A stretch of DNA of 64,000 nt from Candidatus Bathyarchaeota archaeon (GTDB lineage Archaea; Thermoproteota; Bathyarchaeia; Bathyarchaeales; Bathycorpusculaceae). Location of the stretch: contig CAVZPM010000031.1 in NCBI GenBank assembly GCA_963777155.1, forward strand, positions 1 to 64,000. Direction: 5' to 3'. The translations under genes and the position numbers were made by a program. Positions 1 through 64,000 of the stretch are shown here, piece after piece. The notes below the pieces were generated by a model, which was not told where the DNA came from, did not search any database, and saw only the letters and a program-made list of their open reading frames with translations. Position 1 is the stretch's first letter; the number at the start of each line of letters is the position of its first letter.

Positions 1-91
1 AGAACCCAACATCGCAATATTAAAATAATGGGAGGACTGATGTGTTAACGAATTCACAAAAATTAGGATAAACTAATAGAGGATATGAAAA

Positions 92-1396
92 ATGAGCAAA
101 AGTGACAAACCACACCTAAACATTATCATCATGGGGCATGTTGACAATGGAAAATCAACAACCACCGGACACTTACTCTACCTAGCAGGTGTAATCGACC
201 AACGAACAATCGACGCTTACAAAGAAGAAGCCGAAAAAATGGGCAAAGCAACATTCCACTTCGCCTGGGTTTTAGACAACTTGAAGGAAGAACGAGAACG
301 AGGTGTCACAATTGACCTTCGATTCCTGCAATTCCCAACCAAGAAATACAACATGACTGTCATCGACGCACCAGGCCACAGAGACTTCATCAAGAACATG
401 ATTACCGGCGCAAGCCAAGCCGACGCAGCAGTCCTTTTCAGCTCAGCCAAAAAAGGCGAGTTCGAGGCAGGAATTGGAGCAGGCGGTCAAACTCGTGAAC
501 ACGCATTCTTAGCATTCACCTTAGGTATACGCCAACTAATCGTTGCCATTAACAAGATGGATGATGCCTCCGTTAACTGGAGTAAAGAAAGATACGATGA
601 AATGAAGAACGAAATTTCAAGAATGCTCAAAATGGTCGGCTACAAGATCGAGAAAGTTAACTTCATACCAGTTTCAGGCTGGACAGGCGACAACTTGATC
701 AAGAAGAGCGAAAAGATGCCGTGGTACACTGGTCCAACCCTGATGGAAGCATTCGACTTACTTGAGATTCCGGCAAAACCAACCAACAAGCCACTACGCA
801 TTCCCATCCAAGACGTCTACAGCATCACGGGCATTGGTACAGTCCCAGTTGGTAGAGTTGAAACAGGTATTCTAAAACCTGGAGCAAACCTAGTCTTTAT
901 GCCATCTAACAAGACAGCTGAAGTTAAATCCATCGAAATGCACCACACACAAATCCCCATGGCTGAGCCAGGCGACAACATCGGAATGAACATCAGAGGC
1001 ATCGCAAAGACTGACATCCACCGCGGAGACGTCGCAGGACCAGTTGACAATCCACCAACCGTTGCAAAAGAATTCATCGGACAAATCATCGTCATCTACC
1101 ACCCAACAGCAATCGCAGCAGGGTACACACCAGTTCTCCACTATCACACTGGACAAATCGCTGTTAAATTCACTGAGTTGATAAAGAAAATCGACCCACG
1201 CACAGGCCAAGTCTCCGAAGAGCACCCAAGCTACCTCAAAACAGGAGATGCAGCATGGGTACGTATGGAGCCACTCCACCCAATCGCAGTCGAAGCATTC
1301 ATTGACTTCCCAGAACTCGGCAGGTTTGCAATTCGAGACATGGGCACCACCGTCGCAGCAGGCGCCATAAAAGAAATAACCAAAAAGGGACCATAA
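92..1396 (+). CDS. tuf: Translation elongation factor aEF-1 alpha
   Basis: GHVDNGKST P-loop, ERERGVTID, DAPGHRDF, NKMD, LGRFAIRDMG. Confidence 0.98.
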   Translation: MSKSDKPHLNIIIMGHVDNGKSTTTGHLLYLAGVIDQRTIDAYKEEAEKMGKATFHFAWVLDNLKEERERGVTIDLRFLQFPTKKYNMTVIDAPGHRDFIKNMITGASQADAAVLFSSAKKGEFEAGIGAGGQTREHAFLAFTLGIRQLIVAINKMDDASVNWSKERYDEMKNEISRMLKMVGYKIEKVNFIPVSGWTGDNLIKKSEKMPWYTGPTLMEAFDLLEIPAKPTNKPLRIPIQDVYSITGIGTVPVGRVETGILKPGANLVFMPSNKTAEVKSIEMHHTQIPMAEPGDNIGMNIRGIAKTDIHRGDVAGPVDNPPTVAKEFIGQIIVIYHPTAIAAGYTPVLHYHTGQIAVKFTELIKKIDPRTGQVSEEHPSYLKTGDAAWVRMEPLHPIAVEAFIDFPELGRFAIRDMGTTVAAGAIKEITKKGP

Positions 1397-1408
1397 ACTC
1401 CCTCCAAC

Positions 1409-1421
1409 ATTTTATTTTTTG
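1409..1421 (+). terminator. Archaeal oligo-T terminator after tuf
   Basis: T-rich tract about 12 nt after the tuf stop codon. Confidence 0.5.
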
Positions 1422-1560
1422 ATTTAAGTCCTAATTTTATAATTAGGTATTCTCACTACTACTAGTTTTCTATAGGTACCATTTTTGTTGTTGCAGCTTG
1501 ACAGTCACAAGTCTATTTATTTCATGTTGTCGAATTGCTTAACTTGTGGTGAGCAGCAGC

Positions 1561-1713
1561 ATGGATTGTAAAAATGGGGAAACTTGCTTGATAAGGAAAG
1601 TTTCTGTTGCTGAAAGCGATGAGAGGTTGGAGCAAGTATCTTTAAGGGATGTGCCACTAGAAGACAGGAAAAAGGAAGCAAAAAAACCCCTGTTCCTAAT
1701 AAGATATGAGTGA
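1561..1713 (+). CDS. 50-aa microprotein, not in ORF track (MDCKNGETCLIRKVSV...KPLFLIRYE)
   Basis: Manual translation; GGTGA SD at 1548-1552; homologous to the ORF at 40567-40795. Confidence 0.6.
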   Translation: MDCKNGETCLIRKVSVAESDERLEQVSLRDVPLEDRKKEAKKPLFLIRYE

Positions 1714-1725
1714 ACACAAAATTCT

Positions 1726-3084
1726 TTATTTTGTAGCGTTTATGTAGTATACGTTTTGATATTGAGTTGGTAAGGTAAACTCGTTGTCCGCGTAGACTAT
1801 ATCTGTTTTTAAATTGTGTTTTTGTAGGGTTAGCACCATAAGATCCCAAATCTGTCTTGTCTGATTATCTGCCTTGAATATTCCCCAAACCTTATCTTCC
1901 ATCCATCTGGTTCCCCACCCATAATTATGAGGTAAAACCAATGCCGAATCAGCTTTAATGGAGCCTCGGATTTCATTGGGATTCTTAATGACATCTTTCC
2001 AGAAGGATTCTAAAGCTTGAAAATGCTCTGTCAGCATGGTACCATAGGGATTAGAATCAGAGTCATAATAGTTGAATAATACAATGTATTTTGCTCCGCA
2101 TTCGTAAGCAGTTCGCATTTGGCTTAGGATTTCTGAACCGTTGTCAAGGTAAGGCGGCTGTTGGTACTTCCAAGTAATAACCGCTCCCCACTCTTTACCC
2201 TGCATTTGTGCGGCTCCACGGACTTGTGCAATCTGCTGGTTTAATGTGAGGTTCCATCCTAGCTGACTTAGAACTACATCATAGCCTGATAGGTAATCGA
2301 ACCAGTAAAGTCCATAATCTGAAGTGAAGACTTTCGTGTTGTTCTTTAAATAGTCAATGTTGTTTTTATCGCGTTCAATGAACCTTTGTGCTGTTTCGTT
2401 TACGTCCTTGAAGGGTCGAATGTTTTGGAGTTGCTGGTAGGTGCGGTAGCTAAAACCGTTGGTTGCTGCTTTAACGATGTTTACTGTGCCATTAGGGTAG
2501 AAGGTTGCTTCGTTATTGGTGTCTGAGTTGCTTGGCTCATATAAGTGTATGAAGCCGTTGAAGTCATAGTTAATCTGTACACCATCAGGTTGCTGAACAA
2601 AAACGTCGCCATACTCCGTCTTTGTTATCTTGTCGCCTGTGGCCGAATCTTCAAACGTAACGTAGTTATCGAGCATTTTTCCACCCGCCTCATCTGCATA
2701 ATAAACGCCCAAGAAATGGTCACCCCACTTCTCTTTTGCGCTCTCAAGCCAACTTGAAAAAGAGGTTTGGACGTAGGCACCAAAATAAGGCAGAAAAAAC
2801 ATTCCCGCAGAAACTGCATAATCCCCCAATTCATCCACGCTTTTGAAGTCCCGCTGCAATAGGCCAGACTGCAAAACAAAGAGGTTCGTGTAACCTTTTA
2901 CTTTATCAATCAACATTTTCCCATCTGCGACCGAGTTCCCACAATAGGCTACCCCTACATAGGCGTCCGCAGGTTTGCCTGAAAAGTTATTTTTAGTGAC
3001 AAAAAGTGCCGCTGACAAAAATGTGATTATAACTATGACCGTCAAAGCTGCTACGTATAACCTCTTCATTGAATGCCTCAACAT
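1726..3084 (-). CDS. Membrane-anchored hypothetical protein, possible glycoside-hydrolase-like barrel; paralog of 61237-62469
   Basis: N-terminal TM; shared motifs FLGVYYxDExGG, FTSDYxLYW, WGAxITWKY; start inferred (ORF track starts at 3144). Confidence 0.75.
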   Translation of the reverse strand: MLRHSMKRLYVAALTVIVIITFLSAALFVTKNNFSGKPADAYVGVAYCGNSVADGKMLIDKVKGYTNLFVLQSGLLQRDFKSVDELGDYAVSAGMFFLPYFGAYVQTSFSSWLESAKEKWGDHFLGVYYADEAGGKMLDNYVTFEDSATGDKITKTEYGDVFVQQPDGVQINYDFNGFIHLYEPSNSDTNNEATFYPNGTVNIVKAATNGFSYRTYQQLQNIRPFKDVNETAQRFIERDKNNIDYLKNNTKVFTSDYGLYWFDYLSGYDVVLSQLGWNLTLNQQIAQVRGAAQMQGKEWGAVITWKYQQPPYLDNGSEILSQMRTAYECGAKYIVLFNYYDSDSNPYGTMLTEHFQALESFWKDVIKNPNEIRGSIKADSALVLPHNYGWGTRWMEDKVWGIFKADNQTRQIWDLMVLTLQKHNLKTDIVYADNEFTLPTQYQNVYYINATK

Positions 3085-3311
3085 ATGGTTAATCAGGGTC
3101 AGTTGATAAGATTTTCTTTTAACGATATTTTTTATCAGTTTCAAGTTCTTTACATTGAAAAGAAAGAACGAAATCTCGTGTAAATATTACACAATAACTG
3201 CAAGGCTAATGTGCATAGTTATGTTCACCTGTAGCACAATATTTTGTTTTTCACTTGTTTCCGAAGTATTAATAAGCGCAAAGAATCCACCCTAACCTGG
3301 GGTATTAGCCT

Positions 3312-5884
3312 ATGTTTAAGCGGAAGCTGAAAATTTTTCTAATTGCATCATTGATACTTGCATTAATTTTACCAACTTATCTTTCTTTTGTTTCATCCTC
3401 AACTGGGAGCATAAAGATCAACACTACTGGCGACAGTACACCTGGACAACAGGTCCAAGCTGGAGGCAACTTAAACCTTTATCTTGGCGGAGTAAGCTGG
3501 ATTAGCGAGAATTTCTATCTCTTCTTGACGCAGGATAGTTCTTCGGAAATAGGTTCCGGCTTAGTTTACACACCAACATTTTCTGTTTATGATGTAGCCA
3601 ATGTAGCTACTATTAAAACATATTCAGGGGAATATGGGACTTGGATTTCAGGAAACAACTGGATTAACGGTTCCATACCCTCAACTTCTGCTCTTGGAAA
3701 CTATTATATCAAAGCAGTCGACCAAATAGGCTTAGTTGCAAAAACTGATACCTATCTCACAATAAACCCAGTGGCTTATAATTCAACTCTAAACGTTTCG
3801 CCTTCCTCAGGACCAGGCGGATTACCAATTACTTTTACTGGGTCAGGGTGGCCCGCAGGATCTAACGTTCAAATTCTGTATAATGACCCCGTTTTCGGTT
3901 GGAAAATATTGACCTCAGTTAACGCTAGCATGTCAGGTCAAATAAGCGTTACTTCAGAAGCGCCAGATCTAAAACAGTCCATCGGAACATATGATGCACC
4001 TGAAACATACACTTCTATTTCCTACCGAGCACAAGTTGCTAGTGGCTCAATAATCAGTTTCGCTAACTATGATGAGTATAAAAGGGGCCTTAAAACAGTC
4101 GGAAACTCTACTGCTTATGGACTTTACGGCAATGGTACAAACCTGATTTCAAACGTTCGTGCAATGGTGGATGATACTATAGCAGTTTCAGGCAACTGGT
4201 TCCATCCAGGTCCAATCTACATTCGATGGGACGGGGTTAACGTCGTCGGAACCGTTTCTAGTAGCGAATGGTTAAACGCAACCATAATCGGCACTACTGC
4301 AACCAATGGAACTGGCTTTTTCAGCACTTACGTAACGATTCCACACGCTAACGCAGGCGAACACTACATAGCCATTGAAGACTCCCAAACCAGAGTAATA
4401 GTTAAAATCTTCATATCCACCGCATCACTACAGCTCTCCCCAGCTTTCGGTCCCGGAGGTGCCACGGTCCAATTTAGCGGTTCAAGTTATCCAGTTTCAT
4501 CGGCAGTTGACGTTTACTATTTAGACCCGGTCTTTTCGACATGGAACTACTGGACTACTGCATCCTCTGATGCTTCAGGTCAAATATCTTTCAGTACCGA
4601 AATGCCTGACCTACGACAGTACTCATACAGCGGTGACAGCAACTATTCCTCCACAGTTTCGTTTAGAACTCAAGTCAATAGTGTTGCCTATTCTTATGCA
4701 GATTATCGAGAATATGCACGGGGACTCCAGCAAGTCGGAACCAAAGTTGCCTACTCTCTCTTTGGGAACGGCACAGACTTATCTTCAAACGTAAGCGTGA
4801 AGCCTGGTGATAGTTTGTTTATTTCTGGCAAATGGTTCCATCCCGGCATAGTTTATGTCAAATTCGACGGCGTTAATGTAGTGGGTACAGTTACTGGGCA
4901 AGAATGGCTAACTGCCCAAGTACTCGGGTCATCTACTGCTAGCCAAACAGGTTCTTTCCAAACAACAGTAACGATTCCAACCGCCAGCGGCGGCTCACAT
5001 TTCTTATCTATAGAAGACACCCAAACGAAGCTGATAACCAAAGTAAACGTTTCAGCTCCCATAATTCCAGCAGCAACTCCTACACCCGCCCCCATTGCAC
5101 CCACGACTAACCCAACTAGTAACCCAGCACCAACAACCACCCCCAACCCCTCATTGTCTACACCAACAATTGACCTTACCTGCAGAAGCACAACTTCACC
5201 CAGCGGATCTAACGTTGAAATAAGTGGCAACTTGTTCCTCAACGGCAATCCTGTTACTGGTTCACCCATCCTGCTCTCATATAGCGTTACCGGCGGCAAC
5301 GCTTGGGAAAGCCTAACACTAGTAAATACCTTGTCAGATGGGAGTTTCAAAGCTATTTGGCAACCTGATGTAACTGGAAACTACCTGATTAAGGCAACTT
5401 CAGACGCAACTTCAACCATGAATGGAGCAAGCAAAACCATCAACCTCGCACTAACACCTGATTCCGAGCACAACGTATTCACTTTGACATCTAACTCGAC
5501 GATCACGCAGTTTACCTTCGACCCAGATAGAAAAAGAATTAAGCTTTGTCGCCTCAGGACCTTCAGAGACAAAGGGTTACGTTAACATCTACATTCCTAA
5601 AACAATTTTAGGCGACATTTCAACGCTTAAAGCCTACGTTGATGGCAACCAAGTAAGCTTCACCAGTGAATCCCAAACAGATTCATGGCTTATTTCCTTC
5701 ACCTACTCGCATAGCACACACACAATAACCATGGCAATGGGCGATGCTGCACAGTTATCTAATACTTACCTGGATTCACTTCCTCAATGGTTACTCTACG
5801 CTATACCCATCGCGTTAGTTGTCCGTCATAGCGGTTATAGTGGTCGTTTTAAAAACCGGAGCCAAAAAGTCTACAAAACTCTAA
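3312..5884 (+). CDS. Large secreted/cell-surface protein with tandem repeats, PT linker and C-terminal TM anchor; two apparent +1 frameshifts (~5533, ~5823)
   Basis: Signal peptide, S/T/N-rich; the frame-corrected C-terminus aligns with 52849-53859 and ends in TM plus basic tail. Confidence 0.75.
3783..5055 (+). repeat. Intragenic tandem duplication of two ~213-aa units (starting 3783 and 4422)
   Basis: Both units contain SPxxGPGG, PDLxQ, GNGTxL, WFHPG, DGVNVVGTV, HxxxIED. Confidence 0.85.
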
Positions 5885-6094
5885 AAACCAAATTTCTTCC
5901 TTTTTCCTTTTATGCATCGCTTATTACGCCATTTTTTTAAGGGATATGATTTGGTGAAAGCAGTAAAAGTAAAACTAGCCTATGAAACATTGAAGAAAAT
6001 GGAAAGAGACCTGAATTTTTTCTGATAGAGCTCCTTATTTAATCGAAAACATCATTAATCGCTTTTGCAATACCGCAACCTTAGAGTTGACCAT

Positions 6095-6826
6095 ATGTCT
6101 GGCAATGAAACGTTGGTTCCATTTATTGGCGAGAAAAAGAAGCTTGGTGAAGAACCCACTATAATCATGGATAGCCGTGAAGCGAGTAGTGCCAAAAAAA
6201 TAGCTTCGGGTCTTGTTGAAAAAGGAGCCAACGTAAAAACACAGCTGCTGGAAAAAGGTGACTATATTCTCTCCGACCAATGTGCCGTGGAACGCAAAAC
6301 AGTCAACGACTTCGTCTACACACTTACAAGGAGGTATTTGTTTGAGCAGCTTTTCCGCCTTAAGGATGTTTACCCCAAATCCCTAATCGTGCTGGAAGGT
6401 TATTTACCGATTATTTACAAGTATAGTAGCATCTCGCCTGCAGCCATCTGGGGTGCCATGTTTAACCTTGCCAAAAATGGCATCGCCATAGTGAACACTG
6501 CTTCCCAGAAAGAAACGGTTGATTTTCTATATACAGCGGCTCGACAAGAACAAGTTATCGAGAAAAGAAGTGCAGTGGTTCACGCTTTCAAAAAATGTGA
6601 TACCCTCTCTGATGCACAGGTGTATTTTGTCGCTAGTTTGCCAAGTATTGGGCGGGAAAAAGCAACGGCTATTTTGGATTCTTACCAGACTCCTCTCAAT
6701 GCCTTGATCAATGTGGATGATTGGGAGAAGGCTGTGCATGGTTTAGGACCTGTAATAACGAATCGTGTGAAGGATGTTTTAAGCACACCCTATAAGGATA
6801 AAAAATGTGAAGAGACTCCTCCTTAA
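6095..6826 (+). CDS. xpf: ERCC4/XPF-family structure-specific nuclease (short form: nuclease plus HhH)
   Basis: DSRE, GDYILS..VERKT nuclease motif, LPSIG/GLG HhH motifs. Confidence 0.88.
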   Translation: MSGNETLVPFIGEKKKLGEEPTIIMDSREASSAKKIASGLVEKGANVKTQLLEKGDYILSDQCAVERKTVNDFVYTLTRRYLFEQLFRLKDVYPKSLIVLEGYLPIIYKYSSISPAAIWGAMFNLAKNGIAIVNTASQKETVDFLYTAARQEQVIEKRSAVVHAFKKCDTLSDAQVYFVASLPSIGREKATAILDSYQTPLNALINVDDWEKAVHGLGPVITNRVKDVLSTPYKDKKCEETPP

Positions 6827-6913
6827 TCTTCCTTCTAACCGTTAAAGTTTAAAGCCATGCCAACATTAATGTAAGAACTCACCAAAAACACCCTGCAAAA
6901 ATAGGCTGTTAAG

Positions 6914-6991
6914 GGGGCCGTCGGCTAGCTTGGTCTAGGCTTGTAGCCTCGGGCGCTATAGACGAGGATTCAAATTCCTCCGGCCCCACCA
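6914..6991 (+). tRNA. tRNA-Pro(CGG), CCA encoded
   Basis: Acceptor stem GGGGCCG/CGGCCCC, anticodon arm GTAGC-CTCGGGC-GCTAT, T-loop TTCAAAT. Confidence 0.95.
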
Positions 6992-7770
6992 ATCTACTTG
7001 ACTTTTCAACCATTTCTTTGTCAAGATACAACCAACATTTACCATAGTAGGATTTACATTTATACCCAATTACATGCACGAGAAGAGGTATGTTATAAGT
7101 CTGGTCAATTCATTAGACATCAATTTCTTAATCTTCTAATTTCTCAAAAAATAATTGGGTCTTTAGATATTAGAGAATCAAAGTGTTTTGTCTTTGGCCA
7201 TTTATTGCGTTTTGAATAGGTATTGAGACTGCTTTGAAATTTTACTTATTGCCTGTGTTTTCGATCGGTACCCAATGAGGGCATGTTCCCCAGTAAAATA
7301 CGTGCTTGCTGAAGTTACAAACCAAGTAAGAAAGATTGCAAAGATTACAATTAGCACATAACTTTGAAACAAGATTGTATTCTTGCGTTTCTTCCAATCT
7401 TCATGCACTATTACACTTTAGATGTTATAGGAAATATAAATCGTGTTTCACCTCTCAGATTATATCAAGAATTGAAAGTCGAGATCACGTTTCCATAAAC
7501 TCTTACTAAAAGGCAATATGAAACGAGGGGTTCAGAGTTTTGTGGAAGATGCAAAGGGTGATGGCGAGCCATCAAATGCATTCCCTCTGAACCCAATTTT
7601 ACGAGAGCACGATTAATCTCTAAAGCTTTACGTTTACTGAATTCATATTTAAAGAAAGGATTTGTGATTAATGTTTTCTTGAATTGAACGTGTTGTATTT
7701 ATGTTGTACACATATACGACGATACGTTTGAATTCTGAATGTTTATATTGAAACCAAATAAAGTGTAGTT

Positions 7771-7884
7771 ATGCCTCAACAAAATGATCAGAAATCAGAG
7801 CAAGTATTCCGTAAACTGCCTGATTGTGGCTACTCAAAAGAAGTGGCTGAGGCAATTTGGCGATGGTATCATCCTAATAAATAG
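7771..7884 (+). CDS. 37-aa microprotein (MPQQ...GYSKEVAEAIWRWYHPNK)
   Basis: Manual translation; TTTATAT box at 7742-7748, spacing fits a leaderless transcript. Confidence 0.45.
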   Translation: MPQQNDQKSEQVFRKLPDCGYSKEVAEAIWRWYHPNK

Positions 7885-8194
7885 GTTCCAAAGAATTCAA
7901 ATTCCAAGTTTTAGGTATCACATAGAAAATGTTGCTATTTAGGGGATTCTTTAAAAAAATAAAAAAGCATTAGCTTTGACGCATTTTGATAACAAGTATT
8001 GTTCATGTTATTTGTTTGGTCATCTTTCGCCAAGAATTGAATATTTTTTTTCTTTTAAGAAACAATAAGTGAAGAATATTAGCTGATTTAGTATTATTGG
8101 GGTCTTAATGGACATATAGTTAGAAAATCTTAATTCTAACTTCGTTCATATCTGAAATAAGCAAGTTTTCTTGCATGAAGAGGAAAGGGAAAAA

Positions 8195-8635
8195 ATGTTT
8201 TGTCAGGGTTGTGGTGTTGAAGTAGGTCAGCAGGATGTATTTTGTAAGTCTTGTGGAAAAAATCTTCACAGCAACCAAGAAACTGGACTCTACTCTTTTG
8301 GTCCTTGGCTTGTGAACGTTTGTTTTAGTCGCCCAGGTACTTTTGTCTTAATGCAAAAGAATGATACAAAAATTGTTCTTACCAACCAACAAATCTATGG
8401 ATCTTCCACTTTCAATAATTCTCCAAGGTTCCAAGTCCCATATCCAACAATTCTTGCTATAGAAAACTTTGATTTCCGCCTTAACTTGGGTCCATGGAAA
8501 GTTCTGTGGATAAAGTATATGGCACCCCAAAAGATCAAGGAAGTATCGATAATGTGTTTCGGTTCCGACTCAGAACACATCGCTAAGGCTTTCAACATTA
8601 TTAGTTTACATTTGCCCAGACCTTTGCCGATGTAG
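8195..8635 (+). CDS. Zinc-ribbon protein with possible PH/GRAM-like domain
   Basis: MFCQGCG...FCKSCG at N-terminus; IVLTNQQI segment. Confidence 0.7.
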   Translation: MFCQGCGVEVGQQDVFCKSCGKNLHSNQETGLYSFGPWLVNVCFSRPGTFVLMQKNDTKIVLTNQQIYGSSTFNNSPRFQVPYPTILAIENFDFRLNLGPWKVLWIKYMAPQKIKEVSIMCFGSDSEHIAKAFNIISLHLPRPLPM

Positions 8636-8799
8636 CTTACAATATTGCTACTTGAAGTTAGTTGAAGTTCAATGGTTTAATTAACTTTCATAGAATTTTG
8701 CCTATGTTTTCATTTCATTTCCTGATAAATGCCGCAAGCAAATAATTATGTTATTTTTAGATTTATTCCCTTCAAAATAATTATTGAGGAGTTAAGGAG

Positions 8800-9060
8800 C
8801 TAGTTTTCCCATACAGATAGCCTTGATGGTTGAAGCGCCTGGGTAGAAATAAAATAGCGCTCGCTGTCTAAGAGCAAGCTTAGTTTATGTTTATTAACAA
8901 AATCGGTTATCAATGCAAGATTGCCGTTATCAACCAGGTTTTGTTCAATAGTTAAAACGATTCCGTCTTTTAAAGTGTCAAGCATCTTTACATCTAAACT
9001 GCAGCTTGAACCAATTTCTCTTTTAAACACCATAGCCTCAAATATCTTCATTTTTTTCAC
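8800..9060 (-). CDS. Hypothetical protein
   Basis: 86-aa ORF with GTG start in an AGGTGA context. Confidence 0.6.
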   Translation of the reverse strand: MKKMKIFEAMVFKREIGSSCSLDVKMLDTLKDGIVLTIEQNLVDNGNLALITDFVNKHKLSLLLDSERYFISTQALQPSRLSVWEN

Positions 9061-9347
9061 CTATCCAAATTTAGCCTCGCACGTTAGCCAAAAATATCTG
9101 GACCAGTGAATGCAAACTTGGGTTATTTATAATATGAGCTTGAGCTCTCTTAAGGCTTCGCCTTATGCGAGCGCCATGCCTATGCCTTCTGCCACCCGTT
9201 GACCTTATTCTGAGTCTGCTTTGTAGAAGTTTCTTGCTTGCCGAAGATAGATGTCTTTGTTTTCGTTGCGAAGGTGGGTTACTATGTTGCCACTGCGGAT
9301 CTGCGGTTGATATGCATCATTACTTTGCAGAATGTAGTAAAAAGTAG

Positions 9348-10418
9348 TTACCGATTTTTTGATTTCTCGTAAGCATTCGAAATGGCTTCACTGGTTAAAA
9401 CACCAACAACCTTCGTGGGTATCGCCCTGTCAACTACTGGAACTAAATCAATTTTTTCTCGCGTCATAATTTTGTTAGCTTCAAGAATTGATTCATCATC
9501 AAAAACTGAAATGTTCTTCAGCGGCATCTGCATAACCTTCATGATGTTACGCTCCTCAGCTCTAACTTTCATCAATTCATCCCATGTGACAACACCTTGA
9601 AAAACTCCGTCTTTTTCCACCAACGTATCGTGATACCGGTTTTTGAACATAACTTCTATAGCCTCCGTCAAGCTTTGATCAGGACTAACTGAACCGAACT
9701 CGTACTGCATAACATTTTTGACCCGTACACCCGCTAATGCTGTGGAGACAATGGTTTGCTCAGCTTCTTCACTCGCGCCAATGTAAACAAAAATTCCAAC
9801 CAATATCAACAAGAAGTAATTGGGGAAAATGAAGCCTACAACAACCATCACAATGCCAAAAATTCTGCCCAGATAAACTGCGTATCTGGTCGCGTCCGAG
9901 TACTTCATTCGTTCAGCCAGCAAAGCCCTGAACACTCTACCGCCGTCCATTGGGAAGGCTGGAATCAAATTGAAAACGCCCAAGAGGATATTTAGGGTGG
10001 CAAGGTCGAAGATGAAATTTCCCGTAACGGATACGAATATTGCAAGCTTGAATAGCTGCGGGAAAAATATCACCCCGACAGAAAGCAGACTAACACCTAT
10101 GACCATACTCGTAAGAGGTCCAGCAACAGCCATCCGCCACTCCTGAGACGGATTATCGGGGATTTCTTCGATCTCGGAGACGCCCCCTATTGGATATAAA
10201 ATAATTTTTCGAACTCTAATTCCATAACGTCTCGCGACTACGGAATGCGCTAGTTCATGGAAAATAACAAAAATAAATAAGAAAAGCACGATGAAGAATG
10301 TGTAAAACTTCTGAGTGGGCAGTGACAGGACAAAAACTGCAGCGATCAACAAAAAGAAGGTTATGTGCAGTTCGATAGGTATACCCCAAGCTGAACCTAT
10401 CTTAATAGAATTCTTCAT
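9348..10418 (-). CDS. Site-2 protease (M50) with C-terminal CBS pair
   Basis: HELAH, NLIPAFPMDGGR, multiple TMs, CBS domains. Confidence 0.93.
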   Translation of the reverse strand: MKNSIKIGSAWGIPIELHITFFLLIAAVFVLSLPTQKFYTFFIVLFLFIFVIFHELAHSVVARRYGIRVRKIILYPIGGVSEIEEIPDNPSQEWRMAVAGPLTSMVIGVSLLSVGVIFFPQLFKLAIFVSVTGNFIFDLATLNILLGVFNLIPAFPMDGGRVFRALLAERMKYSDATRYAVYLGRIFGIVMVVVGFIFPNYFLLILVGIFVYIGASEEAEQTIVSTALAGVRVKNVMQYEFGSVSPDQSLTEAIEVMFKNRYHDTLVEKDGVFQGVVTWDELMKVRAEERNIMKVMQMPLKNISVFDDESILEANKIMTREKIDLVPVVDRAIPTKVVGVLTSEAISNAYEKSKNR

Positions 10419-10609
10419 GACTAAACAAGGGCACGATAGACTTTTTTAAAGTTTCGAAAGCAAACGCTTAATCCTGATATCAGTTTATTTATGATGAAAA
10501 AACCCTACAAGTCACAAAAATTATAAAGCCATCCACCTTTAGCATGGATATTAAATAAGAAGGCTTTACATGCCCGAAACAAAAAGCGGAATAAAATGGA
10601 GACAGACAA

Positions 10610-11107
10610 ATGAATAAGAAAATTTTAGGTATTATTATTGCAGTCGTTGTTTTGTGCGCCTTCGTGGCTGTTTTTCTAGCTGAATATGCAATGGCTACAC
10701 ACCAACAGCCGACAGGAGTACTGGATTTTACTGTTAGTGCCTCAAGTGATTGCCTCAGGTTTCTAAACAGCTCAGTGGGGACAATCTATGTGCCTTTTAC
10801 TACTGCGGCAAACCAGAACTGGCAATTAACCGTTAATTGCACTAAAATGCCTGGAGGCGCCAATGGTTATACCGATGTCTATATCTACAAGGGTTACTGG
10901 AATGGCGGCGCAAACTATACTTGCAAAGCAAGCGACCTATATCTAATACTTGACGACATACAAAGCACAGATTGCCAAATACGCCTAGGCACACCTTATA
11001 TTGAGACCTTTGGCGCATCAACCCAGCAAAGCTACACAGTGTTCTTTGTGGTTCCCCCAGGCGGACAACAAGCAACCTTTCACATAACACTAAAACAAGT
11101 GCAGTAG
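10610..11107 (+). CDS. Secreted or membrane-anchored hypothetical protein
   Basis: MNKK plus hydrophobic N-terminus, beta-rich body. Confidence 0.75.
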   Translation: MNKKILGIIIAVVVLCAFVAVFLAEYAMATHQQPTGVLDFTVSASSDCLRFLNSSVGTIYVPFTTAANQNWQLTVNCTKMPGGANGYTDVYIYKGYWNGGANYTCKASDLYLILDDIQSTDCQIRLGTPYIETFGASTQQSYTVFFVVPPGGQQATFHITLKQVQ

Positions 11108-11237
11108 TATATGAAAACTAAGGGATTGTTTAAGCAATTTGCTTAAGCATTTTATTTAGCAATCACCTTCTTTGCACGCTGTCCATGCAATATTGTTATA
11201 TAATTGCTCTAAGATAGGCTATTTGAGGTTTGTCGGC

Positions 11238-11612
11238 ATGTCTGAATTTGTATGGAATAAACCTGTTTTGTGTATTTTTAAAGAGCGAGATGTTAACCCT
11301 GAAATTGACCCATTCGTGGTTGTTAAAGCAAAAAAACTAACGCTTACTAAAGTGGCGGATTCTAAATATTCTGGTAGTATTGTAGATTCGTTTACGTTAA
11401 TGGGTGATGCCGACTACCTTACTACCAAAGAAGGTGCAGCAGACCACTACGTGATGTGTTGGTTCGACGATACCGAGCCAGATATGGCTAAGGATTTAAG
11501 GCGTCTAAGAGGTGTCACCCTTAGCGGGAAAGTCACATGTACTGAAAATGAAAAAACGAGAAAACGAACATACAACGCTGCATTCACGGCTGAACACGCT
11601 AAACTAAAATAA
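11238..11612 (+). CDS. Hypothetical protein
   Basis: ORF with GAGG upstream of internal ATG (MSEFVW). Confidence 0.7.
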   Translation: MSEFVWNKPVLCIFKERDVNPEIDPFVVVKAKKLTLTKVADSKYSGSIVDSFTLMGDADYLTTKEGAADHYVMCWFDDTEPDMAKDLRRLRGVTLSGKVTCTENEKTRKRTYNAAFTAEHAKLK

Positions 11613-11755
11613 CCTCTTATTCTTAGGTCAACCGATCAAGAACTAACCATTAAGCCGTAACTTTACCATAAGGAGCATCGCTTCAGCACGTTGGGCTAAT
11701 GGTGAATTTTGCATTTTTTTTAAACTTACTCTTAAATATAACTGAATAAACTTCT

Positions 11756-12175
11756 ATGGTAAGGTCTTACACCATGGTAGAGCAAATATTAAGTGCTACT
11801 CTAATTACTGGTAGAACAATTGATCAAGGCGTAGGAAAAGAGATGGGGAAAGGCTCCAAAGAATACTTTGACAGCAGTTCGGTCTGTTTTATAGATAAGT
11901 CTGACATGCTAAAACTGGGTATAAAAACTGGGTCAAACGTTCAGGTGACCTCTAAGTATGGTTCTGTCATCGTTAAAGCAGTAAAATTTCCAAGCGGAAT
12001 CACACCTGGAATGGTTTTTATACCCTGTGGTTTATGGGCAAATGCAATATGCGGCGACGAAACTTACGGCATGGGTATGCCTATGTTTAAGGGGTTCCCA
12101 GTTGAAGTTAAAGCTGCCCCAAATGAAGCTGTCTTAACCCTCGATGAGCTTCTAATGAAAGAATATGGACGGTAA
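11756..12175 (+). CDS. fwdD: Formylmethanofuran dehydrogenase subunit D
   Basis: LITGRTIDQG, GMVFIPCGLWAN, GMPMFKG; first gene of the fwd operon. Confidence 0.92.
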   Translation: MVRSYTMVEQILSATLITGRTIDQGVGKEMGKGSKEYFDSSSVCFIDKSDMLKLGIKTGSNVQVTSKYGSVIVKAVKFPSGITPGMVFIPCGLWANAICGDETYGMGMPMFKGFPVEVKAAPNEAVLTLDELLMKEYGR

Positions 12176-12181
12176 ATTGTC

Positions 12182-13741
12182 ATGACAGAAACAAAATCCG
12201 TTGTTTGTCCAATATGCGGCTGCTTATGTGACGACTTAGAAGTTACTGTGGAAAATAACGAAATCGTAAAAATGAAGAATGGCTGTGCCCAGTGTGAAGC
12301 CAAAATGGTTCACGGGTACAAAAGCGAAGAAAGAATTCTGAAACCGATGATTAGAAAGGATGGCAAGTTAGTTCCTGTCTCCATGGATGAAGCCGTTCAC
12401 AAGGCTGCTCAAATTCTCACCGATGCAAAGTATCCGCTTCTATTCGGCTGGAGCAGCTCAACCAGCGAAGCGCAGCGAGTTGGTGTCGAATTAGCGGAAG
12501 AATTAGGCTCAGCATTGGACAACTGCTGTAGCGTTTGCCACGGACCATCAGTTATGGCTGAACAAGAAATCGGTATCCCTTCATGCACTCTTGGGCAAAT
12601 CAGACACCGTGCAGACTTGGTAATCTACTGGGCATGCGACCCATGGGCTTCACACCCAAGACATCTTGAAAGATACACAAGTTTTACTGACGGTCGATTT
12701 GAAGGGAGCGAATGGAAAAATTACATGCAAAAGTTGAAGGGTGAGGCAGGCATGAAAAAGGTGGAAGCTGCTTCAAAACTAATAATGGGCAGCACTATTC
12801 CTACATTTCGTCCAAAGGTATGTGCTATCGATGCTCCCAACGCTCCGCCTCAAACAATGCAGAAAGATGGGCGAAAACTGATTGTTGTTGATGTCAGAAA
12901 AACCATAACTGCCGAGGCAGCAGATTATTTCCTTCAGGTAGAACCAAACAAAGATTATGAAATAATAGACTCCATGAGATGTTTAGTGGCTGACCAAGAA
13001 CTTGATGTTGACAAGGTTGGTGGTGTTCCAGTTGAATACCTTAAAGAAGTAACTGACGCAATGGTAAACTGCAATTTCGGTGTCATCTTTTTTGGTCTTG
13101 GCTTAACTCAAAGCGCAGGCAGATTCAGAAACATTGAAATAGCAATCGCACTAACACGTGACCTTAACAGAAGAACCAAGTTTGTTATTTCGCCTATGCG
13201 TGGGCATTTCAACGTTACGGGCGCAAACGTGGTTTTCGCTTGGCAAACAGGCTATCCATACGCAATTGATTTTTCACAAGGCTATCCACAATACAACCCT
13301 GGAGAATACACAGCAGTTGATTTGCTCAGACGCGGCGACAACGATGCGACACTAGTTATTTCATCAGATCCAGGTGCAAACTTTCCTAAGGCATCAATGC
13401 AAAATATGATGAAGCACCCAATAATCACCATCAACCCAGACATGAATGCTATCTCAAGGCTTGGCGATGTAGTGTTTCCAACTCAGTGGTGCGGTATAGA
13501 ATACGAGGGCACCGCTTACCGAATGGATCTGGTGCCAATAATGCTCCGCAAAGTTGTTGAGCCACCAAAGGGCGTTCTAAACGACGAAGAACTATTAAAG
13601 AAAATACTAGACGAAGTTCGAGCAATCAAAGCCAAAAATCCAGAAACAGAAACTAAAACCGAACTTAAAGCTCGCAACAAACTGGCACCTCGGATTGAAA
13701 TTAAACAAAGAAAGAAAACAAAAAAAGCGGAGGTCGCTTAA
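12182..13741 (+). CDS. fwdB: Formylmethanofuran dehydrogenase subunit B (Cys-ligand form)
   Basis: CPICGCLCDD Fe-S motif, SVCHGPS, PMRGHFNV. Confidence 0.95.
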   Translation: MTETKSVVCPICGCLCDDLEVTVENNEIVKMKNGCAQCEAKMVHGYKSEERILKPMIRKDGKLVPVSMDEAVHKAAQILTDAKYPLLFGWSSSTSEAQRVGVELAEELGSALDNCCSVCHGPSVMAEQEIGIPSCTLGQIRHRADLVIYWACDPWASHPRHLERYTSFTDGRFEGSEWKNYMQKLKGEAGMKKVEAASKLIMGSTIPTFRPKVCAIDAPNAPPQTMQKDGRKLIVVDVRKTITAEAADYFLQVEPNKDYEIIDSMRCLVADQELDVDKVGGVPVEYLKEVTDAMVNCNFGVIFFGLGLTQSAGRFRNIEIAIALTRDLNRRTKFVISPMRGHFNVTGANVVFAWQTGYPYAIDFSQGYPQYNPGEYTAVDLLRRGDNDATLVISSDPGANFPKASMQNMMKHPIITINPDMNAISRLGDVVFPTQWCGIEYEGTAYRMDLVPIMLRKVVEPPKGVLNDEELLKKILDEVRAIKAKNPETETKTELKARNKLAPRIEIKQRKKTKKAEVA

Positions 13742-15439
13742 ATGACAGAGTTACTAATAAAAAACGGCTTCGTCTTTGACCCCATTAACAAGATTAACGG
13801 GGAAAAAATGGATATAGCCATTAAAGACGGTAAAATCGTCCACAAAGTGGGAAGCAAAGCCCAAGTAATTGATGCCTCAGGATTAACTGTAATGCCGGGT
13901 GGCGTTGACATTCATACGCACATTGCAGGTGGAGAAGTAAACACCGGCAGAGTAATTCGTCCTGATGACCATGTTAAAGATGTAGAGCGCAAAACAGTAA
14001 TGACTCGCAGTGGCACTGGCTACTCAATTCCTTCCACTTTCACTACTGGTTACCGTTATTCTCGTATGGGATATACAACCGTTATGAATCCATCAATGGC
14101 GCCACTGCAAGCTAAACATACTCATGAAGAATTAAATGACATACCCTTGCTTGACAAAGCTACTTATCCGCTTTTGGGCGACTGGTGGTTTGTGTTAGAA
14201 AACTTATCTAAAGGCAAAGTTGAAGAATGCGCTAAACATGTCGCTTGGATGCTGGATATAACCAAGGGATATGCAATAAAAATCGTTAACCCGGGAGGCT
14301 TGGAATCTTGGGGTTTCGGACACAACGTCCACAGCATCGACGATCAAGTAGCCAACTTCTGCATCACCCCACGCGAAATAATATGTGGCTTAGCCAAAGT
14401 CAACGCACTACTCAACCTACCTCATTCTATACATCTTCACACTAACAACCTTGGATTACCCGGCAACTACACTACCACACTTGATACAATGAAGGCGTTA
14501 GAAAGCGTACCTTACAACGGCAAACCCGTTGGTCACATTACTCACTTACAGTTCGCGAGCTTCGCAGGAGACAGCTGGGCACACTTTAATTCAGCATCAG
14601 AAGAAATTTCAAATTACATTAACGCCCACAACCACATGACCTTTGACATGGGTCAAGTCATATTTACAGACACCACAACCATGACTGCTGACGGACCCTT
14701 CGAGTTTTCACTCTACGAGTTAGGCGGCCACAACAAATGGGTTAACAGCGACATTGAAACCGAAACTAGCGGCGGAATAATACCCTTCCACTACAAGAAA
14801 AACAGCCCCGTAAACGCATTACAATGGTCCATCGGACTGGAATTAGCTCTACTCATCAAGGACCCTTGGAAAATGTTCATGACAACCGACCACCCCAACG
14901 GTGGACCCTTCTTTGCATATCCAAGAGTTCTCGCATGGCTCTACAGCAAGAAAGCACGCGAAGCAACCTTGAAACATTGTAACAAGAAAGCCCAGAAAAA
15001 GAGTCTGCTACCAACAATAGATCGTGAAATGTCACTCTACGAAATAGCTATTATGACTCGGGCGGGCCAAGCAAAAGCTCTAGGGCTTTCAAACAAAGGT
15101 CATCTTGGCGTTGGTGCAGATGCAGATGTTGCAATCTATAACATTAACCCTGAAAAACTCGACATAGCCAAACAATTCAAGATTGCACGCAAAGCCTTCA
15201 AACACGCAGCATACACAATCAAAGACGGCAAAATCGTTGTGAAAGACGGCGAAGTCGTAAACAACAGTACGCCAGGCAGAACTATGTGGCTTGATGTCCA
15301 AACCAAAAACCCCTGCGTAATCGACGAGGAAATGCGACGCAAATTCAAACAGTATTGGACAGTCGAATACGACAATTATCCAGTGTTTGACCATTACTTG
15401 AGGGTCCCAGAAAAATTAACCATCGAGGCCAGTGTCTAA
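13742..15439 (+). CDS. fwdA: Formylmethanofuran dehydrogenase subunit A
   Basis: GGVDIHTHIAG, KIVNPGG, TTDHPNGGPF amidohydrolase motifs. Confidence 0.96.
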   Translation: MTELLIKNGFVFDPINKINGEKMDIAIKDGKIVHKVGSKAQVIDASGLTVMPGGVDIHTHIAGGEVNTGRVIRPDDHVKDVERKTVMTRSGTGYSIPSTFTTGYRYSRMGYTTVMNPSMAPLQAKHTHEELNDIPLLDKATYPLLGDWWFVLENLSKGKVEECAKHVAWMLDITKGYAIKIVNPGGLESWGFGHNVHSIDDQVANFCITPREIICGLAKVNALLNLPHSIHLHTNNLGLPGNYTTTLDTMKALESVPYNGKPVGHITHLQFASFAGDSWAHFNSASEEISNYINAHNHMTFDMGQVIFTDTTTMTADGPFEFSLYELGGHNKWVNSDIETETSGGIIPFHYKKNSPVNALQWSIGLELALLIKDPWKMFMTTDHPNGGPFFAYPRVLAWLYSKKAREATLKHCNKKAQKKSLLPTIDREMSLYEIAIMTRAGQAKALGLSNKGHLGVGADADVAIYNINPEKLDIAKQFKIARKAFKHAAYTIKDGKIVVKDGEVVNNSTPGRTMWLDVQTKNPCVIDEEMRRKFKQYWTVEYDNYPVFDHYLRVPEKLTIEASV

Positions 15440-16253
15440 AATGATCGTCTTAATTCCCAAGAGAAAATTTGAGGTCCCTGTTCAAGCAGCTTGCATCAGC
15501 CCAGACGTTTTCAAGGGCAAAGACACAGCTGAAATAGCAAACCTACCCGTTACCGAAGGAAACCGCAACTTAAAACTCGGTGACCTCTTCGAAATCCAAG
15601 AAGACAACCTTGAAACACCCTACATCACCATAAACGGCGACGTAGGGAAAGTCAAGCGCATCGGCTCAGCAATGAAAACTGGCGAAATCCTTGTCAACGG
15701 CGACGTAGGAATGCACACAGGCGAAAAAATGGCAGGCGGCAAAATCACGGTAAACGGCAACATAGGCGGCTGGTCAGGGAACGACATGAAAGGCGGTTTA
15801 ATCGAAGTTCACGGCGACGCAGGCGACTACTTAGCTTCCCCATACCGTGGCACAAGTACCGGAATGAAAGGCGGCATGATAATTATAGACGGCAAAGTAG
15901 GAAGCGACTCCGGATGCTACCTGCACGGCGGCGTACTCAAAATCAAGGGCGGAGCAGGCAGGTTCCTTGGTTATCATATGAGTGACGGGGTAATCTTGGT
16001 CGATAAGGAAGTTGATATCCGCCCTGGTGCATGTATGACTGGCGGCAAAATCGTCATCACCGGCACAGTTGAAGAGGTAATGCCAACCTTCACAATCGAC
16101 AGCGTAAAACCCAAGGTCAAAATCGACGATACAACCTCAGCGGTGGGGCCATTCTATGTGTTTCTAGGCGACTTAGCAGAACACGGCACAGGCAAAATTT
16201 TCGTTTCTAAAGCTAATAACCCTCAAATGAAGTTCTACGAAAAATACCTCTAA
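15432..16253 (+). CDS. fwdC: Formylmethanofuran dehydrogenase subunit C
   Basis: Repeated GxxMxGGxIxxxG beta-helix motif. Confidence 0.95.
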   Translation: MSKMIVLIPKRKFEVPVQAACISPDVFKGKDTAEIANLPVTEGNRNLKLGDLFEIQEDNLETPYITINGDVGKVKRIGSAMKTGEILVNGDVGMHTGEKMAGGKITVNGNIGGWSGNDMKGGLIEVHGDAGDYLASPYRGTSTGMKGGMIIIDGKVGSDSGCYLHGGVLKIKGGAGRFLGYHMSDGVILVDKEVDIRPGACMTGGKIVITGTVEEVMPTFTIDSVKPKVKIDDTTSAVGPFYVFLGDLAEHGTGKIFVSKANNPQMKFYEKYL

Positions 16254-16374
16254 ATTTATTGTTTGGGCTTTTATCCACTTTTGTCTCATTTTTACGCTAA
16301 ACTAATATGATTTGTCGGTGCTAACGAAGCCGAATACCTTATGAATACGGCTGATTCAAAATCAACAAGCAAGA

Positions 16375-17169
16375 GTGAATGTTATGCGTCAAGTTGACAT
16401 GACTAGGCTTGACTTATCGACGGGAAAAGCAGAAAAAACTAAGGATTGCGTTGCAGAAGAGGTTCCTCTCCAAATCACCTTAAACACAGCCTATTCGTTC
16501 ATTATTTGGTGTTCACCGTCGCAATTCAAGGAACTTGCGGTTGGTTACTTGCTCTCTGAGGATATTTTGAGGTCAGTAGATGAAATTCAAGAGTTAACCT
16601 CCAACGAACCTCAGATTAGCTGCCAAATCAAGCTAAAGGCAACCGTTGACTTGGATGAACGTATGAAAAACTCGCGTCGAAGCACCCGCATTATTCCGTT
16701 GATCAAAGCCAGCACCTCAGCCTACCAACATGACGAAAAAATTTCCAAAGTAAAATCCACGCTCACAATTAAAGCCCAAACAATATTCGACGCCATTAAT
16801 CAAATTAATACCCTTGCCAAAGGCTTCAAAGAAACCGGCGGACTCCATGACTCAGCCATCTTCAAAGCAGACGGCACAATAGTGGCTTTCTCCGAAGATG
16901 TGGGGCGGCACAATACAGTTGACAAAGTCATAGGAGCCGCATCACTCAGCAAAGTGAATTTCAGCGAATGCTTCATGATAATAACTGGGCGCGTTCCGGG
17001 AGATATGATTTACAAGGCAGCAAAAGTTGGCTTGCCCATTGTGGCTTCTGTGGCAGCAGTCCTCAATTCGGGGATTTCGTCGGCGGAGAAAGCCAACATT
17101 GCTCTGGTCGGGTTTGTGCGTGGGAAACGCATGAACGTTTACACTGGAGCCGAAAGGATAATTCTGTAG
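16375..17169 (+). CDS. fdhD: FdhD molybdenum-cofactor sulfurtransferase
   Basis: EEVPL, ETGGLH, EDVGRHNTVDK, GFVRG. Confidence 0.93.
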   Translation: MNVMRQVDMTRLDLSTGKAEKTKDCVAEEVPLQITLNTAYSFIIWCSPSQFKELAVGYLLSEDILRSVDEIQELTSNEPQISCQIKLKATVDLDERMKNSRRSTRIIPLIKASTSAYQHDEKISKVKSTLTIKAQTIFDAINQINTLAKGFKETGGLHDSAIFKADGTIVAFSEDVGRHNTVDKVIGAASLSKVNFSECFMIITGRVPGDMIYKAAKVGLPIVASVAAVLNSGISSAEKANIALVGFVRGKRMNVYTGAERIIL

Positions 17170-18450
17170 GTGCCCGAAATGAATAGACCTGACATTAAAC
17201 GTTTACCAAAACGCGCCAATCCGATGGATGCACAAAAACGACTCCTTGAGGCAATACGCTCAAACATAATGCCACGTGAAAAGGTATCGTTGCAGGATGC
17301 TGTGGGCAGGGTCTTGGCGCAAGAAGCCATTTCGAGCATTAACATTCCTGATTACGATAAAACCTTCATTGACGGCTACGCTATCAACACATCTGACACA
17401 AAGGGTGCCTCAACCGCCAAACCTGCTGTCTTCAAAGTTGTCGGTAAACTGTTCCCAGCCGACTACCCCACATCAATCGAAGTTACTCGTGGTAAAACCG
17501 TTTATGTTGCATGCGGATCACCCATCCCTAAAGGCTCAACCGCTACAGTGAAAGTTGAAGAAACCCGATTAAACGGTGACCAAATCGAAGTTATCCGAGA
17601 AATCCAGCCGGGCGAAGGCATAATACCACTCGGAGACGACATGAAAAAAGGCGATCTGCTTCTCAAGAGAGGTCAAATTATCAGACCCCAAGATGTTGGG
17701 TTGCTTGCATCCATCGGGTTTGTTGAAGCTGAAGTGTTCAAAAAACCCAAAATAGCCGTTATTTCCGGCGGAGACGAACTAATCAAACAATCTCAAAAAA
17801 CCCCCAAGAAAATCGCAAACAACTACGCCCTTGTTGTTGCCGGTCTAGCTTTCGAATTGGGAGCCCAAGCGGAAATGGTTGGAATAATGTCAGATTCTAT
17901 GGAAAAAGTGACTGAGAAAATTACTGAAGCTCTCACTGACTCGGATGTTGTTGTTACAATTGGCGGATCGTCGGTTGGAGTCAAAGACTTTGTTCCTGAC
18001 GCTGTTAACGCGCTTGGAAAGCCTGGCGTAATTGTGCAGGGTGTTCTGCTGCGACCGGGCGCAATCTCAGGTTTTGGTATAGTGGACGGCAAGCCAATTG
18101 TTATGTTGCCAGGGCACATAGGTTCATGCATTGCTGGGTTCTACCTTTTTGTTGCCCCCTTAATCAGCCACTATCTCTGCTTAGGTGGCGACGGTATGCT
18201 TCCTAAACTGACTGCTGAGTTAGCGCAGGATTTAGAGACCGGTCCACAATTCCGATTCCAGCTTACTCATTTAAAACGGTCTGACGGAAAACTCTTAGCT
18301 GAACAGGTTGAAGGTGGCTCAAGCGCCCTGACAACTATCGTTAAATCAAACGGGTTCACAATCGTGCAACCCCACACCAAATTGGCAAAGGGCAGCAAAG
18401 TCGAAGTTTACTTGTTTGGCAAACTTGAACTGTCTCAACTCATTAGTTAG
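17170..18450 (+). CDS. moeA: Molybdopterin molybdenumtransferase MoeA
   Basis: GRVLAQ, DGYA, SGGDEL, GGSSVGVKD, LPG. Confidence 0.92.
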   Translation: MPEMNRPDIKRLPKRANPMDAQKRLLEAIRSNIMPREKVSLQDAVGRVLAQEAISSINIPDYDKTFIDGYAINTSDTKGASTAKPAVFKVVGKLFPADYPTSIEVTRGKTVYVACGSPIPKGSTATVKVEETRLNGDQIEVIREIQPGEGIIPLGDDMKKGDLLLKRGQIIRPQDVGLLASIGFVEAEVFKKPKIAVISGGDELIKQSQKTPKKIANNYALVVAGLAFELGAQAEMVGIMSDSMEKVTEKITEALTDSDVVVTIGGSSVGVKDFVPDAVNALGKPGVIVQGVLLRPGAISGFGIVDGKPIVMLPGHIGSCIAGFYLFVAPLISHYLCLGGDGMLPKLTAELAQDLETGPQFRFQLTHLKRSDGKLLAEQVEGGSSALTTIVKSNGFTIVQPHTKLAKGSKVEVYLFGKLELSQLIS

Positions 18451-19534
18451 ATACTTTCGAGGGCCAACGGTGAACATGTGCAGCTTTCCCCATAACCCAT
18501 GATTCACACCATGCCTTATCAGCTAACGCCCGCTCCTCCAAGAGGAGGCAACGGTTGTTTTCGTAAGTTTTGGCTTCGATGCGATAGTTGTTTGCCGCGC
18601 TCATGTATGCATTTTTCCCTTCAGAATCCAATAAAGCGCCCGATTCGGATTCCGATTGTTTGTGTGACAGAGTTAACAAAGCCTCCCCCAAGTTTTCCTT
18701 AGCTAAAGCAGCCCAAAAAAACGAATCACAAACCTCAAAGTTGCTCGCACAAAATGCAAATATTCTCTGTGCATCCAAAACCTTGCCTCCCTGGAACATT
18801 TTAGCTCCTTCTCTGATAAGACGCAAATCAGAAATCGACAACGTGCCCAAGTTTAGCTGCACGTTTTCCGTGACTAGCCCATGGGAGTGGCGGGTTTGCA
18901 GCCGATTTAGGTCCTCTTTGGAGTTTATGTTGATGAAGCTTCTAAGTTCGGGGTCGAGGGTTTTTATGTCGTTTACTGGAGAAACAAGTAGGTTTTGCTG
19001 GCACCTCTTGGAATGTCGTCTGAGCGTGGACGCTTAAGATGCACAAAGAGTCTCTGTAATTTCCAAGGCGCTTGCGCGTTCTAGCACCATCATCAGGGTT
19101 TCAAGCCTGCCGTTTGGCCACATCGGAACAGCCACCTCAAAACCCTCTGCCTGATTGAACATGTACTCAGCTACTTTGGGCTGCAGAAAGGGCATATCAC
19201 AGGGCAAAGTAAAGCAGAAATCTGCTTCAACCGCTTTCAGACCCGACATGATTGCAACGTTTGGACCGCTGATGTGACTGATTTTTTCGTCAACAACAAT
19301 CTTAATGTTCGTTAAGGCATATTTTTTTAGCGTTTGTTCGTACTTTGCTCTGCGTTCCTCATCATTCACGCATACAACAACGTCATCCACCACGTCCTGA
19401 ACGTTTTGGATTGCGTGGATTAAGAGGGGCTTTCCATCCAGTTCAGCGAGGGCTTTATCCTGCCATGTTTTATCTATAGTTTGGAATCTGCGGGCTCTTC
19501 CCCCTGCCAAAATCAACGCAGCTCGCTTAACCAT
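18443..19534 (-). CDS. mobA: Molybdenum cofactor guanylyltransferase MobA with C-terminal extension; compensating frameshifts at ~19042 and ~18991
   Basis: LILAGGRARRF, DKA, PCDMPF; the corrected frame gives FININSKEDL and joins ORF 18443-18862. Confidence 0.8.
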
Positions 19535-19544
19535 AATGTTTCCC

Positions 19545-20097
19545 TCAATCAGAATTTTTCTTTTTTAATTGCGCTTTAACCAGTTCCACAAGCCGTTGTC
19601 CTTCCTCAGGAACTTTGATGACGGGGATTTTTTGGTAGGTCGGGGTTTCAAGGGTTTTGGCAACTATACCTGCGACCGCTAAAATCGGCTCCACCGTTCC
19701 CTCCAAGGTCTCTTTTAATCCCTCTTGGTCTTTGGCAGTGATAATCTTTGGAACATCTTTTCTTTTGCCGATTAAACTGTGGAAACCTTCGATGAAAACA
19801 ATATCCAATTTCTCCCCTTCCAAAAGGGCGGTCATTTTGTCTAAGTCGTCAAGCGACATCTCAGTCTTCTTAATTATTGCTACCTCTTCAGGCGAAATGG
19901 CAACGATGACTCTTGGCGCCTGCTTTTGCGTAACGCCAGGTATTGGATCCTTCCTTATCCATTGTAAAACCCTTGTGATGCACATGCTTTATTGAGCCAA
20001 TCTGGTAGCCCTCAGCCGAAAGCTTAGAAATTAAATACTCTAAGGTAACTGTTTTTCCAGACCCGCTCCTGCCAACAGCGGCGACAACTAAAACCAT
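19545..20097 (-). CDS. mobB: Molybdopterin-guanine dinucleotide biosynthesis protein MobB; +1 frameshift at ~19913
   Basis: GRSGSGKT, IKHVHH in one ORF, DIVFIEGF in the next. Confidence 0.85.
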
Positions 20098-20156
20098 ATA
20101 TTTGCACACTCCACTTTGGATTCCAACATTTCAGCTCTTATTGATTATCCCAACCT

Positions 20157-21263
20157 TTATTCATTATTATCATCTGCAAAGACGTTTAAAGAATCAGCAT
20201 TGAAGTTTACTTGTATTTTTTCGCCAATAGTAAGACCCAAATTTTTAATGAAGCCTAAAGGAAGCCTCGCTTTCAACAGAAAACCAACATCAACAGTTAC
20301 TTGGGCAGTTGATCGCATTTGAACCATCTCAGCTATTGTTCCCTCAACTGAGTTGGTCGCTGTGCCATTGGAAATCGGGTCGGCTGATTTTGAGAGGGTT
20401 ATGTTTTCGGGTTTTATTGTAGCAATGATGTTTTTGCCGATTAAGTTGGGGGCTGAAGGCGCTAATAATATTATGCCGTTTGTTTCAATTTCCATTAACC
20501 CAGAATTTATTTCAACAGCTTTGCCCTTGAAGGAGTTAACTCCGAGAAACTTTGCAACATACCCTGAATTGGGTTTATCAAAAAGGTCTGCTCCGCATCC
20601 AATCTGTTCTATGTGTCCGTTGCCCATTACTGCTATTCGGTCTGACATGATGAATGCTTCAGATAAATTATGAGTAACGTATACAACTGTAATTTTTAAT
20701 TTCTGCAAATAATTCTTGAGCTCCAGCCTAAATGACTCCCTCAGCTGTGGATCAACCGCGGAGACTGGTTCATCTAAAAGCAGTACCTGCGGCTCTGTAG
20801 CCAGCGACCTCGCAAGTGCCGTACGTTGCTTTTGTCCACCACTGAGTTGATGCGGATAGAACCTTGCATAATCACGAAGCCCCACAAAATCAAGCAGTTT
20901 CTCAGTTCTTTTTTTCACTTCTTGCTTTGGTAAATGCATTGCCTTCAATCCGTAGGCTACATTATCTTGAACTCGCATGTGGGGAAAAAGGGAGGTAGTT
21001 TGGAAGACGTAGCCGACTTTCCGTTCGGAGGGGTTGAGGCAGACTTTTTTGGAGTCGCTTTTTCCGTTAACTAAGACGTTATTTATGTAGATGTTGCCTT
21101 GGTCTGGTTTGATTAATCCTGAGAGGATGTTTAGGAGGGTTGTTTTTCCGCATCCATTGGGTCCAAGTAAGGTTAGGATTTCATTGGTTTTAACTTCAAG
21201 GTTGAGGTTTTTAATCACTTTTTTTTCGCCGAATGATTTGGAGACTGCTTCGATTTTTATCAT
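20157..21263 (-). CDS. modC: Molybdate/tungstate ABC transporter ATPase with TOBE domain
   Basis: GPNGCGKT, LSGGQ, LLLDEP, C-terminal TOBE. Confidence 0.88.
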   Translation of the reverse strand: MIKIEAVSKSFGEKKVIKNLNLEVKTNEILTLLGPNGCGKTTLLNILSGLIKPDQGNIYINNVLVNGKSDSKKVCLNPSERKVGYVFQTTSLFPHMRVQDNVAYGLKAMHLPKQEVKKRTEKLLDFVGLRDYARFYPHQLSGGQKQRTALARSLATEPQVLLLDEPVSAVDPQLRESFRLELKNYLQKLKITVVYVTHNLSEAFIMSDRIAVMGNGHIEQIGCGADLFDKPNSGYVAKFLGVNSFKGKAVEINSGLMEIETNGIILLAPSAPNLIGKNIIATIKPENITLSKSADPISNGTATNSVEGTIAEMVQMRSTAQVTVDVGFLLKARLPLGFIKNLGLTIGEKIQVNFNADSLNVFADDNNE

Positions 21264-22081
21264 TTTTTGTTCCCGAACCTTTTCTGTTCAAGCAGCTTGA
21301 TGATTATGAGGATGCTGAAGGCTATTACGATTAAAATGATAGATAACATGATTCCGGCAAAAGGGTGATCTGAATACAATAGCGTGTAAATTGCCAAGGG
21401 CATCGTCTGAGTTACTCCCTGTAGGTTTCCCGCAAACATGAGTGTTGCACCAAACTCGCCCATTGCACGTGCCCAAGTCATCATAGTTCCAGTGATGATT
21501 GCGCGTATAGTTAGCGGTAAAGAAACTGTGAAGAAAACCCGCAGACGTGACTCTGATAAGATTTTAGCGCTGTTAATTACGTCGCGGTCCATGTTTTCAA
21601 ACCCAGTTTTCGCTGCCCTCAACAGGAACGGCGATGCCACAAAGACTTCAGCGATTATAACTGCGATTGTGTAGCCTGGTATAACAAACCCAAACATGTT
21701 CAGCAACGGACCTAAGAGTCCTTTTGGCGCGAAAGCCAAGAGCAAGGCAACACCAGCAACAGCCGGCGGAAGAACAAAGGGCAAATCGATTACGGTGTCA
21801 ATAATTGCTTTGCCAGGAAATTTTCTTGTCGCCATAAAATAGGCGGTAGGAACCGCCAAGATAAAGACGATTAGGGTGGCAATTGCTGAGGTGAATAAGC
21901 TGAGTTTAACCGTATCTATGATTTGTGAATCTTGTAGTTGAGAGCTAATTTGACCTGGCTCGATTCTTAAAAAAACCGCCAGGATTGGTAAGGCTACAAA
22001 AAGAAAGTATGTTAAAACGATGAGACCCAGAATCACCAATATGATTTTGTTCGAAAGCGAATTGCTGATTTTATGCTTCAT
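21260..22081 (-). CDS. modB: Molybdate ABC transporter permease
   Basis: DLPFVLPPAVAG, WARAMGEFGAT. Confidence 0.92.
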   Translation of the reverse strand: MKHKISNSLSNKIILVILGLIVLTYFLFVALPILAVFLRIEPGQISSQLQDSQIIDTVKLSLFTSAIATLIVFILAVPTAYFMATRKFPGKAIIDTVIDLPFVLPPAVAGVALLLAFAPKGLLGPLLNMFGFVIPGYTIAVIIAEVFVASPFLLRAAKTGFENMDRDVINSAKILSESRLRVFFTVSLPLTIRAIITGTMMTWARAMGEFGATLMFAGNLQGVTQTMPLAIYTLLYSDHPFAGIMLSIILIVIAFSILIIIKLLEQKRFGNKK

Positions 22082-22137
22082 CGTTTTTTACCGTTTGATT
22101 ATTTAAAAAATGGTGAATAGGTGCTTAATATTCACTT

Positions 22138-23154
22138 TTACGAGTTGAAACCGAATTGCGTTAGTAACGTTTGTCCTTGGATGCTGGACCAGTAATCCAT
22201 GAATTTTTGGGCTAATGCTGATTGAGTTGTTTGCTGAACGACGCCTATGCCGTATGTGCCTTTGGTGTTTACGTCTGCTGGGATTGGCATGAACTGCACT
22301 TGGGCGCTTGTCATGTTACCCCAGACTGCGTCAGAGACAAACACGATGCCTGCGTCGGCGGTGCCTACGTTAAGCGATACTGCTCCTACGACTTGTTCAA
22401 CGGTTAATTGGTAGTTAACTACGTTTGCATGCACGGTGGCGTTGTAGTTTATGTAAGAGCCGTTAATGACATATGCCGCGTTGCCTACTTTGCCCCATGT
22501 TTGATCGATTTTCCAGCATGTTGTATTGGTGTAAGAACCTGAAGGAATCATCGGGTCAGCGAACACCAATTTTACTCCAGACTTAGCTAAATCTGCAAGC
22601 GATGTTATGGCTTTGGGATTACCCTGCGCAATTATCACAGAGAGGCTGTTTGTGGTGAAGTTCACGTAGTTGCTGTCGCCGTAGAGGAGTCCTGCCGTGC
22701 TTAGTTGTTTCGTCCATTTTTGGTCTGCGGACATGAAAACGTCGCACGGCGCGCCTGAGGTGATTTGGGTGTAGAGTGCGCTTGATGAGTCAGAGTTGAT
22801 TATTAGGTTGCAGTTGTTTGCTTGTTCGAATGCTTGTGTCATGTTGGCTACGACATGGACTAAGCTTGATGCTATGTCCACTCTAAGATCTTTTGGTACT
22901 GGTGTTGGGCTTGGTGAAGCTGTAGGAGCAGATGTTATAACAGGTGTTGGTGAGGCTGTGGGTCTTACTGTCGTTTTTATCGTTGGTGAGGGTTTCGGTG
23001 TAGGTGTTGGGGAAACTGTTGGTGACGGTGAAGGTGTGGGCGTTGGTGTAGTCGTAGTGTTTGGGGAGGATGTTCCGTTGTATAGGAGATAGCCTGCTGC
23101 TGAAGCTAAGACTATGATTATTACCAATGCTGTGGCGATGAATTTGTTAATCAT
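22138..23154 (-). CDS. modA: Molybdate-binding protein with TM anchor and P/T/S-rich linker
   Basis: ASSL, SSALYTQI, DVFMSA, DAGIVFVSD. Confidence 0.9.
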   Translation of the reverse strand: MINKFIATALVIIIVLASAAGYLLYNGTSSPNTTTTPTPTPSPSPTVSPTPTPKPSPTIKTTVRPTASPTPVITSAPTASPSPTPVPKDLRVDIASSLVHVVANMTQAFEQANNCNLIINSDSSSALYTQITSGAPCDVFMSADQKWTKQLSTAGLLYGDSNYVNFTTNSLSVIIAQGNPKAITSLADLAKSGVKLVFADPMIPSGSYTNTTCWKIDQTWGKVGNAAYVINGSYINYNATVHANVVNYQLTVEQVVGAVSLNVGTADAGIVFVSDAVWGNMTSAQVQFMPIPADVNTKGTYGIGVVQQTTQSALAQKFMDYWSSIQGQTLLTQFGFNS

Positions 23155-23166
23155 TTAAACCCTTTT

Positions 23167-23190
23167 CGATGTTATCAGTCAGTAATATCG
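23167..23190. promoter_or_regulatory. Putative ModE operator upstream of modA (CGATGT-N12-ATATCG)
   Basis: Near-perfect inverted repeat TTTCGATGTTA-N8-TAATATCGAAA (23164-23193) between TATA box and modA start. Confidence 0.65.
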
Positions 23191-23298
23191 AAATGTATAA
23201 ACATTTCTCAAACAAAAACAACCAACCATCAAGAAAAACAAAAAATACCATCAAGATGCTGTTCCAAAAATTTTCGAACAAAAACTAAGCTGCTTGAC

Positions 23299-23628
23299 TC
23301 AAGGCAACTTTTTTAAAATACAATCAAGCTCTGCTTGAGCGTTACGATACCGCTTAACCAAATTCCTGCCAAAATCTGTAACCTGCGAAGAACCGCCGCC
23401 CTTTGCACCGCCACGAACTCGCGTAACAAGCGGTTCACTCAAACGCTCCTCAGCTAAAGTTAGCCTATGCAAGGCATACCGATAGGACATCTCTAATTGG
23501 TTGGCAGCTTCCAAGATGGAGTGGTGGCTGTCTATTTCTTCTATTAGTTCTGCTAGGCCATTTCCAAAGACGGATTCACCTTTTTTGTTTACCATCCAAA
23601 GTTTGGTTTCATATCGGAGGGTTGGCAT
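23299..23628 (-). CDS. modE: ModE-family transcription regulator (HTH only)
   Basis: FGNG..LIEEI...SILEAA..LEMSYR, RGGAKGGGS; adjacent to modABC. Confidence 0.88.
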   Translation of the reverse strand: MPTLRYETKLWMVNKKGESVFGNGLAELIEEIDSHHSILEAANQLEMSYRYALHRLTLAEERLSEPLVTRVRGGAKGGGSSQVTDFGRNLVKRYRNAQAELDCILKKLP

Positions 23629-23703
23629 GTTAATCGTTTCATTTAATGGAGTGTGGGGAATTAAGTATAGTGTTCGTTTGGGTTTTTGTGCTTGTTTGTT
23701 TTA

Positions 23704-23727
23704 CGTTGTGTTTATGTGGACATAACG
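23704..23727. promoter_or_regulatory. Second putative ModE-type box (CGTTGT-N12-ATAACG) in the modE/nfnA divergent region
   Basis: Same 24-bp geometry as the modA site. Confidence 0.5.
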
Positions 23728-23807
23728 CACAAGCTTTTAATAGTATATACAGTATATACGACACATGCCAATACATACTGCGTAAGTTTGGGGGAGGCAG
23801 CAAAAAG

Positions 23808-24689
23808 TTGCTAAAGCACATTAAAGAAATAGACAAAACCCAAGGAACCATAGTGGAAAAACAACAAGTCAACCCTGTGACCAAAAAAATTACCCTCTAC
23901 GCCCCTATCATAGCAGCAAAAGCCAAAGCAGGACAATTCGTAATACTAAAAGTACACTCGGACAGCGAACGAATACCCCTAACCCTATCATCCTGGGATA
24001 AAAAGCAAGGCACAATCACAAATATATTCCAAGAAATAGGGTACTCAACAACCGAACTGGGGTCTCTCCAAGTAGGAGAAAAAATCCTGAACGTAGCAGG
24101 TCCTTTAGGAAACCCAAGTGAAATTAAAAATTTTGGGGTTGCTGCCGTCGTATGTGGAGGACTCGGCACAGCAGTAGCTTATCCAGTTGCTAAAGCGCTT
24201 AAGGAAGCTGGAAACAAGGTCATATCCATAATGGGTGCAAGAACCAAAGAACTATTCATATTAGAAGATGAAATGAGAGTGGTCTCTGATGAAGTATTTT
24301 TCACATCAGATGACGGCTCAAAGGGTCAAAAAGGATTCGTAAGCGACATTTTGAAGTCGTTAATCGCTAAAAACTACAACTTTGATATAGTTTTCGCAAT
24401 CGGACCCCCAATAATGATGAGTGTAATAGCAGACATTACCCGTCAATACGGCTTAAAAACAATCGCCAGCCTCAACCCAATAATGGTTGACGGTATGGGC
24501 ATGTGCGGAGCCTGCCGAGTCACCATCGGAGACAAAGTTAAGTTTGCATGTGTAGACGGTCCCGAGTTTGACGCTCACCAAGTTAACTTCAAAGAGTTAA
24601 TGCAGCGGCTAAAAAGTTACTGTACGGAGGAAAAACATATTTTGACAGTTCAAAAACCCGGAGGTACTTGTCAGTGTCACGGTCAGTAA
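23808..24689 (+). CDS. nfnA: NfnA/SudB-type FAD/NAD-binding [2Fe-2S] subunit
   Basis: GQFVIL..ERIPLT, GPLG, DGMGMCGACRV..CVDGPEF; TTG start after GGAGG. Confidence 0.88.
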   Translation: MLKHIKEIDKTQGTIVEKQQVNPVTKKITLYAPIIAAKAKAGQFVILKVHSDSERIPLTLSSWDKKQGTITNIFQEIGYSTTELGSLQVGEKILNVAGPLGNPSEIKNFGVAAVVCGGLGTAVAYPVAKALKEAGNKVISIMGARTKELFILEDEMRVVSDEVFFTSDDGSKGQKGFVSDILKSLIAKNYNFDIVFAIGPPIMMSVIADITRQYGLKTIASLNPIMVDGMGMCGACRVTIGDKVKFACVDGPEFDAHQVNFKELMQRLKSYCTEEKHILTVQKPGGTCQCHGQ

Positions 24690-26140
24690 AAGAGGAAGCT
24701 AGACCTCATAATAGGTTTAGGGCAATTGAAGCAGCAAAACAAGAACCTTCCGCACGAGTAAAGAATTTCGGGGAAGTTGTTTTAGGTTACACGGAAGAGC
24801 AAGCAATAGCTGAAGCTTCCAGATGCTTAAACTGTCCAAACCCCAATTGTGTTGGCGGTTGCCCAGTAGGCGTTAACATCCCTGCGTTTATTTCCTGTAT
24901 CAAAGAAAGAAAATATCAGGAAGCCATCTCAAAAATTAAAGAGAAAAACAGTCTTCCCGCCATATGTGGGCGAGTTTGCCCTCAGGAAGAACAATGCCAA
25001 AAAAACTGTATAATGGGCAGAAAAGGCGAATCAATCTCGGTTGGACGGCTTGAACGGTTTGTCGCTGACCTTGAACACGAGAAAGGCATGGTGGCTAAAC
25101 TGGCTGAGGCGTGGAACGGTAGAAAAGTAGCTGTGGTGGGTGCGGGTCCAGCAGGGTTAACCGTAGCAGCGGACTTGGCCAAATTGGGGTATCATGTGGT
25201 TATTTTTGAGGCTCTTCATCTTGCAGGAGGCGTATTGGTTTATGGTATTCCAGAGTTTAGATTGCCCAAACGCATTGTTCAAGCAGAAGTTGATTACATA
25301 AAACGGTTAGGTGTGGAATTGCAGACCGATTCTTTGATAGGTAGACTCTATACTATTCCCGAGTTGTTAGCACAGGGTTTTGATGCAATCTTTGTGGGCA
25401 CAGGCGCTGGTTTGCCGAAGTTTATGGGTATATCTGGCGAAAACCTCTGTGGAATTTACTCAGCTAACGAGTTTTTAATACGCGTCAATCTTATGAAGTC
25501 CTATCAGTTTCCAAAATCCAAAACACCTATCCACATGGGCAAGAAAGTGGTAGTCATCGGCGGCGGCAACGTAGCGTTGGATTCTGCACGCTGTGCAATA
25601 CGGTTAGGCGCGGAAAGCGTTTCGATTGTTTATCGACGCTCTCGTGAAGAAATGCCAGCTAGAGAGGAAGAAATTAGCAACGCTGAGGAAGAGGGAATAC
25701 AATTCAAGTTCCTTGCTGCACCAACAAAGTTCATAGCTGATGATCATGGACAAGTTAAAGCAATGGAATATGTAACGATGAAACTAACAGAGCCAGACGC
25801 GACGGGCAGAAGCAAACCTGTTCCAATCAAAAGTTCAGAAACCATAGTAGATGTTGACATTGTTATTGTTGCCATTGGACGTACGCCTAACCCAATTATT
25901 CAAAGCACAACTGAAGGGCTAAAAACACTAGTTGGTGGAATAATCGACGTCGATAAAGGGACGGGCTTAACCAGTTTGGAAGCGGTTTACGCTGGCGGCG
26001 ACATAGCTACAGGCGAATCAACAGTTATTAGCGCAATGGGGTCAGGAAAAATAGCTGCTAAAAGCATAAACACCTACCTCAACAATAAAAAAGAGAAATT
26101 GCTATTGATGCATTCTGCCAAAGCAACTAAACCGATGTAA
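24668..26140 (+). CDS. nfnB: NfnB/SudA-type (GltD-like) subunit of NADH-dependent ferredoxin:NADP+ oxidoreductase
   Basis: EASRCLNC..CP, CGRVCPQEEQC, GAGPAG, GGGNVA, AGGD. Confidence 0.88.
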   Translation: MSVSRSVKEEARPHNRFRAIEAAKQEPSARVKNFGEVVLGYTEEQAIAEASRCLNCPNPNCVGGCPVGVNIPAFISCIKERKYQEAISKIKEKNSLPAICGRVCPQEEQCQKNCIMGRKGESISVGRLERFVADLEHEKGMVAKLAEAWNGRKVAVVGAGPAGLTVAADLAKLGYHVVIFEALHLAGGVLVYGIPEFRLPKRIVQAEVDYIKRLGVELQTDSLIGRLYTIPELLAQGFDAIFVGTGAGLPKFMGISGENLCGIYSANEFLIRVNLMKSYQFPKSKTPIHMGKKVVVIGGGNVALDSARCAIRLGAESVSIVYRRSREEMPAREEEISNAEEEGIQFKFLAAPTKFIADDHGQVKAMEYVTMKLTEPDATGRSKPVPIKSSETIVDVDIVIVAIGRTPNPIIQSTTEGLKTLVGGIIDVDKGTGLTSLEAVYAGGDIATGESTVISAMGSGKIAAKSINTYLNNKKEKLLLMHSAKATKPM

Positions 26141-26149
26141 CTCGCTTTT

Positions 26150-27190
26150 TTATTCTTCGTTTAAGCCGCTTGAATCTGGATTTGCTACTTTAAAAGCGCG
26201 GTTTACCGTCATCTCAGCCATGGCAAAAGCGCAATGACAAATTCTTTTTATATCATCTCGTGTTGAACAGATGCCGCAGACTAAATCCGCGCTCTTTGGT
26301 TGTCCAGTGAAGGATTTTGTAGCTATTTCAACTTCGGCTTTGTCCATTTTTTGCCGATACTTCATTATCTCGACTGCTCCAATCACATCCTTCGAGAAGA
26401 AAGCCCCAATTCCTTTAGTGTAGAGGTCTAAAACTTCTTTGCCTGTTGTAATCATAATCTGCAAGACGTCAGCAGGAATCTTTTGTTTCGCACCGTTAAG
26501 CATGATAATGTGCTTTGCGATGTCGGCGGCATAATCTGCAGCGTATTCCATTCGGTAAACCAGAATTTGGTGGTCCATACAGTCAAGGGGGTCAACATGC
26601 AATTCATTGGCTAAGATAGGATCTTGGGCGGCGTTACGTAGAATTCTTAGGATAAAAAAAGCAAAGTGGTCTACATCTTCATCTAGCGTCATCACTGATT
26701 TTGCCAGTTCAATATCGCCGCTTTGAAGCGAGTTAATGGCTCCTTCAACCATCGAAGACGAGATAAGATGCATGCGCTGGATTGCCTGTTCAAGGGAGGC
26801 TTTTGATTCGTCCATAAGACTTTGGATGTAGACGCATTTTGAGTCTGCTTCCATAACTCTCATATAGAGTCTTCCTGCCATACGGCGGATTGTCTTTGTC
26901 TGAGTAACTGAAAAAATCTTATCGGATGTTAGAATTATGCCTGAATAACCGTTGAGGAAGGCTCCTAGTATCTTTTGGCTTATGAGGAGGTCTTCTTCGT
27001 TTTGTCCCACGCTAAGTGTAATTTCTTTAGGTTCAGATTTTTTGAGTGCGGGGTGAACTACTAATGAGCGGTCGCGTTGGATGTTGAATGAGACAGAGTC
27101 GCCTTTTTCCAAGTTGTTTAGTTGCATCCATTCTTTTGGAAGGGATATAACTAGAGAGGATTTGCCTAAGGACATGATTTTTCGTTCCAT
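26150..27190 (-). CDS. AbrB-PhoU family regulator
   Basis: N-terminal RKIMSLGKSSLVISLPKEW (AbrB-like) plus two PhoU-like repeats (LDEDVD, EYAADYAADIA). Confidence 0.88.
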   Translation of the reverse strand: MERKIMSLGKSSLVISLPKEWMQLNNLEKGDSVSFNIQRDRSLVVHPALKKSEPKEITLSVGQNEEDLLISQKILGAFLNGYSGIILTSDKIFSVTQTKTIRRMAGRLYMRVMEADSKCVYIQSLMDESKASLEQAIQRMHLISSSMVEGAINSLQSGDIELAKSVMTLDEDVDHFAFFILRILRNAAQDPILANELHVDPLDCMDHQILVYRMEYAADYAADIAKHIIMLNGAKQKIPADVLQIMITTGKEVLDLYTKGIGAFFSKDVIGAVEIMKYRQKMDKAEVEIATKSFTGQPKSADLVCGICSTRDDIKRICHCAFAMAEMTVNRAFKVANPDSSGLNEE

Positions 27191-27327
27191 ACTTTTTCCC
27201 TGTTACTTGGATAGTATTAACAAGTTAATACGAGCTGTAGTCAATATATATTATACTGGAAAAAACAGTCTGCACTCATTTAAGGTACAATAACAGGTCA
27301 GGTCAACTAGGCATCTATTCTTAAACA

Positions 27328-28374
27328 TTAAGCCTCGAAAACTTTCGCGTTCTTGAGCACACTAACGTTACCCTTGCCTTTTGTTACATACCCGACTTCG
27401 AAGTGACTGACTTTCCGCTTGTCTAGTTCACTTAGTAAATCATCAACGTTCTCTTTGTCAACTGCAATAAGCATTCCACCTGCCGTTTCCTTTGCTTCAC
27501 CCTGTAGCAGAGGATAACCGAAAATTTCTGTCAATATAGGCGTACCACGAATAACCGCCAATTGATCAATAACGATATCGACATTGCTCAGAACCGCCAT
27601 GTTACCAGCGTGGCCTTTCAATCCGAAACCCGTCACGTCTGTGGCTGCGTGCACAGGTACTTTCTGCATAGCTTCGGCGACAGGTTTGTTTGAGGTAATC
27701 ATTCCTTCAATGGCTTCAGCGACAGCCGTCTCAACCAAATCCTCTGGTACCTCTTTGAGAAGTTCTCTGCCTTCCTCTTCCTTACGTAAGCGGTAAGCAG
27801 CCATCGCAGGCGCAATCCCAAGCGGCTTAGTCAAAAACAGCCTATCACCAACCTGTGCACCCTTAGTGTAAATAATTTTCCTTATTTCACTAACACCCGT
27901 TGCTGCACCACCAATGATTGGCCAAGGATTCCGAATCGTGTGCCCACCAACTACGGGTGCCCCCATTTCGCGGCAGAAATCACCAAACCCCTTAAGCATC
28001 CCAACAGCCAACTCGTCGGGCATATTCTCAGGAAATGCCATGATCGACAAAACACTGACAATGTCTGTTACGGCTAAAGCGTAGATATCGCTTGTCACGT
28101 TGCTACCGGCGATTCTGCCTTGAATTTCTGGTTCATCAACAATGGGTGTGAAAAAATCAAGTGTATTGAGAACCGCAAGGTTGCTGGTAATTTTTACAAC
28201 GCTGGAGTTTTCCCATGGTCCAGCCAATATATCCTCACTAAAAGTCTCTGTTAAACCTGCCTTATCGAGCAATCCACCTAACTGGTACTGCGGGAGTTTG
28301 CAACTGCAACCGTGAACTGGAACAGCTTTTGTCAATCTGTAATTCAAATTTAGTTTGCCTCCAACTGTCGACAT
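27328..28374 (-). CDS. selD: Selenophosphate synthetase SelD family (Cys form)
   Basis: RLT...HGCSCKLP, DFFTPIVD, SDIYA, GGHT, LTKPLG, ATDVTGFGL.GH, ETAGG; start at 28374 (ATG) or 28347 (TTG). Confidence 0.92.
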   Translation of the reverse strand: MSTVGGKLNLNYRLTKAVPVHGCSCKLPQYQLGGLLDKAGLTETFSEDILAGPWENSSVVKITSNLAVLNTLDFFTPIVDEPEIQGRIAGSNVTSDIYALAVTDIVSVLSIMAFPENMPDELAVGMLKGFGDFCREMGAPVVGGHTIRNPWPIIGGAATGVSEIRKIIYTKGAQVGDRLFLTKPLGIAPAMAAYRLRKEEEGRELLKEVPEDLVETAVAEAIEGMITSNKPVAEAMQKVPVHAATDVTGFGLKGHAGNMAVLSNVDIVIDQLAVIRGTPILTEIFGYPLLQGEAKETAGGMLIAVDKENVDDLLSELDKRKVSHFEVGYVTKGKGNVSVLKNAKVFEA

Positions 28375-28447
28375 TATTCCCAAGAGCACATGGGAATTAA
28401 AGGTATAAAAATATTCAAATCTAAAAAAAGGGAAAAAATAGAGTTGG

Positions 28448-29737
28448 TCATTTTCTTTTTGCCTGTATGATTTCAAGAAACGCTTCAATTCTGGTTTTTA
28501 TCTGCTCAGAATCACCCATTGCATAGTCCGTTTCAATCTTTAGCATCGGCAAACCTAACGTCTTCAACGCACGATCCACTTTAACGCCTTCAACGTTGTA
28601 ATCGTGGCAGTTTTGCAGCGTGTAATAGATTACACCTTCCACTTTGAATTGCTTGGCCAAGTCAGTAACGCTCTTTATGCGTGCATCGTTTGGTGTAAAG
28701 CACGCACAGGGAATCTGGCTGTATTTTTCCACCATAGCCCGGAGCAAATCACTCAAGTTATCACCTTTTGGCTCAACCAAATTGGTAAAATACCGTGTGC
28801 CTACGCAACTCTCCTCAACAATCACTGAAGCGCCCGCCGCTTGGGCGATGCTGTGTACTTTCCAGTTAGGAATCGCCATTGGACAACCAGAAATCATAAC
28901 CTTCGGTGCATCTTTAGCTGTGACACCTTCGCCTTTAGCCACGCGCTTGTCGAGTTCGTCGCAGAGTTCGTTGACTTTTGCGGTGAATCGTTTTACGTCG
29001 TCGTTGAAGCTGATTTGGTAAATGAGTAATGCATCTAAACCGCTGATGGGTGATGGGTTGTTTTGGCGTAAGTCGGATAGTCGTTTGAGTGCTTTGCGCT
29101 TATTGTTTATGAGTTCAATTGATTCTTTTAGTTTTTCAGCAGTTATTTTGTTCCCTGTAACTTCTTCAAGTTTAGTTTTGAAGGCTTCAAGTTCTTTGTA
29201 CCAAAATTCTTTGCCTTGTTCTGTATCTGGTTTGTGTGGAACTTCCAAAACATAGGTTGGAATTAACTCGTTCAGGAGCTCGTAAACTTTCTTTTTGCCA
29301 TCACAGGTTGTTTCTCCAACAACAAGGTCGCTTGATTGGAAGTACGGGCAAGTTTTGTTTAGCCTGAAGCCATAGAACGACTTAATTAAGGGGCAAAGAT
29401 TTCTCGGCAAGACTGCTTCTGCATCAGGAACGGAAAAATCCGCGCCTCCACATAATCCAACCATCGTTGCGTCTGCCGCGTATGCGAGTTCTTCTGGTGC
29501 GTAGATGCAGAATGCACCGATGACTTTTTTGCCTTTCATTCTTTGATCGTTGAGTTCTTTAATTCTTAACCCATGGATTTCGGAGACTACAAAGTCAAAG
29601 TAATCCATTTTTTTTGGTCTGTTTTTTTGTGATAAGTAAACTGCTGTGTAGTACTGTCCTAGGATGTTTAGAAGTTGGTTGTGTTTTTCTATGTCCATCC
29701 CCAGGGTTTTCCACATTTCTACATAGTTTTCTGCCAT
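28448..29737 (-). CDS. Double-cubane cluster protein (DCCP; HgdB/2-hydroxyacyl-CoA dehydratase family)
   Basis: FCIYAPEE, GLCGG, NLCPLIKS, GETTCDGKKK, SGCP, EESCVG, CACFTPN, KIETDY, TRIEAF. Confidence 0.85.
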   Translation of the reverse strand: MAENYVEMWKTLGMDIEKHNQLLNILGQYYTAVYLSQKNRPKKMDYFDFVVSEIHGLRIKELNDQRMKGKKVIGAFCIYAPEELAYAADATMVGLCGGADFSVPDAEAVLPRNLCPLIKSFYGFRLNKTCPYFQSSDLVVGETTCDGKKKVYELLNELIPTYVLEVPHKPDTEQGKEFWYKELEAFKTKLEEVTGNKITAEKLKESIELINNKRKALKRLSDLRQNNPSPISGLDALLIYQISFNDDVKRFTAKVNELCDELDKRVAKGEGVTAKDAPKVMISGCPMAIPNWKVHSIAQAAGASVIVEESCVGTRYFTNLVEPKGDNLSDLLRAMVEKYSQIPCACFTPNDARIKSVTDLAKQFKVEGVIYYTLQNCHDYNVEGVKVDRALKTLGLPMLKIETDYAMGDSEQIKTRIEAFLEIIQAKRK

Positions 29738-29779
29738 AGTAGTCACATGCCATTGGGGAGGTTATTGGAAAGTCGTATT

Positions 29780-29816
29780 ATTAAAATTTTTGATAAACAA
29801 TATTAGAAATATTGAT
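29780..29816. promoter_or_regulatory. Tandem LysR-type T-N11-A boxes upstream of the DCCP gene
   Basis: ATTAAAATTTTTGAT (29780-29794) and ATTAGAAATATTGAT (29802-29816), starts 22 bp apart. Confidence 0.5.
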
Positions 29817-29822
29817 GTGTGC

Positions 29823-30056
29823 TTAATGTTTCTTAATTACGACACTAAACTCTGCACCAGACTTAACAGCTTCAACCACTTCATGTCCGTTGTTCTTGAC
29901 CCAACGCTGAACATTATCAAACTCCAACTCCCCCTCGCCAATAACCTCCAACAACTGCCCCACAATCATGCTTGCCAACTTACGCTTAGTAAATGCTACT
30001 GGCAACGGGCACATTTGACCCCTAACATCCAACTTTTCAATTTCCAAAAACGTCAC
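29823..30056 (-). CDS. tusA: TusA/SirA-family sulfur carrier
   Basis: LDVRGQMCPLP (CPxP motif). Confidence 0.9.
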   Translation of the reverse strand: MTFLEIEKLDVRGQMCPLPVAFTKRKLASMIVGQLLEVIGEGELEFDNVQRWVKNNGHEVVEAVKSGAEFSVVIKKH

Positions 30057-30415
30057 TAGAACACTATTACTTTATCACTATTAACTGTCCATTCGACAAG
30101 TTCATGAACGGTCGCGATTTTTACCCCATCAAAGAGGTCAGCCTGGGTCAAGCCACGCGCTTCAACGCAGACTACACAAGCCTTCACTTCGACGCCGCCT
30201 TGAATTAGATTTTCCAGGTTTTGGCCGTAGTTGATTAAGCCTTGGGCAGGTTTTTGGCCTTTTTTCGCGAGGTAGACGCCGTTTTCGAAAAGCCAGATTT
30301 TTACTTTGTGGCCTTCTATGTCGCAAGTTGCGGCGAACCTTAACGCTGACATTGCACGTTCTTTTCCGTATGGAGCTTCATTTATTATTAATGTGAATGT
30401 TACCAGACCGTCCAC
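30056..30415 (-). CDS. DsrE/TusD-family sulfur relay protein
   Basis: INEAPYGKE, LFENGV, ACVVCVEARG; start uncertain. Confidence 0.88.
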   Translation of the reverse strand: MDGLVTFTLIINEAPYGKERAMSALRFAATCDIEGHKVKIWLFENGVYLAKKGQKPAQGLINYGQNLENLIQGGVEVKACVVCVEARGLTQADLFDGVKIATVHELVEWTVNSDKVIVF

Positions 30416-30418
30416 AAC

Positions 30419-30455
30419 CTCAATTTTCCTGATAGGTGTTATTAAAAAAACTAAT
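30419..30455. promoter_or_regulatory. Tandem LysR-type T-N11-A boxes in the dsrE/lysR divergent region
   Basis: CTCAATTTTCCTGAT (30419-30433) and ATTAAAAAAACTAAT (30441-30455), starts 22 bp apart. Confidence 0.5.
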
Positions 30456-30532
30456 TTAAGGCTTTTCCAAACAAAAAGCAAATATCATATAACAAAACCA
30501 TTCTAGAAGCACACAATTAAGGCGCAAAGCAT

Positions 30533-31465
30533 ATGGAAACGATAAGACTCGATTACCTTAACACCTTCCTCACGGTAGCCAGAACTCGTAGCTTCTCAGC
30601 GGCAGCCAAAGAACTCAAAACCAGCCAAGGCACAATCAGCCACCACATAGCATCTTTGGAAACATATTTTGACGCTGAACTATTCAAGCGCACTGCAAAC
30701 GGTGTCGAAGTCACTAATGCAGGAGCAACCATCAAACAAACTGCTGAAAAAATCCTCCAACAAGCTCAGGACGCAAAAACAACAATATCAACTGCTAAAC
30801 TTAGTTTGTCAGGAACAATAAAAATCGCCGCAAGCACTATTCCTGGAGAACATATAATCCCCAGCTTAATTGCTGGATTCCATAAAAAATATCCGGACGT
30901 AAAATTCAAGATAAAAGCTCAGGACAGCCTGGACAGTTTAACTAGCCTGCAAGCTAACGATGCTGATTTTGCGGCAGTAGGTACGCTGCAAGGGGTTGAG
31001 GAAAAATTTGATTTCCTCCAAATTGGCGAGGAACAACTAGTTCTCATTGTACCCTGCAACCACGAGTTATCAAAGCATAAAACATCTAAATTAAAAGAAA
31101 TTCTTGCTTACCCGTTCATTAACCGTGAAGAGACTTCTGGAACAAGAAAAGAAATTGAAGGTTTATTCAAAAGTAACAGCATAAACCCTCAGCAGTTGCC
31201 GGTAGTGTTGGAGCTCGGAAGTACCGAATCGGTGATAACAGCGGTTTCGGAAGGTAGAGGTGTAAGTATTATTTCTTCGATCGCTGCTAAGAAAGCTCAA
31301 TCAGCAAGTCTAATTAGAATAGTTAAAATTGAAGAGGCAAAAAATCCCAGAAAACTCTATATGGTAAGACCAAAAAGACAGCTTCTGAAGACTTTCGAGG
31401 CTTTTTGGGAATTCTGTAAGGATTATAAATTTAAAAATGAAGCTATCTTATGCTCCACTGGTTAG
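30533..31465 (+). CDS. LysR-family regulator (CysL/selenium-metabolism-associated type)
   Basis: SFSAAAKEL..SQGTISHHIASLE HTH; ASTIPGEHIIP, REETSGTR. Confidence 0.92.
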   Translation: METIRLDYLNTFLTVARTRSFSAAAKELKTSQGTISHHIASLETYFDAELFKRTANGVEVTNAGATIKQTAEKILQQAQDAKTTISTAKLSLSGTIKIAASTIPGEHIIPSLIAGFHKKYPDVKFKIKAQDSLDSLTSLQANDADFAAVGTLQGVEEKFDFLQIGEEQLVLIVPCNHELSKHKTSKLKEILAYPFINREETSGTRKEIEGLFKSNSINPQQLPVVLELGSTESVITAVSEGRGVSIISSIAAKKAQSASLIRIVKIEEAKNPRKLYMVRPKRQLLKTFEAFWEFCKDYKFKNEAILCSTG

Positions 31466-31839
31466 GAGTCATCTGTATCTTCGTCAAGTTTAACCCAGAT
31501 TTTTCCCGACTGAACTTTCCATTCAAATATTTTTAGCTTCATGGATGGTTCTTCCTCGTATTCGCCAGTTTCCAAGTTGAAGCGCCAGTCATGGCATGGG
31601 CAAACAATTACCAAGCCATCAAGGGTTCCGCCTGAGAAACCGCATCCTTGATGTGGACACCTGTTATCTATTGCAAAAATTTTTCCTTTCTGCTTAATGA
31701 ACAAGACGGGTGTTCCCTCAACTGAAACGCGCTTCATTTTACCTTCTTCCAAGTCTTTTTCTTCCAAGGCGTCAACAAATCCATCAGTGTTATCCAAGTA
31801 TTTTATCTCCAAATCAAATTGGTTATGTGCAACGAACAT
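31462..31839 (-). CDS. Rieske [2Fe-2S] ferredoxin
   Basis: CPH...CPCH Rieske motifs. Confidence 0.9.
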   Translation of the reverse strand: MFVAHNQFDLEIKYLDNTDGFVDALEEKDLEEGKMKRVSVEGTPVLFIKQKGKIFAIDNRCPHQGCGFSGGTLDGLVIVCPCHDWRFNLETGEYEEEPSMKLKIFEWKVQSGKIWVKLDEDTDDS

Positions 31840-31922
31840 TTAGCACTTGCTATGGCTTGTAAGTTCAAAACTTTTCCCTAATAAGCAACCTTAATTGCTA
31901 GACTAATCTACCTTTTTACTAG

Positions 31923-32762
31923 ATGTTCGAAGTAAAGACGATGCGTGCTAGCGACCATGATTTTGCAACTCAGTTAGCCAATACCATGAACTGGAATATG
32001 GCACCGGAAGATTTTCAATTTATGGCTTCGCTTGAACCCAAAGGTTGTTTTGTTCTTTTTGACGGTTTAAAACGGGTGGGGATTGCTACTTGTATAAGTT
32101 ATGGTAAAGTAGGTTGGTTTGGAAACCTCATCGTAGAAGCGGACTACCGTCATAGAGGCGCCGGGAGCATCCTTGTAACTCAAGCGGTTGACTATCTGCA
32201 TGACAAGGGCGTGAAAACCATTGGACTTTATGCCTACCCACACCTGACCCACTTCTACGGTAGTTTGGGCTTCAAGTTCGATGAAGATTTCTCCGTTTTG
32301 CACAACGAAGATTTTGGGGCTATCACAGCTAAAGCTTTACCCACCGTTGGAAAACAGCAATTTTCCTCGGTAAACAAGCTGGATAGTCAATGTTTTGGCG
32401 GAGACCGAAAAAAGCTTCTTGAATCCATAATTCTTGAAGAAGGCAACGCCAGCTACTACATTTCAGATAGCAGCGGTCTTGTGGGTTATGTTGCAGCTAC
32501 AATTTATGAAACCACGGCTTGGATTGGACCTTTAGTCTGTCAGGTGGCAAGAAACGACGTTGCAAATTTACTCATCAACGCAGTTCTAACCAAAGTGGGT
32601 GGAAAAAGCGTCTATGCTGTGGTTCCTAAAAAAGAAGTGCAGCTCTTTGAGTTTTTCTCTAGCTTGGGGTTCAAAGAAGAATTCTTCGTATCCCGGATGT
32701 TTTTAGGCGAAAAACCAGCAAGAAATTGTATATACTTGGCTGAATCTTTAGAAAGAGGATAG
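31923..32762 (+). CDS. GNAT N-acetyltransferase (tandem GNAT)
   Basis: LIVEADYRHRGAG acetyl-CoA motif, FYGSLGF, WIGPL. Confidence 0.88.
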   Translation: MFEVKTMRASDHDFATQLANTMNWNMAPEDFQFMASLEPKGCFVLFDGLKRVGIATCISYGKVGWFGNLIVEADYRHRGAGSILVTQAVDYLHDKGVKTIGLYAYPHLTHFYGSLGFKFDEDFSVLHNEDFGAITAKALPTVGKQQFSSVNKLDSQCFGGDRKKLLESIILEEGNASYYISDSSGLVGYVAATIYETTAWIGPLVCQVARNDVANLLINAVLTKVGGKSVYAVVPKKEVQLFEFFSSLGFKEEFFVSRMFLGEKPARNCIYLAESLERG

Positions 32763-32765
32763 TTT

Positions 32766-34127
32766 ATGGAAGATTATTGTAGGCTTTTGCTTGAAGATTT
32801 CTTGAAGACTTCTTTTTCAACGGTGAAAGTTCTGGTTGAAGGCGCCGCGGCTTTGAAGGGGCAGAACAGCAACCGCAAAGTTACGTTGTTTCGTTATGTT
32901 AACGGCAAAAAAGTTTCTTTTCCCTTTTCCGATGAACGATTCTACTTGCGCGGCTCGGTTGAATATACTAATCCGCAGCTGACTGTTGAGGAAGTTCAAG
33001 GAATCGTCGGGACCCGTTTGCTTGAAACATGCGCTAACTACTTCTTCGAACGTGGGTTGCATCAGTTCGACGACGGCGACGTAGTTGCGCTTATAGAGTT
33101 GCTTAAGAAACCCACCCAAGGACACATCGTTCCTTTTCTCCTGAACACGGATGATGTGGAGGCTGACCGTTATTCCATGAATCCGCTCAAGCAATCAATC
33201 GTAGATAGTGGTCAGAGCGCTTTTCCCGCTGCCAACGTTAAAACTGACCAGCTGAAAATCGATGAAGCATACCTCAAAAAATACGATGGCACATTAATTT
33301 CCCAAAAAGAAGCCACGCTAATTACAGAGAGTCTCCAGGCAAGCAATGGCTCATATCTTGATTTTGTTGATTCAATCAAATATTCCCAATTAAAAGAACT
33401 TTCAGAGTTCTTCGGTATGGACCTCTCCCTCTACACGTTGCGTATGCCGCTTTCAACCCTGAAGACAGAGAACAAAGATGGCTTGCTCCATTACATAATT
33501 CGAGAAAGCAACTGTGATTACGCTTCCATTGAGGAGGCTTACACTTGCATGGGGCGCAGTATGAAAAACCGAACAACACTACTGACAGTGCCGCATTCTA
33601 ACAAAGGCTTTGGCTCCAAACGTGCAGCACGAGGCAAACTACATTTCGAAAACGGAAAACTGCTTGATGCAACCGTCAAATACAAAACCACCCCACTTTA
33701 CCCTAACGCCATGGATCCCGAAGACATAGCCGTAGCAGTATGCGATGACAGCTTTACAGTAACAGGCGAAAAACTCTCTGACTACAGTTATAATGAAACT
33801 CCTTCTTCGCCCCAGTTCTTCCTATACTCGATTGGTTCCCCAGAGGACGCGACAGTTTGGCATGGCGTAGGCGCATTTGCAGCTCCGCAGCTTCTTCAAA
33901 GTTATCGTTCAGGTCGCGTAGCTTGTCGGGAAGGACGATTAATCAAGAATTTAACTGAAAAATACAACATCAAAGTGGATGTTCCTTTGCAGTTTAACCT
34001 CGCACCCGAAGGCATATGGAGCCATCCAATCCACCGCAACATAGACGCCAGCATCGGAAGCGTAGAAGATCTTCCCGATCTTGCGCATCGAGGAATGAGG
34101 CTTGAGTACCTTCCCGCTTTCAAGTAG
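32766..34127 (+). CDS. Hypothetical protein, 453 aa, no recognised family
   Basis: Long ORF 3 nt after the GNAT stop, GAGGA SD. Confidence 0.8.
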   Translation: MEDYCRLLLEDFLKTSFSTVKVLVEGAAALKGQNSNRKVTLFRYVNGKKVSFPFSDERFYLRGSVEYTNPQLTVEEVQGIVGTRLLETCANYFFERGLHQFDDGDVVALIELLKKPTQGHIVPFLLNTDDVEADRYSMNPLKQSIVDSGQSAFPAANVKTDQLKIDEAYLKKYDGTLISQKEATLITESLQASNGSYLDFVDSIKYSQLKELSEFFGMDLSLYTLRMPLSTLKTENKDGLLHYIIRESNCDYASIEEAYTCMGRSMKNRTTLLTVPHSNKGFGSKRAARGKLHFENGKLLDATVKYKTTPLYPNAMDPEDIAVAVCDDSFTVTGEKLSDYSYNETPSSPQFFLYSIGSPEDATVWHGVGAFAAPQLLQSYRSGRVACREGRLIKNLTEKYNIKVDVPLQFNLAPEGIWSHPIHRNIDASIGSVEDLPDLAHRGMRLEYLPAFK

Positions 34128-34142
34128 GAGCAGATTTGCACT

Positions 34143-34682
34143 TTGACGGCTTTAGAATATACGATGTTTAGAATTTTGCGGTTGTTCAGGAAACTCCCCT
34201 TTAACATACTTGGGGTTGGAAACCAAAAGGTTATTTTCACAGAGTTTTTCAAAGGGTTCGAGAAAGTTGATGCTGTAAAAGGTATTTTTGGTGAAAAAAC
34301 CGAGGAAGTTCTAAGTCACCTCACAGTGGAGATCAGCTGGACAATGGGCTACATGTATGTGGATGGTTCCGATGGGCACCTTGTGATAAGCAAAGGCTAC
34401 CTCAACAATGGCGACAAAATTGACATTTACCTTGACCTAATCCATGAGTTGTGCCATGTGAAACAGTTCAGGGAGGGCAAAGAACTCTTTGATCCTCGAT
34501 ACGATTACGTCGACAGACCTACAGAAATTGAAGCTTATCGTTACTGCATTCAAGAGGCAAGACGGCTTGGATTAAGCGAGGAAAGAATCCGTTGCTATCT
34601 ATGGACTGAGTGGATGGATGAGGATGATTTTAGGCGGTTGGCAAAATCAGTTAACGTTCAACTTGCCAGTGCTTCATCGTAA
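34143..34682 (+). CDS. Putative zincin-like metalloprotease
   Basis: LIHELCHVKQ (HExxH) and downstream PTEIEAY; start uncertain. Confidence 0.7.
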   Translation: MTALEYTMFRILRLFRKLPFNILGVGNQKVIFTEFFKGFEKVDAVKGIFGEKTEEVLSHLTVEISWTMGYMYVDGSDGHLVISKGYLNNGDKIDIYLDLIHELCHVKQFREGKELFDPRYDYVDRPTEIEAYRYCIQEARRLGLSEERIRCYLWTEWMDEDDFRRLAKSVNVQLASASS

Positions 34683-35849
34683 ATTTTGAGCAATTTTTGT
34701 GCACATATGTCCCAAGTGAAGCTTTCAGATACGAATCTGCGACCGTTGGTGCCCATTTTTTCCTTCAAAGCTCTGTCGGAAAGAACCTTCAGCAAAGCAT
34801 CCGCCAATTCCCCGGTGCTTCCAGGTTTAACCAGAAGCCCTGTTTCGCCATTCCGAACGGCTTCGTTGATTCCACCAACATCAAAAGCAACAACTGGAAT
34901 ACCTGATGCTTGCGCTTCAAGCAATACAATTCCTTGCCCCTCCTGAATGGATGGCAAAACAAACACGTCAGCGCAACTGTAGACTGCTGAAAGCCTATTG
35001 TCTTCGAGGTTACCCATGAACAGGAAATTGCCCAAAAGATTTGCCTTCTCAAGAGAGGCAGTCAACTGATTCTTTAGTGGACCATCGCCGACAATTAGGA
35101 ATTTGGTATTAGCTTTTTCCTTAACCATTTTTTTAGCTGCTTCCACCAAAAATGGCAAGCCCTTACGAGGGATTAAGCTTCCAACAAAAAGAACACATGG
35201 CTCATCACCCAATCCAAACTTGCGCCTGATTGTCTTCTGAGTTTCCTGCTGGCTTGAATTTTTCGACATCAACGCCATTTGGAACTATCCGAACCTTGCT
35301 TTTGTCAATGTGGTAATGTTTTTGGATTTTTTCAAGCGAATAATTGCTTATTGTAACAATTAAAGTTGCGTCATGTGCCGTTTCCTCTTCCAACTTGGCA
35401 AGACCATGCATAAAATAGTTTGCAAGTCTACCCCTAACTGAATGGTAGCCTTCTTTTTTTGCCTGTTCATACTCGTCGGCGAGAACGCCATGGATTGTAT
35501 GGATGAATGGTTTCTTGATTTCTTGTTTCTCAAGTGTTTTGGGGAATCCATAGCCGCTTACTGCATGAGCCTCATAAACGTCTGCGTCAATCTTGCCGGC
35601 TTTCTTAGTTAAGCTCCGGTTGAAGAACCAGTTGTCCAACGGAAAAATTCTGTCTGTTGAATAGCACGGGACAAAATCTACCCCATTAATGGAGGTGGTT
35701 TTTTTGAATCCTGCTTTCGTGCCGCTGTAAATGGTTATGTCTATTTGGTTTTGTAGTCGCTTAGTTGTTTCCATTATGCGCCGCTCAACTCCCCCAAAGT
35801 ACAGGTGGGGCGGTTGGGTGTTGAAGACAGCTAAGCGAAACTTTTCCAA
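34658..35849 (-). CDS. GT4 glycosyltransferase; +1 frameshift at ~35245
   Basis: GGVERR, HTIHG, PNGVD, then FVGSLIPRKG, EGQGIVLLEAQA across two ORFs. Confidence 0.85.
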
Positions 35850-35993
35850 ACAAAGGACACCTTCATCGGTTTTGCTGGACTCTATATTTGCAGGGTTAAG
35901 ATATAAGCTGTACTTTCCTTGATGGTGAACAGCCTTAAATCTAAAAATTTTAGAGCATGTGTACATAAATGGATAATCTAAAGAATTATCTGG

Positions 35994-36170
35994 TTATTCA
36001 TCGCCGTATCCATGTTCGAGTCTGCCATGCGTTTTTTTGTAGGAAAATTCATGTTGCTCTTTGTTGTTGCCGAAAACGTTTATGTGTTTTTCAAGGTCTT
36101 TTTGGGTGAGAAATATGCATGCGCAATGTGGGCATTTGAAGAGTTTGTTGTTGTTAGTTTCCTGCGTCAT
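35994..36170 (-). CDS. 58-aa C2H2-like zinc-finger microprotein, not in ORF track
   Basis: FKCPHCACIFLTQKDLEKH; starts 9 nt after the ileS stop. Confidence 0.65.
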   Translation of the reverse strand: MTQETNNNKLFKCPHCACIFLTQKDLEKHINVFGNNKEQHEFSYKKTHGRLEHGYGDE

Positions 36171-36179
36171 GTTTTTCGC

Positions 36180-39100
36180 CTAATGGACGTTTATGTGTAT
36201 TTTCTTGCCGTCAAGCTCAGACTCGTGCCATTCAGCTTCAACTTCGCTTCGACTCACATGTAAATAGACTTTTCTAGCTCTAACTAAACCAGCCATCTCA
36301 GCTAAATACGGCTCCAAAAAGCCCATGCTCTCAGCGTCTAACTCGGCAATGTGTACAGACTCCAATGTTTCAGTGGGCACAAACCCCATTTCTTTACGTA
36401 GCGCCTGCACTCGTCTGGCTAAATCGCGCATGATGCCTTCGCCCAGCAACTTATCGTCTCGTTGTCCGCTGAGGAACACGGTTATTTCGTCTTCTTGGCT
36501 GGAAACCCAGTTTTCGCCTCCAACATACTCAGGAACCGCACTGGCGTATTCAGCTGCTTTAACGTTGGTTTGCTCCAAGAATAAAGCCTCAAGGCTCTTT
36601 AGAGCTTGCAGGGTTTTTTCTGGCGCCACAACGATTGTTTTAGCAAGTGGCCATCTGCGTTTTAGTTTTCCCTGTTGCCTTGCAGCGTAACTAATCGAAA
36701 CAACCTTCAGCATAATGTCAAATTCTTCTTCCAAAGGTTTGTTGCGCAACTGCTGGTTTGACGTTGGCCAAACCGCGAAATTGACTGATTCTGGCAAGTC
36801 TGCTTCCAGTTGTCTGTAGACTTTCTGGTAAAGTGCTTCGCTTAGGTATGGTGTAACTGGGTTGAATAGTAACGTTATCGTCTTTAAGGTATGGTGTAGC
36901 AGTGCATAGATGGTTTGGCGTCGTTCAAAGGTTTCTGGTTCATCCGTCCACAGCTCTTTTCGAATCATGGGAACATAAAGTCTGCTGAGTGTTTCAATCA
37001 CGAAATCCTCTAAAACGGCTACTGCAACATTGAATTCGCATGCCTCAAGCTTCTTGGTGTACTCTTCGATTTTCTGCTTGCAGTTTCGACATGAGCCACT
37101 GGTCTGCCGCTTGTAGTTTTCCCGCTTTAAACGCCCATTCTAAAGTGTATTTTTTAGGGTTAAACTTGTCGAAGGTGGCGTTCTGCATAAAGAATCTGCT
37201 TAGGTGGTAGAGCGTTGACAAGACTTGGTAGGGTCTTCGCGTTAGCTCTTGCATGTCAAAACTCATGAAGTCAACAGGCGAACATTTACGCATCATGTAG
37301 AAACGGCAAAGGTCAGCACTGTTCTTCTCAAGTAGTTTGTTGGTTTCAATGACGTTTCCCAAGCTCTTGCTCATTTTTCTGCCTTTCGCATCCTGCGTTA
37401 ACCCCTGGAAAAGAAACGTCTTGTAGGGTGAAACAGGTTTTCCAGTCAAAATAATATTTTCTAGTAGAAGCGAGTTTGCCCAGCCTCGTGTTTGATCTAT
37501 GCCTTCGGTTAAGAAAGCGGCAGGAATGAACTTTTCAAATTCTTCATCCGTAAACCGGGCAAATGGGGAAGCGCCGCTGTTGTGCCAAGTATCCAAGACA
37601 AAATCTTCGCGTCGCATAACTCCCTCGCATTTCTCGCATTTTAGCGTTATTCGATCAACCCATGGCTTGTGTAACTCAAAGTTCTCAGGAATCGCTTCTT
37701 GTGCCTTTTCCATTAGTTCTTTCTTGCTTTCGATCAGATGTTTGTTGCCACATTTCTCACAGGTCCACATTGGCAAGGGTGTGCCCCAGATGCGTTCGCG
37801 GCTGATGCACCATGGTTTGCCTTCTTTTAGAAAACCCAAGAAGCGGTTTTTTGGTTCATCGAAGAAACAATCAATTTTTTCGGCTGCTTCGAGGACTTTT
37901 TGGTTTATCTTGTCGGTTCGCAAGAAATACTCTTTGCGTGCCAGCCAAACCAGCTTGTGGTGGCTACGCCAGCAGGTTGGGTACTCGTGCTTGATTTTCT
38001 TCACTTTGACAAATGCGTTACGGTTGCGAAGCTCCTCAACTACCAGCATGTCTGCGTCGCGGGCAAATACTCCTGTGAAGATGCCTGCGTCGTTTGTGAA
38101 TTTTACTTCGTCATCAAATGGAACAAAAATTGGGACTCCTCTTCGGTTTGCAGCCCAGAAATCGTCCTCGCCGTTGCCAGGCGAAAGATGCACAACACCC
38201 GTGGCGGTTTCCACATCGACAAAGTCTTCTGCTATGACTTTGTGGACTAAGGGGTGTTTAGTTTCGAGTTCTGCTTGCTTAGGAATGATGTCTTTTAATG
38301 GGTAATCGTATGCTGTTCCTTCTAAACTTTTGCCAGTCATAGATTCTGAAATTTGGTAATTTGTGATTTCGAGTTCTGCCATAACTGGCTCTACACGTTG
38401 CCGCATCATTATCCAGGTTTCTTCGCCAACTTGGACTTTGACGTATTCTGCTTTTGGCTGTACGGCAAGCATGGTGTCGGTTATGATTGTGAATGGCATG
38501 GTGGTCCAGACGAGGAAGTACTCGTTTTTTGTTCCTGTGACTTTGAATTTGAAGTAGACCGATGGGTCCTCGACTTCTTTGTAGCTGCCCTCGTAGCCAA
38601 CTTCCGCGCTGCTAAGGCTAGTTTGGCATCCTGGGCAGTAAGCCACAACATAGTGTCCTTCTTCAAGCAGGTTCTGTTCCCAAGCACGTTTCAGATAGAA
38701 CCATTCGCGTTCGATGTAGCTGTCCTTGTAGGTCCAGTATGCTTTGTCCTGATTAATTGCAATGCCCAGTTTTCCGTCGGCTTCAAGCCACATCTGATGG
38801 TAACGCATAATCGCCTTCTTGCATTCCTCGATGAAGCGTTCCATACCGTATTTTTCGATTGATTCCCGCTTGTTTCGTACCCCGAGGAGTTTCTCCACTT
38901 CCAACTCAACGGGTAATCCTTGGCAGTCCCATCCTGCCCAAAACGGCATGTAATAGCCCTCCATGGTTTTCCATCGGTACCGAATATCCTTCATTATGCG
39001 TCCACGTGCATGACCGATATGTGGGATACCGTTTAGCGTTGGTGGACCTTCTACATAACCCAAATTGCCCTTGGCAGTCTTTTCAAGTAACTCAAGCTTA

Positions 39101-39210
39101 TTGCGGATGTCGTTTTTTGTCCAGAATTCCCGCATTTCCGTCTCGAGGGCAAGTGGAGTATAGTTGGTCGGCAAGCTGTGGTTTTGGTCAGCTTCGTTTT
39201 GGGCAGTCAA
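36180..39210 (-). CDS. ileS: Isoleucyl-tRNA synthetase; apparent +1 frameshift at ~37078
   Basis: PHIGH, GWDCQGLPVE, WTTMP, WCISRER.WG, DQTRGW, KMSKS; anticodon domain in ORF 36180-37001. Confidence 0.93.
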
Positions 39211-39371
39211 ATCTATTACCGTAACGCAAAATATGTTAGAAGACTATATAAAAGTATAAACGTGGTCTTTTTTGCCTTCTCTCAAAAGTCTGTTTCCTTT
39301 CTCTTTGGTTGTTGTTGTAGGAGCTTTGTGTGGAAAAATATTTTTTCTGGTTGTTTTTTAAGGTTAGTTTC

Positions 39372-39403
39372 TGGTTTGGGTTGTGGTTTGGGGTTTGTTT
39401 GGT
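39372..39403 (+). repeat. GT-rich direct repeat, copy 1
   Basis: TGGTTTGGGTTGTGGTTTGGGGTTTGTTTGGT; 30/32 identical to 41820-41851. Confidence 0.7.
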
Positions 39404-39659
39404 TGTTGTTGACGCAATATCAACATTTTCATGTTGGTTGTTGTTGAATGGATAGAGGTTGTTGAAGTTAAGAGTTTTTTTAAGAATGCAATATTCAACC
39501 TCTTGGAATCACTGCCAGAAAGGGTTCTGGCTCCATATCAACTGTCCCGTAGACTGCTAAGGCAACACTCCAGAAAACATTGCGCTCAATATTTAATTCG
39601 CTGCAGATGACTGTTCTCTGCGGTTTTCTATATGAGTTATTAAAATGATTTTGCAGGCT

Positions 39660-40070
39660 CTATTTTAGCGGAGTTCTTTTGATTTCTTTGATTTGATCGA
39701 AGTCTTCATCATCGCTTATAATTATCGTTGCTTTTCTGTTAAGTGCTGAGGCAACGTGTATTGAGTCGCGTGGACTTAGTTTGTATTTGTCCATAAGCGA
39801 TTGAGCTTGAGCTATTATCGCTTCATCGACACTAATGAACTCTAAGTTCGGAAAACCTAGTAGTTTTTGTCCCAGAGTTATTCCACCACTTCTGCCTAAC
39901 AATTTGGTTGCAACCCAAACAACTTCATCCCATGTCAAGGTAGATGTCGCTACGGATAGTTCTTTGTTTTCTATTTTTTGAAGTATTTCTTTTGCCCTCT
40001 TTGCTTTTAACTCCAAGTCCGGCGAATATAGTACGGAGTACAAAAATACGTTAGAGTCAACGTATTGCAT
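39660..40070 (-). CDS. vapC: VapC (PIN) toxin
   Basis: YVDSNVF, DEV, DSIHVA, SDDEDF. Confidence 0.92.
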   Translation of the reverse strand: MQYVDSNVFLYSVLYSPDLELKAKRAKEILQKIENKELSVATSTLTWDEVVWVATKLLGRSGGITLGQKLLGFPNLEFISVDEAIIAQAQSLMDKYKLSPRDSIHVASALNRKATIIISDDEDFDQIKEIKRTPLK

Positions 40071-40320
40071 GTCGTTGGGCTACCTCTTGATCCAATATTT
40101 CTTTGATGTTGACGAGTTTTTTCAGTTTTGGGGCATGGGTCGTGGTGTAGTACTCTGTGTAGCTTCCCTCGATTTTTGGTTTGCTTATAACTATTTCGTC
40201 GCCTCGGAGTTCTAAAATCACTTCAACTCCAGGCTTCAAACCAATCGCATCCCTTAATTGTTTAGGGATAACTACTTGACCTTTTTGCCCTATGTTTTTT
40301 TGTGGCATTTTGGACACCAA
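40057..40320 (-). CDS. vapB: AbrB/MazE-type antitoxin
   Basis: GQKGQVVIPKQLRDAIGLKPG; overlaps the vapC start. Confidence 0.9.
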   Translation of the reverse strand: MVSKMPQKNIGQKGQVVIPKQLRDAIGLKPGVEVILELRGDEIVISKPKIEGSYTEYYTTTHAPKLKKLVNIKEILDQEVAQRHAIR

Positions 40321-40566
40321 TTAGTAGTTCTATTCAACTTAAATTTATACTTTCCCACCAAGTAGTGCCACTACTAACCTCGACCTTTAGCGGTGGACCT
40401 TTTCGCTCAACTGGAAAGTTAAAAAGAGCAGTCGGCAACAACCATATTCAACATTCTGGCGCTTCTAAACACACATTCATTTGAAAAAGAGAGATGCTTT
40501 CTAAAAATTTCGAACCTTTGTCAAATTAGGTTCCTACAAACTCAAGAAAACCACAAAGAATTTGGC

Positions 40567-40795
40567 CTACTCGTATCTTGTCAAGTATAGCGGTTTACTT
40601 GCTTCTTTGTGTCTCTCCAATAGAGGCATATCTTTTAGATAAACCACTTCAACAACTGCAAAGTCGCCCTTCTTGGGAACCTTTCCATTCAATGTTGGGG
40701 AGGGGTCGCTTTCTGTTGTTGACTTACTTGGTTTCTTAATCTGACACTGCATTAATGCTCACCTTTCGCATAAGGCTACAACTCTGGCAGTCCAT
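40567..40795 (-). CDS. Microprotein homologous to 1561-1713 (…LKDMPLLERHKEASKPLYLTRYE); start at 40752, or at 40795 with a +1 shift
   Basis: C-terminal similarity; the upstream frame reads MDCQSCSLMRKVSI. Confidence 0.6.
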
Positions 40796-41063
40796 GCTTT
40801 ACCATTTGATTCAAACTAAATATAAGATATATGAATTCTAAATTCACTTTTATTATTCTACATTATGCGTTCTGAAAATATAGAGATAAAAAATGATTTA
40901 GCAGATTATTGGAGTAAAATATCCAATCAAAAAATGACTTCCCCTTTTTTGATATTTAAAACGTTTCAGATATTCGAAATTTATTGACTAAAACCCCGAG
41001 ATTCAGTATCATTCAATTTTTTCTATTGTCTTTACACCTTGGAACTCAACATTATTTCACATC

Positions 41064-41502
41064 TTAAATTTGAAGAGCTTTCTTGTTTGGGTAGTCTATG
41101 AAGCTGTAGTATTTTGTGCCTTCAAGCTTCTTTACAAGCTTTTGGTCCAAAGTCAGCAACTGTGGCATCTAGTTTTTGGGTAAGCGATAGGAAAGCAGCG
41201 TCATAAACAGTAATGTTTAGTTCCATTGCTAGAACTATTGCGTCATTAATGACTTCGGAAAAGTTATGTATCGTGTAGAGATCCATCATTTCTGCAGCTT
41301 GCGTGAAAGCTTCTACGGCATCCTTTGCATCAAACCTATCCGATTCCTTGTATTTTAACGCGTTAGCTACTTCGTAGTAGTTCAAGTCCAAAGCATGGAA
41401 GTCATCATACTCTAATAATCTCTTGGAAGCCCAGTCAGAGTATTCCTCTGGCGTGACTAGTGCAGCAATAACAGATGAATCGACAACAATTTCAGCGGGC
41501 AT
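41064..41502 (-). CDS. vapC: VapC (PIN) toxin; +1 frameshift at ~41163
   Basis: VVDSSV, YEVANAL, VYDAAFL; the corrected frame gives LLTLDQKL. Confidence 0.85.
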
Positions 41503-41725
41503 GGTCGCGATCTTCCCTAATGATATCTGCCGAAGACGTTGTAACTCCAGTTTTTTTGTACAGATCGTTTCTGAACCTGTCAACTTGTCTCATTATCTGC
41601 TTTAATTTCTTCCTTTTCACCATTCGCTCAAGACATTCCCTGACCTCTTGGGCATAATCTAAGTCTAATTCCTGAAGTTCGTCTTTGAGCTTCTTGGATA
41701 CTCTGACTGCAATTACATCGCTCAT
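41492..41725 (-). CDS. vapB: RHH-type antitoxin
   Basis: MSDVIAVRVSKKLKDEL...SADIIREDRD; overlaps vapC. Confidence 0.85.
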   Translation of the reverse strand: MSDVIAVRVSKKLKDELQELDLDYAQEVRECLERMVKRKKLKQIMRQVDRFRNDLYKKTGVTTSSADIIREDRDHAR

Positions 41726-41819
41726 ACATAAACATTAAGTAAACAAAATATATAAGTAATTTGTTAACAAAAGTGTAAACGACCCAATTTTGCACTAAAC
41801 TCTTTCCATCGGTTGTTTT

Positions 41820-41851
41820 TGGTTTGGGTTGTGGATTTGGGTTTGTTTGGT
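41820..41851 (+). repeat. GT-rich direct repeat, copy 2
   Basis: TGGTTTGGGTTGTGGATTTGGGTTTGTTTGGT. Confidence 0.7.
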
Positions 41852-42083
41852 AGAAGTAGTGGTTATGGAAGCGTTTTTTCAACATGGTTGTAGCACAAAA
41901 CCAAATGGTCGTGGCAATTTTTATTGTACTTGTGGGCCGTAAGAAGATTTTTTCAATGTTGGTTGTGTACCTTTGTAGTTTTTGATAATTTTTGTTTGAT
42001 ATTTTAAGCGGAAGAGCAGCTTATTGTTTTTAGATAATCACCGAAAGCTCTAAATGCAGTCAGTGCGGTGTTTTTTCAGAAAT

Positions 42084-42158
42084 GGGCCGGTAGATCAGTC
42101 TGGTATGATCGCCGCGTTCGCAACGCGGAAGCCGCGGGTTCAAATCCCGCTCGGTCCA
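42084..42158 (+). tRNA. tRNA-Ala(CGC)
   Basis: Acceptor stem GGGCCGG/TCGGTCC with G3:U70, anticodon arm CCGCG-TTCGCAA-CGCGG, GGTTCAAATCC. Confidence 0.95.
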
Positions 42159-42534
42159 CTTTTACCCCCCCGCCCCATTTTTGAAACAATGCTTTCCACA
42201 ACAATCAAATGCTTATGAAGGAACTTGTCAAAGCAACATTTGAGGTAGCCGATGAAGTGAATGTTGAGGAACTACAAAACATTCAATTAACCAAAGAAAA
42301 AGAACTCCAGAGAAAAATACTAAATTATAGACAGAAAAACTAGCCGAGCCAAACCACGCTTTTTGATTCCTTGATAAACAAAACACACTAGAAAAAACGC
42401 TTTTTGATAAAAAGCTTTGCAAAAAGAAATTACTCTATGTCTGCACAAGAGTAATCAGAAAGCAGCTTTTGGTACCCAAAACCAAAAAACATATATCCGT
42501 ATGCTCAGCGCCTCAATTCTTGCATAATGATACG

Positions 42535-42804
42535 CTACGGTTCTTTCCGTTTCGGTCCAAACCTCTTCAAGCTGTAATTTCTGTTGCCTGAGAGTCTGGG
42601 AAGTGAAAGATCTTGATCTATGGTTATGACCTCAAATGATAAATATTGAGACTCTGTTTCAAGTTCTTCTTTCTTTGTTGCTATAAAATCCTGTTTGCAT
42701 GTCAAGCAATAAAAAGGCGTTTGTTGTGCCTGCGCCAAAACTATCCCGCCGGCTAGACAAACAATATTTCTACTGTTATGGCATTTTGGGCAATTCAATG
42801 TCAT
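42535..42804 (-). CDS. Small zinc-ribbon protein
   Basis: CPKC...CLTC; GGAGG before ATG. Confidence 0.55.
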   Translation of the reverse strand: MTLNCPKCHNSRNIVCLAGGIVLAQAQQTPFYCLTCKQDFIATKKEELETESQYLSFEVITIDQDLSLPRLSGNRNYSLKRFGPKRKEP

Positions 42805-43135
42805 GCCTCCAAACTGTAATATCGGAAGTATTAATATAGGTTTTAAGCCTTTGTGTTTTGAAAACCTGACGAGCAATCGTCCAACAAAAAACCACATTAT
42901 TGTAAAATAGTAACTAACTATCTAATTCAATAAGTTATCAAACATTTTCTCTAACCAAAAACACCTCGGGTAGCGAGTACAACTCCCTATAGGGCACCCC
43001 CCTCGCACCCAAGGACTCTGTTTTTGCATCTTCAAAGATTTCTTCAATGAATACTCTTTCGAGAAAACGGGTCACATAAAAAAAGCAAGCAAAAAATCCA
43101 ACCCAAGCTAGCCAAGAGGTTTGTAATCGTGTGCG

Positions 43136-43348
43136 CTACCCCGTGATGTACGTGTAACGAGTGTCGTCTATACCGTTAGTTTCGGCTACATAAAATATAA
43201 TGGCAAATATCACTATTACTAAACCGAGCACTAAAACCCATATACCCATTGTAGAGCCAAAAGCTGAAAGAATAAGACCGAAGACAAGCAGTAGCGCACC
43301 TACAACTCCACTAGCAATTATAAATAGCTCTTTTATGGAAACACCCAA
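43136..43348 (-). CDS. Small two-TM membrane protein
   Basis: Two hydrophobic helices; AGGAG SD. Confidence 0.6.
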   Translation of the reverse strand: MGVSIKELFIIASGVVGALLLVFGLILSAFGSTMGIWVLVLGLVIVIFAIIFYVAETNGIDDTRYTYITG

Positions 43349-43552
43349 AGAGATGCTCTCCTTTTAATACTCTTTCTTCATAATTACTATTTATTTTTTA
43401 TCTGAGAGAAACATTTCAGAATTCGCACGTTAGAAGAAAAGCTTTGCGAAATTGAATAATCCAAAAACTTATAGCTAGCCCTCTGCAATAAGAACACAGG
43501 GATTAAAATGAATAAACAAACAAACCCCAAAGAATTAGATAGGCTAATTGAG

Positions 43553-43580
43553 GTGGGTTCAAATCCCGTCCGGTCTGCCA
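43553..43580 (+). repeat. Degenerate tRNA 3'-end copy (att-like site)
   Basis: GTGGGTTCAAATCCCGTCCGGTCTG-CCA; 20/25 identical to 42134-42158. Confidence 0.6.
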
Positions 43581-43707
43581 AATTTTGGAAGTGCATTTCC
43601 ATTTTTCTAGCAATATTCTTTAGTTGACGCCGGATCAACAGTTGGAGCCTTAGAAGATAATGATGATACTGATGATACTACCTGATGCTGCAGATGGGTA
43701 GCATCTT

Positions 43708-44032
43708 TCAAAGACAAACCATATTATTCCCAGCATCCTTATCATCGTCACGTTCGACTCCTTTTTTGCTAAAATGATATGTTAGTATGTGGAAGAAGTG
43801 TTTTCCTTGTTTGTACCAGTTTAGGAGGGCGCGGGCGTTTGCGTTTATGCCTTCGGATTGCGATTTGGCAACAGTCCTCACAAAATTCAAAATTCTCAGT
43901 GTGGATCCGTTTCTACTGCTGTCCTTAGGAACTCTTCTGTGGGCATGCTTGGATGTAGATGTTCTCGACTACAAAGTGCTCTGTATGTTTGCCAAACCTC
44001 GTTTCGATTCGTATGCCCGTCTGCACCTTCAT
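43708..44032 (-). pseudogene. Frameshifted RHH-like hypothetical gene remnant
   Basis: Stitched frames read MKVQTGIRIE/EVWQTYRALCSREHLHPSMPTEEFLR/…LNFVRTVAK…LLNWYKQG. Confidence 0.4.
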
Positions 44033-44586
44033 AACTGTTACCAAACAACATTACCGAAACCGTTACAAAAAAGGATAAGGGTACCCCTGTTCAGACACAT
44101 ACTTCTTTTTACAATTGAGGAGATTTGCCCTGTTAACGCCCGGTTTCATGAAAATTGATCATTAGTCAGAGACAATAAAGTTTTTTATGTTAAAGCTAAA
44201 ATACTTTTCATTAGGCATGAAGAACCAAAAGAAAAACCGCAAAGAGCGACGCAAAGAAATCTTGGCTGAAATTCTCTATCAATAACGTCTTTAGCGGTTA
44301 GTAAAAAATCAAATCCTTCAGGAAAATAAGCCTTAAGGTTGTAGCAAAGGAATAGTTAGTTGAAGCGCTAAATATTATGGCTCCACATAGATTAGATGCG
44401 TTTCTTAATTTTGTTGGTTAATCAAGGGAGTTTCTTAAGTTCTTTTCTGGCGGGTGTTACTCCCCTATCTTCAAGTACCGGGTGAAGTATCTTATTGTTG
44501 CAGTTGTAATTTCTATTACTTATATTTCGCTATGTTTTTGAATAATTATTATAAGCTAAAATGAGAGTATATCTGAGGTTGAAAAG

Positions 44587-44985
44587 GTGAAAGTAGAGGA
44601 CCATTCAAATACAGTTGGTTCAATTGCCAGAATGCCCGTTCCAACTGTTAATTCTTATGAGCATGTATCTAAGATTGCGGAGCTTATGGCTAATCATGAC
44701 ATAGGTTCTGTGATAGTTACAAAGGATATGGAACCTGTAGGTATAGTGACCGAGAAAGACCTTGTTCGAAAGATAATTTGTGCAAACAGAAATGCAGGAG
44801 AGGTTGTTGCCCAGGAAATAATGACCTCACCGCTCATAACAATTTCATCAGGCAGAACAATTGATGAGGCACTAAAAATCATGCAGGATAACGCTGTTAG
44901 AAGACTGATAGTTTTGAAGGGTGAGCGAATGGTTGGTCTCTTAACCGAGAGGCGACTATTACGTGCAAAACTTGGCTCTTGCTAA
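44587..44985 (+). CDS. Stand-alone CBS-pair protein
   Basis: IGSVIV..PVGIVTEKD, IMTSPLITI, VRRLIV..VGLLTE. Confidence 0.9.
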   Translation: MKVEDHSNTVGSIARMPVPTVNSYEHVSKIAELMANHDIGSVIVTKDMEPVGIVTEKDLVRKIICANRNAGEVVAQEIMTSPLITISSGRTIDEALKIMQDNAVRRLIVLKGERMVGLLTERRLLRAKLGSC

Positions 44986-45317
44986 ACCAAGCTTGTGAGA
45001 TATCGAAAAAAATAAGCAAATGACGCGGCGACGGATTTAGATAAGAGTTCAGTTCCAGATTTTTTGTTGACATTAGTATCGGCGTGAATATTATCGGGCA
45101 ACGACTCTAAAGTAGTAGCGTTCCATCGTCCTTCTTTATGTCTGCTGAGAATGGTCAATGTTAACAGCTGCGTTTCACCGCGGATTACTATCTAATGCTT
45201 AATTAAACCTGTTTGTTTAGCAATTTTCAAAAACTAATAAATCAGTAATTGTTTCAACCTGATGTCGGAGTTGCAAATTTGATAGTTGAAAAAAATGCGC
45301 GTGTTTATGGGTGTCAA

Positions 45318-46571
45318 ATGGCTACCTCAAATTCTGTAAAACAGCACAAGCTAAGGAAACTCATTGCCTGGCTATCTAATAAAGAGGGACGGGGATTAGA
45401 ATTCATTTCGCTATACATCCCCAAAGAAAAAACTATTGATGAAGTGATAATATACCTTAAATGTGAATTGGATTCTTCCACCACGAAATATGAGAATAGT
45501 AAAGATATTAGGGATTGTTTTCAAAATGCCCTCAAAAATATAATCCAGCGACTAAAACAGCGCAATCAAATTCCCGAGAATGGGATTGCCATATTTGCAG
45601 GTGCTTTCCCAATAAATGATTTTGAAAGTGAAATTGTGAATATTGAAGAGGTTATTCCACCAGAGCCAATCACCACATACTTCTATACGGTTGACAACCA
45701 TTTCAGATTGGAACCGTTAAGAGACATGCTAAGAAACCAAAAAGTGGTAGGTTTAATTAGCATGGATTCGAAGGATGCAAACTTTGGATTACTGAATGGT
45801 GAGCGCCTTGAAATTATCGAAAACATCACCTCGGGAGTCCATGGAAAATCTGGAAAGGGAGGATCAAGCCAAAGAAGGTACGAAAGAGAACGAGACATGG
45901 CGCTCACAAACTATTTCCACCGAGTTGCAGAGCACGCAACAAAAACCTTCCTCGATAGCCACAAAGTTATGGCTTTGATAGTTGGCGGACCGGGTCAAAC
46001 TAAGGAGGAGTTCTTAAGAGGTAATTACCTTCATTATGAACTTCAAAATGCGCTTCTAAACGTTGTTGATACCCAATTCGCCAGCAGAGAAGGGGTAAGG
46101 GAGGCACTTGATAAATCATCTGAAATACTGAAGAATATGTGTGCACCCGAGGAAAAAATGGTTGTTCAGCGACTTTTGGCATATATGGGCAAACAGGACA
46201 ATCTGGCTACTTATGGTTTAGATGTAGTTTTGACTGCCCTTAGGAATGGTGAAGTGGAAGTTGCAATAGTGACGGATAGCACGGAAATGGTTGAAATTGT
46301 TTTATTGTGTAAAAAATGTGGATTATCAAAGGCGAAGATAATGCACATAGAACAGAAGGTTCAGTCTGTTCAGGAAATGGTTTCGCGACCTTGTGAGAGG
46401 TGCAGTTCGGTTGATTGGGCGGTAGAAGAGAAGGACATAATAGATGTTTTGGAGGATTTGGCTTCACTGACTAACGCAAGGGTTGAGGTAATATCTACAG
46501 AGTCTACGGAAAAGGCAAGGTTGGCCGCTTTGGGCGGTTTTGCAGCTATCTTGAGGTACAGACTCCGATAG
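45318..46571 (+). CDS. aRF1/eRF1-family paralog with degenerate catalytic and decoding motifs
   Basis: ISLYIP, PENGIAIF, GGPG.TK, CxxC..CxxC insert, GGFAAILRY; GGS in place of GGQ. Confidence 0.9.
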   Translation: MATSNSVKQHKLRKLIAWLSNKEGRGLEFISLYIPKEKTIDEVIIYLKCELDSSTTKYENSKDIRDCFQNALKNIIQRLKQRNQIPENGIAIFAGAFPINDFESEIVNIEEVIPPEPITTYFYTVDNHFRLEPLRDMLRNQKVVGLISMDSKDANFGLLNGERLEIIENITSGVHGKSGKGGSSQRRYERERDMALTNYFHRVAEHATKTFLDSHKVMALIVGGPGQTKEEFLRGNYLHYELQNALLNVVDTQFASREGVREALDKSSEILKNMCAPEEKMVVQRLLAYMGKQDNLATYGLDVVLTALRNGEVEVAIVTDSTEMVEIVLLCKKCGLSKAKIMHIEQKVQSVQEMVSRPCERCSSVDWAVEEKDIIDVLEDLASLTNARVEVISTESTEKARLAALGGFAAILRYRLR

Positions 46572-46648
46572 AATAATTAGGAAAACATCTGTAATTTGTG
46601 GTATTTTCATCGAGATCGTTAATAATCTCGTAATTAATTTCATAGGCA

Positions 46649-47140
46649 ATGCAAAAAGTCAAAAACCTAGCCCCTATAGTTGCAAGTCTGTTTTTGTTTG
46701 CAGCGATAGCTACTCTTTCCGCCTCTGCCACTTCTATCCCGACTTTCACACTTTCCGCCCAATCATCCCAGCTAAATTTTGCATTACCCGCGGGAACTAC
46801 ATTTAATGGTTCAATCTCCACCACAGGCACTATCCGCTTTTGGGTGAGCGATCCCCAAGGTTTCCAAATCGTTAATTTGGGTCTGATCGATCAAAAAGCC
46901 ACTTTTGGTTTCGTTGCACAACAGATTGGAAACTATACATTAAATTTTGAAAATGACCTTCCTGCTGCCGTTCAAGTAACGTTCTCTTACGAGACAAGCC
47001 CAGAGGTACCAATCAACAATTCTACATTCATACCACTTGTCTACCTCTCAATACCCATAGCTGTCGCGGTAATTGGGAGTGTTCTGATTTTTGTTTTATT
47101 GAGGCGGAAAAGAAAACCTGACGGAACTGCTTGTACCTAA
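46649..47140 (+). CDS. Type I membrane protein with a GOLD/p24-like beta domain
   Basis: Signal peptide, FWVSDPQG...GNYTLNFEN, C-terminal TM plus RRKRK. Confidence 0.65.
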   Translation: MQKVKNLAPIVASLFLFAAIATLSASATSIPTFTLSAQSSQLNFALPAGTTFNGSISTTGTIRFWVSDPQGFQIVNLGLIDQKATFGFVAQQIGNYTLNFENDLPAAVQVTFSYETSPEVPINNSTFIPLVYLSIPIAVAVIGSVLIFVLLRRKRKPDGTACT

Positions 47141-47148
47141 GACGGAGT

Positions 47149-47388
47149 TTACCTAAATTCATTCGGCGCGATTCTGGTTTCTTTCATCCTTGCTTTGTTG
47201 GTTATGGTTTCTTCATTGATGGCGTTTTCCATTAGAGTGCGTAGTGCTTGGTTTAGGTTGCCGGCGAAATAGGGTTTTGCAATTTTCCGTGCGAATTCTT
47301 TAATCATTTCTGCTGAGAAGTTGTGAAGTGTCAAGCTTATGAGAAAGTCTTTTTCTGTGGTTATCTCTGTTTGTGTCATGAGGTTCAC
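47149..47388 (-). CDS. Small hypothetical protein, possibly RHH-like
   Basis: 79-aa ORF overlapping the upstream stop. Confidence 0.6.
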   Translation of the reverse strand: MNLMTQTEITTEKDFLISLTLHNFSAEMIKEFARKIAKPYFAGNLNQALRTLMENAINEETITNKARMKETRIAPNEFR

Positions 47389-48611
47389 AGAACCCCGATA
47401 TCATGGATAACGCTTAAAAGGCGGGCGCTGAGACGACAAGGTACAGTTGTGGAGGGGTCATTGAAAGTGCTCAGTGGAAGACGCCTGTCCAATACTACAT
47501 AACGAATCCTTTTGTAAATCTTCAGTTTTTTCTTAACATCATTATCTAATCGAGGAGTATGCCCAATCAAGTCTCTAGCCCCTAAAATCTGTACTCCAAC
47601 AAAACCCACAAACAATGGGAACCAGAAACCCACGCTCCGCAGCAACAAGGCGGTTACTGCGCTTAATCCGGGATCTATGCCGTAGAGCAGTAGAATACTT
47701 GCTAAAATTATGTCAAGCGATCCCACTGAGAAGCTTGCTGCAGCATCCTGCACCGCAGTCGCTATGAAGTAGATTACGACGTAAAACTCGAGGGATTGGG
47801 GGATGCCGAGGGCGTAAAAGATGGCTATGTAAACGGATAATCCAAGTAAATATGAGATTAGATGGATGAAAAGTGGTTTGATTATTAATCTTGGGTTTTC
47901 ACGGAATGTTTTGAATCCGCTGTAGTAGCCAGCTAGTGATTTTTCTCTTTGTGTTTCTTTCCAGACGGAATAGCGTTTTGGGGCGATCTTCTTCAGGATT
48001 TTTTGGTATATCTTGCTGATGTTCTTTGCGGATTGTTTAACGAAGGCCAAGTAAAGAAGAACAACAAGGTACAGTGTTACCCCGATCAAGAAGAAAACAA
48101 AAATGTTTGAGATAGCCGGCGTTATCCCAGACTTGAGAAAGACCAGGATTGCTCCGCTGTATAGTCCGAAGGCAACTATGATGTAGGCGACCAATCGGTT
48201 GGTTATGGCTGAAGCGGCAAGGACACCGTAGCTTTTTCCTGTTTCTTTCTGCACAAGGTATAGTCGTGTTAGTTCCCCACAAATTGTTGCGCATGGAAGA
48301 ACTAAGTCGCTAAAATATCCGACCCAATAGTAGAGGTAAATTCTCCGCAGACGGATTTTGATGGAACATACCCTTAGTATGCTGTTCCAGGCAAGTGACC
48401 AGCAAAGTACTGAAGTAAGCACTGCGACAAGTGCAATAGTGTAGAAGAATGCGTATTGGGTTGAGTTGATGCCGTTTATGACCTTCAATATTTTGGGTAT
48501 GCCGATATAGAAGTACAAGTAGATGATGAAGGCTGCTAAGCCGCCTCCCATAAAAAGAACGGAGCTTCTAATAGACAAGTACTTGCTTGCTGAAGACAAT
48601 TTTTCACGCAA
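47385..48611 (-). CDS. Lysylphosphatidylglycerol synthase TM-domain (flippase-like) protein
   Basis: Multi-TM; LP...GELTR, ALLLRSVGFW. Confidence 0.8.
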   Translation of the reverse strand: MREKLSSASKYLSIRSSVLFMGGGLAAFIIYLYFYIGIPKILKVINGINSTQYAFFYTIALVAVLTSVLCWSLAWNSILRVCSIKIRLRRIYLYYWVGYFSDLVLPCATICGELTRLYLVQKETGKSYGVLAASAITNRLVAYIIVAFGLYSGAILVFLKSGITPAISNIFVFFLIGVTLYLVVLLYLAFVKQSAKNISKIYQKILKKIAPKRYSVWKETQREKSLAGYYSGFKTFRENPRLIIKPLFIHLISYLLGLSVYIAIFYALGIPQSLEFYVVIYFIATAVQDAAASFSVGSLDIILASILLLYGIDPGLSAVTALLLRSVGFWFPLFVGFVGVQILGARDLIGHTPRLDNDVKKKLKIYKRIRYVVLDRRLPLSTFNDPSTTVPCRLSARLLSVIHDIGVL

Positions 48612-48772
48612 ATTTGCTTTTGGTTATACATGAAACCTTGCTTGTTAGAGCTAAATAGCTTTGTAGTTGCTTTTTGTAGTCACAGACAACATTTGTCATA
48701 TCGATTATTTGACATTTGGGATTTACTGCTCAAATAGTTGATTTAAATGGAATTTTGGAAAAAGGCTTTGGT

Positions 48773-50197
48773 CTATTTCAAGGGTTGAAATCCCATTGGC
48801 CAGTTAGGTGGTTTCTTATCAAGTTCCTGTTTTTTCTGGTGGATAGCTGCTACAGTGGCATGAACATTCTTTTCCTCAACGACTAATATGATTTGTGAGG
48901 TGTGGGGTGCGAAGATGCCGCGTTTGATGTTGATGCCTGAGATTGCGCTAATGGCAAGTGAGGCTACTCCTGGAGAATCCTTCATACGGTCGCCGATAAG
49001 TGTTACCACGCCTAAACCAAAGTCGATTTTCATGTTCTCATCGAAACCCTTGAGTTTTTCCTCGTTCTTTTTCAGGAAGTCTGAGTCTAAGAAGAGGAAG
49101 TCTCGAATGCGTTCGCCTGTTTCCATGGTTTCTGCTCCGAGATCCATAAAGTCGTTTCTGCGTTCCCAGATCCTGAGGGAATCTTCCAGCGAGCGACTTT
49201 TCTCATCGCTCATCGAAAGAATAGCACAGCCAGATTTGCCTGTCAAGCACTTCACGACTTCGCCCCCGCTAGTTTGTGCTTCAATAATTGAGAACATTTT
49301 GGGCTCATCGATAGGCACCACCATCAGTGGCTGACCAAACCGTCTCGCCATGGCAATTGCTGGGCTCTGCACGATCTTCATACCCATCATGGAGGCCTTG
49401 TGTGCTTCGTTGTAGGTTAAGGCGTTGACATGTTCCGTTTTCTGTCCCCTAACAACTTTAGGGTCAGCGCTTTGAACAGGTACATCCTTGTAGAGAAGCG
49501 TTTTTGTCAAGTAAATATCTTTCAGCAGGCAGGAAACAAAAACCGCAGTTAAGTCTGATCCACCTCTGCCCAGAACGGTTTCAAGGCCGTCTGGTGTTAC
49601 ACCCAAAAAGCCTGCTAAACATATTACTTTGTTTTCTTCTAAGGGTTCAATTAAAGAATGGAGCCTTTTTTTGCTTGATTCATAGTTGGGTAATGCGTCT
49701 TCAAAGTTGTCGTCGGTTACAACCGGCCAATCTTCCATGGTGAGGCAGTATGAGTCCACGCCGTTGCTTTTTAGGATGTAATCCATCAAAATAGACATGG
49801 CGAGTTCCCCGCCTAATGTAAGCACTCGGGCTTTGATGTTGCCGCTGAAACGCTTGTTAACTGCCTCAAGAGTAGTTTGGGTCAAAGTTTTGTAGTTGGC
49901 AAGTTCATTCTTTGCTTGCCCAAGCAGGTTACCCTTAACGTGTTGTTTTACTAAACGTTCGTAGATTTCAAAAACTGGCTCCAAAGGCAACTGGCAAGCT
50001 TGTGCATAGGATTCACCTATCTTGATGAGGGCATCAGTGCAACCCATTGGTGCCGAGAACACTATGACTGGTCCATTGCCGTCTTTTTCCCTGATTTCCT
50101 TTATCTGCTTGACTATTTTGGGGATTCCTTTGCCTTCCGCGTCAAGGAGGCTGCCGCCAAATTTAGCTACTGAAACCGTCTTGAAAGTGCATTCCAC
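48773..50197 (-). CDS. lysC: Aspartate kinase
   Basis: VAKFGGS, LGRGGSDLTA, SADP, ACT-like C-terminus. Confidence 0.88.
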   Translation of the reverse strand: MECTFKTVSVAKFGGSLLDAEGKGIPKIVKQIKEIREKDGNGPVIVFSAPMGCTDALIKIGESYAQACQLPLEPVFEIYERLVKQHVKGNLLGQAKNELANYKTLTQTTLEAVNKRFSGNIKARVLTLGGELAMSILMDYILKSNGVDSYCLTMEDWPVVTDDNFEDALPNYESSKKRLHSLIEPLEENKVICLAGFLGVTPDGLETVLGRGGSDLTAVFVSCLLKDIYLTKTLLYKDVPVQSADPKVVRGQKTEHVNALTYNEAHKASMMGMKIVQSPAIAMARRFGQPLMVVPIDEPKMFSIIEAQTSGGEVVKCLTGKSGCAILSMSDEKSRSLEDSLRIWERRNDFMDLGAETMETGERIRDFLFLDSDFLKKNEEKLKGFDENMKIDFGLGVVTLIGDRMKDSPGVASLAISAISGINIKRGIFAPHTSQIILVVEEKNVHATVAAIHQKKQELDKKPPNWPMGFQPLK

Positions 50198-50477
50198 CTA
50201 TAGGAATTAGCAACATAAAGGTAAGGTTTAATAAAATTTTCTAGTTTTTCAGCAGCTAAATGTTAGTTACTTCATAACCTATGGCTATCGATTTTTCCGT
50301 CTGACTACCGTTTCTCTTGATGATAACTGTTACACCCACTAGTTTGCTTTTAATGGAATATTATGATTGCTAACCCATAACAGAATTAACTTATCTTCAC
50401 AGTAATGCGTGGCTAAAAAAAGAAAAGGAAATAAGCGCCGACATGCTTCAAAATAAACAAGAAGGTTTTAATTAGTT

Positions 50478-50888
50478 ATGTATGACGGATTTGTATTTTT
50501 CTGCACGAAAACTTCCCAACAACAATGCTTAAGCAACAAACGATATACCTGTTCTGACCAAAAAACCAAACCCAATGAAGAAGACATTAAAGCGGGTTCA
50601 ATAATTTTCCTTTATAACATCGATGATAAGAGTCTGCTTGGTCCTTTCACAGCCATGACGGAAGAGGACGAGTTGGATGCTGGTGCATGGGCTATGGATG
50701 TTGATACTCATATCCCCTCTGAAGACATTAAAGTTGCCTGGGAAGACCTACACATTATCCAAAATGCTCCAAAAGAACTCCCATTCTTGGAGGATCTCAA
50801 AACCTGCAAATTGACCTCTATGCAGACCCAGCGAGCCTTAGACATGCTAAAGAATGGAGAACTCTACGTCTATACAAAAAACAAGTAA
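50478..50888 (+). CDS. DCD/PUA-like domain protein
   Basis: GFVFFC..T...CL...IKAGSIIFLYN....LLGPFTA resembles the DCD pattern. Confidence 0.6.
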   Translation: MYDGFVFFCTKTSQQQCLSNKRYTCSDQKTKPNEEDIKAGSIIFLYNIDDKSLLGPFTAMTEEDELDAGAWAMDVDTHIPSEDIKVAWEDLHIIQNAPKELPFLEDLKTCKLTSMQTQRALDMLKNGELYVYTKNK

Positions 50889-51137
50889 ATCATAATTTTT
50901 TTGCTTTTAACTCTACGATTTTATGGCAGTTAAGGCAACGAGTAAAGTTCAATTCAAAACCATTTAGCAAGTCAAACTGTCTCTGGTTGTAGACTTTCTG
51001 TTTCTCATGTGCACAGTTAAGCTGCCGCTCTTCAAACAAAATATCCTTTTCCATTCTCCTTCTCCTCACTAGAATTAAGAAATGGGTAGGCTTAAAAAAG
51101 TTTGCAATGGTTCAGCTAAATAAAAAAATGGAGAAGG

Positions 51138-51554
51138 TTAAGCACCTTTTATGTGTGTTTCAACATTAACGGGTACCGCTTCTTTGTAGACGAACATCAC
51201 TGGGCAATTGGCTTCTGTCCGTCTCCAAGCTGCTTCCACCAAGCCTTTTCTTGCTGGTGAGTCAATGTTTACTTTCATCGTTACTCCAGTTAGTGTCGGA
51301 GAGTTGCCTGATTTTTCTGCTTCAACGATAATCTCAATTTTCCCTGGATCAACTTTGCTGTTTTTGCAGACGTCGGCGTAAATAATAACTCCGCAACCAG
51401 CCAACGCCATCAACGCAAGCTCCAATGGCGTGGGTCCGGCGTTTGTTCCTCCGCCTGCCTCAGATAAATCACAGATAACCTTGTGTCCTCTGCAGTTGTC
51501 GGTTTCTAATCGGACATTTTCAAGAAGTTTCGCGTTTGCTTTTAATTTTGCCAT
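51138..51554 (-). CDS. OsmC-family protein
   Basis: GGTNAGPTPLEL..ALAGC ... NCPV. Confidence 0.9.
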   Translation of the reverse strand: MAKLKANAKLLENVRLETDNCRGHKVICDLSEAGGGTNAGPTPLELALMALAGCGVIIYADVCKNSKVDPGKIEIIVEAEKSGNSPTLTGVTMKVNIDSPARKGLVEAAWRRTEANCPVMFVYKEAVPVNVETHIKGA

Positions 51555-51692
51555 AAAATCACTGGCTAAGAATTATGCCGCTTTCAATTTAAGAATTCTG
51601 TTCCTTTACACCAAGTTGTAGAATCTGTCAAAATAATGTGAAGCGTTAAATAGCAAAAAACGTGTTTCAAAGTATCAAAGAGGTATCAGCAC

Positions 51693-52790
51693 TTGAAAAA
51701 TAAAGGTCCGCTATTTATTGTTCCCTGGCGATGCACGTTTGCCTGCGACAGCACATGTGTCCACTGTGCCTCTGCACAAAAAACCGCTGCCCCAGATGAA
51801 ATGGGCACGGAAGACGCCAAAAAAATGGTTGACAAAGTTTCTGATTTCGGCGCGACCTTTTTCGGAATCACAGGCGGGCAACCGTTTCTCCGCAAAGACC
51901 TCTTTGAAGTGCTTGATTATGCAACAGAAAAGGGTTTGAGTACCAGCATAATAACTGATGGGCGTCTCTTCGATGAGACAGCGTTAAAAAAAATCGTCAA
52001 GAACCAAACAAAAATTTCTGTGAGTATCGATGGTGCCGAGAAAACTAACGATGCCATACGAGGCAAAGGTGCCTATGACGCGGCAATCTCTGCCATCGAG
52101 CAGGTCTCAAAAGAGAAACTCCTAAACTGCTTGGTTTACACATTTGCAAACGCAGGAAAAACAACCAATGCAAACGAAGAAGACATGCGGCATGTTTTGG
52201 ATTTAGCCAGAAAACATGATGCTCGCTGGGTGGTCTTCCATGGCATGATTCCATACAGCGGCGATAAAGCCTGCCTCAAAGCAGATTTAACCCCTGCCCA
52301 GTACGAGTGGGTATGCAACAAACTCTACGACCTCACTCCGGAATACAATGGGAAACCCTGTATCAACGTCTACATCCCATTCTACGCCAGAGTAGCCAAA
52401 CAGCGCGGCATGCCTGACTTCGACAACTGGTACAACAACTTCTTCTTGGGTCGGTGTTTCTTTGGCAAATTCATGAGCGTGGCAGAGAACGGAGAAGTTA
52501 TTCCCTGTAGCTACAACGATGCTTACCGAGTCGGAAACGTCAAGGACAAATCACTCGAAGAGATCTGGGAGGGAATGCAGAGTAGCGAATTCTTTAGCAG
52601 AGTCAAAGACAAGGCTAACATAAAGGGTAAATGCGGTGCCTGCGAATACATTGATCTCTGCGGCGGATGTCGATCGGCAGCATTGTTCTATACTGGAGAT
52701 ATATTAGGCTCCGACCCCAGATGCGGCTACGTTCCAGTGCGCTTAGAAAAAAGTAATCTTCCAACGGTCACAGGTCTGGAGTTTGCATAG
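51693..52790 (+). CDS. Radical SAM/SPASM protein (NirJ/Ahb/PqqE-like)
   Basis: CDSTCVHC, TGGQP, C..GEVIPC, CGACEYIDLCGGCR..C. Confidence 0.9.
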   Translation: MKNKGPLFIVPWRCTFACDSTCVHCASAQKTAAPDEMGTEDAKKMVDKVSDFGATFFGITGGQPFLRKDLFEVLDYATEKGLSTSIITDGRLFDETALKKIVKNQTKISVSIDGAEKTNDAIRGKGAYDAAISAIEQVSKEKLLNCLVYTFANAGKTTNANEEDMRHVLDLARKHDARWVVFHGMIPYSGDKACLKADLTPAQYEWVCNKLYDLTPEYNGKPCINVYIPFYARVAKQRGMPDFDNWYNNFFLGRCFFGKFMSVAENGEVIPCSYNDAYRVGNVKDKSLEEIWEGMQSSEFFSRVKDKANIKGKCGACEYIDLCGGCRSAALFYTGDILGSDPRCGYVPVRLEKSNLPTVTGLEFA

Positions 52791-52848
52791 GCTGATAAAT
52801 CGATATCACGAGAAAGGCGAATAATGACTACTTCTCTATCTATTAAAC

Positions 52849-53859
52849 CTAATTTACTGGACGATTTTGTTTAAGGATGGATGCAATAGTTGCAGCAGTC
52901 CTACGTCTACGTCTAACAGTCACCACGATAGCCACAAGAGCGATTAGTATGGCTAAGGCAATAACAATGGCTATCCAAGGTGTCGTGGCTGGATTTAACA
53001 TCTGAATAAAGGGTATCTGCAGCGTGAAGCCATGTTCGCTCTGAGTATACAAGCAGGAGATTAACCATACGTCGTCTTGGTCTTCGCTGGAAAATGCAAA
53101 CGCAATCGGTTTTCCATCTTTGTTCACTTCCAGCGTTTGAATGTCTTTTACAAGAGTTTTCGGAATACAAACGTGGACATATCCAGTTGTGCTTGAGGTT
53201 CCATTCGTGGTAAAGCTGAGTGTTTGGATTGCTGTTGTATAGTTAAGGTTTGATATGGTTGAGTTTGACGCTACAGAGAAAACGTTCCCTGTTGGATCGG
53301 GCATAAGCGCTAGGTTTACTGTAGTGTTTGTCCAATGTAATGTTGAGTTTCCTTCCCATTGTGCGTTGAGCAAATAGTTGCCTGTTGCATTGGGAATCCA
53401 AAGTGCTCCAAAGCCGCCGTCAGATCGGGTTTGTACCAATGAGAAGTTTTCCCATCTATTTCCAGAGTCGGCACTAAAGGAGAGAAAGATGGATGCACCG
53501 GGGATTGCGGTTTTATTGTAAGTTAGGGTGCCTGTTACTGCAACTTTGAGATTGCTTTCGGTGGCGGAGCTTTTGCAGTCTATCTTAAGGGTGGGTTTAG
53601 CTGTTGGCTCCGGTCTAGGTGTCGGGATTGGGGTAACGGTTGGTTCAGGACTAGGTGAAGGGGTTGGCGTTGGCGTCGAAAATGGAAAAGAGTCCGCCAA
53701 TGGAGAATATGCTATGTTCCCATTTTGAGTTAAAGTACTCGCCGAGGAAGCAGCAAGAGATGTACCGCTTGAGATTATCAAGACTATTACCAGTAGACCC
53801 AGCAGTTTAATATTTATCACGGAAATACCCGCTATCGATTGTTTTCTGTTAATATCCAA
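52849..53859 (-). CDS. Cell-surface protein with PT linker, beta domains and C-terminal TM anchor
   Basis: Shares TGNYL, NLAL.PD, SNSTI, GYV..IPKT with the C-terminus of 3312-5884; RRRRR after the TM. Confidence 0.8.
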   Translation of the reverse strand: MDINRKQSIAGISVINIKLLGLLVIVLIISSGTSLAASSASTLTQNGNIAYSPLADSFPFSTPTPTPSPSPEPTVTPIPTPRPEPTAKPTLKIDCKSSATESNLKVAVTGTLTYNKTAIPGASIFLSFSADSGNRWENFSLVQTRSDGGFGALWIPNATGNYLLNAQWEGNSTLHWTNTTVNLALMPDPTGNVFSVASNSTISNLNYTTAIQTLSFTTNGTSSTTGYVHVCIPKTLVKDIQTLEVNKDGKPIAFAFSSEDQDDVWLISCLYTQSEHGFTLQIPFIQMLNPATTPWIAIVIALAILIALVAIVVTVRRRRRTAATIASILKQNRPVN

Positions 53860-53883
53860 GCGGTGATATTAGGAGGTGTGAAT

Positions 53884-54639
53884 TTAAGGGTTTTTAGATT
53901 TTAGCGCTAATTGAACCTCTCTATGTTTTTGATACACTTTTCTTGGGCTAAAGACATGTATCCTTTCCTTACTTTCGAAGAGTGCTCGTATCAGTGGCAG
54001 GCTGAGCACCATCAATATCCTTCCGAAAATCGCTATCCTATCGGTTACTACTGCCATCAAGGGTTGCGTCCAACCAAACGGCAAGAATCCAGTTATGCCG
54101 TACAAATTAGGAATCGGAACCGACACAAGAAAATTAAGAATAACGCCCAAAATTAGTAGATACTCTTCATGCAAAAATGCATAGTACGACAAAGTACCAG
54201 CAATAACAACCACAAACATGAAAGACAGTATCACAAGAATAGCGGATAAGCCTAATTGAGGGAACGTATACAGTACGACTGTTATGGGAAAAAGTATTAG
54301 CATCGACAGATTGGAATACCTCAAAACCTTAACTTTGCTCACGACTGCGAAGCAGACAAAGCAAACAGCAACCTGAACCCCCATCCACCCCGCCATTCCA
54401 AAACCCATAATTTCTGGTATTGGAAAAAAGTACAAATCAGAAATGAGCACGGGAAAGAACATCAGAGCCAAAATAAACCAAAAATTATCCTTTGATTCCT
54501 GATATTTTTGGTTATAGAGGGTAACCATCGCTAAGAATACAAATATTCCTGCCCAGCCCATGGGGTGAAAGGGAATTAAGCTACTGCTAATAGGGCCGAA
54601 TGGGCTAAAGAAAAGCATGACAAAGGCTAATGCCTGCAA
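53884..54639 (-). CDS. Polytopic membrane protein
   Basis: About 8 hydrophobic segments; start uncertain. Confidence 0.7.
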   Translation of the reverse strand: MQALAFVMLFFSPFGPISSSLIPFHPMGWAGIFVFLAMVTLYNQKYQESKDNFWFILALMFFPVLISDLYFFPIPEIMGFGMAGWMGVQVAVCFVCFAVVSKVKVLRYSNLSMLILFPITVVLYTFPQLGLSAILVILSFMFVVVIAGTLSYYAFLHEEYLLILGVILNFLVSVPIPNLYGITGFLPFGWTQPLMAVVTDRIAIFGRILMVLSLPLIRALFESKERIHVFSPRKVYQKHREVQLALKSKNP

Positions 54640-54722
54640 AAACGAGGACTAATACGGATTGAATCTTGGGTTTTCTCAGTTTAGCGGTACTTTGATCTTT
54701 AATACTCCATTGTTTTCCACAC

Positions 54723-55415
54723 TTACGCTAATTTGTAGATTTTCATTTTTTGGTCTCCATAGACCAAAGTAAAAGGACCAGTATCCCTGCTATCCAAGAG
54801 CCTTGCAATCATAGTATCCTTCCCCAAATCGGTAAAACCCAAACTATTGCCCTGACTTGCCAAGTAATCAGTATAATTCAAGCCAGCTATCTTGAAGAAC
54901 CAAACAGAGTTCACTAAATCGTTTTTTCCTACCATAATATATGTTGCATTATACTTTCCCATTATCTGCGCTGTCTTCGACTGATTATCAGTGGTAAGTG
55001 CTGAGGCTACATCCAATATCTTTTCGTTAGGGTCAAACTCTTTTATTCCACTTGGGTCAGCAATAGAATTATTTATTTCATGAGAAGGATTTCGCACAAC
55101 AACGTTTCTTTCACCCACAGCCTTAATCATGTGACCGTAGTCCCACCAGCAGAGAATAGTTGCGTTCTCAGGAGTCGAACTGTTAATCCAATTTAGTCCA
55201 GCTTTCATGTTATCGTCAAAGTAGGTTGAGTTATGTTGTCCGACTTCGTCAGTGTATGTTAATTGGGTATGGTCAGTCCAATGAGTAACAACGGCGTTGT
55301 ATTTTCCGCCAATATTCTCGACGCTCGTTGGGACGGGGTGAAAAGAAAAAGCTAAAACCACTGTAATAATTGTGAGGGAAGCAATTATTAGCAGCAAGAA
55401 TCTTTTTCTAATCAA
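54723..55415 (-). CDS. Stand-alone AglB/STT3 C-terminal (WWDYG) domain protein
   Basis: WINSSTPENATILCWWDYGH; single N-terminal TM. Confidence 0.8.
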   Translation of the reverse strand: MIRKRFLLLIIASLTIITVVLAFSFHPVPTSVENIGGKYNAVVTHWTDHTQLTYTDEVGQHNSTYFDDNMKAGLNWINSSTPENATILCWWDYGHMIKAVGERNVVVRNPSHEINNSIADPSGIKEFDPNEKILDVASALTTDNQSKTAQIMGKYNATYIMVGKNDLVNSVWFFKIAGLNYTDYLASQGNSLGFTDLGKDTMIARLLDSRDTGPFTLVYGDQKMKIYKLA

Positions 55416-55563
55416 GAATCATCCGCTCCGAACTAAATTGTTTTTTATGATTTACGGTTACGATTGTTGTTGACATAATTCTTGATAAATTATGATTAAA
55501 AATAGGCTTTATGGTACGTTCACTTACTAGTACAATTGCTTACAAATACTGTTAAAAGCAAAA

Positions 55564-56241
55564 GTGATTAAACATACATTGAGGAACCTCAAGTTGACGC
55601 TGCGAAAACCGCTATTAGCTATAATACTGTCGCTTGTAATCGTCGTCTCGTTAATGGCGATAATTCAACTTGAGAAAAACAGTTCCCTAACTACCAATCT
55701 AACCGCGCCCTTAGCGTCCCCAGCGTTTTCTAGTCAAATAGTCTTTTCAGATATAGCCAGAGAAGCCCAGTCTCCGCTTATTAGCAATTCGACACGAGCA
55801 CAAGTCTACGAATTCATCGTTGCCAATCCCGGTATCCAATTTAGAGGCGTATGCACTGGACTATGTATCGCTATAGGAACCGCGGAGTTCCACTTGGGCA
55901 TTCTTAAGAAGGCGGGTTTAATTTCGTTTGTTCGAGACGGCAAGTACAAGCGGTTTTTTCCAGCCAAAAAATTCTCAGTGAAGGAAATGAAGCTAATTTC
56001 GCTCTTGAGGCATGAAACATCAAGGATAATTCTTAAGACGTTAGCGGCTGAGAAAACGGTTTCTCACGGCAAATTGGCTTCTGACCTCTACATTACTTCT
56101 CAAGGATTAACTTGGCAAATGAATCGGCTAAGAGAACAAGGCATCGTTCAAGGAAACTGGGCCGCAACCCAAGTTACATACTCCTTAAACGAAATCTACG
56201 TTCAAGCCTTGCCTGAACTTCTTTGCATAATAGAATCATAA
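55564..56241 (+). CDS. Double winged-HTH regulator with N-terminal TM
   Basis: RAQVYEFIVANPGI..., second wHTH (LTWQMNRL); hydrophobic N-terminus. Confidence 0.8.
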   Translation: MIKHTLRNLKLTLRKPLLAIILSLVIVVSLMAIIQLEKNSSLTTNLTAPLASPAFSSQIVFSDIAREAQSPLISNSTRAQVYEFIVANPGIQFRGVCTGLCIAIGTAEFHLGILKKAGLISFVRDGKYKRFFPAKKFSVKEMKLISLLRHETSRIILKTLAAEKTVSHGKLASDLYITSQGLTWQMNRLREQGIVQGNWAATQVTYSLNEIYVQALPELLCIIES

Positions 56242-56463
56242 GTCAACCAAAACACAAACAACAAATTATTATCCACTTAGTTTTTGCTTGCATCCCATGC
56301 TAAGCTGGCATCAAAACATAATCGGTTGGTTTTTTTTGCTATACTAATGGGGGCAGGAGTATTCTGTCACAACCTCTAAGGAAAAATAATTAGCGAGAGC
56401 AACGTGCACCCAAGAATGTTTGGAAGAGAGGGGCAAGGAATCGGTTGGATGCACGTCACGCAG

Positions 56464-56733
56464 TTATGGGTGTCTCAAGCTCCGTTGGAAGAGGAAACCA
56501 TAGATTTGTCTTGAACGGTTGTAGTTCTGTTGGGCTTTGGCTTTTGGATAGGATAGTTTTTGTGAGCCTCTGCTTGTTATGAATACGGAGCCGCCGTTCT
56601 TGAGGTGCTCTTTAACTTGGCAAAAATCCACTTGTTTTGCTTCTTGTACCTCAACGTCGTCGCTGGCGTCGTTGTCGAGGAGCAACACTTGAAATAGTGA
56701 TGGCTTTGTTCTTTTTCTTAGTTGTACAGTCAA
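56464..56733 (-). CDS. Hypothetical protein
   Basis: 89-aa ORF with AGGA upstream. Confidence 0.6.
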   Translation of the reverse strand: MTVQLRKRTKPSLFQVLLLDNDASDDVEVQEAKQVDFCQVKEHLKNGGSVFITSRGSQKLSYPKAKAQQNYNRSRQIYGFLFQRSLRHP

Positions 56734-56830
56734 AAATAATCCTTCCTTCTGGTTTGAGAGTAACCTTATATTTCTTTAAAAAAATGTTTAAAGCTATGTT
56801 GTTGCTAGCGCACTACCACAAGAAAGAACT

Positions 56831-57487
56831 TTACTGCAGGATAAACTTGAAGATTTTTGGATCTTTTAGAGATCCAACTATCAAATCAGGCTTTTCAACA
56901 GCAAGCTCTTGGCGGGAGTAAACACCTGTTGTAACGGCGATGCAGTCCATTTCTGCGGCTTTGGCTGCTTGAACGCCGAACAGCGAATCTTCCAAAACTA
57001 CGCTTCTTTGAGGGCTACTTTCTAGCTGTGAAGCTGTTTTTAAGAAGATTTCTGGGTTCGGTTTTGAGTGGGAAACCGCCTCAACTGTTAGTATCGTATC
57101 AAAATAGTCCGTTATGCAGTTAATTTTAAGTAAGTGCATGATGACGGAGCGGTTATTCATCGAAGCTAAACCCACTTTTGCCTTGCCTCGCAGCGCTTTT
57201 AAAAGTTCTTCTGCGCCCTCAAACAACTCTACATCAGTGGCTAATTTGATTTGCACTTTGCTTTTCCGCTCAACAAGTTGCTTAACAATTTTCTCGTCAA
57301 CTCGTCTATTTGCTGCTTGAAGGATTTCGCGGAAGGTTTCAGATGCACCGATGCCAATTCTGCGTTCAATATATTGAGTAGGAACTTCGAGATTAATTTC
57401 TTTAAGTGCTTTCTGGAATGAAACCACGATAGCTTTTCGTGTATCAGCGAGTGTTCCGTCCCAATCGAAGATTACGGCTTCAAACAT
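56831..57487 (-). CDS. HAD-family phosphatase
   Basis: FDWDGTLAD, KPNP, LEDS..GV. Confidence 0.92.
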   Translation of the reverse strand: MFEAVIFDWDGTLADTRKAIVVSFQKALKEINLEVPTQYIERRIGIGASETFREILQAANRRVDEKIVKQLVERKSKVQIKLATDVELFEGAEELLKALRGKAKVGLASMNNRSVIMHLLKINCITDYFDTILTVEAVSHSKPNPEIFLKTASQLESSPQRSVVLEDSLFGVQAAKAAEMDCIAVTTGVYSRQELAVEKPDLIVGSLKDPKIFKFILQ

Positions 57488-57495
57488 TTTTTTCG

Positions 57496-58305
57496 CTATG
57501 TGAGGTTTAATTTCTCTCGGATAGCTTGGCTTTTTTTGGTGGCTTCTTCTATGGCGCGTATCATGGCGGGTCGAATCTGAGATTGCTCAATTTGGTAGAT
57601 GGCTTCAATGGTTGTTCCGCCAGGCGTGGTGGTCATGTCTTTGATTTTTGCTGGGTCCTCGTTTAGGTCGATGACGAGTTTGCCTGTTCCCATCACGGTT
57701 TGTGCAGCACATTTGAGTGCGATGTTTCTTGGCAACCCAACCTTCAACCCCGCGTATGTTAATGCTTCGATGATGATTGACATGTAGCCTGGACCGCTAC
57801 CGCTGACAGCGGTGATGGCATCCATGTATTTCTCGTCCACTTCATCGCAGACACCCATCATGTTGAGGAGTGTTTTGACTTTTTCTTTGTCTTCAGCCGT
57901 CACGTTTTCCGTGCAGCAGTAAGCTGTGTAGGCAGCTTGAACCATAGCGCCAAGGTTAGGCATAATCCGCACAATCTTGCATTCAGAAGGAGTATTCTTC
58001 TTAAGAAAACTCAAAGGCACGGTGGCAGCCACAGATATTAGAAGTTTGTCTTTGATTTCTTGGTTTATTTCTTTAAGCACCTTCTCAACGTCACCTGGTT
58101 TAACAATGATGAAGACAACGTCAGAGTGGGCGGCGGATAAACGGTTGTCAGAGGACACCTTGACACCTAACTTTTCTAAATCACCGAGTTTTTCTGGGGC
58201 AATGTCCACGGCGGTGATTTTGCCAGCGTATTTACCTTTGACTATGCTTCTGATTATGGCGCTTCCCATCATGCCAGCGCCTATTACAGCGATTCTATCA
58301 TTCAT
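57496..58305 (-). CDS. proC: Pyrroline-5-carboxylate reductase
   Basis: GAGMMG, RIMPN, SGSGPGY, TPGGTT. Confidence 0.95.
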   Translation of the reverse strand: MNDRIAVIGAGMMGSAIIRSIVKGKYAGKITAVDIAPEKLGDLEKLGVKVSSDNRLSAAHSDVVFIIVKPGDVEKVLKEINQEIKDKLLISVAATVPLSFLKKNTPSECKIVRIMPNLGAMVQAAYTAYCCTENVTAEDKEKVKTLLNMMGVCDEVDEKYMDAITAVSGSGPGYMSIIIEALTYAGLKVGLPRNIALKCAAQTVMGTGKLVIDLNEDPAKIKDMTTTPGGTTIEAIYQIEQSQIRPAMIRAIEEATKKSQAIREKLNLT

Positions 58306-58372
58306 GACCGTTCACTTTAGTCTTTAGAAATACGGGTTTTGCTCTTTAAACTTTCGTAGCCAAGGCAACCGC

Positions 58373-59593
58373 CTATTTGGCCGAGACTAGTTCTCTTAGT
58401 ATTTTATGCATCGTTAAGGCAGGTGCATTTGTTTTTATGCTTCTAGGATTAAAGTGGGTTTGCACTGCTTGGAAGCCGCTAAGCTGAAGCGCTGTCAAGA
58501 ACGCTTGATTTGATGGGGCTGGGAGGTTGAGTTTTCCACTTAACTTGTCGATAACGTAGTAAGTGGGAGGTTCCGCGGTTTCGGCTCTGGTTAGGGTTAG
58601 CAGTTTTGTTATTTTAGCACTGTTTTTGAAAGAGGTATTCTGATTTTCCTTGATTATTTGTTCAATAAAAGATTGGTCAGAAATACTTCCTATCCATAAG
58701 GGTCCAGCATGCTCCATTCTGGCGCCGCATTCAGGACATTGGCTACTTTTACCGAAAATTTGACGAGTAGTTTCACGATGCATACAACCAAAACAGTGCA
58801 GAATATAGCCTGTTGCCTTGAGGCTTTCGTCAGATTTTTGGCATCCATATCCGATTTGGGCGTAGACTCGAATGTAGTGGTTGCTGCTGTGGCTGAATAG
58901 GATTCGAATTCCGATATCGTGTTTCGCTGCCACTGATGCCATGCATCCCGCCAAGAGCCGCACCGCCAACTCATGACAATACTCCGTGCGCAGAGGTTTG
59001 CCGCCATACTTACGCACACAAGCCTTTGCATGAACCCCGCAGAGAGGCGCCAAATCAGTGGCAGTAGCGGCAATTAACCCATTGTTTTTTATTGCTCTAA
59101 AAGCAGAATCCAAATAGGGCACGGGAGTTCCAAAGGGGTCGATGTCTATTATGTCAAAGCGTTTTTTGGGCGCGGCATTGTCACTTAAAACGGCATTTGC
59201 ATCTTTGTGTTTGAGGGTGATTTTGTCTTCCAACTTGTTTAACTCGATGTTGTATTTTGCTAGTGCTACAGCTGAGGTGTTGATGTCGCTTAGCAATACT
59301 CTTGTGACTCCATCGATTTCGGTTGCGAAGCGGATTCCTCGGATGCCTTGGCTGGTGAAGGGTTCGCAGATACTGATTTCGTGATTAACCATATGCTGGT
59401 AAGCTTTGAATGTCAAAATGGTTAGGTCACGGTTGAATTCCATGACGGGGTTGTAGAAGACTGGTGCTTTAGAGGGTGCATAATCGCTGGGAACGACGCC
59501 GTAGGCTGCGAGCTTAGGAACTAAGACTTGGACTTTGCCTTCTTTGATTATTTCGTTTGGAAAATCTGCGACGTAGCCTGTTTTGTTTGCCAT
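58373..59593 (-). CDS. trm1: tRNA (guanine-26-N2)-dimethyltransferase
   Basis: VFYNPVMEFNRD, GIRGIR, DIDPFGTP, GPLWIG. Confidence 0.95.
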   Translation of the reverse strand: MANKTGYVADFPNEIIKEGKVQVLVPKLAAYGVVPSDYAPSKAPVFYNPVMEFNRDLTILTFKAYQHMVNHEISICEPFTSQGIRGIRFATEIDGVTRVLLSDINTSAVALAKYNIELNKLEDKITLKHKDANAVLSDNAAPKKRFDIIDIDPFGTPVPYLDSAFRAIKNNGLIAATATDLAPLCGVHAKACVRKYGGKPLRTEYCHELAVRLLAGCMASVAAKHDIGIRILFSHSSNHYIRVYAQIGYGCQKSDESLKATGYILHCFGCMHRETTRQIFGKSSQCPECGARMEHAGPLWIGSISDQSFIEQIIKENQNTSFKNSAKITKLLTLTRAETAEPPTYYVIDKLSGKLNLPAPSNQAFLTALQLSGFQAVQTHFNPRSIKTNAPALTMHKILRELVSAK

Positions 59594-59673
59594 TTGGTCT
59601 GCTCCAGAGATGTTGGTATGAAAAGAATTTAATTGGCATATTAGACTTATGGTTAGTTGGTGTAGAAGACTTG

Positions 59674-60210
59674 ATGACGAGGGTTTTAGTTTTGACTGGT
59701 GCTCCAGGAGTTGGAAAAACCACCCTGCTTACTAAAATTGTGGATGCCCTAAAAGCCAAAGGCATCAGTGTTGGTGGAATGATTAGTCGTGAAGTGCGGG
59801 AAGACAATGTGCGGGTGGGTTTTGAAATTTTGGATTTAGCCAATGGCAGACATGGTTGGTTGGCTCACGTAAACGGGCAAAGTGGTCCGCAAGTGGGCAA
59901 GTACTATGTCAACCTTGACGGCCTCGACGCCATCGGCGCCGCAGCCATCACCCAAGCAATCGAAAAATGCAGTGTTATAGCAATTGACGAGATAGGTCCC
60001 ATGGAGCTTTACTCGGAGAAATTCAAACAAGCCGTAGTACAAGCGTTGGAAGGTAAAAAACTGGTGTTAGTGGTTGTGCATGGAAAAGCAAACGATCCGC
60101 TAGTTACTCAGGTTAAGCGAAGAGTTGACGCTGAGATTTTCAATGTAACTTTTTCTAATAGAGAAAATCTGCTTGTGCAATTAACACAAAAAGCCTTAAC
60201 TGCACTTTAA
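59674..60210 (+). CDS. THEP1-family NTPase
   Basis: LTGAPGVGKTT, RVGF, IDEIGPME. Confidence 0.92.
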   Translation: MTRVLVLTGAPGVGKTTLLTKIVDALKAKGISVGGMISREVREDNVRVGFEILDLANGRHGWLAHVNGQSGPQVGKYYVNLDGLDAIGAAAITQAIEKCSVIAIDEIGPMELYSEKFKQAVVQALEGKKLVLVVVHGKANDPLVTQVKRRVDAEIFNVTFSNRENLLVQLTQKALTAL

Positions 60211-60307
60211 CCCTGACTCAGTTATCTTTCTAAGACTCCAATAGTCAATCTATACAGAAACGATGCATGTTAGGTCGAAAAAGCCTTAAGATGGCTGACT
60301 AGAAATG

Positions 60308-60586
60308 TCATCTGTTGTTTTTTATTTTGCGTTTTGTTTGATGGGTCTTTGTGGGTTCATCCCAGTATTTATCAAATTCTTCAGGTGTCATGATGTTTAG
60401 GCTTTTGAGTTGTTGGCTGAACGCATCCAGTGCGCAAGGGTTGTTTAAGTGTGCGCGGTAGATTTCCATCAACAAGTCCACAGCAATCGAAACAGAAATA
60501 GGCTTCTTAGCCATCATCGACAACTCCTCAGAGACTTTAACTAAATCCTCAAAAACCCGCAAAGGCAGATCAACAGTCTTAACCAT
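60308..60586 (-). CDS. Small hypothetical protein, possibly RHH-like
   Basis: AGGTGA SD; KTVDLP..VFEDL. Confidence 0.7.
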   Translation of the reverse strand: MVKTVDLPLRVFEDLVKVSEELSMMAKKPISVSIAVDLLMEIYRAHLNNPCALDAFSQQLKSLNIMTPEEFDKYWDEPTKTHQTKRKIKNNR

Positions 60587-60599
60587 ATAATCACCTAGT

Positions 60600-61145
60600 T
60601 TACAAACACTTGGCTATTTGTTCTGCGTCCCTTTTAATCTTCGCCAACTCATTCGCCGTCGGTTTGCCTCTAATATCGCCTAGCCTGCCTAGCGTACTCA
60701 TGTCCAATCTGCCGTGAAACTCTCCAACAAAATACCATTCGCCAACGATATTAAAGCCGAAATGCTCAAAATATTGCCTCACCGTTTTCCCAGCAGGCGT
60801 AGCCTCATCTATACCTGTGTGTGGACCTGAATATGTACAGAAGATAAGCGCGTTTTTTCCAGCAACCTTTGGGGCAGACGGCTTAATCTTTCCTTGGCTA
60901 CGATACAGGTTAAGTTTAGCTTTCAATAAGCCAACTATGGGTTTTGCTGGTTGCCATTCAATCGAGGGTGAACCTACACAAACCAAATCATATCCGAAGA
61001 AATCGGTTTCAGCGGCCTCTGTAGGCTTCTTTAAATCGACCTGCATTCCGCCAGATTCAAGGCCTTCCTTGATAGCGGTTGCGACTTTCTGGGTGTTTCC
61101 TGTGCTTGAAAAATACACGAGTAACGCTAACTTCAAAATTTCCAC
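60600..61145 (-). CDS. Flavodoxin-family protein
   Basis: YFSSTGNT, VGSP, FCTYSG. Confidence 0.88.
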   Translation of the reverse strand: MEILKLALLVYFSSTGNTQKVATAIKEGLESGGMQVDLKKPTEAAETDFFGYDLVCVGSPSIEWQPAKPIVGLLKAKLNLYRSQGKIKPSAPKVAGKNALIFCTYSGPHTGIDEATPAGKTVRQYFEHFGFNIVGEWYFVGEFHGRLDMSTLGRLGDIRGKPTANELAKIKRDAEQIAKCL

Positions 61146-61236
61146 CTAATCTAACTTGCCGTCTTTTAAATAAAAGCATATACCTTGCCAAATAAGAAAA
61201 TTAAATAAACAAAGTTGCTGTTAGGAACATACGTGA

Positions 61237-62469
61237 GTGCTTGGGTTAATGAAACAAGCTACAGTTTTGGCCGCCACAACGTTATTGACATTATCAGTTT
61301 TGGTGGCTGCATTCATTAATTATGACTTTGTGAGCAAAACTGCAAGCAATCAGGAACCTGTTCATATCGGCGTATCGTTCTGTGGAAACACCACCGCTGA
61401 AGCAAAACTCCTAGTCGACCGCGTCAAAAACTACACAAACTTTCTGGTTATCCAATCAGGGCCTGTCAGTAAGAATGAAAGCAGCTTAACTGAAATAGCG
61501 GATTATGCAACGCAGCAGGGATTAGATATTATTCCATTTTTTGGAATATTTGATCCTGACCAACCCTGGCAGTTGCCATGGGTTGACTCTGCAAAACAAA
61601 AATATGGAAGCCAATTCCTAGGCGTTTATTACTACGATGAACCCGGCGGAATACAACTTGATATAAATAATACTGAGTGGGCTCACTTTTTCAATTCTTA
61701 CGTGCGCCGATTTGAAAATTCATCTTTGTATCAGACTCATTCAGAGGGGATAGATCAATTCATTAACGGCAGTTTAACACGCGATTACGATTCAGCTGCA
61801 AGAGTTTATGTTGATTCATTCAAACGTTATAGCGACCTCCAAGCGTTACGCAATAATTCAATTTCAATCTTCACATCTGACTATGCTCTTTACTGGTACA
61901 CATACAAGGGGGGTTGGGATGTTCTTTTGACTCAACTTGGATGGAACATCTCAGTCCAACAAGATATAGCACTTGTGCGTGGTGCCGCAAACATCCAAAA
62001 CAAAGAATGGGGCGCTATGATAACTTGGAAGTACGATGAGCCGCCGTACCTTGATACAGGCGAAGAAATTTACAAACAAATGCAGATGGCCTACACAGCT
62101 GGAGCAGACTACATAGTGGTTTTCAACTATCCCCAAAATGACACTTCGAATCCTTACGGCGTCATGAGAGATGACCACTTTTTGGCGCTTCAAAACTTCT
62201 GGAATGACATTAAAACCCAAAAGATCATGCAGGGCTCTTCAAGTGGTGAGGTAGCGTTTGTTTTGCCAGAAAACTATGGTTGGGGCATGCGTCGTCCAGA
62301 CGACAAGATTTGGTATTGGGGACCCGACGAGGTCTCGCAGCAAATCTGGAACACAAGCCGTCAACTGTTGTTGCAATATGGGTTACGTTTAGATATTGTC
62401 TACATTGACCCCCAATTTCCGATTGAAGACAACTATTCACGGATCTATTATTGGAATCAAACACTATGA
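61237..62469 (+). CDS. Membrane-anchored hypothetical protein; paralog of 1726-3084
   Basis: [40 protein letters not shown]. Confidence 0.8.
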
Positions 62470-62529
62470 GCAGCATTGGTCTTTAAACTATAAATATCCA
62501 GCAAACCATAGGTAAAAGCAAAGCTACGG

Positions 62530-63777
62530 GTGAATTTTTTGAGAATAGGCTTTTTTGTTTATGAATATCCTCCTCAACTGGTCGGAGGCTTAGGAACATA
62601 TGCTGAATACATCACTCAACAGTACGTTGACATTGGACATGACGTTTCAGTCTTTACTTTAAACAATAATGGTTTAAGAACCCGGGAAATAATGAAGGGT
62701 GTTGAAGTTCATAGACCCCAAATAGCTGATGCGACCAACGTCTGGCCCTTTTTTGTAGTTGACGACCTAAAAAAATGGGGCACCAACATCAAACTCTTCA
62801 ACGACATTTTTATCTACAACATTCTGAGCGCCACCAAACTAATTAACGACTTAATAAGAAAAGAAGGATACAATTTTGATGTAGTCTGTTGCCACGACTG
62901 GTTAAGTAGCATAGCAGGCTTAGTGGTTAAGAATGAAACTAAAATCCCAGTTATTTTTCACACTCATAGCACGGAGTGGGGAAGGAGCGGTGGACAAGGC
63001 TCCGAAGTTGTATCTCACCTTGAAAATGCAATAGCCCAGAACTCAGATAAAATCGTCACTGTAAGTTATAGTATGCAAGAAGATCTCATAAGACACGGTT
63101 GGCAATCGTCAAAAATCAGTGTGGTTTGGAATGGCGTGGATCCTAAACGGTATAACCCAGTCAACGTTCAGAAACAAGATGCCTTGGCGATAAGACGGAA
63201 ATACGGCGTTCCAGACGATTTTAACATGCTGCTTTTTGTTGGTAGACTAACGTGGGTGAAAGGTGTACGTAATCTTTTGCAGGCTATGCCGCTTGTTCTT
63301 AAAGAGTTCCCTAACACTAAACTGGTAATTCTAGGTAAAGGTGAAGAGCAAACCGATGTTGTGGAAACCGCTGAAAGACTCAACATTAAAGAAAACATCA
63401 TTTACAGATTTGACTTTGTCTCAGAAACCGAAAGAATCCTCCATTACGCGGCTGCAGATGTCTGCATTTTCCCGTCAATTTACGAGCCATTTGGGATTGT
63501 AAGTTTAGAGGCGATGGCTATGGAGAAACCAGTCGTTGTAGGCGCTCATGGAGTTGTCGGATTCAAAGAGCAGGTGGTAAATGGGGGGACAGATCAGACG
63601 GGAGTACACATCAACGGTGAAGACCCCTCTGACATAGCTTGGGGTATCAAGGAGACATTGCGGAATCCTGAGAAAGCAAAGAATTGGGGAGAGAACGGTC
63701 GCAGACGGGTACTGGAGTATTTTACTTGGCGAAAAGTTGCAGAGCAAACCATCAAAATCTACGAATCTCTACTATAA
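62530..63777 (+). CDS. GT4 glycosyltransferase (glycogen-synthase-like)
   Basis: EYPP..VGGLG, HDW, FVGRL..KG, YEPFGIVSLEAMA. Confidence 0.9.
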   Translation: MNFLRIGFFVYEYPPQLVGGLGTYAEYITQQYVDIGHDVSVFTLNNNGLRTREIMKGVEVHRPQIADATNVWPFFVVDDLKKWGTNIKLFNDIFIYNILSATKLINDLIRKEGYNFDVVCCHDWLSSIAGLVVKNETKIPVIFHTHSTEWGRSGGQGSEVVSHLENAIAQNSDKIVTVSYSMQEDLIRHGWQSSKISVVWNGVDPKRYNPVNVQKQDALAIRRKYGVPDDFNMLLFVGRLTWVKGVRNLLQAMPLVLKEFPNTKLVILGKGEEQTDVVETAERLNIKENIIYRFDFVSETERILHYAAADVCIFPSIYEPFGIVSLEAMAMEKPVVVGAHGVVGFKEQVVNGGTDQTGVHINGEDPSDIAWGIKETLRNPEKAKNWGENGRRRVLEYFTWRKVAEQTIKIYESLL

Positions 63778-63801
63778 AGAAAAGTAAAAAAGCAAATTGG
63801 T

Positions 63802-64000
63802 TTAGATTGACAGCATCTCTGCCACTTTTAGCAGCCTCAAATCCAGGTGCTTTCGGTTGTTAGCTGCCTTCTCAAGGTCAAAATGTGTGACTACGCCCCT
63901 CTCTAATCCAACTGCCATGTTGCTTTTTCCCTCACAGACCAATTCAACCGCTCTCTCAGCAAACAAACTAGCCAGCAACCTACTGCGTGCTGTTGGGCTT
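63802..64000 (-). CDS. pfkA: 3' end of a PfkA-family 6-phosphofructokinase (partial)
   Basis: Manual translation SPTARSRLLASLFAERAVEL..EGKSNMAVG...AEMLSI* resembles the Bacillus-type PfkA C-terminus. Confidence 0.7.
   Translation of the reverse strand, partial: SPTARSRLLASLFAERAVELVCEGKSNMAVGLERGVVTHFDLEKAANNRKHLDLRLLKVAEMLSI

Follow-up and report, generated by a model that had tools for sequence, protein, structure and literature searches.

A likely selenium acquisition and activation cassette with an accessory double-cubane cluster protein in Bathyarchaeia without a known use for selenophosphate

Why would an archaeon keep a selenophosphate synthetase (SelD), together with small carrier proteins, a double-cubane cluster protein (DCCP) and a LysR-type regulator, when no known user of selenophosphate is found in its genome? 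This question is raised by a locus in the metagenome-assembled genome of a peat member of the Bathyarchaeia (completeness 90.6%), located in a stretch of 64,000 nucleotides that we refer to as the window. The five genes named in an initial annotation of this stretch, encoding DsrE, TusA, DCCP and SelD on the minus strand and a divergent LysR protein, were all verified in place:

27328-28347, minus strand: selD, Cys-type selenophosphate synthetase (selenide, water dikinase), 339 aa; NF010705, TIGR00476; the mechanical open reading frame extends to 28488
28448-29746, minus strand: DCCP, double-cubane cluster protein of the HGD-D family, 432 aa; optional insert between tusA and selD; NF040772
29823-30056, minus strand: tusA, TusA-family carrier, 77 aa, MCPLP motif; PF01206
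30056-30415, minus strand: dsrE, DsrE-family carrier, 119 aa, CVVC...R redox motif; PF02635; the mechanical open reading frame extends to 30481
30416-30532, no strand: divergent control region, from an alignment of 25 orthologous intergenic regions
30533-31465, plus strand: LysR_Se, HrsM-like regulator, 310 aa; NF040786 with HTH_1 and LysR_substrate domains

SelD exceeded the cut-offs of two SelD equivalog models, NF010705 (334.6 bits; cut-off 291) and TIGR00476 (233.8; cut-off 125), and reached just 37.9 against a cut-off of 250 with NF038049, a SelD-related sulfur model. Its HGCSCK motif was read directly as CAC GGT TGC AGT TGC AAA, with TGC codons, as had been annotated, from 28306-28308 onward, and comparison with orthologs places the true start probably at a TTG at 28347 with GGAGG upstream. 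The DCCP scored 501.2 bits with NF040772 (cut-off 350) and 511 bits over its full length in comparison with the solved DCCP of C. hydrogenoformans (PDB 6ENO/7YYL). The double-cubane cysteine pattern recognized initially is borne out, as Cys80, 99, 118, 148, 314, 347 and 380 (spacers X18, X18, X29, X165, X32 and X32, two of which differ by one residue from the motif in the Haft preprint) all align with cysteines of the solved protein and are invariant across 80 sequences, from the window and 79 other loci, save for one replacement of Cys314 by arginine. TusA (PF01206, 67.5 bits), the start of which shares 1 nt with the dsrE stop, carries the motif MCPLP, and at least 30 of 31 orthologs share MCP.PVA. 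DsrE (PF02635, 80.6 bits) contains CVVCVEARG, and C-x-V-C-x3-R (C80, V82, C83, R87) is shared without exception by 32 cassette DsrE proteins from Bathyarchaeia and Dehalococcoidia. Neither window carrier matched a curated YedF or TusD model above cut-off, the best NCBIfam match of TusA being YedF (41 versus 79). The regulator scored 264.5 bits with NF040786, the 'selenium metabolism-associated LysR' model (cut-off 250), and its gene occupies the same position in 24 Bathyarchaeia loci. Alignment of the control region revealed two conserved boxes of the TATA-like sequence TTATAT, a TTA-N7-TAA dyad (T-N11-A) that is likewise conserved at 30439-30455 and a second conserved block at 30476-30492, which are candidate promoter and LysR-binding elements.

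The synteny check proposed with the initial annotation revealed that the linkage is conserved elsewhere. DCCP and SelD genes occur in this order in 26 of 80 DCCP loci fetched, 24 of which also contain DsrE, TusA and the divergent LysR gene, while the contigs of the other two start at the DCCP gene; this arrangement is beyond chance. We sampled 41 genomes of the genus (29 SelD-positive, 12 SelD-negative) and found DsrE in 28 of the SelD-positive and two of the SelD-negative genomes, suggesting that the cassette acts as a unit. The DCCP had been taken for an integral member, yet the core comprises DsrE, TusA and SelD: the DCCP is present in 16 of the SelD-positive genomes and missing from 13, including close sisters of the window's genome, and is found in one of the SelD-negative genomes. 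Cassettes at loci L093-L097 contain the same set without it, DCCP-less cassettes are dispersed across the SelD tree, and the window's clade is the only SelD-tree grouping that the DCCP tree reproduces. At the same time, 16 of the 17 high-scoring DCCPs of the genus belong to SelD-positive genomes, 13 of them directly adjoining SelD. The DCCP is accessory, labile and repeatedly lost, yet linked to selenium.

The only tRNA genes in the window are tRNA-Pro and tRNA-Ala, and a search of the whole genome returned no tRNA-Sec above cut-off, SepSecS, PSTK, SelU, YqeB, YqeC or SenB. SelD is therefore an orphan, and the independence from selenocysteine (Sec) claimed for the module holds in this genome. 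SelD is also an orphan in 20 of 26 cassette-bearing relatives, including one closed chromosome, while SepSecS and tRNA-Sec co-occur in the identical six of the 26 and in no others. A PSTK-SelB fusion was found in two Sec-positive genomes and in none of three orphans. SelU, sought in the 26 cassette genomes only, was absent from all of them, and YqeC was absent from all 26, or all 31 once five of the DCCP-less orphans were added, the YqeB/YqeC tests extending to some of these orphans; positive controls were detected in both cases. The genome is incomplete, its ARAGORN tRNA total is only 37 and six of the 26 relatives decode Sec, all of which would fit a Sec, 2-selenouridine (SeU) or selenium-cofactor pathway lying in the unassembled 9% or being too divergent for detection. 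We consider this very improbable, as the three independent Sec markers are jointly present or jointly missing, and are missing even from one closed chromosome of 2.7 Mb (G014/G372) and one genome assembled as a single contig of 3.0 Mb (G393). Identical models do detect the markers in sister genomes, so their absence is not due to divergence, and the SelU and YqeC counts point the same way. We infer that the selenophosphate sink here is none of selenocysteine, 2-selenouridine, a YqeB/YqeC selenium-molybdenum cofactor and selenoneine or selenosugar. The suggestion that the module supplies the neighbouring Mo/W enzyme found no backing either: this enzyme is FwdDBAC, encoded about 11 kb away, and no link to it was found. 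Strong purifying selection acts on the orphan SelD (dN/dS ~0.06; 0.057 between Sec-less pairs) and, because no selenophosphate consumer was found, utilisation of its product is deduced solely from this selection and the retention of the gene.

Selenium or sulfur had both been considered as cargo, and the evidence argues that selenium is handled, not sulfur alone. In the Sec-decoding relatives G212, G391 and G408 the cassette SelD is the sole SelD above cut-off and must therefore make selenophosphate, and Sec-serving and orphan SelDs are 76-92% identical, have equal dN/dS and are interleaved in the tree on short branches. Extended cassettes (L093, L026 and L033) additionally encode a split YedE, the best match of which is TIGR04112 'selenium transporter', a second TusA and a DUF3343/Se_S_carrier protein; YedE was not found in the window's genome. 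DsrE and TusA belong to classical families of persulfide carriers, which, along with a genome lacking a selenium trait, would suit a cassette that traffics sulfur in Sec-less genomes, SelD yielding thiophosphate or a persulfide-derived donor in the manner of crenarchaeal SelD-like proteins. According to PMC9312934, a sulfur enzyme derived from SelD has been put forward for Crenarchaeota. This alternative is nonetheless quite improbable in view of the SelD model scores, the continuity between orphan and Sec-serving SelDs, and the selenium-type LysR, YedE and DUF3343 companions. The cassette could instead detoxify or buffer selenium, its carriers and SelD trapping reactive selenide and the product being exported, methylated or stored; the failure to find a consumer, a TPMT/TehB-like methyltransferase gene adjoining an orphan SelD in another Bathyarchaeia family (G089) and a methyltransferase gene downstream of SelD in the Dehalococcoidia locus L057 would agree with this. 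However, spending ATP on a labile, reactive donor would be an odd detoxification, the same SelD is used for Sec synthesis in relatives, the conserved core lacks a methyltransferase or exporter, and related Methanococcus genes are reported to be induced by selenium starvation, not excess (PMC11097638), making such a role improbable.

The DCCP itself may be the client, as the initial annotation envisaged. In this case selenophosphate would provide the bridging chalcogenide, [8Fe-8S-Se] replacing [8Fe-9S], with DsrE and TusA as delivery chaperones. Haft and Gwadz describe this as a formal possibility and report that 955 of 970 high-scoring DCCPs come from genomes with SelD (bioRxiv 10.1101/2022.07.06.499078), in keeping with the linkage within the genus. 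In addition, the DCCP is the only obvious selenium-linked enzyme in 14 orphan genomes, and G420 retains DsrE-TusA with the DCCP and not with SelD. Against this, 11 orphans of the same genus without such a DCCP, among them one single-contig genome and one that is 100% complete, keep DsrE-TusA-SelD under the same constraint, so that another sink must exist anyway, and absence from 13 of 29 SelD-positive genomes makes the DCCP an unlikely sole destination. Five Nitrososphaerota-type archaeal genomes contain DCCP orthologs at 60-64% identity and no SelD, some adjoining DsrE-like/DUF3343 genes, suggesting that DCCP and carriers also function without SelD and arguing against an obligate selenium bridge. 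SelD-linked and unlinked DCCPs could not be told apart by any sequence signature, the cysteines being invariant in all but one of the 80. The solved C. hydrogenoformans protein reportedly has sulfur at the bridge. We thus regard the DCCP as an unlikely client.

Taken together, the archaeal cassette is most likely a regulated gene set for selenium acquisition and activation, and we favour, with slightly more belief than doubt, an explanation that combines LysR_Se-controlled carriers and SelD with an accessory DCCP reductase and a novel selenophosphate sink. The HrsM-like LysR_Se would control the divergent operon, while DsrE (CxxC) and TusA (CPxP) would jointly be equivalent to a split YedF, holding reduced selenium as perselenide and passing it to the Cys-type SelD for ATP-dependent selenophosphate synthesis. 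Encoded between the carrier and SelD genes, the DCCP would serve as an accessory low-potential reductase module, and its very-low-potential reduction would most likely free selenide from elemental or polymeric selenium, an organoselenium compound or carrier-bound selenium. This role would rely on a presumed very negative potential of Se(0)/HSe-. Selenite is reduced by thiols without a dedicated enzyme, and it is therefore not evident why an ATP-driven reductase would be required, which counts against the explanation we favour. The initial annotation saw no DCCP ATPase; none is encoded in the cassette, yet the genome has two elsewhere, its only BcrAD_BadFG genes, which lie beside a DCCP paralog on contig C13 and may drive the DCCP in trans. 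The two genes are different, whereas the cognate reductase of the C. hydrogenoformans DCCP is homodimeric. As described in PMC9351452, that DCCP/DCCP-R pair is an ATP-dependent, very-low-potential reductase, with a cluster that is not reduced by dithionite or Ti(III) citrate and requires ATP hydrolysis.

Similar sets do occur in anaerobic bacteria, as had been stated: Dehalococcoidia have LysR_Se/DCCP/ATPase/DsrE/SelD, comparable Dehalococcoidia/Chloroflexota loci being L057, L061, L063, L068, L071 and L082, and LysR_Se adjoins DCCP in seven Chloroflexota loci, six of them with SelD too. Bacterial LysR_Se (selR)/DCCP/DCCP-R/selD neighbourhoods appear in Lin et al. 2015 (Slackia STRING table), Haft and Gwadz 2022 and Kountz and Balskus 2023 (Fig. 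5), and the Fig. 5 legend of PMC10418091 places a bacterial DCCP among selenium-supply genes; for bacteria, the association of DCCP with SelD and the notion of a selenium-bridged cluster have both already been published. The likeness lies in a selenium-type LysR beside a double-cubane protein and SelD, small sulfur/selenium carriers, and a DCCP nearly restricted to SelD genomes. The archaeal cassette differs in having TusA and no ATPase, in a host without Sec, SeU or YqeBC traits, and in a DCCP that is demonstrably dispensable within the genus. The window SelD is of the archaeal/eukaryotic type with Cys, whereas that of L057 is of the bacterial type with Sec, and construction around a bacterial-type SelD indicates that the Dehalococcoidia LysR_Se/DCCP/ATPase/DsrE/SelD(U) cassette was assembled independently.

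CPxP TusA-like and CxxC DsrE-like units also stand beside SelD among the YedE/YedF/DUF3343 genes (Lin et al. 2015, PMC5322559), and the extended Bathyarchaeia cassettes carry the split archaeal form of YedE along with DUF3343, matching what that paper reports in archaea. YedF, however, is one TusA-DsrE polypeptide, whereas the window has two separate genes, DsrE before TusA, both products fall under YedF cut-offs, and the genome lacks YedE. The HrsM regulon of M. maripaludis and M. voltae likewise has an archaeal LysR-type selenium regulator, its likeness to ours being a shared NCBIfam model, and selenium starvation of M. maripaludis reportedly raises TusAD-type (TusA/TusD) and yedE transcripts 4.5-5.3 log2-fold (PMC11097638). 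In contrast to the window's host, Methanococcus decodes Sec, and HrsM toggles Sec/Cys isoenzymes; the window regulator adjoins a carrier-SelD operon. SelD kept without Sec or SeU is described for orphan genomes by Haft and Self 2008 and PMC9312934, but the former were explained by YqeB/YqeC, both missing here, and the bacterial 'unknown trait' markers given in the latter are an isochorismatase-like protein and an ABC ATPase. The archaeal orphan-SelD cassette context was not found in the literature searched. The initial interpretation is thus partly supported, and the locus presents a regulated set for carrying and activating selenium in an archaeon that lacks every known outlet for it once activated. 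This points to a use still to be discovered and makes the archaeal cassette a natural test bed for the iron-sulfur reductase DCCP.

The cassette spans positions 27328-31465 and consists of four genes on the minus strand and a regulator transcribed divergently on the plus strand.

Genes of the cassette
DsrE, 30056-30415 (ORF up to 30481), minus strand, first in transcription order
TusA, 29823-30056, minus strand, GTG start, 1-base overlap with the DsrE stop
Double-cubane cluster protein (DCCP), 28448-29746, minus strand, family NF040772
SelD, 27328-28347 (ORF up to 28488), minus strand, last in transcription order
LysR regulator, 30533-31465, plus strand, divergent, family NF040786

The gene observations of the initial annotation were right in every checkable detail. 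SelD exceeds two curated equivalog cut-offs (NF010705, 334.6 bits against 291; TIGR00476, 233.8 against 125) and matches both AIRS domains (PF00586 and PF02769), while its score of 37.9 on NF038049, the SelD-related sulfur model, falls well short of the cut-off (250). The protein is of the archaeal/eukaryotic type, with human SEPHS1 as its best solved relative, and its HGCSCK motif, in which the cysteines are encoded by TGC codons, aligns with GTGCK of SEPHS1. We take G-[UC]-x-C-K in the N-terminal loop to hold the catalytic Sec or Cys and Lys, following work on the Escherichia coli and Aquifex aeolicus enzymes, and the SelD ortholog of one relative (genome G420) has TGA at the first Cys of this motif. 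DCCP scores 501.2 bits on NF040772 (cut-off 350) and 511 bits against the solved DCCP of Carboxydothermus hydrogenoformans (6ENO/7YYL), with whose cysteines Cys80, Cys99, Cys118, Cys148, Cys314, Cys347 and Cys380 all align; six of these cluster cysteines are invariant in 80 sequences (the window and 79 loci), and Cys314 is replaced by Arg in one. The regulator, which adjoins selenium genes, scores 264.5 bits on the 'selenium metabolism-associated LysR' model NF040786 (cut-off 250).

TusA carries the motif MCPLP and DsrE the motif CVVC...R, whose pattern C-x-V-C-x3-R is kept in all 32 cassette DsrE proteins compared, bacterial ones among them; the Dehalococcoidia cassette DsrE reads CGVC. The pair does not form YedF as a single TusA-DsrE polypeptide but is encoded by two separate genes, with DsrE before TusA; TusA reaches 41 (cut-off 79) and 33.3 (cut-off 110) on YedF models, and DsrE has no YedF match at E<=0.01. 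The motifs CPxP and CGxC/CxxC, described for YedF in the available text of PMC5322559, are nonetheless present as MCPLP and CVVC. A TusBCD/DsrEFH three-paralog relay was likewise not found, the cassette having a single DsrE gene that scores 47.1 against 89.25 on TIGR03012. The best 120 of 269 DsrE homologues are close relatives of at least 76% identity, annotated as 'tRNA 2-thiouridine synthesizing protein D' or 'DsrE family', and none of them provides a connection to TusD of Methanococcus.

The initial annotation had proposed that the cassette acts independently of selenocysteine (Sec), and a search of the window's genome (2.29 Mb, 39 contigs of which the window is C31, rated 90.6% complete) for tRNA-Sec, PSTK, SepSecS, SelU, YqeB and YqeC upheld this, as none was found. 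The best tRNA-Sec score was 40.8 against an Rfam cut-off of 47, with none called by ARAGORN, the best PSTK score was 19.7 bits, and SenB (TIGR04348) reached 41.7 bits where the cut-off is 300, its matches being generic glycosyltransferases; YqeB was searched for in this genome only. Positive controls for the Sec markers register, and the markers are detected in sister genomes. Across the 26 genomes with the cassette (the window's and 25 others), SelU/YbbB had no match at E<=0.001, and YqeC was absent from these and from five genomes whose cassettes lack DCCP (0/31, 0/26 and 0/5). SepSecS was above cut-off in six of the 26, and tRNA-Sec likewise in exactly the same six, adjoining SepSecS, leaving 20 without Sec machinery, one of them a closed 2.7 Mb chromosome. 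A PSTK-SelB fusion, described for Bathyarchaeota in the accessible part of PMC9499178, occurs in two Sec-positive genomes and was not found in the window's genome or in two single-contig genomes with orphan SelD, that is, SelD without Sec, SeU or another known selenophosphate-using trait. As closed and single-contig orphans lack these markers and sister genomes carry them, their absence is not due to gaps or divergence. Lin et al. 2015 (PMC5322559, available text) place 'almost all' LysR_Se regulators in Sec-decoding organisms, an expectation that holds neither for the window's genome nor for 20 of the 26.

All 26 cassette SelDs adjoining DCCP are of the Cys type, Sec-decoding hosts included. 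G420 has its Sec-type SelD (HG-U-SCK) beside PSTK-SelB at ~0.95 Mb (loci L098/L099), apart from its DsrE-TusA-DCCP at ~2.43 Mb, where the adjacent LysR is matched as two overlapping segments and possibly carries a frameshift. The neighbourhoods of stand-alone SelD genes (genomes G152, G119 and G089) have nothing in common; the neighbour in G119 is one of a multi-copy family, whereas in G089, from another Bathyarchaeia family and without SepSecS or DCCP, the neighbours are a TPMT-like methyltransferase and an integrase. Here (locus L106, 9733-11494) a Cys-type SelD is convergent with the TPMT/TehB-like methyltransferase near the integrase, an arrangement that may represent a selenium-methylation context.

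The cassette SelD is under strong purifying constraint, with a pairwise Nei-Gojobori dN/dS of 0.061 (54 pairs, 0.05<dS<1.5), or 0.057 where both genomes are Sec-less (36 pairs), versus 0.071 for DCCP, 0.091 for DsrE and 0.121 for TusA. Genomes with and without Sec are intermixed on short branches of the SelD tree, where at least 3-4 changes of the Sec label are required. Because no SelD other than that of the cassette exceeds the cut-off in the Sec-decoding genomes G212, G391 and G408, this ortholog would have to make selenophosphate there, which is evidence against the orphans having switched to sulfur.

The closest contigs to the window are Bathyarchaeia MAGs, and the gene linkage on which the initial annotation had made its proposal depend is conserved among them. 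In 80 fetched DCCP loci, an orthologous SelD directly follows DCCP in 26, from 25 Bathyarchaeia-type genomes; DsrE, TusA and the divergent LysR are also present in 24 of the 26, and the contigs of the other two start at DCCP. A SelD homolog lies within the flank of 10 bacterial loci, and 44 of the 80 have none. The suggestion that similar sets occur in anaerobic bacteria was borne out by the Dehalococcoidia locus L057, which reads LysR_Se and, divergently, DCCP, activase ATPase, DsrE and SelD, and by five similar loci (L061, L063, L068, L071 and L082, judged by tblastn matches and ORF layout). In contrast to the window, with its Cys-containing archaeal/eukaryotic-type SelD and no ATPase gene in the cassette, L057 includes the ATPase gene, and its SelD is of the bacterial type with an in-frame TGA in GAG-U-ACK. 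Since the two SelDs differ in type, the same set has been assembled around different SelD lineages, and we read this as evidence for functional coupling. The archaeal cassette, at 72-86% identity, was also seen on a contig titled Candidatus Limnocylindrales bacterium (Chloroflexota; L022), whose genome (G013) additionally encodes archaeal SepSecS and tRNA-Sec; this MAG seems to be taxonomically mislabelled.

Two neighbouring genes were considered as members and set aside. The Rieske gene (31462-31839) keeps its position in 18 loci and, in the two that lack LysR (L096 and L097), stands immediately before DsrE, but orthologs of 59-71% identity occur in four SelD-negative genomes (G374, G377, G378 and G395), and seven SelD-positive genomes yielded none; judged by this distribution, it is the flank of an insertion site. 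Of the 26 DCCP-SelD loci, just six have the PhoU-like gene (26150-27190) downstream of SelD, as do L094 and L095, and this gene was treated as flank.

SelD was above cut-off in 38 of 401 Bathyarchaeia in a class-wide sample, and its distribution relative to the other genes was followed in 41 genomes of the window's genus.

Distribution of cassette and Sec genes among 41 genomes of the genus
SelD above cut-off: 29 of 41
High-scoring DCCP: 17 of 41
High-scoring DCCP in SelD-positive genomes: 16 of 17, the exception being 88% complete
DCCP directly adjoining SelD: 13 of those 16
SepSecS: 4 of 41, all SelD-positive
SelD-positive and Sec-negative: 25, of which 14 with and 11 without DCCP
DsrE ortholog: 28 of 29 SelD-positive versus 2 of 12 SelD-negative

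DCCP, regarded in the initial annotation as an integral member, is thus optional, being absent from 11 of the 25 SelD-positive, Sec-negative genomes. Five DCCP-less cases that were fetched (L093-L097), including one single-contig and one 100%-complete genome, read DsrE-TusA-SelD with no gene between. DCCP-less cassettes are scattered over the SelD tree, one being the window's nearest neighbour, and the DCCP tree shares the window's own clade with the SelD tree and not the other groupings; repeated loss of DCCP within this clade would be the simpler reading. Outside the genus, SelD is present in six of 12 archaeal genomes with DCCP orthologs, and not in five Nitrososphaerota-type genomes. DCCP therefore tracks SelD closely in the genus yet does not need it in every lineage, and SelD is independent of DCCP. 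This shows that the constant unit is SelD, DsrE and TusA, and that within the genus DCCP depends on this unit and not vice versa. No sequence signature of SelD linkage was found in DCCP: Cys288 varies between Cys, Ser and Thr without pattern, and Cys262 is Ala in five SelD-less genomes but variable elsewhere too.

The report of no DCCP ATPase holds for the window and not for the genome, which has two candidates on another contig, C13. These are its only two BcrAD_BadFG genes, with none in the cassette. At C13:32600-36400 (locus L090, 6607-10330), a NapH-like polyferredoxin and a DCCP paralog are followed by two BcrAD-type ATPases that differ from each other; the paralog shares 36% identity with the cassette DCCP, falls just below cut-off at 342.6 bits and is missing several cluster cysteines. 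This paralog is present in nearly all genomes of the genus, SelD-negative ones included. The BcrAD_BadFG pair lies away from the cassette in 26 of 26 cassette genomes, and we infer that the C13 ATPases may serve the cassette DCCP in trans.

Longer cassettes at L093, L026 and L033 have LysR divergent from a split YedE, a second TusA and DUF3343/Se_S_carrier, and continue with a YjeF_C-like protein, DsrE, TusA, an optional DCCP and SelD. The split YedE best matches TIGR04112, a selenium-type model, and these cassettes correspond to the candidate selenium gene set of Lin et al. 2015 (PMC5322559, available text), archaeal YedE split included; YedE was not found in the window's genome. In M. maripaludis, the accessible text of PMC11097638 reports that TusAD-type and yedE transcripts rise 4.5-5.3 log2-fold on selenium starvation and that the response to selenium runs through HrsM, a LysR regulator. 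Two Nitrososphaerota loci without SelD and one deltaproteobacterial SelD locus also have the DUF3343/YjeF_C-like pair close to DCCP. With the pair found near DCCP or SelD, the small carriers look like a hub to which either may attach. In these loci DUF3343/Se_S_carrier precedes a YjeF_C-like (Carb_kinase-like) gene at L036 2721-4600 and L039 2471-4300, both on Nitrososphaerota-type contigs, and at L046 1800-5466, on the deltaproteobacterial contig, where the pair adjoins SelD.

An alignment of 25 loci revealed that a pair of TTATAT boxes and a TTA-N7-TAA (T-N11-A) dyad are conserved in the 117-nt DsrE-LysR spacer, elements compatible with archaeal promoters and a putative LysR site in an AT-rich region. 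A sequencing-run search returned no RNA run, and only wetland, bog and soil DNA runs with fewer than half of the words.

The initial annotation had also linked the cassette to the neighbouring Mo/W enzyme, for which no evidence was found: FwdDBAC is ~11 kb from the module, beyond the NfnAB-like and PhoU-like genes.

Other features of the window
11756-16253, FwdDBAC, then FdhD, MoeA and a ModA-type ABC transporter
11756-23154, whole tungsten/molybdenum block: FwdD, FwdB (519 aa against a 421-position model, in two match stretches; may carry an insertion), FwdA, FwdC, FdhD sulfurtransferase, MoeA, ModA-type ABC transporter
23646-26140, NfnAB/SudAB-like pair (FAD/NAD-binding and GltD-like subunits), flanked by the Mo/W block and the PhoU-like gene, its large subunit with a sub-threshold match to 'putative selenate reductase subunit YgfK' (293 versus 835 bits)
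34658-35966, minus strand, overlapping ORFs of 206 and 253 aa in different frames, jointly like one GT4-type glycosyltransferase, probably a frameshift or assembly error
3312-5585 (757 aa) and 32766-34127 (453 aa), large ORFs with no Pfam match

What DCCP contributes can be read in two ways. It may be the destination of selenium, holding a Se-bridged double-cubane cluster, an idea in print as a formal possibility in the available text of Haft and Gwadz (bioRxiv 10.1101/2022.07.06.499078). The initial annotation had likewise offered the DCCP bridging ligand as a use of the product; this still stands as a formal possibility and fails as the whole explanation, as a Se-bridged cluster cannot account for the 11 DCCP-less orphans. 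Alternatively, DCCP would be an accessory supplier of selenide. This role fits better because DCCP sits among acquisition-type genes and depends on the SelD unit and not the reverse, because the DCCP cluster is reducible only with ATP hydrolysis (PMC9351452, accessible text), and because starvation induces the related Methanococcus genes (PMC11097638). Whichever role holds, we infer that a further consumer of selenophosphate must exist in the genus. Taken together, we consider it a serious possibility, somewhat short of probable, that the genus has a new SelD-dependent use of selenium in which DsrE-TusA would be the delivery arm and DCCP either an ATP-driven selenide-freeing enzyme or a selenium-containing metalloenzyme.

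The association of DCCP with SelD in bacteria and the set comprising LysR_Se, YedE, YedF and DUF3343 are in print (PMC5322559; bioRxiv 10.1101/2022.07.06.499078; PMC10418091), as are Sec decoding in some Bathyarchaeota (PMC9499178) and orphan SelD in bacteria (PMC9312934), according to the portions of these sources available. In the literature covered, which was partial and excluded supplementary tables, we found no archaeal DsrE-TusA-DCCP-SelD cassette and no orphan SelD in Bathyarchaeia. Two open questions converge here, namely the cellular role of double-cubane reductases and the purpose of SelD without known selenium traits. The interest lies mainly in the comparative series that the genus offers, with closely related genomes, some of them closed, in which the cassette is complete, lacks DCCP, coexists with Sec decoding or is missing altogether, so that both the role of DCCP and the new selenium trait become testable; these natural knock-outs (with or without Sec, DCCP or the cassette) let phylogenetic profiling find the client. 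If true, a SelD-dependent use would be a further selenium trait in archaea, and a new use or mobilisation of selenium in Bathyarchaeia, which are abundant in peat and sediments, would bear on selenium cycling in anoxic soils.
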